The notes below the pieces were generated by a model. That model ran no database searches. It was not told the origin of the DNA and saw only the letters and a list, made by a program, of their open reading frames with translations. Source: Selaginella moellendorffii (taxonomy: Eukaryota; Plantae; Lycopodiophyta). From it: a DNA stretch of 64,000 bases. Shown piece by piece: positions 1-64,000 of the stretch. A program made the translations under genes and the position numbers. The stretch is from the NCBI RefSeq assembly GCF_000143415.4, contig NW_003314268.1, positions 1,658,672 through 1,722,671 on the forward strand. Direction: 5' to 3'. Position 1 is the stretch's first letter, and each line of letters begins with the position of its first letter.

Positions 1-846
1 ATCCCATGCATTCGAGCAAGTTGTTAATGTTGCAAACCAAATGGACAATCGACTAAATTGCATACCATACTACCTTATCTAGAGCATTATGTTCTCACAT
101 CTTGCTCTTGGCGCTCATGGCAAAAGAATTAAATTATCCTTTTTTGGCACACCTTTTTTAACATAGTGTCATAGCAAGCGTAAGTGAACTCCATCTAACT
201 CCATCTAGAATTTGGGAGTGTGGCAGCCTTGATCGTCATCGACAGCCATCACTGTGTCCTCCCCACATTGCCGACTGCCACTGTGCTGCTCGCAATCATT
301 GATGCTCCCATTGTTACCTGCCACAGCATCTAGGCAATCATTGAATCCTCTTGCTTCCTCCGTCTTGCACTGTGATTCTTGAGGATGGAGGTCGCCAAGC
401 TGGAGCTGCTGGGGACGAGCTGGATGGCAAGGCAGGGGAGAAGGCGATGACGAGTGATGGAATCTGTCCAGAACACTGGAATCTGGAGCCGTGATCGCAG
501 CCATTGCTATCAATCCCTAGCAGCACCGCAGCTCTCCATACCACCCAAAATATCCCCTACACCATAGCCAATAACAGATTTACAGAGCATAGAATAACAG
601 AGCACTAAAGTGCAAGGAAGTGTCTCCTAAACCCGATGAATCCAAACTTGATGATTTGTGGCATCTATATATAGCCCATTGTTTATATTATGGGGACATC
701 ATTGACGCATTAAGCAAGCATCCATGGGGTATCCATGAGGCATCCAGATGACATTTAATGCTAAACCAATAGAAAACTGCCACATGGACATTGTATTGTG
801 AGTAAAATCTGCAGCTGTAACACTCACCCTTTTACGAATTGCACGC

Positions 847-1262
847 CATATAGAGCACCAACTCTATTTGCAACGCACTTCCACGAGCTCACCATTTCTA
901 TCATCAAGGTCCATCAGCTCACGGTCCCAGCAGACGTCCTCTTGTAGGAATCTCCAACTTTCACGTGAGTGCGCACATAGATCCCAGTTCCCGAAAGCTC
1001 ACAATACAAGGTACTCGCATATTTTCTTTCTAATGATCTGGTCCGTGAGTTTGTTTCCATGGCCCTTGTGAGCAGAGCTTCTGCATACACGTCGCGGAAT
1101 TTGCTTGATTTCCAGAATGCCTCGCCAAGTAAAAGGCTGCGGAGCTCGAAGACTTCTCGCCACAGGCGATTCTGGAAGATGATTTTCAAGGCTTTGGATT
1201 TCTTTGATATTTGAAAAATTGTCGCAGCTTGCCAAGCTTGGAAGTCAAAGGTCGGACATCTT
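847..1262 (+). pseudogene. Chimeric fragment: short MSH2 ATPase piece (APTLFATHFHELT) joined to an unknown gene fragment; inverted paralog of ~59400-59745
   Basis: gcaccaactctatttgcaacgcacttccacgagctcacc translates to the MutS motif LFATHFHEL. The downstream sequence matches the reverse complement of ~59400-59720. Confidence 0.7.
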
Positions 1263-1329
1263 CCAGTCAACATTGGAATGGAAGTACTCTCCAGCGCTCG
1301 GCTCTACAATTTAGGGGCAGAAAGTAGGA

Positions 1330-2036
1330 ATGTTTTGGGCGGTGCATATAGTGGTCTTCCTCCTCACTGCTTTCATCTTCAAGCAATGGCTCTCCAGCAT
1401 ATCTCTCAATCTTCCGCCAGGCCCCAGAGGATTACCTCTCATCGGCCACTTCCATCTCCTGGCCATGGGCAAGCTCCCACACATCGCACTCCAGCAGCTC
1501 TCCAAGAGATTTGGACCCCTCTTTCACTTGCGCCTGGGATCTATCCCTGTGTTCGTGGTCTCCAGTCCAGAAATGGCCAAGGAGTTTCTCAAGAACCACG
1601 ACACGGAATTCGCCTATAGGCCTCGGAACAACGTGGTCTCCATAGTCATGGATAGCAGGAGCATGTCTTTCTCGCCATATGGAGACTACTGGAAGAAGCT
1701 GAGGAAGCTCTGCGCCACGGAGCTCTTCACGGCCAAGGGTGAGTTTGAACGCGCAGATCATCCGGGACGAGCTGTGGGATCTCAGTCGCGAGCTCTCGAG
1801 GGCTTCCACTGGCCAAGTTCTGTTCAATGTCATGACTCGTATCCTTATGAAGAAGACTTACTTTGGATCCAAGGCCTCTGGTAACGCAATTGCGGAGGAC
1901 GCCTCGAATTTCATTGGGATGATTGATGAGTTTCTTGAGGTGGGAGCTGAGTGACTATTTCCCTTACTTAAGCTCGCTCGACTGGGTTGCCCGCTGGGCA
2001 AAGGTGGCTGGGGATAAGATGAATGGCTTCTTGCAA
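1330..2036 (+). pseudogene. Cytochrome P450 (CYP71-clan) pseudogene, exon 1, truncated
   Basis: TM anchor, LPPGPRGLPLIGHFHLL and FSPYGDYWKKLRK motifs. Compared with the copy at 63091 it has a 2-bp deletion near 1737 plus further deletions, and stops at 2036 where Copia sequence begins. Confidence 0.9.
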
Positions 2037-2039
2037 CCA

Positions 2040-4029
2040 TGTAAATATATACAAGTCTTGTTTCTGCTCATTTCAGCGTCCACATGAATCTCTTGCCACC
2101 TTGGATTAGACTCTAGGCTGGCTATCTACACTCCCACTCAGCCGTGAGAGTCTATAACGCTCATATCTTCACGATGTTGTTGAAACTTGTCTTTGCTTGA
2201 AGCTTTTGTCATAATGTCTGCTGTCATCTGCTTCGTCGAAACATATCTCAGCTGCACTCTGTTCGCTAGAACCTGTTCTCGAATAAAATGTACCTTCATC
2301 TCGAAGTGTTTGGTGCGGCCGTGGAACTTCGGATTCTCCGACAACTCGATCGCGCTTCAATTGTCACAAAACAAAGTCATTGGCTGCTGCACTGGAACAC
2401 CAATTTGCTCCAGAAAATCTGTATGCCACCTCGCTTCTTGAGCTGCTGTCGGTTGCACCAATATATTTGGCCTCGGTGGATGGAAGTGCTGTGATTGCTT
2501 GTCGCTTGCTGCTCCAGCTGCTCCAACTGCAAATCCCAAGTCTGGTCTGGTACTGATGGCTAGATAAATAAAGCATCCAACTGCGCCATCACTGCTTTCT
2601 CCTCCTCAGAGTTGGGACTGTGCTCAATAGACAGCACAAGACCTGGATCCATGGGTGTCACCACGGGCTTGCAATCTTGCATGTTGAACTTGTGTAAGAT
2701 TTCTTCAACATAATGTGCTTGAGAGAGCTCGATGACAGATACTTCTCTGTCACGAAGCACCTGGATCCCAAGGCAATAAGAAAGACGTCCAGTCGCTGAA
2801 ATCTTGAACTGGGATACTGGCAGACGTGCTGCCATAATATTATATCTGCAGGAGGCTGGGTAGGGACTCGATTGCGAATATATGTGGCTGAATTAATCGC
2901 CTCGGCCCAGAACGATAGTGGCATTCCTGCGTGAATAAGCATACTACGTGCACTCTCATAAGAGTCCGGTTCATTCTTTCAGCAACTCCATTTTGAGCAG
3001 GACTATCTGGAGCTGTAAACTGCTGCTGGATACCGCTCCCATTGCACAGCTTCATAAAATTTCGTGACTTGTACTCGCTACCTCTGTCACTGCGTAGAGT
3101 CTTGAGCTGCTTGCCAAGAAGATTTTTAGCAGAAGCCTTGTAAACTTTAAAGTGATCAAGAGCTTCAGATTTCTTGGCCAAAAGTCTCACGACTGTGTAG
3201 CGTGAGTAGTCATCGATGAATGTCAAAAAATACCTCATTCCACAATGACTTTGGACATGGAGAGGCCCACACACGTGTGTGAACGAGCTCAAGAGGCTGA
3301 CTGCTCTTGGATTCTGAAAACTCTGGAAATGATGTGCATGCTTGTTTTCCTAGCACAGAAGCCTCACAAAATTCAAGCTTGCTTGTAAACTCGAATTCTT
3401 ATGCATGTGCTTGATCTCTGGACACTGCTTTGAGGGCGTCTTCATGCACATGGCCTAGACGCTCATGCCACAACTGGAGATTACTTGCTCGAGTTGACTC
3501 GATCTGGCTGCTTGTCTGGAACAACCACGGTGGCGTTGAGTTTATAAAGTCCAGAATAACGTTGTCCATAAGCCACTGCTTGATCTGTCTTCTCATCTCG
3601 CATAATAGCTTGCTGGGCGTTAAAAATAAAATAGAAACCGTTGTCAGAAGCTGCACCGATTGAGAAAAGATGATACGCCAAGCCTGGAACAAAGTACATG
3701 TTCCTGATATGTCGTAGCTCTCCTGAGGCCAGCTTTGCTTGAACTGTGCCCACTGCTACAACTGAAAGAAGACTCTTGTCTCCTAAACCAACCTGCCTGC
3801 CTGTAGAAATTTTCCTGAGGTTCAGGAAAGCTTCTCGCCTGCCAGTCATGTGCATATTTGCTGCTCTGTCCAGCCAGATTACGTCTTGATCCTGCTGCTG
3901 AACAAACTCAGGTTCTGGAATAGCTCTTACCATGAGAGCTCTTGACTGGTTTGTATAGCCAGTCTTGGCGTTCTTTCTCCCCAATCCTCGAGGACGCCCT
4001 GCTAACCTGTCTATGCATTCTCTGGCATT
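2040..4029 (-). mobile_element. Ty1/Copia internal region, internally deleted (protease, GAG-pre-integrase, integrase, partial RT, RNase H)
   Basis: WLDRAANMHMT (PR), LWHERLGH, YFLTFIDDYSRY..LRSDRGSEY..QNGVAERMNRTL (IN), ENPKFHGRTKHFEMKVHFIRE (RH), in Copia order, with many frameshifts. Confidence 0.9.
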
Positions 4030-6355
4030 GATGAAACAGGTATGAAGGAAAAGTACTGTGCAGTATTGATACACCACTTCTTGATTTATATACACGTCCT
4101 TGTTCCTTTGATTGTGCCTTGATCTCTCCTTGGTTCCAACACTCCCCCTCAATCTGATGTCTTTTAATCAGATTGCTGCTCCCCCTGTGAGACCAGTCTG
4201 AGTTGTCATCGTAGTCATTCAAACTGTCAGACTTCAATTGTAATCTTTGTGAGCAGATCTGTAGTCATCTTCGTTGTAGGGATATATCTCAGCTTGACTT
4301 CTTCTCTCTCGATCCACTCCCTGATAAAGTAATGATACATCTAGAAGTGTTTGTTTCTCCCATGATGCACCGGATTCACAATGGACTGAAGAAATGCTGT
4401 GTTGTCATTGTAGACATTCAGTAGTACTTGCATCTCAAAATTGATATCTCGGAGCAGGCGTCGAATCCATAAAGCTTCCTTAACAGCTTCTGTAGCAGCA
4501 TTGTACTCTGCTTCACAAGTAGACAATGCCACCATCCTTTGTTTCTGGCTACACCATGACACAACCACATTAGAGAATTTGAACACATACCCGGTTGTTG
4601 ATCTCCTATCATCCAAATTGCTGGCAAGATCAGCATTTACCATTCCATATGGTATAAGTGCACCCAATTCAATTTCTCCTCCTGCCATCCCCTTGTACTC
4701 AAGATAAAGTGATGAAGTTTGTCATACATAGTTAAAAATCTGCTCTGCTGCATACCAATGTCTCTTTCCGGGATTTTGCATGAACTGGCACACTCTGGAA
4801 ACAGTTGCAGCTATGTTTCATCTGCTTGATGTGGCTAAATACATCAACTCTCTAACCACGTTTTGATATGGTAGTTTACTTCTTCTCCCCCTTGGAACAT
4901 GGTTGATCTACTCTGGAGAGCTTATTGAATTGGAGCACTGGAGTTGGAGTTGGGCATGCAGTAAAGAAACCATTGTATTCCTTGATAAGACTTGAGATAT
5001 ACATCTACTCAACCTCCATCTACTCAACCTCAAGGTTTAAGTGATTGGCAATTGCAAGAACAAAACAAATAGAAACCATCTTAACTATAGGTGAAAAAAT
5101 CTCACTATAATCAATTTTGGCTCACTGTGTGTATCCTTTTGTGACTAACCTTGCTTTGTACCAATCAATCTCATTTGTCTCCTTGTATTTTATTTTGTGA
5201 ACCCATTTACATTGTATGATTGAAGCTTTGCAAAGAACCTTCTGTGGTGAAATGAATGTCTAGGAACCATTTTCCAATTGAGCATGATATTTGTCTTACA
5301 TTGCTTCTTGCCAATGAAAATGTTGTGGTCCAGAGAGTGCTTCATCTAAGTTTGTTGGCTTGTGAATGACTTGTGCAGTTTGTGCATAATAATGTAGAAT
5401 GTGAGATGCAGGTTTTCAAGGTATGAGAGAATCTTGGCAGTGAACTAGTGTTTGGAGAATCCAGAGATTCACCATTCTCTCACTCTGAAATGAATACTAT
5501 TCATGGAGATCTAGAAAATAATGGCTACTCATTAGAATTTTGAAGTGAAGTACCTCATTTTGAGAGTTCAAAGCCATTATCATCCATACTTGGAGAAAAA
5601 ACTTCTTGAGGTGGCAATGGATCCTCAAATGGTGTTTCAAGAGATAGTGGTGGGTTGTTCAAAAAGTAGTGGCAGTGGTGGTTCCACTGGAGAAGTCTAT
5701 GGAGTTGATACCACTTCCTCATCACTGTTATTTCCATATATATTGATTAGAACAGATTTGCCAATAGAGGGAGCCATGTCAGAGCCAAGAATATTTTAAG
5801 AATATTTTGGCACACTAAAGAATATTTTGTTAAGATTTCAATATCAATATCTAATTCCTTTTCAATGTTATGAACCCTTGATATTCAGACATTGCAGGAT
5901 GATGAATCCAAAATTTAACATTTGGATCCATCCCAAGAAGCATACAATATACAAAATACATATATTTGTAAGGGATGAAAGACTTATAAAAAATTTGACA
6001 TTGAAAAAAGTATGTGCAAGTGCAACTTGGGAATTGGTTGATTATAATGTTGTAAACCTTCTTGTTTACAATATCAGTTTCATAACTAAGAATTATATAC
6101 TCATGATGACAATATTGCTGCTTGATATTGACACTCTTAACTTTTGCCTTTAATTGTAATGCTTTTAAGTATGTTGCCTTTTCTTCCTTTAACCAGTATT
6201 TTTAATTTTCACATATTTGTTATTTCTTGTTTTCAGAACTTCTTAAGAATAATATCAAACTTAAGCTTGTAGTTGTGGCTGTAAAGTGTTATATTCAAAT
6301 TTAAAGCCTATTTCAACCAAAGCTTGAAGCTCCAAATTCATTAAGTTCACCCCTT
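4030..6355 (-). mobile_element. Older degenerate Ty1/Copia remnant (RT-RNase H, PPT, short LTR)
   Basis: DRRSTTGYVF..SWCSQKQRMVALSTCEAEY (4341-4688). RT-like YKARLVTKGYTQ near 5130-5165. Minus-strand TTGAGGGGGAG-TGTTGG PPT/LTR junction at ~4152-4136. Confidence 0.8.
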
Positions 6356-7870
6356 TATAAGCAACTAAATTTTCCATTCTATTTTAGTCACTTAATTACA
6401 CCTTTAACCACTTGGAGGAGTCTCACTCATAATCTCTATAAGTTCTATTCTGGACTTAGGGATTTACTAGCCCCGAGAGTGGCATCCATGCTACTCAACC
6501 TTTGCACTTGGTCCAAGTGCTCTATGTATCTGATCCCATGATTGACACTTAAAGGTACCACTAGCATATCAGCCCATTATGCTAAAGTTATGCTTATTCA
6601 CTTTTGTCACACTGGTGATTTAACACCACTTACATCATAGTCCCATCTCTTAAAGATTAGGCCATTCATTCATGAGAGATCATCCTAGATCCACTCTTTA
6701 GCATCCTTAGGATACCCGTAGATATGGGGGATAGCCTTCCTCAATATCTCTTTTTGGTCCTTACCAAGTCCCTTTTTGTCTATGGTCATGTTTGTTAACA
6801 CTACCGTTGGGTCAAGGTTTACAGGCCTGATCACTAAGTCCCACTGTCCTCTAGGACTTCCTCACCATATGACCATTGGTCACTACACCAGAGGATTATT
6901 CTTCTTCCTTTTCACAATCTAAGATTTTGGGATAATATTTCGAAACACTGTAACCCTGCATAAGCCTTATATGTACTCTCCCCACCTTCCGCCTTTGGGT
7001 GCTCTAGCTATGGGGCTAGAGTGAAGTTCTATTGAGCTATGCCAGGTATCTAAGTAGGTAGTGCCACCCACACTTGGATTGGGAGCATCGACCATTTGAT
7101 CTCTCGGGGGAATTAAAGTTGGCTCTTGAACACTTCACTAAGCTACCTCAGTTGTTAGTTTGTCCCCACTTGTTAGTTTGTATTCACTCTAGCTTTAGAC
7201 TCCTTATTGGATATATCATCATCTAACACGTAGGCATAGCCTTCATGGGTCACACTAACCTTACCTAGTCAAATTGGCTCCATTGGGGTCTAACCCCCAC
7301 ACTCTCTCTACTATACTTTTGGAATCCTCTACAAGCCTTTCTAGGGGACAATTGCTTTGGGCTTTCACCAAACAATTTGTATTAGTATTCAGATTTGGAC
7401 TCGGACTTGGTCTCGATCTCACTAATTCCATCTTGGACTCCATCTTGGGTACATCTCAAACTCCATCTCAGACTCCATCTTGAACTCCATCTCAGACTCC
7501 TTCTCAAGTCCATCTCAGACTCCATCTCAGACTCTTTCTTGGGTCTATCTCGGATCCATCTCAGACTCCACCTCAGACTCTTTCTCAAGTCCATCTCAGA
7601 CTCCATCTCAGACTCCTTCTTGAGTCTATCTCGGACTTCTTCTTAGACTCTATTTCAAGTCCATCTCCGGTCCCTTTTCTAGAGACTCATTTACTACTTA
7701 CTTCGTGCTCATTTCCCAAGCACTTTATTGGGAGTTCTAGTCCCACTCTTGACTATCCAAATTAGAGCTTTTTAGTCCAAATATGTTACACTCATTTAGT
7801 TTTCGCTTTGGCCACTACCATGTGGCACCCTTTTGGCTCCACTATGGGGCTTTGGGATTTGTGTCTCACA
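6356..7870 (-). mobile_element. Old solo LTR, family A (microsatellite-bearing)
   Basis: Homologous to 22560-24285. Ends TAtaagcaac...tgtctcaCA, 5-bp TSD CCCTT (6351-6355 / 7871-7875), heavy C>T decay. Confidence 0.85.
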
Positions 7871-9333
7871 CCCTTTTTCAAATGGCCAAGTATATGGTAC
7901 ATGTTCTGGTTTTTGGATAATCTATGCTACAACAGATTATGTGTCCAGAACTTCTGTTGAACAAACCACATAAATTGGTCACAATGCTGTAGAGGATGAC
8001 TATATTGTCATCATCCCCCAAAAAAGGTGCTAGAGTGCATAGACTTTCTATGGTAATTTATTTACCACATAATTTTCCTCCAATTTAAGCAAGACACTTG
8101 ATTGCAAATCTTACTTTAGGTTGATATATAGCCTATTCAATCTTATGGATTTTTTATTTTTTGACTTGGAAACACCTAAGCTCTTGGTTGCTCAAAAGCA
8201 TTGATCCTCCTCATTCTTTAATAACATAGTCATACTTGAGAGAATGTGAATTTGTTAGCTGTATCAGCTCATTTTCTTGTCACTTCCTTTTGACAATTTC
8301 AAAGTTCTCAATTGGTTTTATTGTAGATTGAATTCCAAGACCATCGAAACTTGAGCCCATCACCTCTATGAGCTTGTGACTAAGAATTTGTATTAATATT
8401 GTAGCAGATAAGCGTGCCATTAAATCTTCAAGATTTGGTTCATTTCCTATAATCTAGGCTTTTATATAAGCATGCATAAAAGTTTGTTGTAGAATAGAAA
8501 TGACCAAGTCATTCTAGCAAGCTTCAGATAGAGGTACACATTTAGAGCCACTTGTTTTTGCTATCCATATTGCATAATAACTCTTGGTAAAATTTGTTGT
8601 TGGAATTTGGGTAGCAATTGTTTCAAAACTCATTTACAATAGAAAAGCTCTATTTCGTTAAAGTGGGATTTATTCAGTAAAATGGGACTAGGTACAAATT
8701 TTCAAGTATTTGAAAATGACGTGAAATTATATGTTTTTTGTCCAGGGGCTAGACATATCTGGGGCATGGTGACTAGCGCGGTGACTTTGTGTCCAGACTG
8801 AGTCCATCTGGTTGTATAATAAATCTCATTGTCAAGGTGAACAAGCCGAATCTGAAGCTAAAGAAGAGCGATGGCATGCGTGCACACACTATTTGTTTGT
8901 TCATTGAGCGTGTGGTGAGCTTTCCAAGATGAACGTCATTCCTATTAGCCAGACATATAACTTAATGGTGAGAACATTTAGATATTATTCAATGTTATCT
9001 TTTTCTAACGAATCTAATTGTGAAGGTGTAGCAAGAGGCATTGCTAGTCTGGAGAAGTCATTTAACTCATTTGACCCTTAGTGTATTTTCATGAAACTAA
9101 ATAACATTCATATTATTAAGGAATTTCTCTAGTACCTTTTTTTTACGACATAGAGGCTTGCATTTCTTTCAAAGGTGATTTAGTAAAAGGCCTGAGGGCA
9201 CATGCCATTCTATTTCTCAGACCGGTATTAAGATATACTAGTGCAAAGGGCCACATGCCATCACGCCTCCTCTGATTCAGATTCGGATTGTTCACCTTGA
9301 AATAAAATACATTAGAAACTTAGTAAAGGAATA

Positions 9334-12300
9334 TTAATGAATCTCACCTTGAACCCGGGTTATGAATGCTCTTGCTGCATCTCTTGCATGGTCTGGCAAG
9401 GTGATGGTGGCACTCTGCTTCCGCATCCAACCATGCACAACATTATCCACCGATATGCTCATGCTGGGATCCCTTGGATTCAGCACCCATCTCTTTTCTA
9501 GGCAATCCTTCGTATATCCGGAACTTGGCTTGAACCACTCCACAGTTACATTGAAGGAGTTAGTTTCCGCGTCCTCCTCTGCATCAGTGATGCAGCGCCC
9601 CACCCATATCATTTGTTTTTTATTACTGGGTCTGACAAGCACGACCATTCCTTTGCAGACCTGTACTGGATTGAATGCTGAATCCGGCTTCTTGTTCCTC
9701 GGCCCACAATAGTGATCCTTAACATCGTTATCTGTCACTGCATTTCCAGAGGACATTGTTCCGCTACTATCTGGTGCTTTGGGTTCTGGCCAAAAGGACT
9801 CTTCCAATTCTTCATATACAACCGGCCCATTTTGGATAGCAGATATAATCTTCTCCCAGTATTCGAGCAAAGGCTTGCACCTCTTAAAATAGGATTCTCC
9901 ACCAAACACCAACCCCCTCTTCCAGAAGGCAATATGCTGTCTAATCCAGGCCACTATACTTTCCTGGTCTTTGAGTCCATCTGGGTGCATCGGCCATGGG
10001 GAACCCTGAGGAATCATAGGTTCCCCAGTTATGGGATCTCTCTTGAAGAGTTCAATGCCGTCCACTGGCAGCCACACTGTGTCCCATTCTCTCATCTTGT
10101 ACCTCATCACTGGAGCACCGTCACGCATGCTGAAATGAAACTGAAGAGGCTTGGAGTGGCCAATCAGCGTTTCGGATCCATCCCTGATGTAGCCTCTTAC
10201 AAACCCCTTAAAGTCTGGAACCTCTGTCACAAGTGCAGCTTCAACAGTGCCTTTGATGCAATTTTGGAATTCATCGTAGAGTTGTGGGAGGGTGAGGACA
10301 TTGGATCGCCGGAGGGACTCTGCCAAGTGACTGAACATGGCATCGACGTCTTCATGAGTGTGCCCAACCATGAGAAAGCCAAGTGTAACCGTTTCAAATA
10401 TGCCTTTGGCAACAAGCATCGCCAAGTACGTGAAGACGTACATGTTTTTGTTCTCACTGCCAGCATTGTCTGTTTGGAGCAGAAGATGGGGTGGAAGGCC
10501 ACATCGGCCGCAAGAACTTCCTTGAGATTCTGCTTCGTTTGGATGAGGCTGTGCATTCACCGGGCGACTAGCCTCGTCGGAATGGCATGATTATTCAGGC
10601 CATGAATCTGACGGCCAACATATTCACTGGGATGGCATGGGGCCCCACGCGATACTGCAAGCCTTTGCTCCTCCTCCAGCTGAACCCTGTATGGGGTTCG
10701 ATCGACAAGGGCCTTATGCAAGGGTTGGCCGTTCAGCTCAGTCTGCACACTTTGCAGAGACCTTAAGTGTTTTGCTAGGGACACAATCATCATGTTTGCA
10801 CCCCCGCCACCCCATAGAGGTACAAAGAAGTTCCCATAGTTCTGGGCACCATGCCCATGAGCGATTATGCCAAACAGAGACACAGGCAGCTGCATGGATG
10901 AAGAGATTGCCTTGGGGGCAGGATTGAGTCGAGGTAAGCACGTCTTTTTCTGGTCCATTTTGTCGTGGATGATGCAGAGGTAAGAGTCAGGTCTCTCCAT
11001 GGAGAGAATCCTGTTATGATAATATGCAGTCCTGCAGCTTCTCTGCTCGATGTTGTGGTCGAGCCGCCTTCTAACCAACGTCTCTCGCTCTTGAGCGCTG
11101 CAAGAATTCTTCGACAAAGCCATTTTGATAGCAGTGCACTCGTCACACTTTGAAAAGCTGGAGTACTTTCCTATACTCACATCCCTGAACCTGTTGCTCC
11201 ACAATCTACTAAATCTAGATTGGCTCAGCTTCCTGTAGCCATTACTCTGGAGTTCCCGATTCACATCTTCCAATATGGCCCCCTTGGTATACATGGAAGG
11301 GAGAACTCGTTGGGTGTCTCGTGTTCCATCTTCCAAGAGGCGGGTTTTATGTGGTTGCTGCTCGCTACATGTCTCGACAAACCTCTTGAAGATTGCCTCT
11401 CCATATACAACATGACCCCTGGTTTTGTGCGTACCGTCGTTCCCATGGACTGCCTGTTGAACCCTTTGTTCCTCGAACTCAGTTTTGATTTTGTAGAATG
11501 TGGTTCGAGGGACTCCATAAATGATTCTCCATGCCTTCATGCAGACCAAACCCCTCTGGAAGACGATGCCCCCCACCTGATGTTCTGAAGCATCAACAGA
11601 TGACCGTAATGCCTCATACACAAAATTGCAAGCTGCCTTCCAGGACAATGTCTTGTATCTTGCTCTCTCCTCTTCAATAGCATCCCAATCAGCATGTTGA
11701 CAGCACCTCCTCTTGCAACAAGCAACTGTCGAGACAATACGAACCTCCATCGCCATTTTCTGCCTTTTCGGTTCGTTGCTCAGATCCCTTTGGCTGCGCT
11801 GTAGGAAGGTGTACTTTCTTTTCCCATGAAGAGATGTTCTGTCATCAGTTGTAGTGGTGTTTGATTGTGAATCCTTCACATTCTCAAACACTAAATGCCT
11901 CAATTTCCACCGCACAATGCTTCCAATAGTCAGACTGTTTTCTTCTGTGTCAACAACCTCTAAAATCGCAACTCCAATATCATCCCAGCCCAATTCTTGA
12001 TTAGCAACCGCATCTCTTGGATCGACAACTGTGGCTAAGCCCTCAGCTACCACCTCCCCCTCGGGGTTGTTTAGAAACACCTTTGCCTGAATCCATGTAG
12101 CACGGTTCTTAAGATCCATGGAGGGAACATGCGTTGCACTTGCGCTGTCCCCAACATCTGCTTTCTTCTGCAGATTTTTCAAGGCAACAACAACATTTAC
12201 CCCGACGACCATCTCTCCTCGTTCAATAGCGACCACATTCCCATCGAAGATAGTCTCTACTGATACAGCAGCATTGCCTTCCCCAAGCCTTTGACAGTGT

Positions 12301-12395
12301 ATAACAAAGCTCCGATCCATAGACACAAGGGTCCCTTTTGCAACTCTCTTCCCACCATTCAAAATGTAAACCTTTTCCCCAACCCTGAAGGCCAT
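9334..12395 (-). CDS. DDE transposase (~1020 aa), frameshifted near 10590 in this copy
   Basis: Two N-terminal VAxG..L..VxV repeats resembling the En/Spm-associated domain, Cys motifs (CCKRRCC, FSKCDEC), HDKMDQKKTCLP, LLQTDNAGSENKN, FLMVGHTHEDVDAMFS, and a C-terminal beta-barrel-like region. Copy 2 reads through the junction in frame. Confidence 0.85.
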
Positions 12396-12583
12396 TCTGA
12401 AAGTGCAGAAAAGAAGTTAAGACCATACAAAAAATGATTGGAGAATGGCCTAAATCATAACATACCAAACAACCTCAATAGCATGAGGCCACATGCCATT
12501 ATTCAAACATGCTATTGACACCCACGTGAAATTTCGCATTCACAAAATTGGCATGAGCCCTCATGCCATTAGTGGTACCACTA

Positions 12584-12776
12584 ATGGCATGAGGCCTCAC
12601 GCTATCTTTGGCCCCTGCTAGCCTGTTGCTATATTCCTTTTGCCTTGTTGCAACTGTATATATTTTTGTGTGCGTGACTAGTCACCCATACGAGAAATAT
12701 ATACAGTTGCAGCAAGGCAAAAGGAATATGGCAATAGGCTAGCAAGGGCCAAAGATGGCATGAGGCCTCATGCCAT
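12584..12776. repeat. ~190-bp foldback upstream of the transposase ATG
   Basis: Arms pair around GTGACTAGTCAC (~12676-12687) and each arm ends in a 22-bp palindrome. Confidence 0.9.
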
Positions 12777-13224
12777 CTTGATATACACACAGTTGCAGGC
12801 AAGTAAAAACATACATGACAATACGCTAGCCATGAAATTGCAAGGGCCCAAGATGGCATGTGGCCTCATGCCATTTGTAAATGTGGTCCTAAACCATTCC
12901 ATGGTGAACATACCAGGAAGCACAAGTGCCGAATATCAAGAGGAAGCGGTAGCCACACCAAAGACAGTGCCGCTCGCAACACCGCAACTGCTTGTAGCGC
13001 CGCTCGCACAAACTGCCACTCGCATAAACTGCCGCTCGCACAAACTACCACTCGCATAAACTGCCGCTCGCAATGGCGCTCGCAATGCCGCAACCGCTTG
13101 TAGACGCATAAACCACAGCTCACAACGCCGCTTACACAAGCAGCGCTCACTGCGCTCAGCGGAACCAAGAACACGGCGCACAAAAATGATAGACCTAGGA
13201 ATGAGTTCGAGAATTCAAAAATAA

Positions 13225-15343
13225 CACACGCTTGAACGTCACATCAAATCCTCTGACAAACCAGATCTTATGATTCCTCTGACAAATTTCAAACTGAGTA
13301 GCTTCTAGACTTTGCTGTCGGAGGTTGAACTTTGTCACATCATGTCCTTGCCTCGATCCAGCTGTGCCATGTCAGTGATTCGAACTTTGCCATGCCATGT
13401 CAGCGATCCGCGCTAAGATTATTCGCCATGTAAAGGAATAATTATGCTGTGTGTGTACGTCCATTTATGGCAATATAAGGCCACACGCCATTCAAAGAAT
13501 AATGCTAGTCGAGCATTTTTTGGTGCATTTTTGGGTTCAAAATTGCATGAGCCCACACGCTATAAAGTTTACCTGTACCAAAAATAGAAACAGCTTTATT
13601 TACTTGGGAATTTAAGTGGTTGAGGCATTTTTAAACTTACAAACACATGCCCTACTTACATTCATTTGGTTACTTAAAATTCAAAAATATTATAAACCTT
13701 TCTTTTTGCATTTTCAATGTTTTCAATTATGGTTTTTGATTTTCGCAGGACCAGCCTAGTAATCTATTTGCATCCCATCATATTTATAGCTAGCTTTCGT
13801 TTGTCCCCTTCGCTAGCCTGAGATACATCTGCTCGGCATCTGCCTCTTACAGCATTTGCCCAGAAAGGGCATCTTTCTTCACGCAGCATTTGCCACATGT
13901 TTAGGGTTAGGGTTTAGGGTTTAGGGTTTAGCAATTCAGTAGCTTGATAAACATGCAAATACAGAACTTGATGCAAAATCCTTTGATATGTCACAATGCC
14001 CCTAGGACCATAAACACATTTCAATAGAGAGGGTCCTTTCATTTCATAACTCATTACGTAGATCTTGGTGAAACCAGAGTTAGTGAAGTTGGTTTCTTGT
14101 GATCCCGCATCTGATTGTGATGTCCCTTTGCAGTGTCGATGGAAAGGTCAATGCACACCAAACTGTAGAATCTTGGAGCAAAATAACGGTCGGATCTATG
14201 GCAAATGCCCCTGAAACATTGTAAGGCTCGTGTGGTCTCATGTGGTGTCCGATCGAGATGCTTCTTTGCAGGGTCATCAAGAAGGACATTGTATACCATT
14301 CTGTAAAATCTAGTTGCGATCTAACGGTTGGATCTCCAGGAAACTCAAAACAATCTCGCGCGTGTCAGAATATTCTAGGAATATACTCCTATGTGGCATG
14401 CGGCCCCACGCCATTCAAGAGATAATGCCATATGACGCCGAGCATTTTTTGGTGCATTTTTTGGGATCAAAATTGCATGAGCCCACACGCTTGAATGTCA
14501 CATCAAATCCTCTGACAAATTTCAAACTGAGTAGCTTCTAGACTTTGCTGTCGGACGTTGAACTTTGTCACATCATGTCCTTGCCTCGATCCAGCTGTGC
14601 CATGTCAGTGATTCGAACTTTGCCATGCCATGTCAGCGATCCGCGCCAAGATTATTCGCTGTGTAACTGCTCGGCATCTGCCTCTTGCAGCATTTGCCCA
14701 GAAAGGGCATCTTTCTTCACGCAGCATTTGCCACATGTTTAGGGTTTAGGGTTTAGCAATTCAGTAGCTTGATAAACATGCAAATACAGAACTTGATGCA
14801 AAATCCTTTGATATGTCACAATGCCCCTAGGACCATAAACACATTTCAATAGAGAGGGTCCTTTCATTTCATAACTCCTTACGTAGATCTTGGTGAAACC
14901 AGAGTTAGTGAAGTTGGTTTCTTGTGATCCTGCATCTGATTGTGATGTCCCTTTGCAGTGTCGATGGAAAGGTCAATGCACACCAAACTGTAGAATCTTG
15001 GAGCAAAATAACGGTCGGATCTATGGCAAATGCCTCTGAAACATTGTAAGGCTCGTGTGGTCTCATGTGGTGTCCGATCGAGATGCTTCTTTGCAGGGTC
15101 ATCAAGAAGGACATTGTATACCATTCTGTAAAATCTAGTTGCGATCTAACGGTTGGATCTCTAGGAAACTCAAAACAATCTCGCGCGTGTCAGAATATTC
15201 TAGGAATATACTCCTATGTGCTCCTGAAAATGGCATGCGGCCCCACGCCATTCAAGAGATAACGCCAGATGACGCCGAGCATTTTTTGGGATCAAAATTG
15301 CATGAGCCCACACGCTTGAACGTCACATCAAATCCTCTGACAA
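13225..15343. repeat. Imperfect tandem duplication (~825-bp period) in the intergenic centre of the transposon
   Basis: cacacgcttgaaYgtcacatcaaatcctctgacaa at ~13225, ~14484 and ~15309. The near-identical short ORFs 14054-14299 and 14879-15124 are 825 bp apart. Confidence 0.9.
13900..13931 (+). repeat. Interstitial telomeric repeat (TTTAGGG)n; shorter copy at 14738-14756
   Basis: tttagggttagggtttagggtttagggtttag read directly. Confidence 0.9.
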
Positions 15344-15975
15344 TTTATTTAGCTCAACATCTGGCATTTTTGGAAATACAAGATGCTTTGGAATATCCAA
15401 TCATGCATAGTATAAATATAGCGAGGGTATTAAATGATATCCCAATCATGATCTTTCTTTTGGATTTCGCGTGCATGCAGTCCGAGGAATGATGACGTTG
15501 CGGATTTCTTTTGGATTTCACGCATGCGCGCGCCGATCCAGAAATTAATGGTGGCGCCCAAGTCCGAGGAATGATGACGTGGCGGGATTACCAACCGTCG
15601 TGACATTTCGCGCGTGTGAGGTTAGGTTTTGCATTTTGCTTCGTACTCGCGCTCGCACACTCGCGCTCCCACTCGCGCTCCCACTTCTCTACAGGTTTCT
15701 CGTGTGCATTGGCGTCCACTCGTGCTTGCATCACACTCGCGCTCGCATCGCGCTCGTGTGCATCGGCGTCCATTTCAAGACACACCCAGTTTGTAACTTC
15801 GCCGCCAACTCCGTCGCCCACTCCGCCACCCACACGCAGCCCACTTGGCGTCCCGGGAGATTTCAGCGCCACTCTCCAACTGTAAGTGGCAGAGTAGCCT
15901 TGCTGCTACGATCCGCTGCACACACAGTGCACATTCGCCAGCGAGTCCGGTTGTCACGCCTCCATTCGGCTTCAA

Positions 15976-18900
15976 ATGGTAAGTCTTTTAGGCCAAGTAG
16001 AAAATGGCATGAGGCCACATGCCATTCAGTAGCAACATTGGCATGCACCGATTGGGCTCTCGAGTGCAGTCCGGTTACAGATGGCGTGTAGCCTCACGCC
16101 ATCTTAGGATGCAGCCTCAAGACATCTGATGCAGTGGTGAATGGCGTGTGGCCTCACGTTATTTCCAGCTACTAGCTTTTCATCTGTCAGCTCTAATTGT
16201 TGTGCATTTCTGAACAGGCGAGGAATTGCGTTCTTCTTCCAGCCACTGTCAATGTGGATGCAGAGAAGGGGGAGGAGCTCACCAGTTGGACTTTCGGGAT
16301 GGAAGGTGAGGATCTGAGGCTGTACAACACAGATGGTGGGAGAAAAGAATGCATGGGGATCCTCATCCAAGTGACAGACACTCCATGCAGTTCCATGCAA
16401 GAATATGGACTGGCACTTGTGGTAGAGACAGCGTCTGCCTTCAAGATCCACCTTGCACATCCTAGCGGCTTCCCGGAGGGGGGCAGCGGCTATGAGGAAT
16501 TCCTAGAGGGAGCTAGGGAGAGGTTGTCCAGGAGGCCCACAATTTCAAAGACGCTGCGGGTCTATGAAGATCACATGGAATCCACGGACCTCACCTACGG
16601 CGATGTTCAAAAACTATATTCCAACATTGAGCCGTTGAGAGTGACTCCAGTTCGCGAAGCAAAGGGGAAGGGGGTCGATCTGGAAACTACCTCGAAGCAG
16701 AAAAGGGTGGTCAAGCTCAAGCCAACGTCCGACTCTCCTGCTCCAAAAAAGAAGCTACTCAGTGATGCCATTGCCTCGGGTTCGAACACTACACCCACCA
16801 AAAAGAAGAGCCGCAAAGAGCAGAAAGAGCAAGAAGAGGCAGCAAAAATCGTCGCAGATAATAGTACTTGTTACTATTCCAACAAAGTATATACAATCAA
16901 CGTGAGCCGTATCGACATCCAAAGCAAATACAACCAAAGGCTAGTATCTGATGAGTGGGTGGAGAAATTGAAGCAGAAGATGCTGACAAGTCCAGTAACA
17001 CCCGACATCGCAGACGTGATCCCCTACTACCAAAAAATGAAGGGCGAGATGAGGTTTCCAGACTTGATCAATAGGAAGGTGTTGGACGATCAGAACATCC
17101 GGTTCTATGCCGTCTCCAGGCAGCATTCTAGCTTGGCGATGCAAGAGATAGTTGTGGATATTATGGTGGGCGAGGAGGTGAAGAAAGTCTTCAAGACAAG
17201 AGTTGTCCGCCTGATAAAAGGCAACTCGCCCCTCCGATCTATCATATACATCTCCCACGCGCAGAATGTCAAGCAAGAAACGTGCTACAAATCGGGTCTG
17301 CACGAGACATTGGCACGAACATGGAAGCTCTGGGTTCAACTGAAGAAGCCACAAAAACCAGGACAAGGACGTGCACTAGCAACTAGCGCCTGGCAGGTAA
17401 GCCTCGTTGTATGTGGCATAGCATGTGGCCTCACGCCATTTCCATTGCAGGAATTCTCGAGTCTTCTCTCGAAAACACTGGGGGTCAATGACACACTCAG
17501 CATCCATAACATTCTACTCGCGACAAAAGTTGTTTTTGACAAATGGGTAGATGTGCTGAGGAGGTACCATGACGGGGAGTTGCCAAACTCAATGGGTGTG
17601 GAGGACGGCCGGAAGCCCAATGATTTGAAGCTCAACGCCTTGCGTTTCTCGCGGTCTCTAGACGACGACGACCTTCTGACAGTGGCTAATGCTCTTCTAC
17701 GTGGTGAGGTAGTCTTCAACAAGACCAAAATGACTCCCGGCCATATTGTGACATACGAGGACTTGTGCACGACTCTGAGAGCTCGTGCGCTATTGAAGGA
17801 TTGGATCTTCGAGCAAGTGGCCGTGGAGAGGGTGAGCATCGACACCACGCAAGAGATGATGGAAGCGCTGGAGTTGTCAAATGAAGACATTGACGAGTAC
17901 GTGAAGGGGGCCCCCAAGTTCATCGATCTGCTGCGGGATGCCACGAAAAGTAAAGCTGAGAAGTTGGATCAGTATCCAAATTTCATTAAGATTGATGTCG
18001 ACCGCCGGCTTCAGAAACAGCTCGACCCCGCAGCAGAGGCCTATCAAGAACCTTACCGGGTATACTTGAATTCGGATGAGGATCAAAGGTGGAGGAGCAT
18101 CGTTTCCCGCGGAGATGAGCAGGTCAAGAACATCTTTTGTGTGATGGACTTCACAAACGAGGAGATCACTCATGCAGACGAAGTCAGCTCCATCATTGAT
18201 TTAATGGTGGGACTTGCGGAGGTGGAATCTTCAGTCCACTATATGATCTACGACTCCGAATCCTATCACAAGTTCTGGAAGGCCTTGAACGAGGTGAAGG
18301 CTCGGTTGAAAGGAAAGGAGATGCGGGAGATCCATGGGATAATGGCTAAGAAGAAGATACCGAGGAATGTCCGCATCTTCACACTCGCCCTTGTTATTGG
18401 TCCTGCAGCAGAGTGGGACTGGAGTGACTTCCCAGCTTCGTTCGACAAGGCCAATCGAATTGATCTGAGGGAGGTCAATTTACCCGTGCCTGAGGAACTG
18501 AAGACGGCTATGGAGCTTTCGAATCCAAAGAAAGCTCCAGGTGCAGCATGGGAAATGCTCAGCTGGGTCTTCAACGCAATAGCGGGTGGGTCACCTGCTT
18601 CCGACTCCAAGGGCAAATGCGTTGTTGAGTACAACTGCGGCGGACTATTCTTTCGAGCCGCACTACTCAAGGGTGTCCCGTGTGTTGCGGTGACAAACTC
18701 CATTGAAGAGGTGACTTCAATGGAGCATATAATTACAGTTGCCAAAGAAAAACAGTATCTTCTCTGCGAACTTGGTGAGTACGCACTTTAAGTTTAAATG
18801 TTATCTCACAAGCTCTGTATGCAGGAGCGTGGCCACCCCCAGATGCTGAAACGGCGTTAACAGCTACTGTTGAAGATACCCATGTTGGGCCGAGCTCACA

Positions 18901-21598
18901 ACCTGCACAAGGTAAGGTCACGTGAGGCCTCACGCCATTTTGATTATAGATCGTTGTGAATATTCAGACACGAGGACTGAAAAGCGCACTGGTGGCGCAT
19001 CGAAGAAGGACAAACAAACAAGCAATAGGAAAAAAGGAGGTACAAATTATATTTGCAATGGCGTGTGGTCTCATGCCATTCCTTGCAGGAGAAACTTCTT
19101 CAAAGGCAAAACAGGCAAGCACCAGCCAAGCTCAAACTGACAGTGGTCATAAAAAGCGAAAGCACGTTGGACAGTCGTCGAGATCAGAGGCGTTTGATTC
19201 GAAAAGGAAGAAGGGCAACGAAAAGATGATAGGTAATGCCTCGCGGTTATGGCGTGTGTGCTCATGCCATTCATTGCAGATCAAGGGCTGAGTGAAAGCA
19301 GGCAGTCACCACCTCATGACTCAGATTCCTATGGCGGACTCCCCTTCCCCAATCTCAATGGAGAGGTACAATGGATGAGGGAAGCTTTTCAAGTCAGGGC
19401 CACGTTTTTCTCATCTCGTCGTCTTCGAAGGGTGCAAGAACGTGCAGAAACCATGTTAAGACAGTCGGGTGAGGATACGGTCCTAGGTCACGCACTAAAA
19501 CAGGCTATGGATGTCTTGTATTTTGAGATGGAGACTCGGCCAGATGATTTTCCCAAGATGGTCCTGGAAGAACAAGCCATCCAGCCTGAGCAGCCTATGG
19601 AAGAAATGCATGAGGGGGATGAGGAGCCAGAGAAAGATAATGAGCAGGAAGAGCAGAAGGACGAAGAGGAGGACAAAGAAGAGGAGGACGAAGAAGAGGA
19701 GGACGAAGAGGACTTGGATGGTCCTCACAATGGTGACGATCACAATAACGACGACGACGATGATGACGACGATGGCCAGCCTGAGGTGGCCAAAGAGCAG
19801 CGGAGGAAGGTCATACAAGACAAACCATCAGGTAAATAATAATACATCCATTCCTAACCTTTTACCATTTCTAACATTGTCCATGTAGGTCGCAGAGCAA
19901 ATGGTAAGTAGAGATTATTCAGTTGAATTTACAAACTCTAGCCTTTAGTGTCGAGGAAGGATAGTGCCAAGCAAGGGTCGAAACGTATGTCCAATCCTTC
20001 AGAATCAGCAGTGCGCCCAAGTGATATCGGTCCTAGTTCCTCAATAGCAGTTGATGGTAAATACAGTATAGTCGATTCAATGTGCTAATGAGTTTGTTTT
20101 TAGTAGCACGGGAGGATACCATCTCAATCGAAGGGAGATATTTGGACATGCATATGGATCCGCCAGTGGACTCTACTTGGCTGCAAGAGTCATCAGAGCT
20201 GGTGGAGGCTACTATCCATATCAACGCCAAGCAAGCTGACCACGCTCCACTTGATGCTGCCCATACCACTAAGTCAATCTTGTCCACGTATCCAACTGAC
20301 GGTGACCAGGCGCCATTGGACCCACATGAGGCCGCCCCAGCCGCCGAGCCGGTCGTATCCTCATTTCCAACGGACTCAACGTGTGCCCAATCGTCTGACT
20401 ACGCGCCGTTGGAACCTCCCTACACCGCCCCTGCTGCCTGTTCGGTCATGTCCACTTTGCCAACGGAGGCACCAGCTGAAATGGCGTGTGATCACACGCC
20501 ATCGGAACCACCCCATGCCACTGTTGAGCCAGTTGTACCAGAGTCTACAGCTGAAATGGCATGTGCCCACACGCCATCGGATGCGATTGACCCCACATTG
20601 CAGAGGAGAGTATTTCCGCCCTTCACGTTTCCTCGACCAAAACCCTCTCAACGACCATCGGGAGCAACATTCGCTAATATTGTAGATGGTAAAATTGACT
20701 TGTACCATTTTTTATGCTGACGCATTTCATTTCAGAGTCACGGCGAAGGTACTGTATTGTTTTTGATCTGAACGGTGTCCTTTTCTCCCATGAGCGTGGC
20801 TCGTCCTCGAATGTCATTGCACCCTCCAAAGCCTGCGGTCGTAAGTTGGTCAAAAGAGACAGATTCACATTAATCACACAGGAGAAACTGCGGGATCTAA
20901 TAATGACCATGCGACACTTAAAACAGAGGGCCGGGTTCAATTTGCAATTGAGAGTTTGGACATCCATGATGCGCCACAATGCATTAACGTTGCTACAGAT
21001 GATGCACGATCAGACGCGAGTAATATTACCATTTGACTTTCTCCTAACGCAGGAGGATTGCTTGACTATGGTCCATGTGAGGGGTAGCAAGCCCATCTTC
21101 GTCAAGCCAGAGGCTGTAGTGATGAACCGGACTGCTAGCTCAAGTGAAATCCTCATCATCGATGACTCGCCGATTAAAACTGCAGCAAACACGCACACAT
21201 ATGCAGTGCACCCCATCTCTTGCAGTATGGAAACTAGGGAGAAGAAACCGTATGTTCTGGGGGACCTTGCAAAACGGCTTGGAGCGATGGTGATAGAGAA
21301 TCGGCCAGTCCAGGAGGTGGCTGCAGAAATCAACCAAATGGCAGATGGAACGGTATATCAAAAGCCATTTGATCGGACAGACACCAGTCATAATTTATGG
21401 CATGTATATTGTCTAGCCAAGCACTATCCGCATCTCCATAATCTGCTCAACCGGATGGGTTCTTCGACCACTGAACATGAGCGTGGACGTATTAGAGAAG
21501 AGATGGCATTACTATTGGGTTTAAATCCTGATAGTGTGGAGAGTGATGAAATTCCAAGATTATTGTATAGGCGTTGGAGGCAAAAAATAACAGTCTGA
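15976..21598 (+). CDS. Transposon ORF2, ~1643 aa in 11 exons: ParB/Srx-like + degenerate amino-MTase fold + acidic IDR + FCP1/SCP-like HAD phosphatase
   Basis: Exons 15976-15978, 16218-17396, 17451-18774, 18825-18911, 18968-19039, 19089-19232, 19280-19831, 19889-19903, 19949-20056, 20104-20688 and 20736-21598. All introns are GT-AG and phase-compatible, 4932 nt in total. Motifs: YNQR..FYAVS(R/G)QHS; KCVVEYNCGG..AALLKG..CVAV; IVFDLNGVL..VWTS..IIDDSPIK. The first exon is the least certain. Confidence 0.75.
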
Positions 21599-22559
21599 GA
21601 TGGCATGTATTTATTTAAAAATGTAACTTATTATGGCATGGGGTTCCATGCCATTGTATTAATATTAAAAGACAATTCTTTGAGAGGATTTGCATTATAC
21701 TAGAAGTGTTACAGCATGTTATTGGAAGTCTACGAAGTTGTTTTATTAATAATGGGAAAGTAAAGATTGAATGGGGACTTGGGCTCCACCTAGACTCGGA
21801 GCAACTGAGCCAATATTAAAAGGATGGAAAGAAATTGGACGACGATGACAAGGAGAAGAGAGAGGTGAAGCAGTGGCAGGGGGAGGAGAAGTGATTGAGT
21901 AGACATTTCCTTGTTTAAAATAAAATGGCATGTGCCTCAATGCAGTTGAATTTTGTTATATTTATATACTATATAAAGGTTTGGAAACCTTATTTTACAA
22001 GTGGGATAATGACAATTCCCACTTTAACGAAATAGAGCTTAGAAAGAGTATTAATAAAAATGATTAATACTAATATTTTCTCATTTGAGAAATAATTAAA
22101 GTCCACTAATGTGGAAAATGAATAAACCATTATACTAGCCAAGTCTATAGTCTTGGAATTACTTTCTCATAAATATTATCTCCAGCCCAGAATAAATGTA
22201 TGAACTTGTATTATTTTTTTGCATCTTCTAAAGTGTTTACAACTTTTAAACTCTAGCATAACTATTTATGCTTATCATAGTATTCAACTTGAATGCATTT
22301 TTCCATGTGTTCATATAAACTTTGCTCCTAATTGAAAAGGCAACTCCTCTCTCAACCAACTAAAGCCTTGTCTAGACCACCATTGTAGATAGTTTTAATA
22401 ACTTGTCAATTTACTTGTGCTTCATCACTCATAAAACTATAAAACATTAGTAGTGTTGAAGATCCTATTCTAATTTGGTATGTTTTATTTAATAATGTCT
22501 AAAAAAGAACTTGAGTTGGCGTGTCTTCTCCTTTCATCTCACAAACAACTATCACCATC

Positions 22560-23705
22560 TGTAAGCGACTAAATTTTTCCATTCTACTTTAGTCACTTAA
22601 CCACACCTTTGACCACTTGGAGGAGTCTCATTCACAACCTCCATAAGTCCCATTCAGGACTTGGGGCTTGCTAGCCCCGAGAATGGCATCCATGCCACTC
22701 AACTTTTGCACTTGGTCCAAGTGCTCCACGTGTCCGATCCCATGACCGACACCCAAAGGTACCACTGACATCTTGGCCCGTTACGCTAAGGCCATGCCCA
22801 TTCACCTTTGCTGCGCAAATGGTCCAATACCACTTGCATCACCATCCCGTCTCTCCAAGACTGGGCCATCTGTCTACGAGGGGTCATCCTAGATCCACTC
22901 CTTAGCATCCTTAGGATGCCCACAGACCTGGGGAATCGCCTTCCCCAAAGTCCCTTTGTCAGTTCCTACCAAGTCCCTTTCTGCCCCTGGCCGTGTTTGC
23001 CAACACTGCCACTGGATCGAGGCCCACAGGCCCGACCACTAAGTCCCACGGTCCTCTGGGACTTCCTCACCACACGACTGTGTCCTTGGTCACTACCCCA
23101 GAGGACTGCTCCTCTTCCTTTCCACAGTCTGGGCCTTTGGGACGATATTTCGGAACACCGTGGCCTTACGCGAGCCACCTGGGTACTCTCCCCACCTATC
23201 GCCTTTAGGTGCTCTAGCCATGGGCTTAGAGCGAGGTTCCGTTGAGCCACGCCTGGTATCCAAGTAGGTAGTGCCACCCACACTTGGACTGGGAGCATCG
23301 GCCAGTCGATCTCCCGGGGGAACTAGAGCCGGCTCTTGAACACTTCACCAAGCTACCCCGCTTGTCGGTCCGTATTCACTCTAGTCTTGGACTTCCCAAT
23401 GGTCAGTTCATCACCCAACACTGGGTCTGGCCTTCCTGGGCCAAACTGGCCTTTCCTGGCCAAACTGGCTCCACTGTAGTCCTCCCCCTACTATACTTTT
23501 GGAGCTCACCAAACCCCCCAGGGTCTGGGAGACGAACGCTTTGGGCTTTCACCCTCTCAGGCTCCAGACTCGGACTCGGACTCGGACTCGGACTCGGACT
23601 CGGACTCGGACTCGGACTCGGACTCGGACTCGGACTCGGATTCGGACTCGGACTCGGGCTCGGGCTCGGTCTCGGCCTCGGCCTCGGTCTCGGTCTCGGT
23701 CCCGA

Positions 23706-23743
<38 letters not shown>

Positions 23744-24285
23744 CCAGTCTCGGTCTCGGTCTCGACTTCGGACTCCATCTCGGACTCCATCTCGGACTCC
23801 ATCTCGGACTCCATCTCGGGTCCATCTCGGACTCCACTTCGGACTCCAACTCGGGTCCACCTCGGACTCCACTTCGGACTCCATCTCGGACTCCATCTCG
23901 AGTCCATCTCGGACTCTACTTCGGACTCCAACTCGGGTCCATCTCGGACTCCACTTCGGACTCCAACTCGGGTCCATCTCGGACTCCACTTCGGACTCCA
24001 ACTCGGGTCCATCTCGGACTCCACTTCGGACTCCAACTTGAGTCCATCTCGGACACTCCCACGTGTCATGTGTTGGTCCTTTTGGGTCCCTTTTTGGAGC
24101 CTCGCCTTTTGCTCGCTTCATGCTCGTTCCTCGAGCACTTCGTTGGGAGTTCCACTCCCGCTCTTGACTTTTCAAGTCGGAGCTTTTGGTCCAAACGTGT
24201 TACGCTCGTTTGGCTCTCGCTTTGGCCACTACCATGTGGCGCCCTTCTGGCTCCACTTTGGGGCCTAGGGATTTTGTGTCTCACA
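22560..24285 (-). mobile_element. Solo LTR, family A (1.7 kb)
   Basis: TG...CA termini and TSD CCATC (22555-22559 / 24286-24290). Orientation taken from the PBS at 42357-42368. Confidence 0.92.
23567..24055. repeat. Compound micro/minisatellite inside LTR A: (GGACTC)n, (GGTCTC)n, (CTCGGACTCCAT)n
   Basis: Read directly; counterparts at ~7395-7670, ~24990-25655 and ~52430-52810. Confidence 0.95.
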
Positions 24286-26399
24286 CCATCATGGATTATA
24301 CTTTACATAAAAGAATATTATTAATAGCATAACTAAATAAATATATATTTACCTTGGATTATACACAATAGTAGTCATTGTAGACTATTTGGGAATTCTA
24401 TGTGTATGATTAAAGCACACCCAAGAATATTGCAAATCTATATATAGCTGTATCCACTTGATGAGATCAGCTCCACTTCCAATACCATCCATCAACATCT
24501 TGAAAACATAATATCATTCTTTGGCTTCAATTTGGATTAGTCCCAAAAAAGTAATGCTTTGGAAGAAGTTGTAACTAAACTCATTTTTAAGCTTTAAAAT
24601 TGCATCAAAACTTGAGGAATTCTAAAAAAAAGAGAGATTTCCTTTTAGAGTTTTCTATCACAATTTACATCCTATAAAGATATTTTAAAGTAAGTATAAA
24701 ATAATATTTTAAATTGACTAGATCTTTCATTTATTGGTAAGTGCCAAAAGACTATTGTGAGACACAAAATCCCTAGGCCCCAAAGTGGAGCCAGAAAGGG
24801 TGCCACGTGGTAGTGGCCAAAGCGAAAGCCAAACGAGTGTAACACGTTTGGACTAAAAGCTCTGACTTGGAAGGTCGAGAGTGGGAGTGGAACTCCCAAT
24901 AAAGTGCTCAAGGAACGAGCACGAAGCGAGCAATAAGCAAGGCTCCAAAAAGGGACCCAAAAAGGACCAACACATGACACATGGAAGTGTCCGAGATGGA
25001 GTCCGAGGCAGACCCGAGTTGGAGTCCGAGATGGACCCGAAGTGGAGTCCGAGATGGACTTGAAGTGGAGTCCGAGATGGACCCGAAGTGGAGTCCGAGA
25101 TGGAGTCCGAGATGGAGTCCGAGATGGACCCGAGATGGAGTCCGAGATGGACCCGAAGTGGAGTCCGATATGGAGTCCGAGATGGAGTCCGAGATGGACC
25201 CGAAGTGGAGTCCGAGATGGAGTCCGATATGGAGTCCGAGATGGAATCCAATATGGATCCGAGATGGACCCAAAGTGGAGTCCGAGATGGAGTCTGATAT
25301 GGAGTCTGAGATGGATCCGAGATGGACCCGAAGTGGAGTCTGAGATGGAGTCCAAGATGGACTGAGATGGAGTCCGAGATGGACCCGAGATGGAGTCCGA
25401 GATGGACCCGAGATGGAGTCTGAGATGGACCCAAGATGGAGTCCGAGATGGACCCGAGATGGAGTCCAAGATGGACCCGAGATGGAGTCTGAGATGGACC
25501 TGAGATGGAGTCCGAGATGGAGTCCGAGATGGAACCGAGACCGGGACTGAGACCGAGACCGAGACCAAGACCGAGACCGAGACCGAGACCGAGTCCGAGT
25601 CCGAATCCGGGACCGAGACCGAGTCCGAGTCCGAGTCCGAGTCCGAGTCCGAATACTAATACAGGCAGTTGGGTGAAAGCCCAAAGCGATTGTCCCCTAG
25701 GGGGGAGGGGGGGTGAAAACTCCTGGACTCTCTGGACTAGGAGGAAAATGTCCACACAAGATCTTCCTAGGAGATTCAAATCTAATCTAGTCCCTAACTC
25801 TAAAACTACACTACAAAATGAATGCACTTACCTGCTTGAGCCAAGCCAAGTAGAGACTGTGAACATGTGCTTGAAGGTGCTAGTCCCACGCCTTTGATCC
25901 CTTGAAGGCGGTGGGTAAGTAAGACATTGCTGTGAAGAGCCGAAGAGATAGGCAAAATGACGATGTATTGCAATGTATTTTGTATTAGGGATCTGTCTAA
26001 AAACATTCTAAGTCCTACTTTTATAGTCGCTACTGTTCACGTCAAGGTTAGGAATATAGTCCTAACCTTGAACCTCTCAAGTTTACTTTCCTAAGCTTGA
26101 ATCCTCGAGCTTGTCTTTTTCTCCCTTCTCCACTCTCCTACGACTGCCTTGTGCTGCGTCCCGCAGTCACTGCTCCATTGCTGGTAGCTGCTCCCTCATG
26201 TGGCTCCTCCTCCTCTTCCTCCTCTTCATAAGTCTGAGCTGCTTCCTCAAAGTCTTGTGATCTGAATTTGACCAGCTTCTTCCCGAGATCAGTTGCACAA
26301 ACGCCTCTTCTCGAAACTTTAAACATCCGACTTGAAACAGCCACAACTTCTCCTGGACGGCTTTCAATTTTGCTGCTTTACTACTTACTTCCTCTACTC

Positions 26400-28780
26400 C
26401 TACAGAGCTACAAAGGATGAAACCAGCTTGCCTCTGTCCCACCAGAACCTGAGAAACACACTTCCTCGTCTCTTCACCAACTTCACACCAGCCACGTTCA
26501 AGTGCAAACTTTGGCCTGGGTATATGGCTCCTCTTGATGGCTGCTCCACAAGGTTCTGAACTTCTACACCTCTTTGTTGTCTAACATCTTCTTCTTTCTT
26601 CTTCACAACAGCTTTCTGCTCCAAGCCAGCTTGACCAGCTGCTGCTTGTTCCACGTCAAACTCTGGCACTGAATTTTTCTTCTGCTCCGTTTGCTCACAA
26701 AACTTCGGAAGCACCACCTCAAGTTCCTGCGTCTGAAACACCTTTAGCCACTGCAGGTCTTCGTCTTCTTCTGCTGGTTGCTCAATCTGATCAGGCTGTT
26801 CATCTTCCACCAGGTTTTGCTTCAACCTTGCTTCAGCTTGCTCTTCCACATGAAACTTTTCTTTCTGCTGAACAGGTGCTAGCTCCTCTTGGGTAAAACT
26901 TCTTGTTTCTTGATTGTTTGATTGTTTGTCGTGTTCTTTGATTGTTTCTGGATCTTGTGCTTGCAATTCAGCTTGAATTGCTTTAAGTATTTTCTTGCTT
27001 TTCTTCCATTCGGCTTCTGGGATAATTTCAACTTCATCATTGTAATCTTGTTCTTCCAGATTATCTAGTTGCTGATACTTGTATTGTTGTCTCGTGATAG
27101 TTCGTATTGCTGGTTCTTCAAAAGTTTGTGGTTCGTCAATTTCCACCTCAACATTCCGTGCTGCTGGTGGTCTTGGTCTCGGAGCCTGATTGTTTACTCC
27201 TTGGTTATTCTTGCGATTTGCATTTTGGTAAGGTTGTCGAGGTTGATTATCTTGTTGTGGTGCAGGTCGCTGGTTGTAATTGTAACCTTGAGCTTGAGGT
27301 GGTCTTTGATTATAGTTGCGATATGGTTCTTGATCATAATTGTAATTTCGTGGGGGAGGACATTGGTAGTTGTCATGAGGTCCATCACGTTGCTGATATG
27401 TATTGTAGTTTCTTCCATAATTTCCAGAATAGTTGTTTGGTCTTTGATCTTGAGGGGGTATTCTATTGTAGTTGCAATTGTTCTGACGGTAAAAGTTTCC
27501 TCTTTGATTGTACAAATTATCATCACGTTGATAATAATTGTTATATCTTGGAGGTTCATTGCGTGGTGGTCGTGCATTTTTATTCCAATTTCCTTGATAT
27601 CGAAGATTGGGCTCTCGACGAGAAGTATTCTCGATTCTTGAAACTTCCATTGTATTCCTAAATCGGCAATTCTTGGCTATATGGCCTTCTCTATCGCAAA
27701 TTTGACATTTTGGAAGCTGAAATTTGCATTCCAAATATGTATGTCCTTCATTTTTACACTTTGTACACCACACTCCTTCCTTGAGTTCGGTTTGTGAGAT
27801 TTTCCTGATTATTTCCTTCAAGTCTTGGTTTTTTGATGGTTTCTTCTTTGTCTTGATGCGGATTTCTTCCTCTTCTTCATCATCTGAACTATCATCGGTT
27901 TGTGAAGGTCCCACTTTTGTGAATTGCTTAAATCGTTTTTCTAATGTCAAGATTTCTTTGGAGAGTGTATCGACATTTTCTTCATCCGGATTCTCTGCTG
28001 CAGCAGCGAGTGCTACCATGTTTCTATAGATTTCTTTAAGGCCTTGTATATAGGACAAGCTTTTTCCTTTTCCGTTATCAAATCCTTGCAACGCTTTGCA
28101 TGGAACTTAAATCTTCGAGTGTAATCTTGAATACCTTCACGTGGTTTTTGTTTGAAATTCTTGATGATCTCATAGTGTTCTTCTTGAGTTCCTCCAGTCT
28201 GGAATTGTTCTTTAAATTGTGTGATCTTTTCATCATGGGTCATCGCATCATCGAGTGTGTTGTGCCAATCGAGGGCTTTTCCTTTAAGTGTGTATGGGAA
28301 AAGTATTTCTCGATGCATTTCTTGCTTGTTCATCTTTACAATTTGATCAAATTGTTTGAGATGCTGGTTCGCATCTTCGGTTTTTCCACCGGTAAAAATG
28401 GGATAGGAAATCATGTTCCCTATAGCTGTTGCTAGGTTGATGATTGCCATTTGTTGTTGTAGACTTTGTTGGATAAGTTGTTCTTCTGGTGAATTAGGAT
28501 ATGAGTAAAACTCTGGTGCTGTGAATTCTGCCTCTTCAAACGGCTCAAACTCTGGGACGTCTTCAATATTTGGTTCTTCTTTGTCTTCTGCCGAGTTGCT
28601 TGACTCGGGTACTTGAATTTGTTTATCGTCTTTGTCGTACTTCTTTAATATTGTTTCTAAGATTTGTTGTTGTTGTTCTTCTAACTTTTCCTTTTCTATC
28701 TCTTCCTTTCTTACTTCTCGAGTCTTTTGTTGAAGATCTCTTTCCCGGATCTTGATTGGGTCTGGTTTATGTTTGTGCAT
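26400..28780 (-). pseudogene. gag: Gag with two CCHC knuckles and an N/Q-rich tail; frameshift near 28063
   Basis: PIFTGGKTEDANQHLKQF..LKGKALDW; CTKCKNEGHTYLEC and CQICDREGHIAKNC; ORFs 28013-28780 and 26400-28091 overlap. Confidence 0.85.
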
Positions 28781-29020
28781 TCAGTTTTCTAAATCTTCTC
28801 GACTTAAATGCCGAGGTAAACTTCCTGAATTTTGTGATTCATCTACGGTGTGTTGAATCAAATGTTGTTTTTCATAGATTGCAAAGTCAAGCTCTTATGT
28901 CTTGAGTCTTTTGCAGGTTTGTATTTTGTCATATAAATGCGAAGTCAAGCTCTTATGTCTTGAGTCTTCAATCGAGTGTTTGTTTCTCGATTCTTCCCGA
29001 GTTTCTTCTCGAGGTCACTT

Positions 29021-29776
29021 TCATGAGTCTAGCTCAGGAAAGGTCTTGTATTTGAAAAATTTGGTGGTGTAAGTAAGCATGATTTTGTTTGTTGGAAGGA
29101 GGTCGGTTGTGTCATAAATTGATCGGTGTAGCTGTTTGCTAGTAATATTTGGTGCTGCTCTCCAACTTTGGGATCGAGCAGGTATGCAAATGATTGCAAC
29201 TCTCTTTAGGAGTCCAATCTTTTCTAAATTCTTGAATAATTGTTTTGGTCTTTTACAATATGTTGGTCGTACGGGAATGCAAGCTCTCACTATGAGCATT
29301 TGTGTTTCCCAGTCGATAGTAATATTTGAAAATGCTAAATACAGTAGTGGTTGTATTTTTAATGTTCTCACTTCTCCTTCTCCGATTGATACGGGTTTCC
29401 AACTTCGTGATTCCTGTATGTTTTTCTTCTCAAATGGTGTCCACACGTCAAGGTATGGATTCCAACAAATTTTTGTTGCTTTAAGCCTATGCGTGTGCGG
29501 ATCTATCCAGCGCTCGTTTGCCCACAGTCCTTCCTTTATCTTGAGGTTAGTAAGCTCATGTATTGCGCTTCCAACCGGTGTAATAAATCCTCTTACAAAT
29601 TGCTGTCCAAGTATTTCCTGTATTTCTCTAAGCAGGAACCTTGGAATTTCTTCGTAAATTCGAGTGACAGCATCCCAAGTATGCCACTCAACTTCTTCCT
29701 TGAGACAAATAAATTCTTGATCAATGTACACGAAAGATCTCCACGAGAGCTCGAGGATGATTCTCCACGTATACAA
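29021..29776 (-). CDS. Extra ORF upstream of gag, unknown function (251 aa)
   Basis: Open, complex-composition ORF lying between the PBS and gag in the element's sense orientation. Confidence 0.5.
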   Translation of the reverse strand: MYTWRIILELSWRSFVYIDQEFICLKEEVEWHTWDAVTRIYEEIPRFLLREIQEILGQQFVRGFITPVGSAIHELTNLKIKEGLWANERWIDPHTHRLKATKICWNPYLDVWTPFEKKNIQESRSWKPVSIGEGEVRTLKIQPLLYLAFSNITIDWETQMLIVRACIPVRPTYCKRPKQLFKNLEKIGLLKRVAIICIPARSQSWRAAPNITSKQLHRSIYDTTDLLPTNKIMLTYTTKFFKYKTFPELDS

Positions 29777-32700
29777 TTCTTGTTTATCTTGTTTTCCTAT
29801 AAACTGTGCGCCGTGTATGATAGCGCCGTTGCAAATTGGTGTATAGTTCTCCTTGTCTAATGTGTTGTGAACTAAATTAAAGATTCATTCCTAAATCTCA
29901 GATGGCAGCTGCCTGATGGCTTCTAAAAAGTTTTGAGAGTCTTGCATCTATCGAGGGATTTCCTCATCTCGCTGGTCTCTCGTGCAAGCCCAAAATTTCC
30001 ATTTTGCGTCATTGTTATCACTCTCCTTATGTGGGCTACAAAATTTTGGTGATTGTTCATTCTCTTTTATCATTCCTCCCCTTTGGTTCTTTCAATTTGC
30101 TGGACAAATTGTGTAATAGTCACAAGACTGTTTCTTTGAATTCTTGAAAGCAACTAGTGCTCTGTTTTTTTTTTTTTTTTTTTTTTTAAACTATCGTCAC
30201 TCTTTTTGGTGTCATTTTTGTGGGCTATTTCTTCTCATTTCTTTCTCTCTTCCGTTGCGGCAATGTCATCCCTGATTCACAGTCTTGCTTTTGCTTGTTT
30301 GCAAGTGTCACATCGCCATTTTGGATAGCATTGCTTGTATGGTTTAGCACAATTTCTGAATCCACACAAAAGGCAGTCCTTGTATCTTGTACAGCTTGTG
30401 TCTCCAAATGGGCAGTCGTGCTTTTTCATTCTTCCTCCATCTCCAGCCGCTAGAATTTTCCCTTGGTCGTTTCCTTATCGCAGATTCTTGGAATATTCGC
30501 TTTCTTCAACCTCTCGCCAAAAACAGTTACGCGTACGCTCCAAGTTTTCCATGACTTGGGTGGCTTCAATCTTCAAGTGTTCTTCATCTTTTGGTCTTAC
30601 GCTCCATTTGTTTCTTCATTCCTTCATGCTCTTCCACCATTTTTGTTTTACGGTCTTGTTTTTCTTGATTTTTTGGGCTTTTTCTTCCTATGCCATTTTC
30701 TTGAGCGTCTTTGGTCCGTTTTCCTTGAAGTTTTGGGGGAAATGATCGTCTTGATCTGCTCTATCCCTCTGTGGTCGCCAGTGAAAACTCCTGGACTCTC
30801 TGGACTAGGAGGAAAATGTCCACACAAGATCTTCCTAGGAGATTCAAATCTAATCTAGTCCCTAACTCTAAAACTACACTACAAAATGAATGCACTTACC
30901 TGCTTGAGCCAAGCCAAGTAGAGATTGTGAACATGTGCTTGAAGGTGCTAGTCCCACGCCTTTGATCCCTTGAAGGCGGTGGGTAAGTAAGACATTGCTG
31001 TGAAGAGCCGAAGAGATAGGCAAAATGACGATGTATTGCAATGTATTTTGTATTAGGGATCTGTCTAAAAACATTCTAAGTCCTACTTTTATAGTCGCTA
31101 CTGTTCACGTCAAGGTTAGGAATATAGTCCTAACCTTGAACCTCTCAAGTTTACTTTCCTAAGCTTGAATCCTCGAGCTTGTCTTTTTCTCCTTTCTCCA
31201 GGGGGGCTGCGGGGGGTTCCAAAAGTATAGTAGGGAGAGTGTGGGGGTTGGAACCTAGTGGAGCCAGTTTGGCCAGGAAAGGCCAGTTTGGCCCAGGAAG
31301 GCCAGACCCAATGTTGGGTGATGAACTGACCACTGGGAAGTCCAAGGCTAGAGTGAACACGGACCGACAAATGGGGTAGCTTGGTGAAGTGTTCAAGAGC
31401 CGACTCTAGTTCCCCCGGGAGATCGACTGGCCGATGCTCCCAGTCCAAGTGTGGGTGGCACTACCTACTTGGATACTAGGCATGGCTCAACGGAACCTCG
31501 CTCTAAGCCCATGGCTAGAGCACCCAAGGGCGGAAGGCGGGGAGAGTACCTAGGTGGCTCACGTAAGGCCACGGTGTTCCGAAATGTTGTCCCCAAAGGC
31601 CCAAATTGTGGAAAGGAAGAGGAGCAGTCCTCTGGGGTAGTGACCAAGGACACAGTCGTATGATGAGGAAGTCCCAAAGGACTGTGGGACTTAGTGGTCG
31701 GGCCTATGGGCCTCGATCTAGTGGCAGTGTTGGCAAACACGGCTAGGGGCAAAAAGGGACTTAGTGGGGACTGACAGAGGGATATTGGGGAAGGTTATTC
31801 CCCTTGTCGGTGAGCATCCTAAGGATGCTAAGGAGTGGATTTGAGATGACCACTCATGGATGGTTTGCCTAGGCCAAGACTGGGATGCATGTGGTATTGG
31901 ACTACCAGTGTGGCAAAAGTGATTGGGCATAGCCTTAGCGTGACAAGCTGCCATGTCGGTGGTACCTTTGAGTGTCGGTCATGGGATCGGACATGTGGAG
32001 CACTTGGACCAAGTGCAAATGTTGAGTGGCATGGATGCCATTCTCGGGGCTAGAAAGTCCCAAGTCCTAAATTGGACTTATGGAGGTTGTGAATGAGACT
32101 CCTCCAAGTGGTCGGAGGTGTGGTTAAGTGACTAAAGTAGAATGGAAAATTTAGTCGCTTACAACTATCCATTGTTTTGCTTAATTATTGGGGTTAAAGT
32201 GTCATAGTGTTTAAATTGATCATAAATTTTTTTGAAGAATTAACTCATTTGCTACTTTAGTAGTATACTGTAGGTTGAGATCTTGGATTGATTTGCTACC
32301 TTTGAAATAATAAATGTAACCACATCCAAAGACTCTAAGCATATCCTATTTGCCATTGGATAGTTATGTTGACAAATGTGAATTGCTGCTTTTATGAACG
32401 TTACATTATTTGGGACAATAACATTCTCCTTCATATCATAGAAACTCTTTGTAAAAGTGACATTTTATAGAACCAAGTTGCTCTGTAAGTACCTCACCTC
32501 ATTTATGTAAAATATGTAACACACTATAAAACTGTTTGCAATTGAACTTTTGAAACCAATCGTAGTATGGGCTAAGCCATAAGTTTCACCCAAACAAGTC
32601 ATTAATGGTAATAAATTCTTATAACTATAACTTTATTTCATTTTCTCCAAAATTGATTTAAGGCTTTAAGGGGGATCTAGGGCTGATGTCAGCATTGGGT

Positions 32701-32993
32701 TAAGGTTTTTTGGCAGATGGGTTGAGCATGGCAAGGAGCAACAAGCATACAGTTAAGAAGCACTCTCTCACTGTTATGAGAATCACGATGGTGTTGCTTG
32801 AGCTCTTGTGACAGATCATGCTTGCCCAACTCAAGCCACTATGGCTGCCACGTGATGAAGTGTGGCACCATGTCTCCCCCCATGGCAAGCTTGACCCACC
32901 ACAAGAGCTTGGGCAACACCATAGTGATTCTCATGGTAGCCTCGACCATAGGAATTAAGCATGAATTACGCTATTGCATAAAAGGGAGCAACA

Positions 32994-33180
32994 CCATGGC
33001 TTCCCCCCATAGCAAGTCCAAGTGGTGGTGCTTGCCACCATCTAAGCTACCGTGTGAGATGGAGTAGCGCCATGGCTCCCCCCATGGCAAGTCCAAGTGG
33101 TGGCACTTGCCACCATCTAAGCTACTACATGAGGGGGAGTGGTGTCATGGCTCCCCCCATGGCAAGTCTAAGTGGTGGGG
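32994..33180. repeat. Three ~76-bp tandem repeats (catggctccccccatggcaagtccaagtggtgg)
   Basis: Units at ~32994, ~33070 and ~33146; the last is partial. Confidence 0.8.
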
Positions 33181-33980
33181 GGATGCACTAGAATTAAGAT
33201 AAACATGATTTTTCTTGTAAGATATGTCTTGATTTTCCTTCATTTTAAGTATGTCTGAAGATCCAATAACAAGTGATGTTGTGATGATGATAGTGAGATA
33301 TCAAAGGAGAGAGTTGTCATTAGAAATGGAGTTGTTGATAGAAAAAAGATCCTTATGTGCTTTCTTTGGGTTTCATTCTAATTGGATTAAAATGTTATAA
33401 AGGGCTCAAGGTACAAGGTTGCTTTATGTTATAGTGATAGAGATTTCTTTAGGTGGAAAATGTATTTTGCACCAAATCTTATTGTAAAAGCAGAGTTTCA
33501 ACTAAAGGAGTTTATATAATGCAGCAACTTGGAGTAGAAAGCTCTATTTCGTTAAAGTGGGAATTGTCATTATCCCACTTGTAAAATAAGGTTTCCAAAC
33601 CTTTATATAGTATATAAATATAACAAAATTCAACTGCATTGAGGCACATGCCATTTTATTTTAAACAAGGAAATATCTACTCAATCACTTCTCCTCCCAC
33701 TGCCACTGCTTCACCTCTCTCTTCTCCTTGTCATCGTCGTCCAATTTCTTTCCATCCTTTTAATATTGGCTCAGTTGCTCCGAGTCTAGGTGGAGCCCAA
33801 GTCCCCATTCAATCTTTACTTTCCCCTTATTAATAAAACAACTTCGTAGACTTCCAATAACATGCTATAACACTTCTAGTATAATGCAAATCCTCTCAAA
33901 GAATTGTCTTTTAATATTAATACAATGGCATGGAACCCCATGCCATAATAAGTTACATTTTTAAATAAATACATGCCATC

Positions 33981-36900
33981 TCAGACTGTTATTTTTTGCC
34001 TCCAACGCCTATACAATAATCTTGGAATTTCATCACTCTCCACACTATCAGGATTTAAACCCAATAGTAATGCCATCTCTTCTCTAATACGTCCACGCTC
34101 ATGTTCAGTGGCCGAAGAACCCATCCGGTTGAGCAGATTATGGAGATGCGGATAGTGCTTGGCTAGACAATATACATGCCATAAATGATGACTGGTGTCT
34201 ATCCGATCAAATGGCTTCTGATATACCGTTTCATCTGCCATTTGGTTGATTTCTGCAGCCACCTCCTGGACTGGCCGGTTCTCTATCACCATCGCTCCAA
34301 GCCGTTTTGCAAGGTCCCCCAGAACATACGGTTTCTTCTCCCTAGTTTCCATATTGCAAGAGATGGGGTGCACTGCATATGTGTGCGTGTTCGCTGCAGT
34401 TTTAATCGGCGAGTCATCGATGATGAGGATTTCACTTGACCTAGCAGTCTGGTTCATCACTACAGCCTCTGGCTTGACGAAGATGGGCTTACTACCCCTC
34501 ACATGGACCATAGTCAAGCAATCCTCCTGCGTTAGGAGAAAGTCAAATGGTAATATTACTCGCGTCTGATCGTGCATCATCTGTAGCAACGTTAATGCAT
34601 TGTGGCGCATCATAGATGTCCAAACTCCCAATTGCAAATTGAACCCGGCCCTCTGTTTTAAGTGTCGCATGGTCATTATTAGATCCCGCAGTTTCTCCAG
34701 TTTCTCACGTGTGATTAATGTGAATCTGTCTCTTTTGACCAACTTGCGACCGCAGGCTTTGGAGGGTGCAGTGACATTCGAGGACCAGCCACGCTCATGG
34801 GAGAAAAGGACACCGTTCAGATAAAAAACGATATAGTACCTTTGCCGTGACTCTGAAATGAAATGCATCAGCATAAAAAATGGTACAAGTCAATTTTACC
34901 ATCTACAATATTAGCGAATGGTGCTCCCGATGGTCGTTGAGAGGGTTTTGGTCGAGGAAACGTGAAGGGCGGAAATACTCTCCTCTGCAATGTGGGGTCA
35001 ATCGCATCCGATGGCGTGTGGGCACATGCCATTTCAGCTGTAGACTTTGGTACAACTGGCTCAACAATGGCATGGGGTGGTTCCGATGGCATGTGATCAC
35101 ACGCCATTTCAGCTGGTGCCTCCGTTGGCAAAGTGGACATGATCGAACAGGCAGCAGGGGCGGTGTAGGGAGGTTCCAACGGCGCGTAGTCAGACGATTG
35201 GGCACACGTTGAGTCTGTTGGAAATGAGGATACGACTGGCTCGGTGGCTGGGGCAGCCTCATGCAGGTCCAATGGCGCTGGGTCACCGTCAGTTGGATAC
35301 GTGGACAAGATTGACTCAATGGTATGGGCAGCATCAAGTGGAGCGTGGTCAGCTTGCTTGGCGTTGATATGGATAGTAGCCTCCACCAGCTCTGATGACT
35401 CTTGTAGGCAAGTAGAGTCCACTGGCGGATCCATATGCATATCCAAATATCTCCCTTCGATTGAGATGGTATCCTCCCGTGCTACTAAAAACAAACTCAT
35501 TAGCACATTGAATCGACTATACTGTATTTACCATCAACTGCTATTGAGGAACTAGGATCGATATCACTTGGGCGCACTGCTGATTCTGAAGGATTGGACA
35601 TACGTTTCGACCCTTGCTTGGCACTATCCTTCCTCGACACTAAAGGCTAGAGTTTGTATCTTAATTCAACTGAATAATCTCTACTTACCATTTAATCTGC
35701 AACCTACATGGATAATGTTAGAAATGGTAAAAGGTTAGGAATGGATGTACTATTATTTACTTGATGGTTTGTCTTGTATGACCTTCCTCCGCTGCTCTTT
35801 GGCCACCTCAGGCTGGCCATCGTCGTCATCATCGTCGTCGTTGTTATTGTGATCGTCACCATTGTGAGGACCATCCAAGTCCTCTTCGTCCTCCTCTTCT
35901 TCGTCCTCCTCTTCTTTGTCCTCCTCTTCGTCCTTCTGCTCTTCCTGCTCATTATCTTTCTCTGGCTCCTCATCCCCCTCCTGCATTTCTTCCATAGGCT
36001 GCTTAGGCTGGATGGCTTGTTCTTCCAGGACCATCTTGGGAAAATCATCTGGCCGAGTCTCCATCTCAAAATACAAGACATCCATAGCCTGTTTTAGTGC
36101 GTGACCTAGGACCGTATCCTCACCCGACTGTCTTAATATGGTTTCTGCACGTTCTTGCACCCTTCAAAGACGACGAGATGAGAAAAACGTGGCCCTGACT
36201 TGAAAAACATCCATCATCCATTGTACCTCTCCATTGAGATTGGGGAAGGGGAGTCCGCCATAGGAATCTAAGTTAGGAGGTGGTGACTGGCTGCTTTCAC
36301 TCAGCCCTTGATTTGCAATGAATGGCATGAGCACACACGCCATAACCACGAGGCATTACCTATCATCTTTTCGTTGCCCTTCTTCCTTTTCAAATCAAAC
36401 GCCTCTGATCTCGACGACTGTCCAACGTGCTTTTGCTTTTTATGACCACTGTCAGTTTGAGCTTGGCTGGTGCTTGCCTGTTTTGCCTTTGAAGAAGTGT
36501 CTCCTGCAAGGAATGGCATGAGACCACACGCCATTGCAAATATAATTTGTACCTCCTTTTTTCCTATTGCTTGTCTGTTTGTCCTTCTTCGACGCACCAC
36601 CAGTGTGCTTTTTAGTCCTCGTGTCTGAATATTCACAACGATCTATAATCAAAATGGCGTGAGGCCTCATGACTTTACCTTGTGCAGGTTGTGAGCTCGG
36701 CCCAACATGGGTATCTTCAACAGTAGCTGTTAACGCCGTTTCAGCATCTGGGGGTGGCCACGCTCCTGCATACATAGCTTGTGAGATAACATTTAAACTT
36801 AAAGTGCGTACTCACTAGGTTCGCAGAGAAGATACTGTTTTTCTTTGGCAACTGTAATTATATGCTCCATTGAAGTCACCTCTTCAATGGAGTTTGTCAC

Positions 36901-39598
36901 CGCAACACACGGGACACCCTTGAGTAGTGCGGCTCGAAAGAATAGTCCGCCGCAGTTGTACTCGACAACACATTTGCCCTTGGAGTCACCCGCTATTGCG
37001 TTGAAGACCCAGCTGAGCATTTCCCATGCTGCACCTGGAGCTTTCTTTGGATTCGAAAGCTCCATAGCCGTCTTCAGTTCCTCAGGCACGGGTAAATTGA
37101 CCTCCCTCAGATCAATTCGATCGGCCTTGTCGAACGAAGCTGGGAAGTCACTCCAGTCCCACTCTGCTGCAGGACTAATAACAAGGGCGAGTGTGAAGAT
37201 GCAGACATTCGTCGGTATCTTCTTCTTAGCCATTATCCCATGGATCTCCCGCATCTCTTTGCCTTTCAACTGAGCCTTCACCTCGTTCAAGGCCTTCTAG
37301 AACTTGTGATAGGATTCGGAGTCGTAGATCATATAGTGGACTGAAGATTCCACCTCCGCAAGTCCCACCATTAAGTCAATGATGGAGCTGACTTCGTCTG
37401 CATGAGTGATCTCCTCGTTTGTGAAGTCCATCACACAAAAGATGTTCTTGACCTGCTCATCTCCGCGGGAAATGATGCTCCTCCACCTTTGATCCTCATC
37501 CGAATTCACGTATACCCGGTAAGGTTCTCGATAGGCCTCTGCTGTGGGGTCGAGCTATTTCTGAAGCCGGCGGTCGACATCCCTCTTAATGAAATTTGGA
37601 TACTGATCCAACTTCTCAACTTTACTTTTCGTGGCATCCCACAGCAGATCAATGAACTTGGGGGCCCCCTTCATGTACTCGTCGATGTCTTCATTTGACA
37701 ACTCCAGCTCTTCCATCATCTCTTGCGTGGTGTCGATGCTCACCCTCTCCACGGCCACTTGCTCGAAGATCCAATCCTTCAATAGTGCACGAGCTCTCAG
37801 AGTCGTGCACAAGTCCTCGTATGTCACAATATGGCCAGGAGTCATTTTGGTCTAGTTGAAGACTACCTACCACGTAGAAGAGCATTAGCCACTGTCAGAA
37901 GGTCGTCGTCGTCTAGAGACCGCGAGAAACGCAAGGTGTTGAGCTTCAAATCATTGGGCTTCCGGCCGTCCTCCACACCCATTGAGTTTAGCAACTCCCC
38001 GTCATGGTACCTCCTCAGCACATCTACCCATTTGTCAAAAACAACTTTTGTCGCGAGTAGAATGTTATGGATGCTGAGTGTGTCATTGACCCCCAGTGTT
38101 TTCGAGAGAAGACTCGAGAATTTCTGCAATGGAAATTGCGTGAGGCCACATGCTATGCCACATGCAACGAGGCTTACCTGCCAGGCGCTAGTTGCTAGTG
38201 CACGTCCTTGTCCTGGTTTTTGTGGCTTCTTTAGTTGAACCCAGAGCTTCCGTGTTCGTGCCAATGTCTCGTGCAGACCCGATTTGTAGCACGTTTCTTG
38301 CTTGACATTCTGCGCGTGGGAGATGTATATGATAGATCGGAGGGGCGAGTTGCCTTTTATCAGGCGGACAACTCTTGTCTTGAAGACTTTCTTCACCTCC
38401 TCGCCCACCATAATATCCACAACTATCTCTTGCATCGCCAAGCTAGAATGCTGCCCGGAGACGGCATAGAACCGGATGTTCTGATCGTCCAACACCTTCC
38501 TATTGATCAAGTCTGGAAACCTCGTCTCGCCCTTCATTGTTCGGTAGTAGGGGATCACGTCTGCGATGTCGGGTGTTACTAGACTTGCCAGCATCTTCTG
38601 CTTCAGTTTCTCCACCCACTCATCAGATACTAGCCTGTGGTTGTATTTGCTTTGGATGTCGATACAGCTTACGTCGATTGTATATACTTTGTTGGAATAG
38701 TAATAAGTACTATTATCTGCGACGATTTTTGCTGCCTCTTCTTGCTCTTTCTGCTCTTTGCGGCTCTTCTTTTTGGTGGGTGTAGTGTTCGAACCCGAGG
38801 CAATGGCATCACCGAGCAGCTTCTTTTTTGGAGCAGGAGAGTCGGACGTCGGCTTGAGCTTGACCACCCTTTTCTGCTTCGGGGTAGTTTCCAGATCGAC
38901 CCCCTTCCCCTTCGCTTCGCGAACTGGAGGCACTCTCAACGGTTCAATGTTGGAATATAGTTTTTGAATATCGCCGTAGGTGAGGTCCATGGATTCCATG
39001 TGATCTTCATAGACCGGCAGCGTCTTTGAAATTGTGGGCCTCCTGGACAACCTCTCCCTAGCTCCCTCTAGGAATTCCTCATAGCCGCTGCCCCCCTCCG
39101 GGAAGCCGCTAGGATGTGCAAGGTGGATCTTGAAGGCGGACGCTGTCTCTACCACAAGTGCCAGTCCATATTCTTGCATGGAACTGCATGGAGTGTTTGT
39201 CACTTGGATGAGGATCCCCATGCATTCTTTTCTCCCACCATCTGTGTTGTACAGCCTCAGATCCTCGCCTTCCATCCCAAAAGTCGAACTGGTGAGCTCC
39301 TCCCCCTTCTCTGCATCCACATTGACAGTGGCTGGAAGAAGAACACAATTCCTCGCCTGTTCAGAAATGCACAACAATTAGAGCTGACAGATGAAAAGCT
39401 AGCAGCTGGAAATAACATGAGGCCACACGCCATTCACCACTGCATCAGATGTCTTGAGGCTGCATCCTAAGATGGCGTGAGGCTACACACCATCTGTAAC
39501 CAGATTGCACTCGAGAGCCCAATCGGTGCATGCCAATGTTGCTACTGAATGGCATGTGGCCTCATGCCACTTTCTACTTGGCCTAAAAGACTTACCAT
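33981..39598 (-). pseudogene. ORF2 of copy 2 (ParB-like/MTase-like/FCP1-like), inactivated
   Basis: Collinear with 15976-21598. Frameshift at ~37865, stops at 37555 and 37297, DLNG>YLNG. Retains VSGQHS. Confidence 0.85.
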
Positions 39599-40157
39599 TT
39601 GAAGCCGAATGGAGGCATGACAATCGAGGCCGGACTCGCTGGCGAATGTGCACTGTGTGTGCAGCGGATCGTAGCAGCAAGGCTACTCTGCCACTTACAG
39701 TTGGAGAGTGGCGCTGAAATCTCCTGGGACACCAAGTGGGCTGCGTGTGGGTGGCGGAGTGGGCGGTGGAGTTGGCGGCGAAGTTACAAACTGGGTGTGT
39801 CTTGAAGTGGACGCCGATGCACATGAGCGCGATGCGAGCGCGAGTGTGATGCAAGCGCGAGTGGACACCGATGCACACGAGAAATCTGTAGAGAAGGTAG
39901 ATGAGCGCGAATGTGAGCGTGATCGCGATGCGAGCGCGAGTACGATGCAAAACCTAACCTCACACGCGCGAAATGTCACGACGGTTGGTAATCCCGCAAC
40001 GTCATCATTCCTCGGACTTGGGCGCCACTATTAATTTCTGGATTGTTGCGCGCATGCATGCACGTGAAATCCAAAAGAAATCCGCAACGTCATCATTCCT
40101 CAGACTACATGCACGTGAAATCCAAAAGAAAGATCATGATTGGGATATCATTTAATA

Positions 40158-42481
40158 TGCCGAGCAGTTACTCGGGAACTACTTCCCTAACCTTGATAGC
40201 CTTGCCTCATGGCAAGCTTCAAGACCACGCTTCTGCTGTGCCACTTTGATTTCGCGCGTTCCATGAACCATTTACACTTGGCCTTTCTAGGTACTAAGCT
40301 ACTTAGAATCGTCTTTGGGAACCTTGAAGGAACTCTGTCCCTCAGCTTGCTAAGGCCTCCCTTTTTGCAAGCCCTCCAAATGCCACATAGTCTAACATGG
40401 ACAATTCCATATTTTAGACTCTCCATGGCATCACGGTTGCTAGTGGCAACACCCTCGAGCCCCCACTTGATTCTCCACTCCCAGCTGGCATAACCAACCT
40501 TGGTTATGCCCTTTGATTCCTACGGTTCGGTTCTATCCCCTTACTTCTTGCTTTTTGGCTTCACACCTTTCCTTTGGTCATTCTCCTCCAGACCAGGAGG
40601 ATAGCTTTGCACTTTCTATCATGCTTTAGCAAGTATTCTTAGGGATGAACCTACCCAATAGCCTAGGGAGTGGTTCCTCAATCCGGGTATGCTCACCTTA
40701 TAATCCCACACACTGGGATTACATTGTTGCTTATGGGCCTTTACATGCCCATCACTAGCCTTGCCAAAATTCCATTTTTGGCTTTGTCCAACTTGGGTAG
40801 ACAGTCCTCTCCTGTCTCCGCAACCTTGGACATTTGGATAGCACCTTCTATCCATCATTCGCTAGGGACTTAGTCCCTTGGGCTTTATCCATTGCCCTCG
40901 CGACATCAAACACCACCTTCTGGTGTTCTAGAGTGTTCGGGTGTCCCAATGATGGCTTTCTTGACAATGAGTATTTCCTTTTATGACATTGACTTACTAT
41001 ATCGCAACACAAGCAACTTATCCCCTGTAAGGGTATATCCAACTTCCCTATGCTATTAAGAAGTCTTGGGTAGCTACCTTCTACCCGTTTAACCAGTTAT
41101 TTTGCACCTCTTGCTTAGTTGCCTCATAGTTGTCAAGTCCTACAACTCATTGCTTGGTGCTTTCACACCTCCATCATTATCTGGGTCACCACACTCCAAC
41201 TGCATGCTCTGCAGCTTAGGCTATGCTATTCCCATTTCCATTGGGATTCCTTTGGCAAGGGGTTCTCATGAACCCACCAACATAGCCTCAAGGTATCACA
41301 CCTTGGCACATTTGGTGTCTCCACACCATCGGCTCCACGAGCCTACCTCTATGACATTTCCCCTTCGTGTCTAAGTCTTTGCCAAGACCAACACCGCTCT
41401 TTCTCATGCCAACCATCCGTTAGCACTGCCCCATAGAGGTCACACACAACTTTATGTCAAAGTTGTTTTCTTCTGGGAACACCTTTCCCATAACTTTAGC
41501 ATGGCACATTTTGCCATCGATGAGATACCCTCTGTTCTCATCCTTGGATCCTATGATCCCCCCCCCATCCTTTGTGGGGTACAACACACCTCAGTCCAAA
41601 TGCTTCCATCAGTCCTTTTAGGACCATCCCTTGACTCTACTTGAGTCATCCAACAGTTTTGGACTTGGTTAATCCACAGACCCGTAAGGTCCTACTTGTG
41701 AGGCACTAGCTCACTGGAATACACTTCTTGCATTCCTGTCCTACTCAAAAGGACTATTTTCACAAGTGTTACTCCAACACTTGATTTTTTTCTCTGGGGG
41801 TAACTTTTGCCCCTTAGGACTACTTGTCCATGCGATGAGAATACCACTCATCTCTAAGTACACCCCCCAACTCCTTGGGTTGTTCCAGCATTTATTAAAG
41901 GTAGCCTCGACTACCATTTCAAGGACTTGAGTCCTCTTCCGTATTTGACCTTCCACGGTCATTACCTTTGGTCTCACATTCATGAGCACCAACCTCAACT
42001 ATATGAGGATAATCTTGTGACTCCTTTATTATTTTGGAGTCTCTATCTTTCCCGTGATCCCAACTTTAGTTGTTTACCACAACAACCTTAGCCAATTTGC
42101 TGAGACAAATGCTCATCCGGATCACATCCTCAACTCAATGAGGAAAACCTTGCACTGTTCCCAAGATCCCAAAGTCGTTCCATTATTGGCCCTTTTCTAT
42201 CCACCACCTCGTCTACAAGTTCACACATGAACTGTAATGGAGAGCCATGTCTTCCCGACTTGCTACTCCTCAAGGATAGGCCCACTCCTCGGGCCTTCCG
42301 ATGCCAACACTAGTGGTGATATACTTGAGCACCAATAAAAGTCGGACTAAGGAACAGCTCCGATACCAAATTGTAAGCGACTAATTTTTCCATTCTACTT
42401 CAGTCACTTAACCACACCTCCGACCACTTGGAGGAGTCTCATTCACAACACTCGGTATGGGTACCTCTACCCCCCTTCTTC
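40158..42481 (-). mobile_element. Family A retroelement fragment (5' LTR end, Met PBS, non-coding internal region) inside transposon copy 2
   Basis: Minus-strand TGGTATCGGAGC at 42368-42357 next to the LTR end at 42372; 40165-40605 is homologous to 49960-50385. Confidence 0.8.
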
Positions 42482-43284
42482 NNNNNNNNNNNNNNNNNNN
42501 NNNNNNNNNNNNNNNNNNNNNNNNNNNNNNNNNNNNNNNNNNNNNNNNNNNNNNNNNNNNNNNNNNNNNNNNNNNNNNNNNNNNNNNNNNNNNNNNNNNN
42601 NNNNNNNNNNNNNNNNNNNNNNNNNNNNNNNNNNNNNNNNNNNNNNNNNNNNNNNNNNNNNNNNNNNNNNNNNNNNNNNNNNNNNNNNNNNNNNNNNNNN
42701 NNNNNNNNNNNNNNNNNNNNNNNNNNNNNNNNNNNNNNNNNNNNNNNNNNNNNNNNNNNNNNNNNNNNNNNNNNNNNNNNNNNNNNNNNNNNNNNNNNNN
42801 NNNNNNNNNNNNNNNNNNNNNNNNNNNNNNNNNNNNNNNNNNNNNNNNNNNNNNNNNNNNNNNNNNNNNNNNNNNNNNNNNNNNNNNNNNNNNNNNNNNN
42901 NNNNNNNNNNNNNNNNNNNNNNNNNNNNNNNNNNNNNNNNNNNNNNNNNNNNNNNNNNNNNNNNNNNNNNNNNNNNNNNNNNNNNNNNNNNNNNNNNNNN
43001 NNNNNNNNNNNNNNNNNNNNNNNNNNNNNNNNNNNNNNNNNNNNNNNNNNNNNNNNNNNNNNNNNNNNNNNNNNNNNNNNNNNNNNNNNNNNNNNNNNNN
43101 NNNNNNNNNNNNNNNNNNNNNNNNNNNNNNNNNNNNNNNNNNNNNNNNNNNNNNNNNNNNNNNNNNNNNNNNNNNNNNNNNNNNNNNNNNNNNNNNNNNN
43201 NNNNNNNNNNNNNNNNNNNNNNNNNNNNNNNNNNNNNNNNNNNNNNNNNNNNNNNNNNNNNNNNNNNNNNNNNNNNNNNNNNNN
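42482..43284. other. Assembly gap (N run)
   Basis: Run of N. Confidence 1.
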
Positions 43285-43299
43285 TGAAGAAAAGTTAAC

Positions 43300-46033
43300 T
43301 TCTAAACAACCCGAGGGGGAGGTGGTAGCTGAGGGCTTAGCCACAGTTGTCGATCCAAGAGATGCGGTTGCTAATCAAGAATTGGGCTGGGATGATATTG
43401 GAGTTGCGATTTTAGAGGTTGTTGACACAGAAGAAAACAGTCTGACTATTGGAAGCATTGTGTGGTGGAAATTGAGGCACTTAGTGTTTGAGAATGTGAA
43501 GGATTCACAATCAAACACCACTACAACTGATGACAGAACATCTCTTCATGGGAAAAGAAAGTACACCTTCCTAAAGTGCAGCCAAGGGATCTGAGCAACG
43601 AACCGAAAAGGCAGAAAATGGCGATGGAGGTTCGAATGGTCTCGACAGTTGCTTGTTGCAAGAGGAGGTGCTGTCAACATGCTAATTGGGATGCTATTGA
43701 AGAGGAGAGAGCAAGATACAAGACATTGTTCTGGAAGGCAGCTTGCAATTTTGTGTATGAGGCATTACGGTCATCTGTTGATGCTTCAGAACATCAGGTG
43801 GGGGGCATCGTCTTCCAAAGGGGTTTGGTCTGCATGAAGGCATGGAGAATCATTTATGGAGTCCTTCGAACCACATTCTACAGAATCAAAATTGAGTTTG
43901 AGGAACAAAGGGTTCAACAGGCAGTCCATGGGAACGACGGTACTCACAAAACCAGGGGTCATGTTGTATATGGAGAGGCAATCTTCAAGAGGTTTGTCGA
44001 GACATGTAGCGAGCAGCAACCACATAAAACCCGCCTCTTGGAAGATGGAACTCGAGACACCCAACGAGTTCTCCCTTCCATGTATACCAAGGGGGCCATA
44101 TTGGAAGATGTGAATCGGGAACTCCAAAGTAATGGCTACAGGAAGCTGAGCCAATCTAGATTTAGTAGATTGTGGAGCAACAAGTTCAGGGATGTGAGTA
44201 TAGGAAAGTACTCCAGCTTTTCAAAGTGTGACGAGTGCACTGCTATCAAAATGGCTTTGTCGAAGAATTCTTGCATCGCTCAAGAGCGAGAGACGTTGGT
44301 TAGAAGGCGGCTCGACCACAACATCGAGCAGAGAAGCTGCAAGACTGCATATTATCATAACAGGATTCTCTCCATGGAGAGACCTGACTCTTACCTTTGC
44401 ATCATCCACGACAAAATGGACCAGAAAAAGACATGCTTACCTTGACTCAATCCTGCCCCCAAGGCAATCTTTTCATCCATGCAGCTGCCTGTGTCTCTGT
44501 TTGGCATAATCGCTCATGGGCATGGTGCCCAGAACTATGGGAACTTCTTTGTACCTCTATGGGGTGGCGGGGGTGCAAACATGATGATTGCATCCCTAGC
44601 AAAACACTTAAGGTCTCTGCAAAGTGCGCAGACTGAGCTGAACGGCCAACCCTTGCATAAGGCCCTTGTCGATCGAACCCCATACAGGGTTCAGCTGGAG
44701 GAGGAGCAAAGGCTTGCAGTATCGCGTGGGGCCCCATGCCATCCCAGTGAATATGTTGGCCGTCAGATTGTAGGGTTATCACGTGAGGCCTCATGCCATT
44801 CCGACGAGGCTGGTCACCCGGTGAATGCACAGCCTCATCCAAACGAAGCAGAATCTCAAGGAAGTTCTTGTGGCTGATGTGGCCTTCCACCCCATCTTCT
44901 GTTCCAAACAGACAATGCTGATAGTGAGAACAAAAACATGTACGTCTTCGCGTACTTGGCGATGCTTGTTGCCAAAGGCATATTTGAAACAGTTACACTT
45001 GGCTTTCTCATGGTTGGGCACACTCATGAAGACGTCGATGCCATGTTCAGTCACCTGGCAGAGTCCCTCCGGCGATCCAATGTCCTCACCCTCCCACAAC
45101 TCTACGATGAATTCCAAAATTGCATCAAAGGCACTGTTGAAGCTGCACTTGTGACAGAGGTTCCAGACTTTAAGGGGTTTGTAAGAGGCTACATCAGGGA
45201 CGGATCCGAAACGCTGATTGGCCACTCCAAGCCTCTTCAGTTTCATTTCAACATGCGTGACGGTGCTCCAGTAATGAGGTACAAGATGAGAGAATGGGAC
45301 CTAGTGTGGCTACCAATGGACGGCATTGAACTCTTCAAGAGAGATCCCATAACTGGGGAACCTATGATTCCTCAGGGTTCCCCACAGCCGATGCACCCGG
45401 ATGGACTCAAAGACCAGGAAAGTATAGTGGCCGGGATTAGACAGCATATTGCCTTCTGGAAGAGGGGGTTGGTGTTTGGTGGAGAATCCTATTTTAAGAG
45501 GTGCAAGCCTTTGCTCGAATACTGGGAGAAGATTATATTTGCTATCCAAAATAGGCCGGTTGTATATGAAGAATTGGAAGAGTCCTTTTGGCTAGAACCC
45601 AGAGCACCAGATAGTAGCGAAACAATGTCCTCTGGAAATGCAGTGACAGATAATGATGTTGAGGACCACTATTGTGGGCCGAGGAACAAGAAGCCGGATT
45701 CAGCATTCAATCTAGTACAGGTTTGCAAAGGAATGGTCGTGCTTGTCAGACCCAATAATAAAAAACAAATGATATGGGTGGGGCACTGCATCACTGATGC
45801 AGAGGAGGACGCGGAAACTAACTCCTTCAATGTAACTGTGGAGTGGTTCAAGCCAAGTTCCGGATATACGAAGGATTGCCTAGAAAAGAGATGGGTGCTG
45901 AATCCAAGGGATCCCAGCATGAGCATATCGGCATGGTTGGATGCGGAAGCAGAGTGCCACCATCACCTTGCCAGACCATGCAAGAGATGCAGCAAGAGCA
46001 TTCATAACCCGGGTTCAAGGTGAGATTCATTAA
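43300..46033 (+). pseudogene. Transposase of copy 2, inactivated; 5' end lost in the gap
   Basis: Collinear with 12072-9334. Frameshift at ~43577, CGA>TGA stops at 44443 and 44875, small deletion at ~45931. Confidence 0.9.
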
Positions 46034-47389
46034 TATTCCTTTACTAAGTTTCTAATGTATTTTATTTCAAGGTGAACAATCCGAATTTGAATCCGAGGAG
46101 GCGTGATGGCATGGCGTGATGGCGTGAGGCGTGACACCAAAAAGGAGGTGTCCACTAGCGCTTAGGCTTATAATGGCGTGTGCCCTCATGCCATTTACTT
46201 GATCATCAAATACCTTTTTCCCTTTGCACTAGTATATCTTAATACCGGTCTGAGAAATAGAATGGCATGTGCCCTCAGGCCTTTTACTAAATCACCTTTG
46301 AAAGAAATGCAAGCCTCTATGTCATAAAAAAAAGGTACTAGAGAAATTCCTTAATAATATGAATGTTATTTAGTTTCATGAAAATACACTAAGGGTCAAA
46401 TGAGTTAAATGACTTCTCCAGACTAGCAATGCCTCTTGCTACACCTTCACAATTAGATTCGTTAGAAAAAGATAACATTGAATAATATCTAAATGTTCTC
46501 ACCATTAAGTTATATGTCTGGCTAATAGGAATGACGTTCATCTTGGAAAGCTCACCACACGCTCAATGAACAAACAAATAGTGTGTGCGCGCATGCCATC
46601 GCTCTTCTTTAGCTTTAGATTCGGCTTATTCACCTTGACAATGAGATTTATTATACAACCAGATGGACTCAGTCTGGACACAAAGTCACCGCGCTAGTCA
46701 CCATGCCCCAGATATGTCTAGCCCCTGGACAAAAAATATATAATTTCACGTCATTTTCAAATACTTGAAAATTTGTACCTAGTCCCATTTTACTGAATAA
46801 ATCCCACTTTAACGAAATAGAGTATTAGAGAGGTTTTCTATTCAATAACAAATGAGAAGGAGCTATGTGCATCCTTGGCAATAGCAAACTCTTTAGTGGT
46901 AGATTCAACAAAAAATGTAAATATAGAAGGGCATATAAGTAGTGGATTTGTATTTGAGCTATTAAAGCTTATGAAAGTGATAAGCACACTGATTCAAAAT
47001 ATCAATATAGGAACTCTTGTGAATTGATCTGGACTTCTTGAAGACTATAATAGGGGTCTTTGAGCTTCCACCTTCTAAAAATTCCATACTCTTTTTTTTT
47101 CTAAATTCTTTATTAATATAATTTTTTTTATATAGGCAATATGAAGATGCAATAGTCAAATTGACTACTATTATGGCTATGCAAAACATTCTTCAAGTAA
47201 TGCTAACAAGATTATAGAAGAGCTAATAGATGAGGAAAAGGTCCAACTAAATATGACAGTAGCTAAGAAGAACTAGCCCAAGAAGCACAATGGCTATGCC
47301 AAGTTCCCTCAGTATATCTATATGCACATCTTATTTGAGGTACTTAAATTTGCTAAAATATTTATTTTAAGTTTTTTTTGCTTTTCCAA

Positions 47390-48007
47390 TGTAGCACATG
47401 TGATCATGGGATGAGATTTAGATATATTATCACTGTGGATCCTTGGAACCTTGGGGGATAAATAGGGATAAAATAGCCACTAAGGGCTCTCTCATAAAGC
47501 AATTGCCCCTTTTCCAAATGGTTTAAGAGGAGAGAGATAAGGTGTGTTATATGTGGTATCGGAGCAAATGGCATGGGTTTGATTCCCATTGACTAGTGGC
47601 TACTTAAAAATATAATATACCCTTAAGTAAGGTATATTCCTACCTCTAAATTTGAAATCGTACGTATTGGGCATCCATGTGTACGTCTTTCCTCTTGTGT
47701 GGAGTATTTATGGATGAAGGTATCTACCGTAGGACTGCGGTACAGGTGGATGACTAATTGTCTCACATGGAATAACTGGTCTACACAATAGAAGAATTAG
47801 AAGATTCAGTGTGGAAATGAAGGTTTCTCTAAAGAGGGGGGGTGAGTGTAGCACATATGATTATAGGATGAGATTTAGATATATTGTCACTGTGGATTCT
47901 TAGAACTTTAAAGGATAAATAGGGATAAAATAGCCACTAAGGGCTCTCTCATCAAACAATTACCCCTTTTCCAATTGGCTTAAGGGAAAGAGGTAGAATG
48001 TGCTACA
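47390..48007 (+). mobile_element. TRIM (terminal-repeat retrotransposon in miniature)
   Basis: ~161-bp LTRs (47390-47551, 47847-48007), PBS TGGTATCGGAGC at 47554, PPT AAAGAGGGGGGG at 47831. No TSD found. Confidence 0.85.
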
Positions 48008-48914
48008 TTTAGTATGATATCAATAAAGACTTGAAGAGATTGAAAAAGAAGAGCTTTAACATCAATGTTGCTACTAAAGAGGAGAAAAAAATCAAGCAAA
48101 AAGATATAACAAAAATGACAAAGCTAATCAACATCTCGCATTTGGATTTTAGGGAGAATGGTTTGATGCTGTCACAAGCTTCAATACAAAAGATCCACAA
48201 TATGAATAGTGTATATTTGAGAAGCTGCACATAATAGTTTTGGCGCTAATTCCAAATTCGTACAAGCTAGCAGTGTTCAAGAAGTTAAAACAACTAGTAA
48301 ATTATCTAAAGTTTTCCACGCTTCAATCTTAACTATTACTAAGTTGAGTTTGGTGGAGGAAAAGGTGATGAACATCAAGGTGGTGGAAAAAGCGATTGGG
48401 TATTGTCAAGAATCCCTCAATTCTTGTCACATTCCTGACTCTCGCCGGATTCTTGACCTGTAGACCATATTCCTGACTCTCGAGACACTTCCCTATTCCT
48501 GACTCTTTGATTTCCCATACGATTCCTGAGTCTCAAACCACATTCTTGATGATGATGTGGCGCCTTCTCGACCTCAGCTATATTTAGGCCTTCCTCGATC
48601 TAAGAGTGGTGGAGCTTCATCAACCTATAGTATATATAGGTTAGCCTTGTTCCATTTCTCCACAATAGAGGTTTAAAGCCTTTTCTTCATTTCCACTAAC
48701 TTTTCTCTTTGTCTTTTGCATTTTCTAGTCTTGATCTTGTTGGGGGTCTTGATAGTTTGATTCATATTGTGTTTTTTGCTTTTGCTTTAGCTCGTTTTGA
48801 TTGTTTGACTGCCTTTGCTTTTTTCCCCCCTTTTTCTTTCTTCTTTGCCAATGGAGTCTCCAAGCCATCCTGATTTCTTTGCCGAAGTCCTTGCAAAAAT
48901 CCAATCTGAGAATA

Positions 48915-49147
48915 CCAAGCTGAAGGCAACCCTTCTTCACATGCAACATGAGCTTGCTTCACTTTAGGCTCAAGGATCAAGCAGAGTTCCTGAACCGAAG
49001 GTGAGCTTCCCGGTGAAGTTCTAAGGCAAGCGTTTGAAGCTTCATGGATTCCTGAACTAGATGGAGTTAATCTTCACACTTCAACATCGGTGGTACCCCA
49101 CTCTTGAGTCTCGAGTCAGCGTGATCGAGATGCTGCTTGAAGGTGTA
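48915..49147 (+). pseudogene. Gypsy gag remnant
   Basis: PEPKVSFPVKF*GKRLKLHGFLN*MELIFTLQ resembles a chromovirus gag N-terminus; cut by LTR A at 49148. Confidence 0.6.
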
Positions 49148-52100
49148 TGTAAGCGACTAAATTTTCCATTCTACTTTAGTCACTTAACCACACCTTTGAC
49201 CACTTGGAGAAGTCTCATTCACAATCTCCTTAAGTCCAATTCAGGACTTGGGACTTGCTAGCCCCAAGGATGGCATCCATGCCACTCATCCCTTGCACTT
49301 AGTCCAAGTGCTCCATGTGTCCAGTCCCAAGACCGATACCCAAAGGTACCACTGACATATCGGCCCGTTACACTAAGGCCATGCCCATTCACCTTTGCCG
49401 CACTGGTTGTCCAATACCACTTGCATCACAATCCCGTCTCTCCAAGACTAGGCCATCTGTCCACAAGTGGTCAACCTAGATCCACTCCTTAGCATCCTTA
49501 GGATGCCTACAGACATGGGGAATAGCCTTCCCCAATATCCCTTTGTCAGTTCCTACCAAGTCCCTTTTCTATCTATGGCCATGTTCACTGACACTGCCAC
49601 TAGATCAAGGCCCACAGGCCTGACCACTAAGTGCCATGGTCCTCTGGGACTTCCTCACTATATGACTATATCCTTAGTCACTACACTAGAGGACCGCTCC
49701 TCCTCCTTTCCCCATGTGGGACTCCGGGACAACATTTCGGAATACCGTGGGCCTATGTGAGCCCTGTGGGTACTCTCCCCACCTTCTGCCTTTAGGTGCT
49801 CTAGCCATGGGCTTAGAGCGAGGTTCTGTTAAGCCATATCTGGTATCCAAGTAGGTAGTGCCACCCACACTTGGACTGGGAGCATCGGCCAGTCGATCTC
49901 CCGGGAGAACTAGAGCTGGCTCTTGAATACTTCACCAAGCTACCCTGTGAAGCTATCCTCTTAGTCTGGAGGAGAATGACCGAAGGAAAGGTGTAAAGCC
50001 AAAATCAAGTAGTAAGGGGATAGAACCGAACTGTAGGAATCGAAGGGCATGACCAAAGTTGGTTATGCCAGCTGGGAGTGGAGAATCAAGTGGGGGCTCG
50101 AGGATGTTGTTGCTAACAATTTTGATGCCATGGAGAGTCTAAAATATAGAATTGTCCATGTTAGACTATATGGCAACTAGAAAGCTTGCGAAAAGGGAGG
50201 CTTAGGCAAGCTAAGGGATAGAGTCCCTTCAAGGTTCCCAAAAACGATTCTAGGTAGCTTAGTACCTAGAAAGGCCAAAGTGTAAATGGTTCACAGAACG
50301 CGCAAAACCAAAGTGGCGCAACAAAAGCATGGTATTGAAGCTTGTCAGGAGGCAAGGCTATCAAGGTTAGGAAAGTAGTTCCCAAGTGTTCAAAGAGAGG
50401 GCTTTGAATGAAAGTCGATGGTCAAAGACTTTCACGCTTATGGAGGAACCATGTTATGGTGGTCGAAGGACTTGCCAAGCGAGATTGGCAAGTCAGGGGA
50501 TCAAATACCCTAGTTGGAGGTGATAACTTCATAAAGGGGGGCCATGGGGCCAAGCGTGGAGGAGTCCATACATGATCACAGACGTGTCAAGTGAGAGGAC
50601 TTGGCAATGTGGAGGAACTAGGTTCCTAAACTGTGATTTATAGCGCGCTTTAAGTATAAGTTGGTGCACCGGCGTGGGGAGTCACGCCAGGCATCTAGGG
50701 TGATGCCGTCTGTAGATACATATACGGAGGTTGGGTTCGAGTCCCGACCCTCTAGTGTTTGGGTTCGAGTCCCAAATCACTAGGGCGTGGTGATGGTTTG
50801 GAATATGAGGACACTCATTTTTCGGTGGTCATGGACTCTTAGTGAGGAGACTGGTTTGGGCACACTGCCAAGCGAGGGATGCCTCGGAGTCGTGATGCAC
50901 GGTTAGATTGCTTAGAGTGAAAGCTCGGCATATCTAACTTGAACACTTTGGTGCAAAGGGCACCAAGGACGTGGTGAATGAGATGGGGACACCCAGTCTC
51001 AGTTGCTATGGATCCTTGGCTGGAAGGGCTGGCTTGGGCATACCACCAAGTGTGGGGGATGCCCCCGGGGTCATAGTCAACAATTTAAAAGGGTCTAGAA
51101 GACGTAGTTCCTATTGGTAGACCTATTAAGGGGTCAAGATGAGATCACCAGGTGATCTTGTGGCTAAACAAAGACAAGGTCTTTGTTTGGGTTAAAGAAT
51201 ATGATTCCCAGTTCAAAGTGTTGATTTGAACTATTGATAATGGTGTGGCTTGGTCGAGGTGACCAAGTGGGAAGGACACCTAAAGGGAAATCAATTGTGC
51301 CAATACGATGGTATAGTAAGTCCAAGAAAGTAGTCTCGGGGAGAGACCCATGAGAGGGTCACAATGTTGAGTCGTGGAAGGGGCCCATAACAGAAGTTGC
51401 TAAAGAGACGTACTAGGGGTGAGCACCCTCTGGACTTAGCGAAGTGGAGCTTTGCCATGGAACCAAAAGAATACCTCAAGGAGGGAAGTAGTGATCCTGT
51501 GTTGCTTGATGCAAAAATCAATGGATAAGAGCAAAAGACTAGTGGCCAAGTTTGGGCCATGGAATTTAATGGGAGGAATCCAAATGGCAAGGTTAGCCAA
51601 GGAACACTAATGTGTTTGATACTAACGGATTGCGGGAAAGGAAGTGGATTTCCAAGGATAGATTCCCAAGTGCTCCAATTTGGCAAGTAAAAGCTCCAAG
51701 TGAGGAGCGGCAAAGTAGCCAAAGGATAGGGCTATGGACAGCACTGGCACAAATGATGATAATTGGAATGTAATGCCAAGGGTAGCACAAAATAGAAAAG
51801 AGGATGATGGTGCCCTCAAGTAGAGAACTTCCTAGGATAGGGAAGTGGACTTGCACAATATGCACAATGCAAGGTGTTGGAGACACCTAGGCAATTGACT
51901 TCAAGAAGTCAAAAGTAAACGTTCCAAAGTGCAAAGGTTATATCGATGGAAACTGAAACTACTCGAGAAGTAGCAGGATTGAGATATAGACGGTGTCTCT
52001 AACAGGTTTAACGAGAACTAAACCAATAAAAGTAGAAAACCACTACAAGTGGTCCAATCAGTCTCTAAGTTGGAGAGACTATCCTCCTTGGAAGATGGGC

Positions 52101-53337
52101 AAGGCATGGCAAACCATTGACGAATATTGGCAAGGGGCCAAGGATGGAAATGGTAATACAAGTTGGTATTACTTTATAAAATAGTTTATCGTTTGATGAG
52201 GACATCGAACTTCGTCGATGGGTGGTGGAGTTGTGAGACACAAAATCCCTAGGCCCCAAAGTGGCGCCACATGGTAGTGGCTGAAGCGAAAGCCAAACGA
52301 GTGTAACACGTTTGGAATAAAAGCTCCAACTTGGAAGGTCGAGAGCAGGAGTGGAACTCCCAACAAAGTGCTCGAGGAGCAAGCACGAGGCAACTAATAA
52401 GCAAGGCTCCAAAAAGGGACCCAAAAAGGACCCGAGGTGGAGTCCGAAATGGACCCGAGATGGAGTCTGAGATGGACCCGAGATGGAGTCTGAGATGGAC
52501 CAAGATGGAGTCCGAGATGGAGTTCGAGATGGAGTTCGAGATGGACCCAAGATGGAGTCCGAGATGGACCCGAGATGGACCGAGATGGAGTCCGAGATGG
52601 AGTCCGAAATGGACCCGAGGTGGAGTCCGAGATGGACCCGAGATAGAGTCCGAAGTCGAGACCGAGACCGAGACCGGGACCGGGACCGGGACCAAGACCG
52701 AGACCGAGGCTGAGGCTGAGACCAAGCCCAAGTCCAAGTCCGAGTCCGAGTCCAAGTCCGAGTCCGAATCCGAGTTCGAGTCCGAGTTCGAGTCCGAGTT
52801 TGAGTCTGAGAGGGTGAAAGCCCAAAGCGTTTGTCTCCCAGACCCTAGGGGGTTTGGTGAGCTCCAAAAGTATAGTAAGGGGGAGGACTGTAATGGAGCC
52901 AGTTTGGCCAGGAAAGGCCAATTTGGCCCAAGAAAGCCAGACCTAGTGTTGGGTGATGAACTGACCACTGGGAAGTCCAAGACTAGAGTGAATATGGACT
53001 GATACCATCTTAGACTCCTTCTCGGACTCCATTTTGGGTCTATCTCGAGTCCATCTCAAGTCCATCTTGGACTTCATCTTAGGTCCATCTCAGACTCCGT
53101 CTTAACACTTCCATATGTCATGTGTTGGTTCTCTTGTGTCTCTTTTTTAAAGACTCACTTATTAATCGCTTCATGCTCGTTCCTCAAACACTTCGTTAGG
53201 AGTTTCACTCCTACTCTCATCTTTTTGAGTTGAAGCTTTTAGTTTAAACATGTTATGCTCATTTGGCTTTTGCTTCAGCCACTACTACATAGCACCCTTT
53301 TGGCTCCACTTTGGGGCTTAGGGATTTGTGTCTCACA
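49148..53337. mobile_element. Rearranged family A retroelement: LTR part, inverted internal region plus 3' LTR part, LTR end
   Basis: LTR piece 49148-~49945; opposite-orientation internal region with PPT GGGTGGTGGAG and LTR start at 52232, running to ~53002; LTR end 53003-53337. Confidence 0.8.
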
Positions 53338-53339
53338 GT

Positions 53340-54540
53340 AAAAGCTGTGACTAAAGCTAGTGGGGGCTTGTTACAAAGCCTCCCAATTTCATATCATCTG
53401 TAAAAATGTTTTATGATGGATTTCATCACAGGACTCCCCCCAAGTGAGGGGTTTGATGCAATATTTGTGGTGATGAATTGATTATCTAAAATGACATATT
53501 TCATACCTACCACAATAGAAATGGATATAGAAGGTATGGTGAAATTGTTCTTTAAACAAGTGATTTGAGTGTGGGGAAGGCCAGAAGAAATTATCTCAGA
53601 TTGAGATAAGATTTTCACTAGTAGATTCTAGATAACACTCTTAGAATAGTATCGCACCAAGTTAAAATTCAGCACAACCTATCACCCACAGACAGGTATT
53701 GGGTATTGAGAGAAATATAATGGCAATAACACTTCTTGACAGATGAACAAATAGAAAGGGTGAACAGACAAGTGGAGGGTTATTTACAATGCTATATCTT
53801 TGGAGACCAAACTAATTACGTAAATCATTTGGGACTTGCAGAAATATGCTATAATAACTTACCACATTCGAATATCCGGGTGAGTCCATAGAAAGTCATC
53901 AATAGGTGAGTTATTGAAGGTTTTATAGAACTCAGCATTGCCGAGTATCATAGAGAGTTACCCGCAATAAAGGTATTCATGGTGGAAAGACTCAACATTT
54001 GGAATCTAGTAATGGATTCCTTAAAACGGGCTTAACAGAGGCAAACCAAATACACAAACTAAAAACAAAAAGATATAGAGTTCTAACCTAGAGAGAAGGT
54101 GTGGCTAAATACCAAGAATCTAAGATTACCAAGTGGGATCAACCAAAAGTTGACCCAAAGGTAAAATGCATATATTCTTAGAAATGAACTGATCTTGAGT
54201 TTTTTAAGCAAGTTTGTAAAGCTTATGAGATTGAGGCTCAAATTGGTAAGATAGTTTACTGCCTGCAACTTCCCCGGGAGATGGGGAAAATGCATCTTGT
54301 GTTCCATGTGAACTTACTCAAGCTATACTTTGAGGACCCACTTTGTAAGAACCAAGTAAAACTTTTACTCGAAGTTATCCAAGGGGAAGAAGAATACAAT
54401 GTCAAAGCCATCTTAAATGCATGCAAGAGCAAGCGACAAAGATGTGAGGTGAAGGAGTTCCATATAAAGTGGAAAGGATTTCCAGTTTGCGAAGTAACAT
54501 GGGAACCAGAGGAGAACTTAACAAACATGTAAGATTTAGT
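53340..54540 (+). pseudogene. Chromovirus (Ty3/Gypsy) integrase-chromodomain remnant
   Basis: FSTTYHPQT; MHLVFHVNLLKLY..EEYNVKAIL..HIKWKGFPVCEVTWEPEENL; many stops. Confidence 0.85.
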
Positions 54541-56289
54541 GGAGGAATTTTTGCAAAGTAAAACTTTATGTATTTATGTAAAGTTTAATTAAAGTATCTA
54601 CTCATGAAATTAATTAATGTCATATGTTAGGACCCGAAGGTAAGTTAATTAGCATAGGTTTAGCTAGGTTGACCAAGTATAGAAAGTTATGCTCAAATCC
54701 CTAAGGGGATGTCAAATCCATAGATATATTTTATGGAGGTTAGGTTCAAGTCCCAACCCTCTAATAAAGCAAAATCGGGTTCAAATCCTAACCTTATACT
54801 AGAGCAAGGTGAGGTGAGAGGTATAGGGACACCAATATCTTGTTGGTATGGGCTTTTAGTCGGGAGGCTAACTTAGGGACACTCTTCGAAGATATAGTCA
54901 ACAAATTAAAGGATTAAATAAAGATATTTGATGTGGGCATTGAACTTGTTCTATGGGTGGTGGAATTATAAAGAACCAACTCCCCAAGGTGTTGTAAGCT
55001 AAATGATCTCTAAAACCATGACCAAAACAATAAATAATTTATCAGTTGAAACCAAGTTTAAAATCAAGTCCAAAACCAACTCTAAGACCAAGTTCAAGAC
55101 CAAGTCCGAGACCGAGTCTAAGATCTGAGATTGGGCAATCTTAGACTCGATTTTGGACTCGATCCCAAGCTTGATTTGGACTCTGTCTCACTTAATCTCG
55201 AACTCAGTCTTGGACGAGTCCAAATACTAATATAGGTCATGGGGTGAAAGCCTGAAGTGATCGTCCCAAGAGCGGCGGGGAGCTATAGAGGGTTCCCAAA
55301 GTATAGTAAGGATAGTGAGGTCTAGGAACCAATCTTGAAAAAACTCTCCAATAGTGCTTCCAAACTGACTTGAGGTTGGGATTAAGGGTTTGGGGCCTTG
55401 AGTGGGAGTGAGCACAGACTTGGGTGGTGCCAGAAAGGCCACCTAAAGAAGTGCTCAAGAACAACTCCTATTCTTAGAAAGGAAATTGATTATAGTGCTT
55501 CCGACTCATGTGAAGTAGTGCTCCACTTGAGTACCATATAGCTTATTAGTCCTCACTCCTTCCTAAAGGCTTGGGCCTTCCCTTTGGGATGGAGTGGGGG
55601 AGTAAAGGTACTTATACTAGGCTATTAGGCTATGGTGTTTTCCCTTTGGGTCCCAAAGTAAAAGATACACCCAAAGCTTAGGATTTAGAAAGTCCTATGA
55701 TCAAATTTTATTGTACTAAAGGATGTTAGAAATTTGGAGGCTTGGTGTGCTTGGCTACTTATGCCTATAAAGAGTGTATCTAAACCTTGAAGCCAATCTA
55801 ATCTAGGGAGGGGGATACTTGATTTCAGCTACTCACTACACAAGTATTAGAATTTTCCCTATCCATCCAAATAGAGAACTTTAGTAAGGGAATTTAACTA
55901 AAACCAAAGTAGTAATGGTCAGATAGACAAGGTAAATTGGCAAATTAGAAAGGAAAAATTGTGACTTATAATGTTAAATGCTTAAATATACGTTCATTGC
56001 TATAATTTAGAGTAAAAAAACTTTGTGGTCATGATTTATATGTTAAGATTTTAATATCTAAGCCTTGTCAGGAGAAAGTAAGCTCATCTATGGTAAACTT
56101 ACAACCCTACATAATTTAATTATATTTGATTTTTTTTACTATTGCACTACATAGTTGAAAACTATATAATTTTACTTGCTATCTCTTCCATTCCATTTTG
56201 CTTGTAAGTCCAAGATCTTTGTGCCAAACCTCCCCTTCATTATATTGAGCCTTTACTTTATTATGCTAAACCTTCACTTGGATGCAAGG

Positions 56290-56700
56290 TATAATGTATG
56301 TGATTATAGGATAAGATTTAAATATACTATCATCGTGAATTCTTAGAACCTTAGGGGATAAATGGGGGTAAAATAACCATTAAAGGCATTTTTATTAGGA
56401 AATTACTCTTTTTTCCAATTGGATTAAAAGAAGAGAGATAAGTGCGTTACATATGGTATCGAAGTAAATGGCATTAGTTTGATTAGTGGCTATTTAAAAT
56501 ATAATTCTACCTCTAAATTTGAAATCATACGTATTAGGCATCTTATAAAAAGAATTATATAAATAATAATGGTGGATGGCCCAGTGCCATTTGCTCTAAT
56601 TCCCATTAATTAGTGGCTATTTAAAACATAATCCTACCCCTAAATTTGAAATCATATGTATTAGACATCTTATAAAAACAATTATATAAATAATAATGGT
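56290..56700 (+). mobile_element. Degenerate partial copy of the TRIM
   Basis: Similar to the 47390 LTR, followed by tggtatcgaagt and a duplicated piece of the internal region. Confidence 0.65.
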
Positions 56701-59699
56701 GAATTGCCTAGTAGCTTTGTTGCTTTATATTCATGTGTTGCTTAAAGCATCACAATGAAGTCATATAAAATCTGCATTTTAAAAGAAAAAAAACCCATAA
56801 ATATGTGCTTTTGATATGATCACTCACATACTATACTCGTTGCCATGTGGAAGACAAAAGCTTGCTTCAATCACGAGAGACAATGCTATGTACACAAGAA
56901 AAACAAAGTCACTACAACTCACAATTCGCAAACAAAGAATTGATTGCTGCTTACATAGAATGTGTGTTTTGGAGAAAGAATGATGTTTACAATTGATCCT
57001 TACCCTTCTACTCCTTAAAACTTGCATGTGCATGAGAAAATGTGATGGCTAAATCAAGAAATAAAAACTACATTACTACAACACCCATGGTTGAGATGCC
57101 ATAAGAAAAAACTTATGCTTGTTACTAGCCTATGATTGATCCTCATTAATGCCAATCAATCTTACCACCAGTCAAGTCAATCTTCACCCTTGAGCTCTTA
57201 CACACATGATAATGCACTACAACACCTATGCTCATGAGAGAAAACCTTGCACTAGTGCTGCCTGCAATCAATGACACTTACCAAAACTCTAGCCACACTT
57301 GCTATGCTCTCGAAAGAGAAGCCAAGAGCCTGCAAGAGAAGGCAGTAAGCAAGAAAAAGGTGGCAAGTAAGAAATGAGTGCCAAGGCAACCAAGAAACTA
57401 GCTAGGCATGCCAAAATGAATGAGAGATATGTATGGCAATGTCAAGAAGCCTCACAATTGTGCAGGCAACCCAATGCCCAAGATGAGAAATATCATAAAT
57501 CTGTACAACAGATGTCACTCTCACAGCATTTTCACTTTTACCCTTCTTGATATAGCTGTCCAATGTGGCATTTGTCTTCTCTTCTGGCACCATATGTTTA
57601 ACACATGGCATGATGATGTGGCAGGATCCATGAGAACCCATCAAAATCATATACCACTTTCCAATCTCTACAACAATTGAAATTTGATAGGAGTATGTTT
57701 GCAAACTTTGTAAATAGCAACAACAAAAAATTGTATGGACTCTTCTTCTAGATTCAGGCTTATAGCATCACTTTTTAGTTAATTAATATAATTAATAATC
57801 AATATATAGAGTCTCTAATTGATATGGTGTATAGGCTTGAAATAATAATTAATATATTAATAAAGGACATAGTTAATATAACCCAGACCCAAATAATGAG
57901 TTAAAATTTTAATTGTTTTTCTACGTGAAGAGCACTAGAAGCATAAGATCAGAAGCCTTTTCCTTTGCCTCAATCCAAAATGTTTTGTTGTGGAAATGAT
58001 GCTATAAAAGTCTTTTCGTTTTTTATAGAAAACAAATTTAACACTTATTTTATATATAAATCATTTGTATCCGCAAGCAAACTTATAGACTTCTAAGTAG
58101 CAGTGATTTATCCATGGCTCAGATCTATTATCCTATTTTTTGAGCAGCCCAAACTTAAAAACCAGCCTCAACCTGACGAATTCTTGCCCATGAAAGAAGC
58201 ACGCTAGCACGATTGGACAGCAGGTTTTGGGCAAAAGAATGGACGTTCCATTGGATGACAGTGGAAACCAGCCTCTTTCCTTTTCTGTGTCAGAACTGTG
58301 CCGTGGGAACTTTGCATACACTGGATAAAATTTGAGGCAATCGAGAGGCAGTTTAGCTACCACCATTACTCGAATGTGCTCTGCAATCAGACATGCAGTG
58401 ATATCTGCATGTAAGAGAGGAAAACGTACAGTCGCTGCCTGTGCTCCCATCCTATGGACGCTTAGCTTGTTGGACATTGCAAAATAGCTTGAGGTCCCCA
58501 GCCAAGAGAGCCAGCAGCATCTCTCGGTACAAAAAACAGCACTTTGATCCTGCCAGGGAGCAGAGAACGCTGCTAGAAGGCAGTTATACATGAGCTTCGG
58601 AAAAAACTTTCGTGTTCTCCCTAGATCACGTACATGCTCATAGCAGCTTTTCAGTCTCTACATGTATATAATTCGTGCTTCCTTTCACATTTTCTGAAAA
58701 AACTAGTCCGAGACAAAGTCCGTGAGACCCGAGGCCGCGGCAGTGTATGGAGATGCCAGATAAATCTGCACTTCTTTGTGGCCCATGCGTCCAGGAAAGT
58801 TGCGATTCGTGGTTGAAACACACACCTGGAGTTTCTCTAAGCTAAGAGGACAAAGGGAGAACTTAAAGAACATTACCTTGGGCTCATTCATTCAAGCATA
58901 GGTCTCTTTGGGACCCCCCAAGCATGCGGCACACGAGGGAGAAGTGGGACTGTCGCATCCAGCCTCCTCGAAGATCTGTGCACACGTTTTTCCGTCTGCC
59001 TCGGGGAGTGGCATTGCGTACAAGTCCACCCACACCTGCTGATCCATTAGTTTTGGATGAAAACGAAAAAAGAATGAATGAACCTTTTGTGTTGCCGGCA
59101 CGCGGAAGGTTGGAACCTTGACTTTTTGGCCCTGCGGAAGTTAAACAAAGAAGGGAAATGTAAGCCGCAGGGCGAAGGTAGAAAAAAAAGCTCTTTTACT
59201 CACGGCTTTGTTGAGGAGCTTGGCTGCAGCTACAACGTCCTCCGGGAAGGTAACTCGGCTTTGAGCTCCTGGACCTTCTTCAAGGCGTGCTTGTGTCTCA
59301 TCTGATCCAGCGGCCACGCAGCAAAGCCCTTGAGGAATTTCCAGCCTTTGTCCCTGCTGCTGCTGCTACTGCTGCTTCTCTTTCGCTTGCTTCCAGCGTC
59401 GCCTTTGTCCTCCAGAATCGCCTGTGGCGAGAAGTCTTCGAGCTCGGCAGACAACGCATTCTGGAAATCGAGGAATTCCGCCACGTGTATGCCGAAGCTT
59501 TGGTCGCAAGGGCCATCTTCAACCTGGAAAAGAACTCACGGAAAGCCATTAGAAAGGAAGAATTGCGAGTACCTTGTAAAGCATTGTGAGCTTTCGGGAA
59601 TTGGGATCTATGTGCGCGCTCACGTGAAAGTTGGAGATTCCTACAGGAGGACCTTTGCTGGGACCGTGAGCTGATGGACCTTGACGATGAGAAATGGAC

Positions 59700-61460
59700 G
59701 TGAGCTCGTGGAAGTGTGTTGCAAATAGAGTTGCAAATAGCTCTAGTCACATCCACTATGTACTCACAGATTGCCCAAGCCAGACCTGCCATTGTTTACA
59801 GAGCGTTAGAGAACACCAGAAAGTCTTGCAGTCAGCAAACTCGAACCAAATCCATCGTAAGTCGAGGTACCCCGGCCGAGTTCATAGAAGTCTCAGTTGC
59901 AGATTTTAATATCGCCAAGGTTTCGAGCATCTCTGCTAAACGTTGAAACACCACACAACTGCAGGAAAAGTTTTTATTCCTAGAACTTGAAGACGTAGCC
60001 GAGTTACCTGGCAGTCTCCTGCCAACCCGGGCGAAGATACAACTTCGTATGCTGATCTCAGCACGATCGCAGGGCAGAAAGCAGCCGACTTGAGCCATCA
60101 TGATATTCACACCAATCTAAATAAAAAGAGCTTGTATCAGACTCAGAGTAAGACGCAAGAAACTCTAAGCTTCACCTGACGGATATATGTTGATTTGCCT
60201 CCCATATTTGGCCCAGGCCTCGAATCTGCATTGTAAAGAAACAATTAGAACACATAGACATTATCTTTCGCTAAGCCTTCGAAGCTTGGAAGTCGTGAAC
60301 TTTATCGCACCGCAAGTTTCTTGCGAACTTTAGGCTCCTCCTCCTTCGTGCTCCTGAATACGTGCCCCCACTGCGTCGTTTTGTCCAGCTTCAGCGACTT
60401 ATCAGCAGGAAGATCCAAATCGTTGGTGGCTTGTTCATGAGCTTCACGGATCTCTTCCTCCACGGCATCACGGTCAGCTTTGATGGTTTTTAAGCTGCTG
60501 TCATATGATGCCGAAATGATGTACTCGCCATTCTTGATTTGATCCAGGTCGATGGCGCTTTCGATCAGTGCGTCCTATGTTCCGAGATGTTCAGCAAGCG
60601 TCCACTCTCTCAACGGAACGACGTACCGTTCCTCGATGGCGGACGCAAACTCGCCTTCATAACGTTCAAGAGCATCTTTGACGACGGAGAGACGAACACT
60701 TACCTGTATACTAATGATCAGAGCATCTACTGTAAGCAAGGTGTTCAGTAACTACGAACCTGATAAAGCTTCACGAGGTCTTGCAACGTAGCTCTCGACC
60801 TCTCGAGCTTCCGTGTCAGGCGCTCAACATCCGGCACACGTTTGAGGCAGTTCTTTAAACTTTCCCGCAGCTCGGCGTCTTCTACGAACATGTGGACGAC
60901 GTCATGCCTGTGCTTGGTCTCATCAACGTCAAGTAGAGGCTGCTTCAGCCACCTGTTCAGTAGCCTCTTGCCCATCCCAGCAGTGGACGTGCGATTCATC
61001 AGTCCAAAGAGGGTCGAGTTCTTGTTCGGATCATTCTTGGACTCGAGTACATGCAGCGCTCGCAATGCGGCCGCGTCCAGCCGCATGTATCTGTCGAGGC
61101 TGTACTGCTGAAGCCTATACTTCCCGTGATTACTGTCGTCTGCGAAGATATCCGTGTACGCAAGTAGAGCTGCTAATGCCGCTGACGCAACTTCATACTT
61201 GACAACGAGTTCTCGGAGCTCCCCAACCGATGTACTCTTGATAAGCCGGCTTAGATCTTGCTCGATGTCTCGGGACTTAAACTCCGCCTTCTTCTTCTCA
61301 GTCAGTCGCACGTTGCATCGAGCCAGCACGTCTCGGAGTCTCCGACCGTCGACGCTCTTGGCATGTTCCGCAGGAAGAACGCACTCCCGGCATCCCAGAG
61401 CGAGCAGAGCCGACTCCAAGTTCGTGTACTGATCGTCGTCTAGAAACTCTAGTGTACCAG
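59700..61460 (-). pseudogene. MSH2: MSH2 (MutS homolog 2) fragment with introns
   Basis: LEFLDDDQYTNLES, YMRLDAAALRAL, MGKRLLNRWLKQPL, MAQVGCFLPCD, ELGRGTSTYDGFG, ATHFHELT. In-frame TAG at 60577-60575; N-terminus, C-terminus and internal parts are missing. Confidence 0.9.
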
Positions 61461-61497
61461 CCACAGTTTCTCGATTTCGTCCTGAATTTTCTCTCAG

Positions 61498-62872
61498 GTG
61501 AGACACGCAATGACACTGACAGAAAATTCTCGCTCGCGCTTCCGAGAAGACAAAATTGGTGCCTGGGGAGAATGTGTGGGTCAATGCCGATGTTCTCATG
61601 ACACACAATGTTTGCGGGCCTGGGACCATTGGGATTTTCAAGAAGGAATTCGGTGCTAACGGTGGAATGTGCCCTCAGGTTTGGGATCCCGAGAAGATTG
61701 TGATCATCCCCGATCACTACATCTTTACTGCGGACGAGCGCGCTAATCGAAATGTGGATATTTTGCGGGACTTATCAAAAGAGCAAAGTATCAAGTATCT
61801 TTACGATATCATGACAGGGGTGACTTTCGGGTACGTTTGCGGTGTTTGTACGTGATTCTGTCGCTCTAACCCGGATTTGATGCAGGCAAATCCCGACTAC
61901 AAGGGTGTTTGCTACGTTGCTTTTGCTCATGAAGGTCACTGCCGTCTGGGCGAGGTGAGTCTGATCCTTGATGTCTTGTATTTCGTGAGAGACGGTTCAG
62001 TTTTTGTCTCTAGGTTCTTTTTGGAACTGACTCGCATAGTTGCACTACTGGAGCGTTTGGACAAATTCGCTACTGGAATAGGAAACACTGATGCTGGTTT
62101 CATCATGGGAACTGGAAATTTTTTACTAAAGGCAAGTAGGCGCTTTTTGCATCTTTGTTTCTTCTTACAAGCTTCGCTACTGCCTAGGTGCCCGGAACAT
62201 TAAGATTTGTTCTTGATGGAGAAATACCGTCATATTTGCTGGCCAAGGATTTGATACTGCAGGGGTTTTTGGATTTTTAGCGAGAGCTGGCTCCCTGTAC
62301 TTGAAGTACTTATATGCGCCTTGAGGCACACAGATCATTGGAGAGATCACTGTTTCCGGTGCAACATACAAATCAATGGAGTTTGTTGGGACAGCTGTAG
62401 AACGTATGACGGTCAGTATTTGTTTCCCTTGCCTCATCGAGATTGTCCACCTGATTTCGGGATCGGAACTCACGCAGATGGAGGACAGAATGATGCTGCG
62501 CAATATGGCGATTAAAATGGCGTTATGCCTGCGGATGAAGTCACCTATAGTTGTCTGAAGGGAAGTTTTAGTTTATTTGTTCGAAGGGCAAAACACACAA
62601 GGAGTTCGAATCCGTGTATAGTGACGCTGGTGCGACGTAAGCATTGAATGTTATGCCTTGCGTCATGTTGATACCTTTGCAAGTTTATACAGGAGTATAG
62701 AATTGATGTATCCAAGCTTGAACCAATAGTTGCGAAGGTACTGTAATTGTTTTGACCACTTGCAGTCAGTCTCTTTTTGTGTGCAGCCGCATTCTCCGGA
62801 TAAACGAGCATTAGCCAGGGACTGCAAAGATGTGAAGATCGACCGAGTGTACATTGGCTCCTGCACGGGAGG
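61498..62872 (+). pseudogene. leuC: 3-isopropylmalate dehydratase large subunit fragment with introns
   Basis: MTLTEKILARAS..VLMTHNVCGPG..IIPDHYIF, ANPDYKGVC, FATGIGNTDAG, GATYKSMEF, IDRVYIGSCTGG. Frameshifts, no transit-peptide exon, 3' truncated. Confidence 0.88.
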
Positions 62873-63090
62873 CATAGAAGCAATAGTGTAAAGGTATATA
62901 ATAGTTTCCAAGGCACATGAAATTTTACAATCTTTTGATTTTTTTATATTTGCAATAGTCTTTAAAATATACAATATTGTTTGTCCCGTGTTCAAATTTG
63001 CAATCTAACATTGGAATGGAAGTTAACAAAAAAACTTTGCCAGCACTATACAAAAAGAGGAAGCCATTGGGGGGTGGAAACTAGGTAGCA

Positions 63091-63942
63091 ATGTTTTGGG
63101 CAGTCACGCTCTTCCTCTTCTCAGCTTTCATTCTCAGGCAATGGCTCTCCAGCATATCTCTCAATCTTCCACCAGGTCCCAGAGGATTACCACTCATCGG
63201 CCACTTCCATCTCCTGGCCATGGGCAAGCTGCCACACATCGCACTCCAGCAGCTCTCCAAGAGATTTGGACCCCTCTTTCACTTGCGCCTGGGATCTGTC
63301 CCTGTGTTCGTGGTCTCCAGTCCAGCGATGGCCAAGGAGTTTCTCAAGATCCACGACACGGAATTCGCCTATAGGCCTCGTAACAACACAGCCTCCATAA
63401 TCTTTGACTTCAGGAGCATGTCTTTCTCGCCGTATGGAGACTACTGGAAGAAGCTGAGGAAGCTCTGTGCCACGGAGCTATTCACGGCCAAGAGGGTGAG
63501 TTTGAACGCGCAGATCATCCGGGACGAGCTGTGGGATCTCAGTCGCGAGCTCTCGAGGGCTTCCAAAGCTGGCCAAGTTGTGGGCGTGAGATCACATTTG
63601 AGGGCGCTGAGCTTCAATGTCATGACTCGTATCCTTATGAAGAAGACTTATTTTGGGTCCAAGGCGTCTGGTGATCCCGCGATTGCGGAAGACGCCTCGA
63701 ATTTCATTGGGATGATTGATGAGTTTCTTGAGGTGGGAGCTGAGTTTTCGATCACTGACTATTTCCCCTACTTAAGCTGGCTCGACTTGGTTGCCCGCCG
63801 CGCAAGGGTGGCTGGGGATAAGATGAATGGCTTCTTGCAAAAGGTTTTGGACGAGCAGCGCCCTGGTGAGGTTCCCGATTTCGTGGAGATCACAATGTCT
63901 CACATTGGAAACGATGCGGCCAATCTCAAAGCTCTGCTCATG
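63091..63942 (+). CDS. Cytochrome P450 (CYP71-clan) exon 1; gene continues beyond the window
   Basis: Open 284 codons from ATG to LKALLM|GTAAGT, the typical A-type P450 intron position before the I-helix. Confidence 0.88.
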
Positions 63943-64000
63943 GTAAGTTGCAAACCTAGTAGTTTTTATTTAGTTTTTATTTACTTGATTATTTTGATAG

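Follow-up and report, generated by a model that had tools for sequence, protein, structure and literature searches.

Palindromes of 22 bp are scattered through a 13.4-kb Sola-type DNA transposon in the 64-kb stretch of DNA analysed here (the window). We propose, with about an even chance of being right, that they are self-recognition sites for the element's own accessory protein, probably for anti-silencing. The window holds two copies of the element, with the following features:

8645..22040, no strand assigned: copy 1 (E1), 13.4-kb Sola-type TIR DNA transposon with the TSD AGAA on both sides
8645..8668, plus strand: 24-bp left TIR, without mismatch to the right TIR
22017..22040, minus strand: right TIR, 24 bp
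33539..46825, minus strand: copy 2 (E2), inverted, 96.6-99% identical, TSD TAGA
9334..12395, minus strand: transposase gene, DUF7869 (Pfam E 8e-40; alignment with 17 relatives), with acidic motifs HDKMD at 10967, QTDNAG at 10476 and GHTHED at 10365
16299..21598, plus strand: predicted accessory gene, 10 exons, 1614 aa, a stop-free gene model
about 16860-17330, plus strand: predicted ParB-like N-domain, followed on the same strand by a predicted helical domain
about 18050-18760, plus strand: predicted beta-class DNA MTase-like fold, followed on the same strand by a predicted low-complexity stretch
20736-21598, plus strand: predicted NIF/HAD-like tail

In public contigs the flank of another copy starts at 8645. 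Copy 2 has stops or a frameshift in both genes and two changes in the TIR at one of its ends, and other repeats with an N gap stand in place of an internal part (about 40158-43300). HDKMD, DN..NKN and GHTHED are conserved in the transposase alignment; these motifs tentatively link the protein to Sola-type DDD transposases, and its subgroup is likewise a tentative assignment. The E1 transposase is frameshifted at a rearranged palindrome near 10590, where the frame of copy 2 is continuous. Transposase relatives were found neither in viral contigs nor, with a single-protein query, in metagenomes. A 4-bp TSD is a feature of Sola DNA transposons (PMC10741241), and AGAA in copy 1 and TAGA in copy 2 have this length. 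The perfect 24-bp TIR lies within the Sola range (11-1124 bp, with variable termini).

The palindrome noticed in the preliminary description is real, as a pattern search of the window allowing up to two mismatches gave 30 matches and each of 100 dinucleotide shuffles gave none. Four matches are exact (12755, 12853, 15230 and 16004). Copy 1 (8645-22040) holds 17 of the 30 and copy 2 (33539-46825) holds 13; no close match lies elsewhere in the window, which agrees with the earlier remark that no full copy was noticed outside the two elements. All twelve copy-2 sites reported there were likewise recovered at their positions, 46262 with three mismatches. A PWM trained on the 17 copy-1 sites, and therefore circular for copy 1, found 26 sites in copy 1 and 17 in copy 2; the other 40.5 kb gave three weak ones, with 5-6 mismatches each. 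The reported density of about one site per 500 bp holds as an average over all 26 looser sites (515 bp) but not for the 17 close ones (788 bp), and with gaps of 36 to 1846 bp the copy-1 sites are clustered, not evenly spaced. The motif was not found in viral contigs. The copy-1 sites, with no strand assigned unless given, are placed as follows:

8871..9261: palindromes 8871, 9187 and 9240, between the left end and the transposase stop, with 3-4 mismatches
10582..10653: two palindromes in a linker of variable sequence within the transposase frame, 10582 (the one rearranged in E1) and 10632
12478..16162: 13 palindromes in the spacer that separates the head-to-head genes, from pattern and PWM search, starting at 12478, 12548, 12584, 12755, 12853, 13542, 14393, 14472, 15230, 15297, 16004, 16081 and 16141
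17397..17450, plus strand: predicted 54-nt intron with palindrome 17418; the plant relative L013 has an intron at the same position without this palindrome
18912..19279, plus strand: three phase-1 introns predicted by the gene model, with one palindrome each (18912-18967 holds 18917, 19040-19088 holds 19058, 19233-19279 holds 19249)
20481..20577: palindromes 20481 and 20556, in a 75-bp repeat within a low-complexity predicted exon
21633..21946: palindrome 21633 and the half-degenerate site 21925, 3' of the accessory gene

Transposons frequently carry host factor sites, and the palindromes could have been captured as binding sites of a host transcription factor, which would drive the element in one tissue or another. 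We give this little credence: at 22 bp, with some 16 bases under constraint, the site is long for a plant factor, the 40.5 kb of other repeats and gene fragments contain no close site, and relatives of the element carry unrelated palindromes (see below).

The sites had been described as having a variable centre. The centre is not free, with G at position 10 in 38 and G at position 11 in 30 of the 40 half-sites of the 20 best sites. At positions 5-6, 52 half-sites read CA (30), CG (19), CC (2) or TG (1), so C5 is fixed and position 6 is A or G. The suggested toggling between CG and TG/CA is therefore seen for CG and CA but hardly for TG. The excess of CA over TG (30 against 1, p=3e-8) indicates that, of the two deamination products, a single one is retained, and it points to constraint; the half-site profile is consistent with T or 5mC being tolerated on the other strand. 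Both arms vary independently (A/C 7, A/T 6, G/C 4, G/T 2 and other 1 among the 20 best sites), with no covariation and no hairpin signal, and information content is at background level beyond 22-24 bp. Graded conservation, independent arms, lack of TSDs and confinement to the element within the window fit binding of a dimeric protein to double-stranded DNA. This part of the preliminary description is supported, and its remark on methylation was too wide.

Alternatively, the palindromes might be a neutral by-product of a tiny mobile unit, of intron-forming insertions or of old local duplications. Twelve of the 26 copy-1 sites share flanks with another site, in five groups, which indicates local duplications; the earlier statement that most copies are not tandem duplicates is supported by about 19 unrelated contexts and tempered by these shared flanks. 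Moreover, a rearrangement lies exactly on site 10582, and divergence between the copies is not lower in sites (13/347, seven of the 13 differences being this single event) than elsewhere (231/9651). Against a by-product, the check for a tiny mobile unit with its own TSDs gave no TSD excess at the palindromes (mean 2.85 versus 2.72, 95% bound 3.15), on which ground a micro-MITE was rejected. The sharp fall of information outside the motif and the constraint seen in CA over TG argue in the same direction, as does the predicted intron at 17397, which is older than its palindrome. An introner origin was rejected, the host intron position being common to relatives that lack the motif. We regard a by-product as highly improbable.

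Coding DNA makes up 57% of the element and contains only 4 of the 26 sites (p=1e-5). Within the accessory gene, four of six sites lie in introns, which offer 5% of the positions (p=1e-4); four of the nine predicted introns hold a palindrome. A further candidate intron, at 10632, was dropped because copy 2 reads through it in frame. The intronic sites raise the question of RNA or single-strand hairpins, for example in the splicing of introns of 47-56 nt. Three intronic sites end 9-10 nt upstream of the AG, and two of the four palindrome introns fold better than shuffles (z -2.5 and -1.7). The CTCAY of the palindrome resembles the branch-point consensus. The other two introns do not fold better (z 0.1 and -0.2), five of the nine introns are without a site and most sites are not in this gene's introns. 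Besides lacking covariation, the arms have A-C mismatches on the sense strand in both copies. A role as hairpins seems very unlikely, and an obligatory hairpin was rejected.

The preliminary description named no binding protein; the candidate put forward here is the product of the element's own accessory gene. Removal of nine GT-AG introns (45-57 nt) leaves no stop, and 17 of the 18 splice dinucleotides are kept in copy 2; public contigs contained no spliced contig of the gene, which counts neither way. Atlas neighbours of the protein are phage ParB_N and N6_N4_Mtase proteins (0.77-0.79), and those of the N-domain of a homologue are DUF3723 (0.95-0.96) and ParB_N (0.90). The ParB-like domain had no sequence match in Pfam, NCBIfam, PHROG or PDB, and hhalign against bacterial ParB gave 0.7%, at best 3.8% (E=0.011). 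The structure model of the N-domain lies mostly below pLDDT 50, and the single-sequence fold of the protein has a pLDDT of 33. The ParB-like call for the N-domain is weak. For the MTase-like fold, which in beta-class enzymes is a permuted Rossmann fold with SAM motif I close to the C-terminus, Foldseek against PDB returned beta-class DNA MTases, or a putative one, in 8 of the best 10 rows, with a best E of 6e-3 and none reaching 0.001; the VIA Z of 5.1 to PvuII and M.BceJIV is not above unrelated rows. PF01555 was matched with E 7e-4 in L013 and 4e-3 in P0033, neither of which passes the cut-off. Beta-class N6A/N4C MTases are described as having the catalytic motif [DNSH]PP[YFW] (PMC4738411). 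This motif was found in 0 of 11 proteins or regions examined, some of them partial; an active methylase was rejected on this ground, and the result suggests that the predicted methylase domain is inactive. Word-based homologue searches with the accessory protein gave no match. A full HMMER search gave 13 matches, from which P0024, P0027 and P0029 were dropped as repetitive chance matches. No useful match came from profile searches against PDB, PHROGs, NCBIfam and phage genomes, and a DGQHR model had no match in five genomes.

Among 12 related loci, two from distant relatives (L006 and L010) are long enough for whole elements. In each of them a homologue of the accessory gene, with an MTase motif-I-like exon, is arranged head-to-head; hhalign gave P=73% and E=3e-5 for the N-domain and P=58% and E=1e-4 for the helical domain, against at most 0.6% in 15 column shuffles each. 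The 22-bp motif was not found in L001-L013 (best match with 5 mismatches). L006 carries 30 copies of TTGAAATTTCAA; in L010, ACTCA-N4-TGAGT occurs 15 times and a satellite dyad 21 times. Shuffles gave at most 2. The palindromes of both loci form tandem arrays. Both L006 arrays lie within predicted introns; those of L010 are found immediately beyond its two genes and close to the ends of the element, where transposase sites would be expected. No TIR was identified in either locus. In L034, a diverged paralogue of L006 (37-67% aa), five TTGAAATTTCAA copies occupy the same intron with different spacing, and in two of the three further TTGAAATTTCAA clusters (L033, L035) no element gene was detected. 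The compact L001 (3.7 kb, 17-bp TIR, same transposase family) has no accessory match and no dyad family. L013, with a 2-kb fragment of the accessory gene, has no repeated dyad in two introns, and two decayed N-domain and transposase fragments (L023) have no dyad family of more than three copies within 20 kb. Co-occurrence of gene and dyads is thus judged from three elements with the gene and one complete element without it, uncorrected for kinship.

The relatives also bear on the possibility that the transposase binds the sites, as subterminal repeats or for self-activation, and that the accessory gene is a passenger. Transposases able to bind and activate their own elements have been described (bioRxiv 10.64898/2026.08.24.746577), ten sites lie inside or within about 500 bp of the transposase frame, and the position of the L010 arrays suits such a role. 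The palindrome, however, bears no likeness to the 24-bp TIR, 15 of the 26 sites are separated by over 3 kb from either end of the element, unlike subterminal repeats, and L001 has the same transposase family without a dyad family. We consider transposase binding unlikely.

In the reading that we favour, a dimer of the predicted ParB-like accessory protein would bind the palindrome, each subunit reading ATGGCRTGWG, and through this binding the element would recognise the copies that belong to its family. The protein would load at the sites and spread, as ParB does on parS, so that scattered intron and linker sites could cover the whole 13 kb. Without the catalytic motif, the MTase-like domain would bind or shield DNA and not methylate it. 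In effect, the element would be protected from CG/CHG silencing by the host, as VANDAL is by VANC, and a half-site with fixed C5 and A or G at position 6 would still be bound when methylated or when decayed to one of the two possible products. C/T differences between the window copies amount to 10.4% in CG, 6.5% in CHG and 1.6% in CHH; the CG/CHG excess over CHH implies that both copies were methylated after insertion, and any protection would therefore not have been lasting. This methylation also suits a different purpose of accessory-protein binding, namely to repress or tune the two divergent genes or, in the way that ParB condenses DNA, to bring the two ends of a long element together by bridging or sliding. 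Half of the sites (13 of 26) lie between the two head-to-head genes, and the accessory gene was detected in the long elements and not in the 3.7-kb one. Promoter control would, however, not need the distal-intron and coding-linker sites, and we hold such a purpose to be improbable. Extending the anti-silencing reading, it is conceivable, if doubtful, that a Sola-type lineage ranging from land plants to unrelated eukaryotes repurposed a bacterial ParB-parS-type module. A CTP-gated clamp with a dead MTase domain would load at family-specific intron and linker palindromes, slide and shield the element, and protein and site would co-diverge.

Two algal papers of 2025 propose that ParB-bearing accessory proteins bind and modify their own transposon DNA (PMC12477816; bioRxiv 10.1101/2025.02.11.637652); as far as their accessible text goes, the proposal comes without a test, and repeats are indicated in only one of them. 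For land plants, VANDAL is given there as the sole known case of a transposon that binds and modifies itself (bioRxiv 10.1101/2025.02.11.637652). The present element likely provides a concrete candidate site for this idea of self-recognition, which until now was a proposal made for algal transposons alone, and would extend the system to land plants. With a 22-bp site profiled position by position, a complete predicted protein and relatives that carry other sites, the idea becomes testable through binding assays and swaps of specificity. ParB-like sliding, if it operates on chromatin, would offer a new route to sequence-guided epigenetic spreading and a compact targeting tool.

The element resembles ParB-parS and phage ParB-methylase systems in its putative ParB-like domain, several palindromic sites in cis and a methylase-like partner. 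Bacterial parS is 16 bp long, whereas the present site has 22 bp. Unlike ParB-parS, the gene is eukaryotic and intron-bearing, and no ParA-like (P-loop family) gene was found among the six longer element ORFs scanned. Phage ParB may be adjacent to or fused with an N6A/N4C methylase (PMC4738411). VANC of Arabidopsis VANDAL has experimentally shown anti-silencing activity that spreads over the element, and its family-specific motifs also lie in non-coding DNA (introns, intergenic and terminal regions) and were also multiplied by local duplication (PMC5735166). Its host is a Mutator element, in contrast to the 4-bp TSD and DUF7869 transposase found here, its motifs are non-palindromic and 8-9 bp long, and the accessible text reports no ParB or MTase fold (PMC5735166). 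In the Plavaka PAG2/PAG3 cassette of the red alga Bostrychia, a transposon accessory protein with a ParB-like N-domain likewise occurs with inverted repeats, whose arrays are proposed as its binding sites (bioRxiv 10.1101/2025.02.11.637652). There, however, the host is EnSpm/Plavaka, ParB is fused to a 2OG oxygenase with the methylase as a separate gene, and the repeats are tandem arrays beside PAG3, not single palindromes in introns, linkers and spacers (bioRxiv 10.1101/2025.02.11.637652). Sola1-1_Ec32 of the brown alga Ectocarpus is, by its description, also a giant Sola element with a 4-bp TSD often ending in A, termini starting with AA and, opposite the transposase strand, an accessory gene with ParB-like and N4C/N6A MTase domains, and its authors suggest that the accessory protein binds and modifies its own element (PMC12477816). 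It measures 21.5 kb with a 282-bp TIR and a 1104-aa protein, against 13.4 kb, 24 bp and 1614 aa here, and its accessible description gives no target site, in contrast to the dispersed 22-bp site of the present element (PMC12477816). The present element differs further in its land plant host, the predicted extra NIF-like tail and the absent catalytic motif.

The 22-bp palindrome, each half of which reads ATGGCRTGWG, is a real feature. With up to two mismatches allowed, it was matched 30 times in the 64-kb window and not once in any of 100 shuffles. All 30 matches lie inside the two inverted copies of one element, so that the preliminary description, which noticed no full copy elsewhere, holds within the window. 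Counting 5-mer dyads de novo put ATGGC-N12-GCCAT at the top for each copy, with 11 occurrences in copy 1 and 6 in copy 2 (shuffle maximum for copy 1, 2). By a PWM derived from the 17 close copy-1 sites, copy 1 has 26 sites, copy 2 has 17 and the remaining 40.5 kb three weak ones. The features of the window are as follows.

1315-1884, CYP450 fragment
2840-4167, integrase fragments
6355-7870, 22560-32163 and 49148-53340, a number of related LTR-like repeats that carry 12-bp tandem arrays and include a gag frame (26400-28780)
8645-22040, copy 1 of the Sola-type transposon
9334-12395, minus strand, transposase gene
13275-15346, internal duplications of ~160 and ~700 bp between the two genes; TTTAGGG runs of the plant telomere type lie there at 13899 and ~14740
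16299-21598, plus strand, predicted accessory gene
33539-46825, copy 2, inverted
60745-61674, MutS fragment

The sites had been described as spread at about one per 500 bp, a figure that holds only as the mean of the 26 copy-1 sites, whose gaps are unequal (36-1846 bp). Twelve of the 26 copy-1 palindromes have common flanks, in five groups, and local duplication therefore accounts for part of the site number; the claim that most are not tandem duplicates is retained for the ~19 unrelated sequence contexts that remain. Such duplication favours a neutral origin of the palindromes, but the copy-1 sites tested had no TSD excess, which speaks against this origin, in our view very improbable, and likewise against a tiny mobile unit with its own TSDs.

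Coding DNA forms 57% of the element but holds just four of the 26 palindromes (p=1e-5), situated in the variable transposase linker and a low-complexity 75-bp repeat. Thirteen lie between the transposase and accessory genes, and four of the nine predicted accessory-gene introns contain one each. Two of these four introns fold better than shuffles, as would be expected if the palindromes acted as an RNA hairpin; however, the other two do not, and among the 20 best sites the states of the two R/Y positions are combined as though independent; pairing of the arms is thus not being kept, and we give the hairpin little credence. Three palindrome introns (17397-17450, 19040-19088, 19233-19279) also have similar edges (GTAA..GCCTCG, TTGCAG). 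Their flanks score close to the 99% null level, so that copying from one intron to another is no more than a possibility. At 10582-10605 in copy 1, a rearrangement on one palindrome shifts the transposase frame, yet what is left is an 8-6-8 near-palindrome around a new spacer. In copy 2, as in public contigs, the other form is found. Palindromes might act as hotspots of repair.

In the 20 best sites, whose selection by likeness to the pattern inflates conservation, all 40 half-sites have C5, T7 and G8 (numbered within the half-site) and 38 have G10, while information reaches background level within 2 bp beyond the edges. The outer arms are conserved, as first described, but the centre, with G10, is not free to vary. 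Across all 52 half-sites, positions 5-6 read CA (30), CG (19), CC (2) or TG (1); the proposed toggling between CG and TG/CA is borne out for CA and hardly for TG. Decay of methylated CG alone would yield CA and TG alike, and C5 therefore appears constrained. A protein would then read C5 and tolerate, opposite position 6, C as well as 5mC and T; that it is a host factor we think most unlikely.

The accessory gene, which lies in head-to-head orientation to the transposase gene, is predicted from the DNA to encode 1614 aa in ten exons. Removal of nine 45-57-nt GT-AG introns reduces 54 stops to 0, and copy 2 keeps 17 of 18 splice dinucleotides. The first intron is supported by homology, since it equals 18 codons missing from spliced relatives and a related locus (L013) likewise carries an intron at this codon. 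Homologues come from Selaginella, Calypogeia and Riccia, and Atlas clusters near the protein are Streptophyta; like the C/T differences given below, this points to a land plant, likely seed-free, as host. The C-terminal part of the long exon is similar to beta-class DNA methyltransferases, which, putative members included, fill 8 of the 10 best Foldseek rows (best E 6e-3), with PF01555 matches below cut-off in two relatives; the catalytic [DNSH]PP[YFW] motif is missing from all 11 proteins or regions examined, some of them partial. The N-domain is ParB-like by motif order and by Atlas features (one source, leads only), direct ParB comparisons being weak (P 0.7%, 1/40 shuffles higher; P 3.8%, E 0.011, 0/12 shuffles higher). 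A NIF-like domain at the protein end scores just above cut-off; this NIF/HAD-like domain (20736-21598) carries DLNG where active enzymes have DxD. Four annotated Selaginella genes of ~450 aa (P0022, P0035-P0037) match the helical and MTase-like part.

Both copies, 96.6-99% identical, have 4-bp TSDs and 24-bp TIRs, perfect but for two changes at one end of copy 2, and belong to a family of high copy number in public DNA runs of one organism. C/T differences between them, with context taken from copy 1, are commonest at CG positions (10.4%), followed by CHG (6.5%) and CHH (1.6%). A DUF7869 protein (E 8e-40) is encoded on the minus strand; its acidic motifs are conserved and probably of the Sola type. 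Four-base TSDs and variable TIRs are given as Sola features in PMC10741241; the accessible parts of PMC5751038, PMC10294476, PMC12973397 and bioRxiv 2021.09.26.461848 contain no Sola motif definition.

Twelve loci carry a related transposase, ten of them contigs of 1.5-6.4 kb and two (L006, L010) 20-kb stretches of 733-kb and 589-kb contigs filed in bacterial MAGs. With their spliceosomal-type introns and eukaryotic transposons, the latter two are eukaryotic contamination of GTDB bacterial genomes; L006 also has, by eye, Helitron-like Rep and helicase frames (14690-18738). In both, a homologue of the accessory gene faces the transposase gene head to head, and each has its own multicopy palindromes. 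The two arrays of L006 fall within introns predicted for its accessory and transposase genes, and its palindrome 12-mer occurs 72 times in its assembly vs 2 for a control pattern. Of three further L006-type clusters examined, one occupies the corresponding intron in L034, a diverged paralogue; the other two are 28-bp tandem arrays with no element gene detected (L033, 9489-10070; L035, 2669-3222), which could be non-autonomous derivatives or could ride on the system. No dyad family was found in L001, a complete 3.7-kb element without accessory match, or in the partial elements L004 and L009; L012 has four dyads, in a short tandem repeat. Against the co-occurrence of accessory gene and palindromes, itself drawn from a small sample with kinship ignored, two introns in a 2-kb fragment of L013 have no repeated dyad, and decayed fragments in L023 have no dyad family above three copies within 20 kb. 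That the palindromes are transposase sites seems to us rather unlikely.

We give an even chance to the likeliest reading, that the accessory protein would bind the palindromes as a dimer, load there, spread along the element and oppose its silencing, possibly with an effect on methylation. Its binding there for gene control or end pairing is doubtful, less probable still than transposase binding.

Full-text searches for ParB and transposons, which covered few subscription journals and Repbase reports, turned up no description of a comparable land-plant element, and none of a palindromic site that is dispersed. As far as the available texts describe them, Ectocarpus Sola1-1_Ec32 (PMC12477816) shares the gene plan of the Selaginella element, in Bostrychia Plavaka elements inverted repeats stand in tandem next to a ParB-like gene (bioRxiv 10.1101/2025.02.11.637652), and VANC of Arabidopsis VANDAL elements is a functional analogue whose anti-silencing role is proven (PMC5735166), whereas that of the accessory protein is inferred. 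An element-borne ParB-like accessory gene would thus be already known from algal transposons, and the land-plant element with its dispersed palindromic site appears to be new.

Follow-up and report, generated by a model that had tools for sequence, protein, structure and literature searches.

A Sola1 transposon of Selaginella moellendorffii with a putative ParB-like accessory gene and dispersed, family-specific palindromes

The 64,000-nt stretch of Selaginella moellendorffii DNA analysed here (the window) carries two copies of a giant DNA transposon, which is very probably a Sola1 element with an accessory gene, ORF2, of ParB-like and methylase-like character, and along which one 22-bp palindrome is dispersed. 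In related loci the palindrome sequence varies by family while its position relative to the genes stays. Our overall reading, to which we assign a probability of about 0.55, is that the palindromes of this Sola1 element are bound by a dimeric, element-encoded protein, most likely the ORF2 product.

Architecture of the element

Copy 1 (13.4 kb, nearly complete) and copy 2 lie 11.5 kb apart in inverted orientation and are 97-99% identical, except in the centre, where copy 2 has unrelated AT-rich DNA (40158-43299) in place of element sequence. Decay is greater in copy 2, in which the transposase gene has acquired two CGA>TGA stops and frameshifts and ORF2 is broken. The terminal inverted repeats (TIRs) are perfect over their outer 24 nt and 96% complementary over 27 nt, and the 24-nt end has four exact matches in the window against 0 expected. 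The two insertions are independent, and each is flanked by its own 4-bp target-site duplication (TSD), AGAA for copy 1 and TAGA for copy 2; a 6-bp reading for copy 1 was dropped, as copy 2 does not fit it. Within the TIRs and up to ~200 bp from each element end lies a motif, AAGTGGGA/AAATGGGA, that differs from the palindrome, and no palindrome occurs there; a related terminal motif, TTTCGT-N4-5-AGTGG, lies near both ends of the related locus L001.

The element has three genes, encoding the transposase, the divergently transcribed ORF2, and ORF3 (Table 1). A tandem duplication of ~830 bp and a telomere-like stretch of GTTTAGG also lie in the central non-coding region.

Table 1. Coordinates of the features of the element within the window
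Feature	Position	Strand	Description
Copy 1	8645..22040		Sola1 element
TSD AGAA, left, copy 1	8641..8644	.	Directly adjoins TIR
Left TIR, copy 1	8645..8671	+	AAGCTCTATTTCGTTAAAGTGGGA...; 27 nt 96% complementary to 22014..22040
Transposase gene	9334..12395	-	~1,020 codons, no intron detected; Pfam DUF7869
Five-palindrome cluster	12478..12874	.	80-480 bp upstream of transposase start codon
Central non-coding region	12875..15999	.	Palindromes at 13542, 14393, 15230; 16-nt tandem repeats
Three-palindrome cluster	16004..16162	.	Immediately 5' of ORF2
ORF2 accessory gene	16197..19839	+	Six exons; predicted 1,134-aa frame after removal of five GT-AG mini-introns
Mini-intron, 54 nt	17397..17450	+	Holds palindrome 17418-17439; insertion unique to the window in the homologue alignment
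Three mini-introns	18912-18949, 19040-19088, 19233-19279	+	One palindrome apiece
ORF3	20082..21598	+	489-aa frame, 47-nt intron 20689-20735 removed; Pfam NIF
Right TIR, copy 1	22014..22040	-	Inverted-repeat partner of 8645..8671
TSD AGAA, right, copy 1	22041..22044	.	Directly adjoins TIR
Palindromes of copy 1, n=20	9187..21654 (span)	.	3 mismatches or fewer
Palindrome starts 1-10, copy 1	9187, 10632, 12478, 12548, 12584, 12755, 12853, 13542, 14393, 15230
Palindrome starts 11-20, copy 1	16004, 16081, 16141, 17418, 18917, 19058, 19249, 20481, 20556, 21633
Copy 2, inverted	33539..46825	-	TSD TAGA; same TIRs

In copy 1 the transposase gene is split into two minus-strand ORFs (12395..10557 and 10560..9334) by a 7-nt deletion at ~10605, as confirmed by indel mapping, the frame being continuous there in copy 2. 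Its product matches Pfam DUF7869 with E=7.8e-40, has 22 homologues in our searches, and shares with the curated Sola1-1_Ec32 a core, DN..ENKN...MVGHTH..D, in which 28 of 56 residues (~50%, counted by eye) are identical. Candidate triad residues, placed by alignment only, are the D in IIHDKMDQ, the D in QTDNAG and the D in HTHEDVD; all are conserved in the homologues, and the same alignment gives MMDGANQ, VDNT and HTHIQID as their counterparts in Sola1-1_Ec32. Sola transposases have reportedly been described as DDD. Membership of Sola1 is supported by the 4-bp TSDs, the TIRs and homology to the curated transposase, and the first-pass annotation, which had called 24-bp TIRs, 4-bp TSDs at two insertions and a Sola1-like element, holds.

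The accessory genes and their domains

That annotation also described a divergent accessory gene of ~1640 aa. A divergent gene is present, but it accounts for 1,134 aa, and the remainder is the separate ORF3, which could not be joined to it in frame. ORF2 is built on an 864-aa ORF (16197-18791) that is extended to its full length by removing mini-introns predicted from sequence only. The predicted protein comprises a ParB/Noc-like domain (~aa 210-400), a helical region, an N6/N4-methylase-like domain (~aa 620-860) and a basic/acidic tail, and homologues were found, including HMM matches in relatives.

The ParB-like character proposed at first pass finds some support at the level of fold. The best Foldseek matches of ORF2 are to Noc (7nfu_A, probability 0.97; 7ol9_B, 0.94; 7nfu_B is also among the top matches), with E values of 6.5e-3 to 3.3e-2 and TM scores to the target of 0.32-0.44, starting from a weak AlphaFold model whose mean pLDDT is 55, with 55-82 within the ParB-like domain. 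Sequence searches of the ORF2 family in Pfam, NCBIfam, PHROGs and the PDB gave nothing significant for a ParB domain; the best sub-significant scores, obtained with one family member each, were to the PHROG 'ParB-like partition protein' (E=0.22) and DUF6551 (E=0.14). Canonical ParB proteins bind CTP through an arginine-rich GERRxRA box. At the equivalent position the window protein reads SRQHSSLA and its relatives (S/D)GQH(S/T)xxA, a conserved motif of the ORF2 family, and ParB-style loading and sliding is unlikely because the canonical arginine/CTP motif is absent.

The methylase-like domain is similarly diverged. In the window ORF2 it has no Pfam match, to N6_N4_Mtase (PF01555) or otherwise, and the L001 and L007 relatives reach that profile only below threshold (E=6e-4 and 1.6e-3; 18.9-20.4 bits, where Pfam's gathering threshold is 26.7), over profile positions 139-208 of 221. 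A shared motif reads (H/N)PxxKP...(V/I)(L/V)(D/E)(F/Y)xxGG, within which the region of SAM-binding motif I (FxGxG after HPxxKP) is degenerate but recognisable (NPKKAP...VVEYNCGGLFF in the window, HPGSK...VLDFFSGGVF in L001, NPFAKP...ILDFFSGEQV in L007). Motif IV, (D/N/S)PP(Y/F/W), was not found: the expected strand-loop reads IFCVMDFTNE in the window, and family members have DFTN, DLRR, DATT or DSAN at the DPPY position, all placed by eye, a model of the domain by itself being of too low quality to verify the placement. The domain appears to have lost its catalytic DPPY motif.

ORF3 has a proline-rich N-terminal half that spans two palindromes (20481, 20556) and a C-terminal half that matches the NIF/FCP1-like phosphatase domain (PF03031) with E=8.3e-5, by a narrow margin (22.8 bits, where the gathering threshold is 21.8; the match covers profile positions 1-126 of 160). 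The catalytic DxDx(T/V) is missing; the sequence is FDLNGV, and because the second Asp is replaced by Asn the domain is likely inactive or substrate-binding.

Palindromes and their placement across families

The palindrome ATGGCRTGNGGCCNCAYGCCAT (22 bp, ATGGCRTGnGGCCnCAYGCCAT) has 34 matches in the window at 3 mismatches or fewer, against 0.00 expected from shuffled sequence, copy 1 accounting for 20 and copy 2 for 14; at the same threshold it is absent from the 37 kb of the window outside the two copies. Several more degenerate palindromes bring the count near the ~25 first proposed. Across 40 half-sites, ATGGC(A/G)TGnGG, six positions are nearly invariant and the spacer is free. The sites cluster in the bidirectional promoter region, occur once in each of four of the five ORF2 introns, with 9-11 nt between palindrome end and splice acceptor, and are otherwise scattered.

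L001 repeats the divergent layout, with a transposase gene at 5000-3234 (minus strand) and an ORF2 homologue at 9332-14259 (plus strand) whose products are 24-27% identical to those of the window. It has a palindrome of its own, with the core GGGACGCGTCCC (44 matches against 0.33 expected), arrayed at 7476-7637 and 10970-11178. A third family, L007, has an ORF2 homologue and the palindrome GCCTCGAGAnnnTCTCGAGGC (14 matches against 0 expected), arrayed at 10499-10624 and 13149-13949. One position, just 3' of the ParB exon, is occupied in all three families (17418 in the window, 10970-11178 in L001, 10499-10624 in L007), such that the 54-nt intron of the window sits where the introns of L001 and L007 carry arrays. 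The covariation of motif and protein that the first-pass annotation had set as a test came out positive in the window, L001 and L007.

What may bind the palindromes

We consider it probable that the palindromes are protein-binding cis sites. The assignment of ORF2 as their binder is tentative; we favour it slightly, with the transposase as the main rival. It was proposed at first pass that ORF2 and the palindromes form a trans/cis system, and the covariation speaks for this, as does the lack of palindromes at a Selaginella ORF2 relative that has no ParB part and lies among host genes; the assignment is made less secure because palindromes also occur at L005 and L006, where no ORF2 homologue is detectable within 10 kb.

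An alternative that accommodates those two loci equally well, although we think it unlikely, is that the Sola1 transposase itself binds the palindromes, as subterminal or internal transpososome sites or as autoregulatory operators in its promoter, and that the ParB-like protein has another role or another target. Wherever a Sola1 locus includes sequence upstream of the transposase gene, a palindrome cluster lies directly 5' of that gene (the window, L001, L005, L006 and L009-L013), in at least six different palindrome sequences, and at L005 and L006 the sites lie on both flanks of the gene, like subterminal repeats. Yet absence of ORF2 is not established at L006 or L009-L013, because an LTR retrotransposon interrupts the former and the latter are contigs of only 4-5.5 kb, too short to judge. 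Against transposase binding there is also the separate terminal motif at the palindrome-free element ends, the spread of sites across the interior of large elements, ORF2 introns included, which is not where transposase sites are usually located, and L007, where 14 palindromes surround the ORF2 homologue and the 10 kb around it contain no transposase.

It is improbable that the palindromes lack a protein partner of their own and are instead self-spreading or structure-driven sequences, either mini-repeats liable to form hairpins or cruciforms or cassettes resembling introners, multiplied within the element through slippage or gene conversion. The regular spacing of the tandem arrays (28 nt in L001, 35 nt in L007, ~50 nt in L005) would fit such an origin, as would the resemblance of four ORF2 mini-introns to a single cassette in which CCATT...TTGCAG follows a palindrome, and the instability seen in the 7-nt deletion of the copy 1 transposase gene, which falls within a palindrome. 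Passive spread, however, sits poorly with the restriction of the sites, within the window, to the element, the near-invariance of the half-sites, and the change of sequence between families at kept gene-relative positions, which together suggest recognition by a co-evolving factor.

A single capture of ORF2 from the host, leaving it with no role in element biology, is very improbable: a Selaginella relative lacking the ParB part (P0023) does lie among ordinary host genes, with neither transposase nor palindromes at its locus, but ORF2 genuinely belongs to the element, as first proposed, because the divergent layout recurs in L001 at 26% protein identity, L007 retains ORF2 with palindromes, and the arrangement is also that of a Sola1 element in Ectocarpus (PMC12477816).

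On the reading we favour, binding by the ORF2 product, the two domains of that protein descend from a prokaryotic fusion of ParB and an N6/N4 DNA methylase, and the palindromes would serve, at the DNA level, as sites for a dimeric, sequence-specific protein encoded by the element. Binding may tag the DNA of the element and recruit the methylase-like and phosphatase-like domains, which are effector-like, to its chromatin or to the transcription machinery, and the outcome could be regulation of the element or countering of host silencing.

Comparison with known systems

A comparison with described systems places the element as follows:

(i) VANC anti-silencing proteins of the Arabidopsis VANDAL elements (Mutator-like) reportedly cause a demonstrated loss of DNA methylation. 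Their motifs are short, family-specific, often tandemly amplified in non-coding parts and co-evolving with the protein, and are not palindromes. The pairing of an element-encoded accessory protein with short family-specific DNA motifs is shared with the window element; there is no sequence relationship, the window motifs are palindromic, and function is shown for VANC and would be a guess here.

(ii) The bacterial pairs ParB/parS and Noc/NBS resemble the system in that Noc is the best fold match of ORF2 and the cognate sites are multi-copy palindromes of the 16-bp class. They differ in that ORF2 has no profile-level match, that its CTP-binding arginine motif is replaced by (S/D)GQH(S/T), and that the window element has no ParA partner and a eukaryotic host; a partition function would not be expected for an integrated transposon.

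(iii) Phage and plasmid fusions of ParB with an N6/N4 methylase (PF02195 + PF01555) have the same domain order, and their HPxxKP and VLDPFxGSG motifs are recognisable in the ORF2 family, whereas the family scores under the Pfam threshold and has DPPY replaced. A tblastn search of 50,697 phage genomes gave no match.

(iv) Sola1-1_Ec32 of the brown alga Ectocarpus carries on the opposite strand a gene for a 1104-aa protein with ParB-like and DNA methyltransferase domains, which its authors suggested binds and modifies its own transposon (Genome Biol 2025, PMC12477816). The likeness extends to the transposase catalytic core, giant size (21.5 kb there, 13.4 kb here), a 4-bp TSD ending in A (a bias in Ectocarpus), and the opposite-strand ParB-like and N6/N4 methylase gene of similar length (1104 aa there, a predicted 1134 aa here), the accessory proteins being likened by description. 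The differences are a land-plant host, TIRs of 24-27 bp against 282 bp, a methylase-like domain that seems catalytically degenerate, and the extra NIF-like gene; palindromic sites are not mentioned in the text on Sola1-1_Ec32.

(v) Plavaka families of red algae (CACTA/EnSpm-type) encode ParB-domain accessory proteins adjoining tandem inverted-repeat arrays (bioRxiv 10.1101/2025.02.11.637652; Curr Biol 2025), and those in Bostrychia were proposed as PAG3 binding sites on the protein's own transposon (bioRxiv 10.1101/2025.02.11.637652), such that the idea of ParB plus repeats is already in print. PAG3 likewise fuses an N-terminal ParB-like DNA-binding domain to a nucleic-acid-modifying domain, and its arrays stand beside the accessory gene across families, as they do in the window (16004-16162 and the ORF2 introns), L001 and L007. 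It differs in superfamily, in its effector, a 2OG-dependent oxygenase rather than a methylase-like domain, and in the adjacency of its repeats, whereas the window palindromes are dispersed over promoters, introns and the whole element.

In the window and L001, as in Sola1-1_Ec32 and PAG3, a gene for a ParB-like domain plus one of nucleic-acid-modifying type lies inside a DDE/DDD transposon and is transcribed apart from the transposase. With these two precedents the first-pass view that no comparable eukaryotic transposon had been described is not supported, and the two-gene layout that it took as new is already in the literature, an outcome that it had named as refuting. We found no description of Sola1 palindromes, of different palindromes at the same positions in distant relatives, of single palindromes in four of five ORF2 introns, or of palindromes upstream of the transposase gene in every Sola1 locus examined. 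Because its gene layout was first recorded in 2025, from a brown alga, the element is an instructive new member and not a new kind of system.

Two Copies of the Element and Their Decay

The inverted repeats that bound copy 1 (coordinates of all features are collected in the table) span 27 nt with 96% complementarity, the outer 24 nt being perfect, and are flanked by a direct duplication, AGAA. The window contains four occurrences of this 24-nt terminus where zero are expected, and these define a second, inverted copy with the duplication TAGA on both sides. A 6-bp duplication can be read at copy 1 but does not fit copy 2, so the target-site duplication of the element is 4 bp. The copies are 97–99% identical across 603, 2,830, and 6,644 bp, and the sole divergent part is the centre. 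Allowing up to three mismatches, the palindrome ATGGCRTGNGGCCNCAYGCCAT has 34 matches in the window, every one of them within copy 1 or copy 2, where shuffles predict 0.00. Across the 40 half-sites in copy 1, six positions show no or almost no variation, and A/G at the CpG position is the one variant that is common. The 24-bp terminal repeats, the 4-bp duplications on two insertions, and the single palindrome repeated along the element, all claimed in the first-pass annotation, are thus borne out. No known RNA family (Rfam) is found anywhere in the window.

Transitions account for 79% of the differences between the copies, with 28–42% in a CpG context, and copy 2 bears the surplus of C>T and G>A changes. 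Silenced transposon copies under cytosine methylation usually decay in this way, and the differences are consistent with such methylation-driven decay; the A/G alternation at the CpG of the palindrome is probably part of the same process.

The non-coding centre of copy 1 holds a tandem duplication of ~830 bp (93% identical), each unit carrying one palindrome and a short telomere-like GTTTAGG run. In copy 2, the centre is 3.1 kb of unrelated replacement DNA, partly very AT-rich (27% GC in 42–44 kb), and with this replacement the 5′ end of the transposase and the promoter-region palindromes are gone; its portion 40170–40607 resembles another repeat at 49950–50387. The surroundings are rich in repeats (3481–4149; 28013–28777; 22560–23475, 31257–32163, and 49148–49945; 60745–61638) and include pieces of retrotransposon genes (Pol and gag; Pfam Pol_BBD and Retrotrans_gag), three occurrences of a ~0.9-kb repeat, and, on the minus strand, a fragment encoding MutS domains II/III.

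Features of the element in the window and of related loci
Feature	Coordinates	Strand	Remark
Copy 1	8645–22040		13,396 bp
Copy 2	33539–46825		13,287 bp, inverted
Divergent centre, copy 1	12077–15427
Divergent centre, copy 2	40158–43299
Tandem units, copy 1 centre	13829–14522, 14667–15346
GTTTAGG run	13899–13931
Transposase ORF, first part, copy 1	12395..10557	minus	612 aa
Transposase ORF, second part, copy 1	10560..9334	minus	408 aa
Transposase N-terminal modules	11796–12395	minus
Transposase C-terminal module	9400–9700	minus
Palindrome with deletion, copy 1	10581–10605
Same palindrome, copy 2	44769–44799		intact
ORF2, 864-aa ORF	16197–18791	plus
Predicted ORF2 mini-introns	17397–17450, 18775–18824, 18912–18949, 19040–19088, 19233–19279	plus	GT-AG, frame restored
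ORF3, joined frame	20082–21598		489 aa
Unit removed from ORF3	20689–20735		47 nt
Palindromes in ORF3	20481–20502, 20556–20577
Palindrome after ParB-like exon, window	17418		inside 54-nt mini-intron
Array after ParB-like exon, L001	10970–11178		between exons
Array after ParB-like exon, L007	10499–10624		inside intron implied by annotated protein
Transposase homologue, L001	5000–3234	minus	27% identity
Palindromes, L001	974–14580
Terminus-like motifs, L001	88–127, 16286–16325
P0023 (L002, GL377575.1)	9983–11425
Second array, L005	933–1319

Transposase and Assignment to Sola1

Two abutting ORFs together encode the transposase of copy 1, and the second carries a Pfam DUF7869 match (E=7.8e-40). The split is a frameshift resulting from the loss of 7 nt at ~10605, within a palindrome that is intact in copy 2 (ATCACGTGAGGCCTCATGCCAT); the palindromes are thus deletion-prone. 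In copy 2, both parts lie in a single frame, and there two CGA codons have become TGA stops and frameshifts occur upstream, so both transposase copies are defective. The ancestral gene was ~1,020 codons long, with no intron detected.

Transposase homologues of 30–44% identity occur in metagenomes, the liverwort Calypogeia fissa, the alga Heterosigma, and a mussel. The curated Ectocarpus transposase Sola1-1_Ec32, whose sequence is printed in the supplement of PMC12477816, matches the window core at 28/56 positions counted by eye (VDNTVAENKNNY...TVTLCFMMVGHTHIQID against TDNAGSENKNMY...TVTLGFLMVGHTHEDVD); the 4-bp duplication recorded for that family preferentially ends in A, and the family's best match is the moss Repbase entry Sola1-1_PPa (PMC12477816). 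The core match and the shared duplication length support assignment of the window element to Sola1, in keeping with the Sola1-like transposon originally proposed.

At its N-terminus, the transposase has a tandem pair of beta-rich modules, ~50 aa in length (VGxxVxL...VAxG...LG...V), whose conservation extends to loci L001 and L006 and to the relatives P0018 and P0019, and a similar-looking module lies close to the C-terminus; no Pfam family matches these modules. A 16-aa stretch of the window transposase, LGWDDIGV..., recurs in the N-terminus of P0026, a relative of ORF2.

The Accessory Genes

The 864-aa ORF of the divergent accessory gene has hardly any detectable relatives. A word-indexed protein search with it found nothing, one with the domain alignment A4 found just one already known fragment, and HMMER, run exhaustively over 1.84 billion representatives, gave 13 weak matches at E<=1e-3, ~10 of them genuine. 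The domain common to these relatives carries the motif (S/D)GQH(S/T)xxA, and farther along the family shows (H/N)PxxKP ... (V/I)LDFFSG, the C-terminal signature of N6/N4 DNA methylases. Pfam N6_N4_Mtase matches two independent relatives below threshold (E=5.4e-4 to 1.6e-3), both on profile segment 139–208, and gives no match in the window protein itself. Read by eye, the place expected to hold DPPY has DFTN in the window and DLRR, DATT, or DSAN in relatives; the methylase catalytic motif is apparently lost in this family.

An AlphaFold model built from 12 sequences is weak (mean pLDDT 55; 55–92 across residues 220–600), and its best PDB matches are to the ParB-family protein Noc (probability 0.94–0.97, E ~7e-3). 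No sequence profile (Pfam, PDB sequence, PHROGs, NCBIfam) recognises a ParB domain: PHROGs and NCBIfam scans of the domain gave nothing significant, PDB sequence searches with ORF2 and with a ParB-domain profile returned 0 matches. In tblastn, the methylase-like and ParB-like parts of relatives had no match in 50,697 phage genomes. Three things lie behind our label "ParB-like": the weak fold match, the motif, and consistency with the Sola1 protein already published. A separate model of residues 600–864 is poor (pLDDT 48.7, with meaningless Foldseek matches), and does not confirm the putative methylase-like fold structurally.

Past the stop of this ORF, the DNA contains short GT-AG units, and removal of the five predicted mini-introns leaves a single frame open for 1,134 aa, up to 19839; unspliced, 18775–19839 has 8–24 stops in each frame. 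Copy 2 retains the splice-site hexamers of four of the five introns, the acceptor of the fifth reading TTGCAA. Removal of a 47-nt unit likewise joins ORF3 into a 489-aa frame, whose C-terminal half matches NIF/FCP1-like phosphatases just above threshold (22.8 against 21.8 bits), with the catalytic motif DLNGV, in which the second Asp is missing; a PDB sequence search with this ORF gave 0 matches. No acceptor in 19870–20200 joins ORF2 to ORF3 across a single intron in a continuous frame, so the element probably carries three genes rather than the single ~1640-aa accessory gene and transposase first annotated. Within the Pro-rich portion of ORF3 are two palindromes at which no splice sites can be recognised; should this stretch truly be exonic, they would be translated as ...AEMAC(D/A)HTPS....

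Palindromes in Related Loci

The only full-length ORF2 relative, P0034, lies on a 56-Mb chromosome of GCA_046195345.1 (locus L001), where its plus-strand gene starts 4.3 kb from a minus-strand transposase homologue, the same divergent layout as in the window. The palindrome core at this locus is another one, GGGACGCGTCCC inside TCATGGGGACGCGTCCCCATGA, and it occurs 44 times against 0.33 expected from shuffles. L001 also shows an inverted repeat of 20 nt, and the stretch that bears the palindromes carries at each end a TIR-like motif, TTT(C/A)(G/A)GT-N4-5-ACAGTGGAACCTGGATAATT, resembling the terminus of the window element, CTATTTCGTTAAAGTGGGA; no clean target-site duplication was seen there. 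A third family, in Calypogeia fissa (L007), combines an ORF2 homologue with 14 copies of GCCTCGAGAnnnTCTCGAGGC.

In all three families, a palindrome or array directly follows the ParB-like exon, and four of the five predicted introns of the window ORF2 contain exactly one palindrome, ending 9–11 nt before the acceptor. The sequence of the site thus differs between families while its placement is kept, as expected if the sites act in cis at the DNA level and co-evolve with a trans-acting factor. Co-variation of motif and protein, which the first-pass annotation had suggested checking in related families, is therefore found.

A further relative, P0023 of Selaginella moellendorffii, resembles ORF2 in the helical and methylase-like regions and is missing most of the ParB-like domain. 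It is flanked by ArfGap and VQ host genes, and neither a transposase nor any palindrome occurs in its vicinity; P0023 may be a fragment that was domesticated or that survives as a relic.

Candidate Binding Proteins

The transposase is a serious candidate for the protein that binds the palindromes, since they occur at loci where ORF2 was not detected. A metagenome contig with a transposase only (L005) has 18 copies of CACGGGTGwwCACCCGTG, a transposase-only locus in Calypogeia (L006) has seven copies of CACGAACCATGGTTCGTG, and the ORF2-domain HMM matches neither; five more metagenome contigs, picked up by scanning with the transposase core, carry GGCTCAAACnnnnGTTTGAGCC or CCTATGGCTAAGTGGCCATAGG on the upstream side of the transposase gene. 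Wherever a Sola1 locus includes sequence upstream of this gene, a palindrome cluster lies no more than ~1 kb from its start. An LTR retrotransposon interrupts L006, however, and the metagenome contigs span only 4–5.5 kb, which limits what the failure to detect ORF2 can mean there. Moreover, the element termini bear another motif, AAGTGGGA / AAATGGGA, and no palindrome, and in L007 the palindromes surround the ORF2 homologue with no transposase within 10 kb. An N-terminal domain common to both proteins, which could give them the same DNA specificity, is rejected (hhalign probability 0.3), the only match being 16 aa (LGWxDIGV; E=0.003 in one pairwise comparison).

TIRs and target-site duplications were looked for at L005 and L006, and none were found. 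L005 also has a second array, eight perfect palindromes of its motif at 53-nt spacing, 8 kb upstream of the transposase, which may belong to another copy or a non-autonomous copy.

A Possible Self-Recognition Module

The boldest reading, to which we give a probability of about 0.3, is that each Sola1 family has a self-recognition module whose parts co-evolve within it:

(i) A dimeric ParB-like adaptor would form one half of the module. The other would be 20–40 cognate palindromes kept at set positions, namely the two gene promoters and the adaptor gene's own introns, where they would leave coding undisturbed; that each of these mini-introns has a single site a constant distance from the acceptor would then be adaptation, not accident.

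(ii) The module would deliver a methylase-derived pseudo-enzyme domain and a phosphatase-like partner solely to the element's own chromatin, acting as a eukaryotic transposon counterpart of ParB/parS in epigenetic or transcriptional self-marking.

To our knowledge, accessory proteins that recognise their own transposon are rare, VANC of Arabidopsis being the only well-studied case, and ParB-type accessory proteins in algal transposons were first noted in 2025. The Bostrychia genome paper describes a Plavaka accessory protein, PAG3, that combines a ParB domain with a 2OG oxygenase, adjoins tandem inverted-repeat arrays across families, and is proposed to bind them (bioRxiv 10.1101/2025.02.11.637652). 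Thus, the pairing of ParB with inverted repeats seen in the window element was published before, in another superfamily, and with the gene set of the window element also published for Sola1, the element joins a recently recognised kind. Of the first-pass annotation as a whole, the identity of the parts stands, the novelty of the gene set among eukaryotic transposons does not, and the identity of the palindrome-binding protein is unproven. A literal, incomplete literature search found no description of dispersed family-specific Sola1 palindromes, their conserved placement (including accessory-gene mini-introns), their presence upstream of the transposase in all sampled Sola1 loci, the apparent loss of the methylase catalytic motif, the NIF-like third gene, or this Sola1 layout in land-plant lineages.

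Accessory proteins that recognise their own element are mechanistically informative, and the Sola1 layout with a ParB/methylase-like gene is here extended to an apparent land-plant lineage. The window offers two near-identical copies with clean ends and sharply defined candidate binding sites, and the comparison of three distant families, whose palindromes differ and whose positions are kept, is what a test of protein–site co-evolution needs. The palindrome-in-mini-intron layout illustrates how a transposon can retain cis sites within its own genes, and if the binding is true, the protein–palindrome pair could serve as an orthogonal DNA-targeting module.
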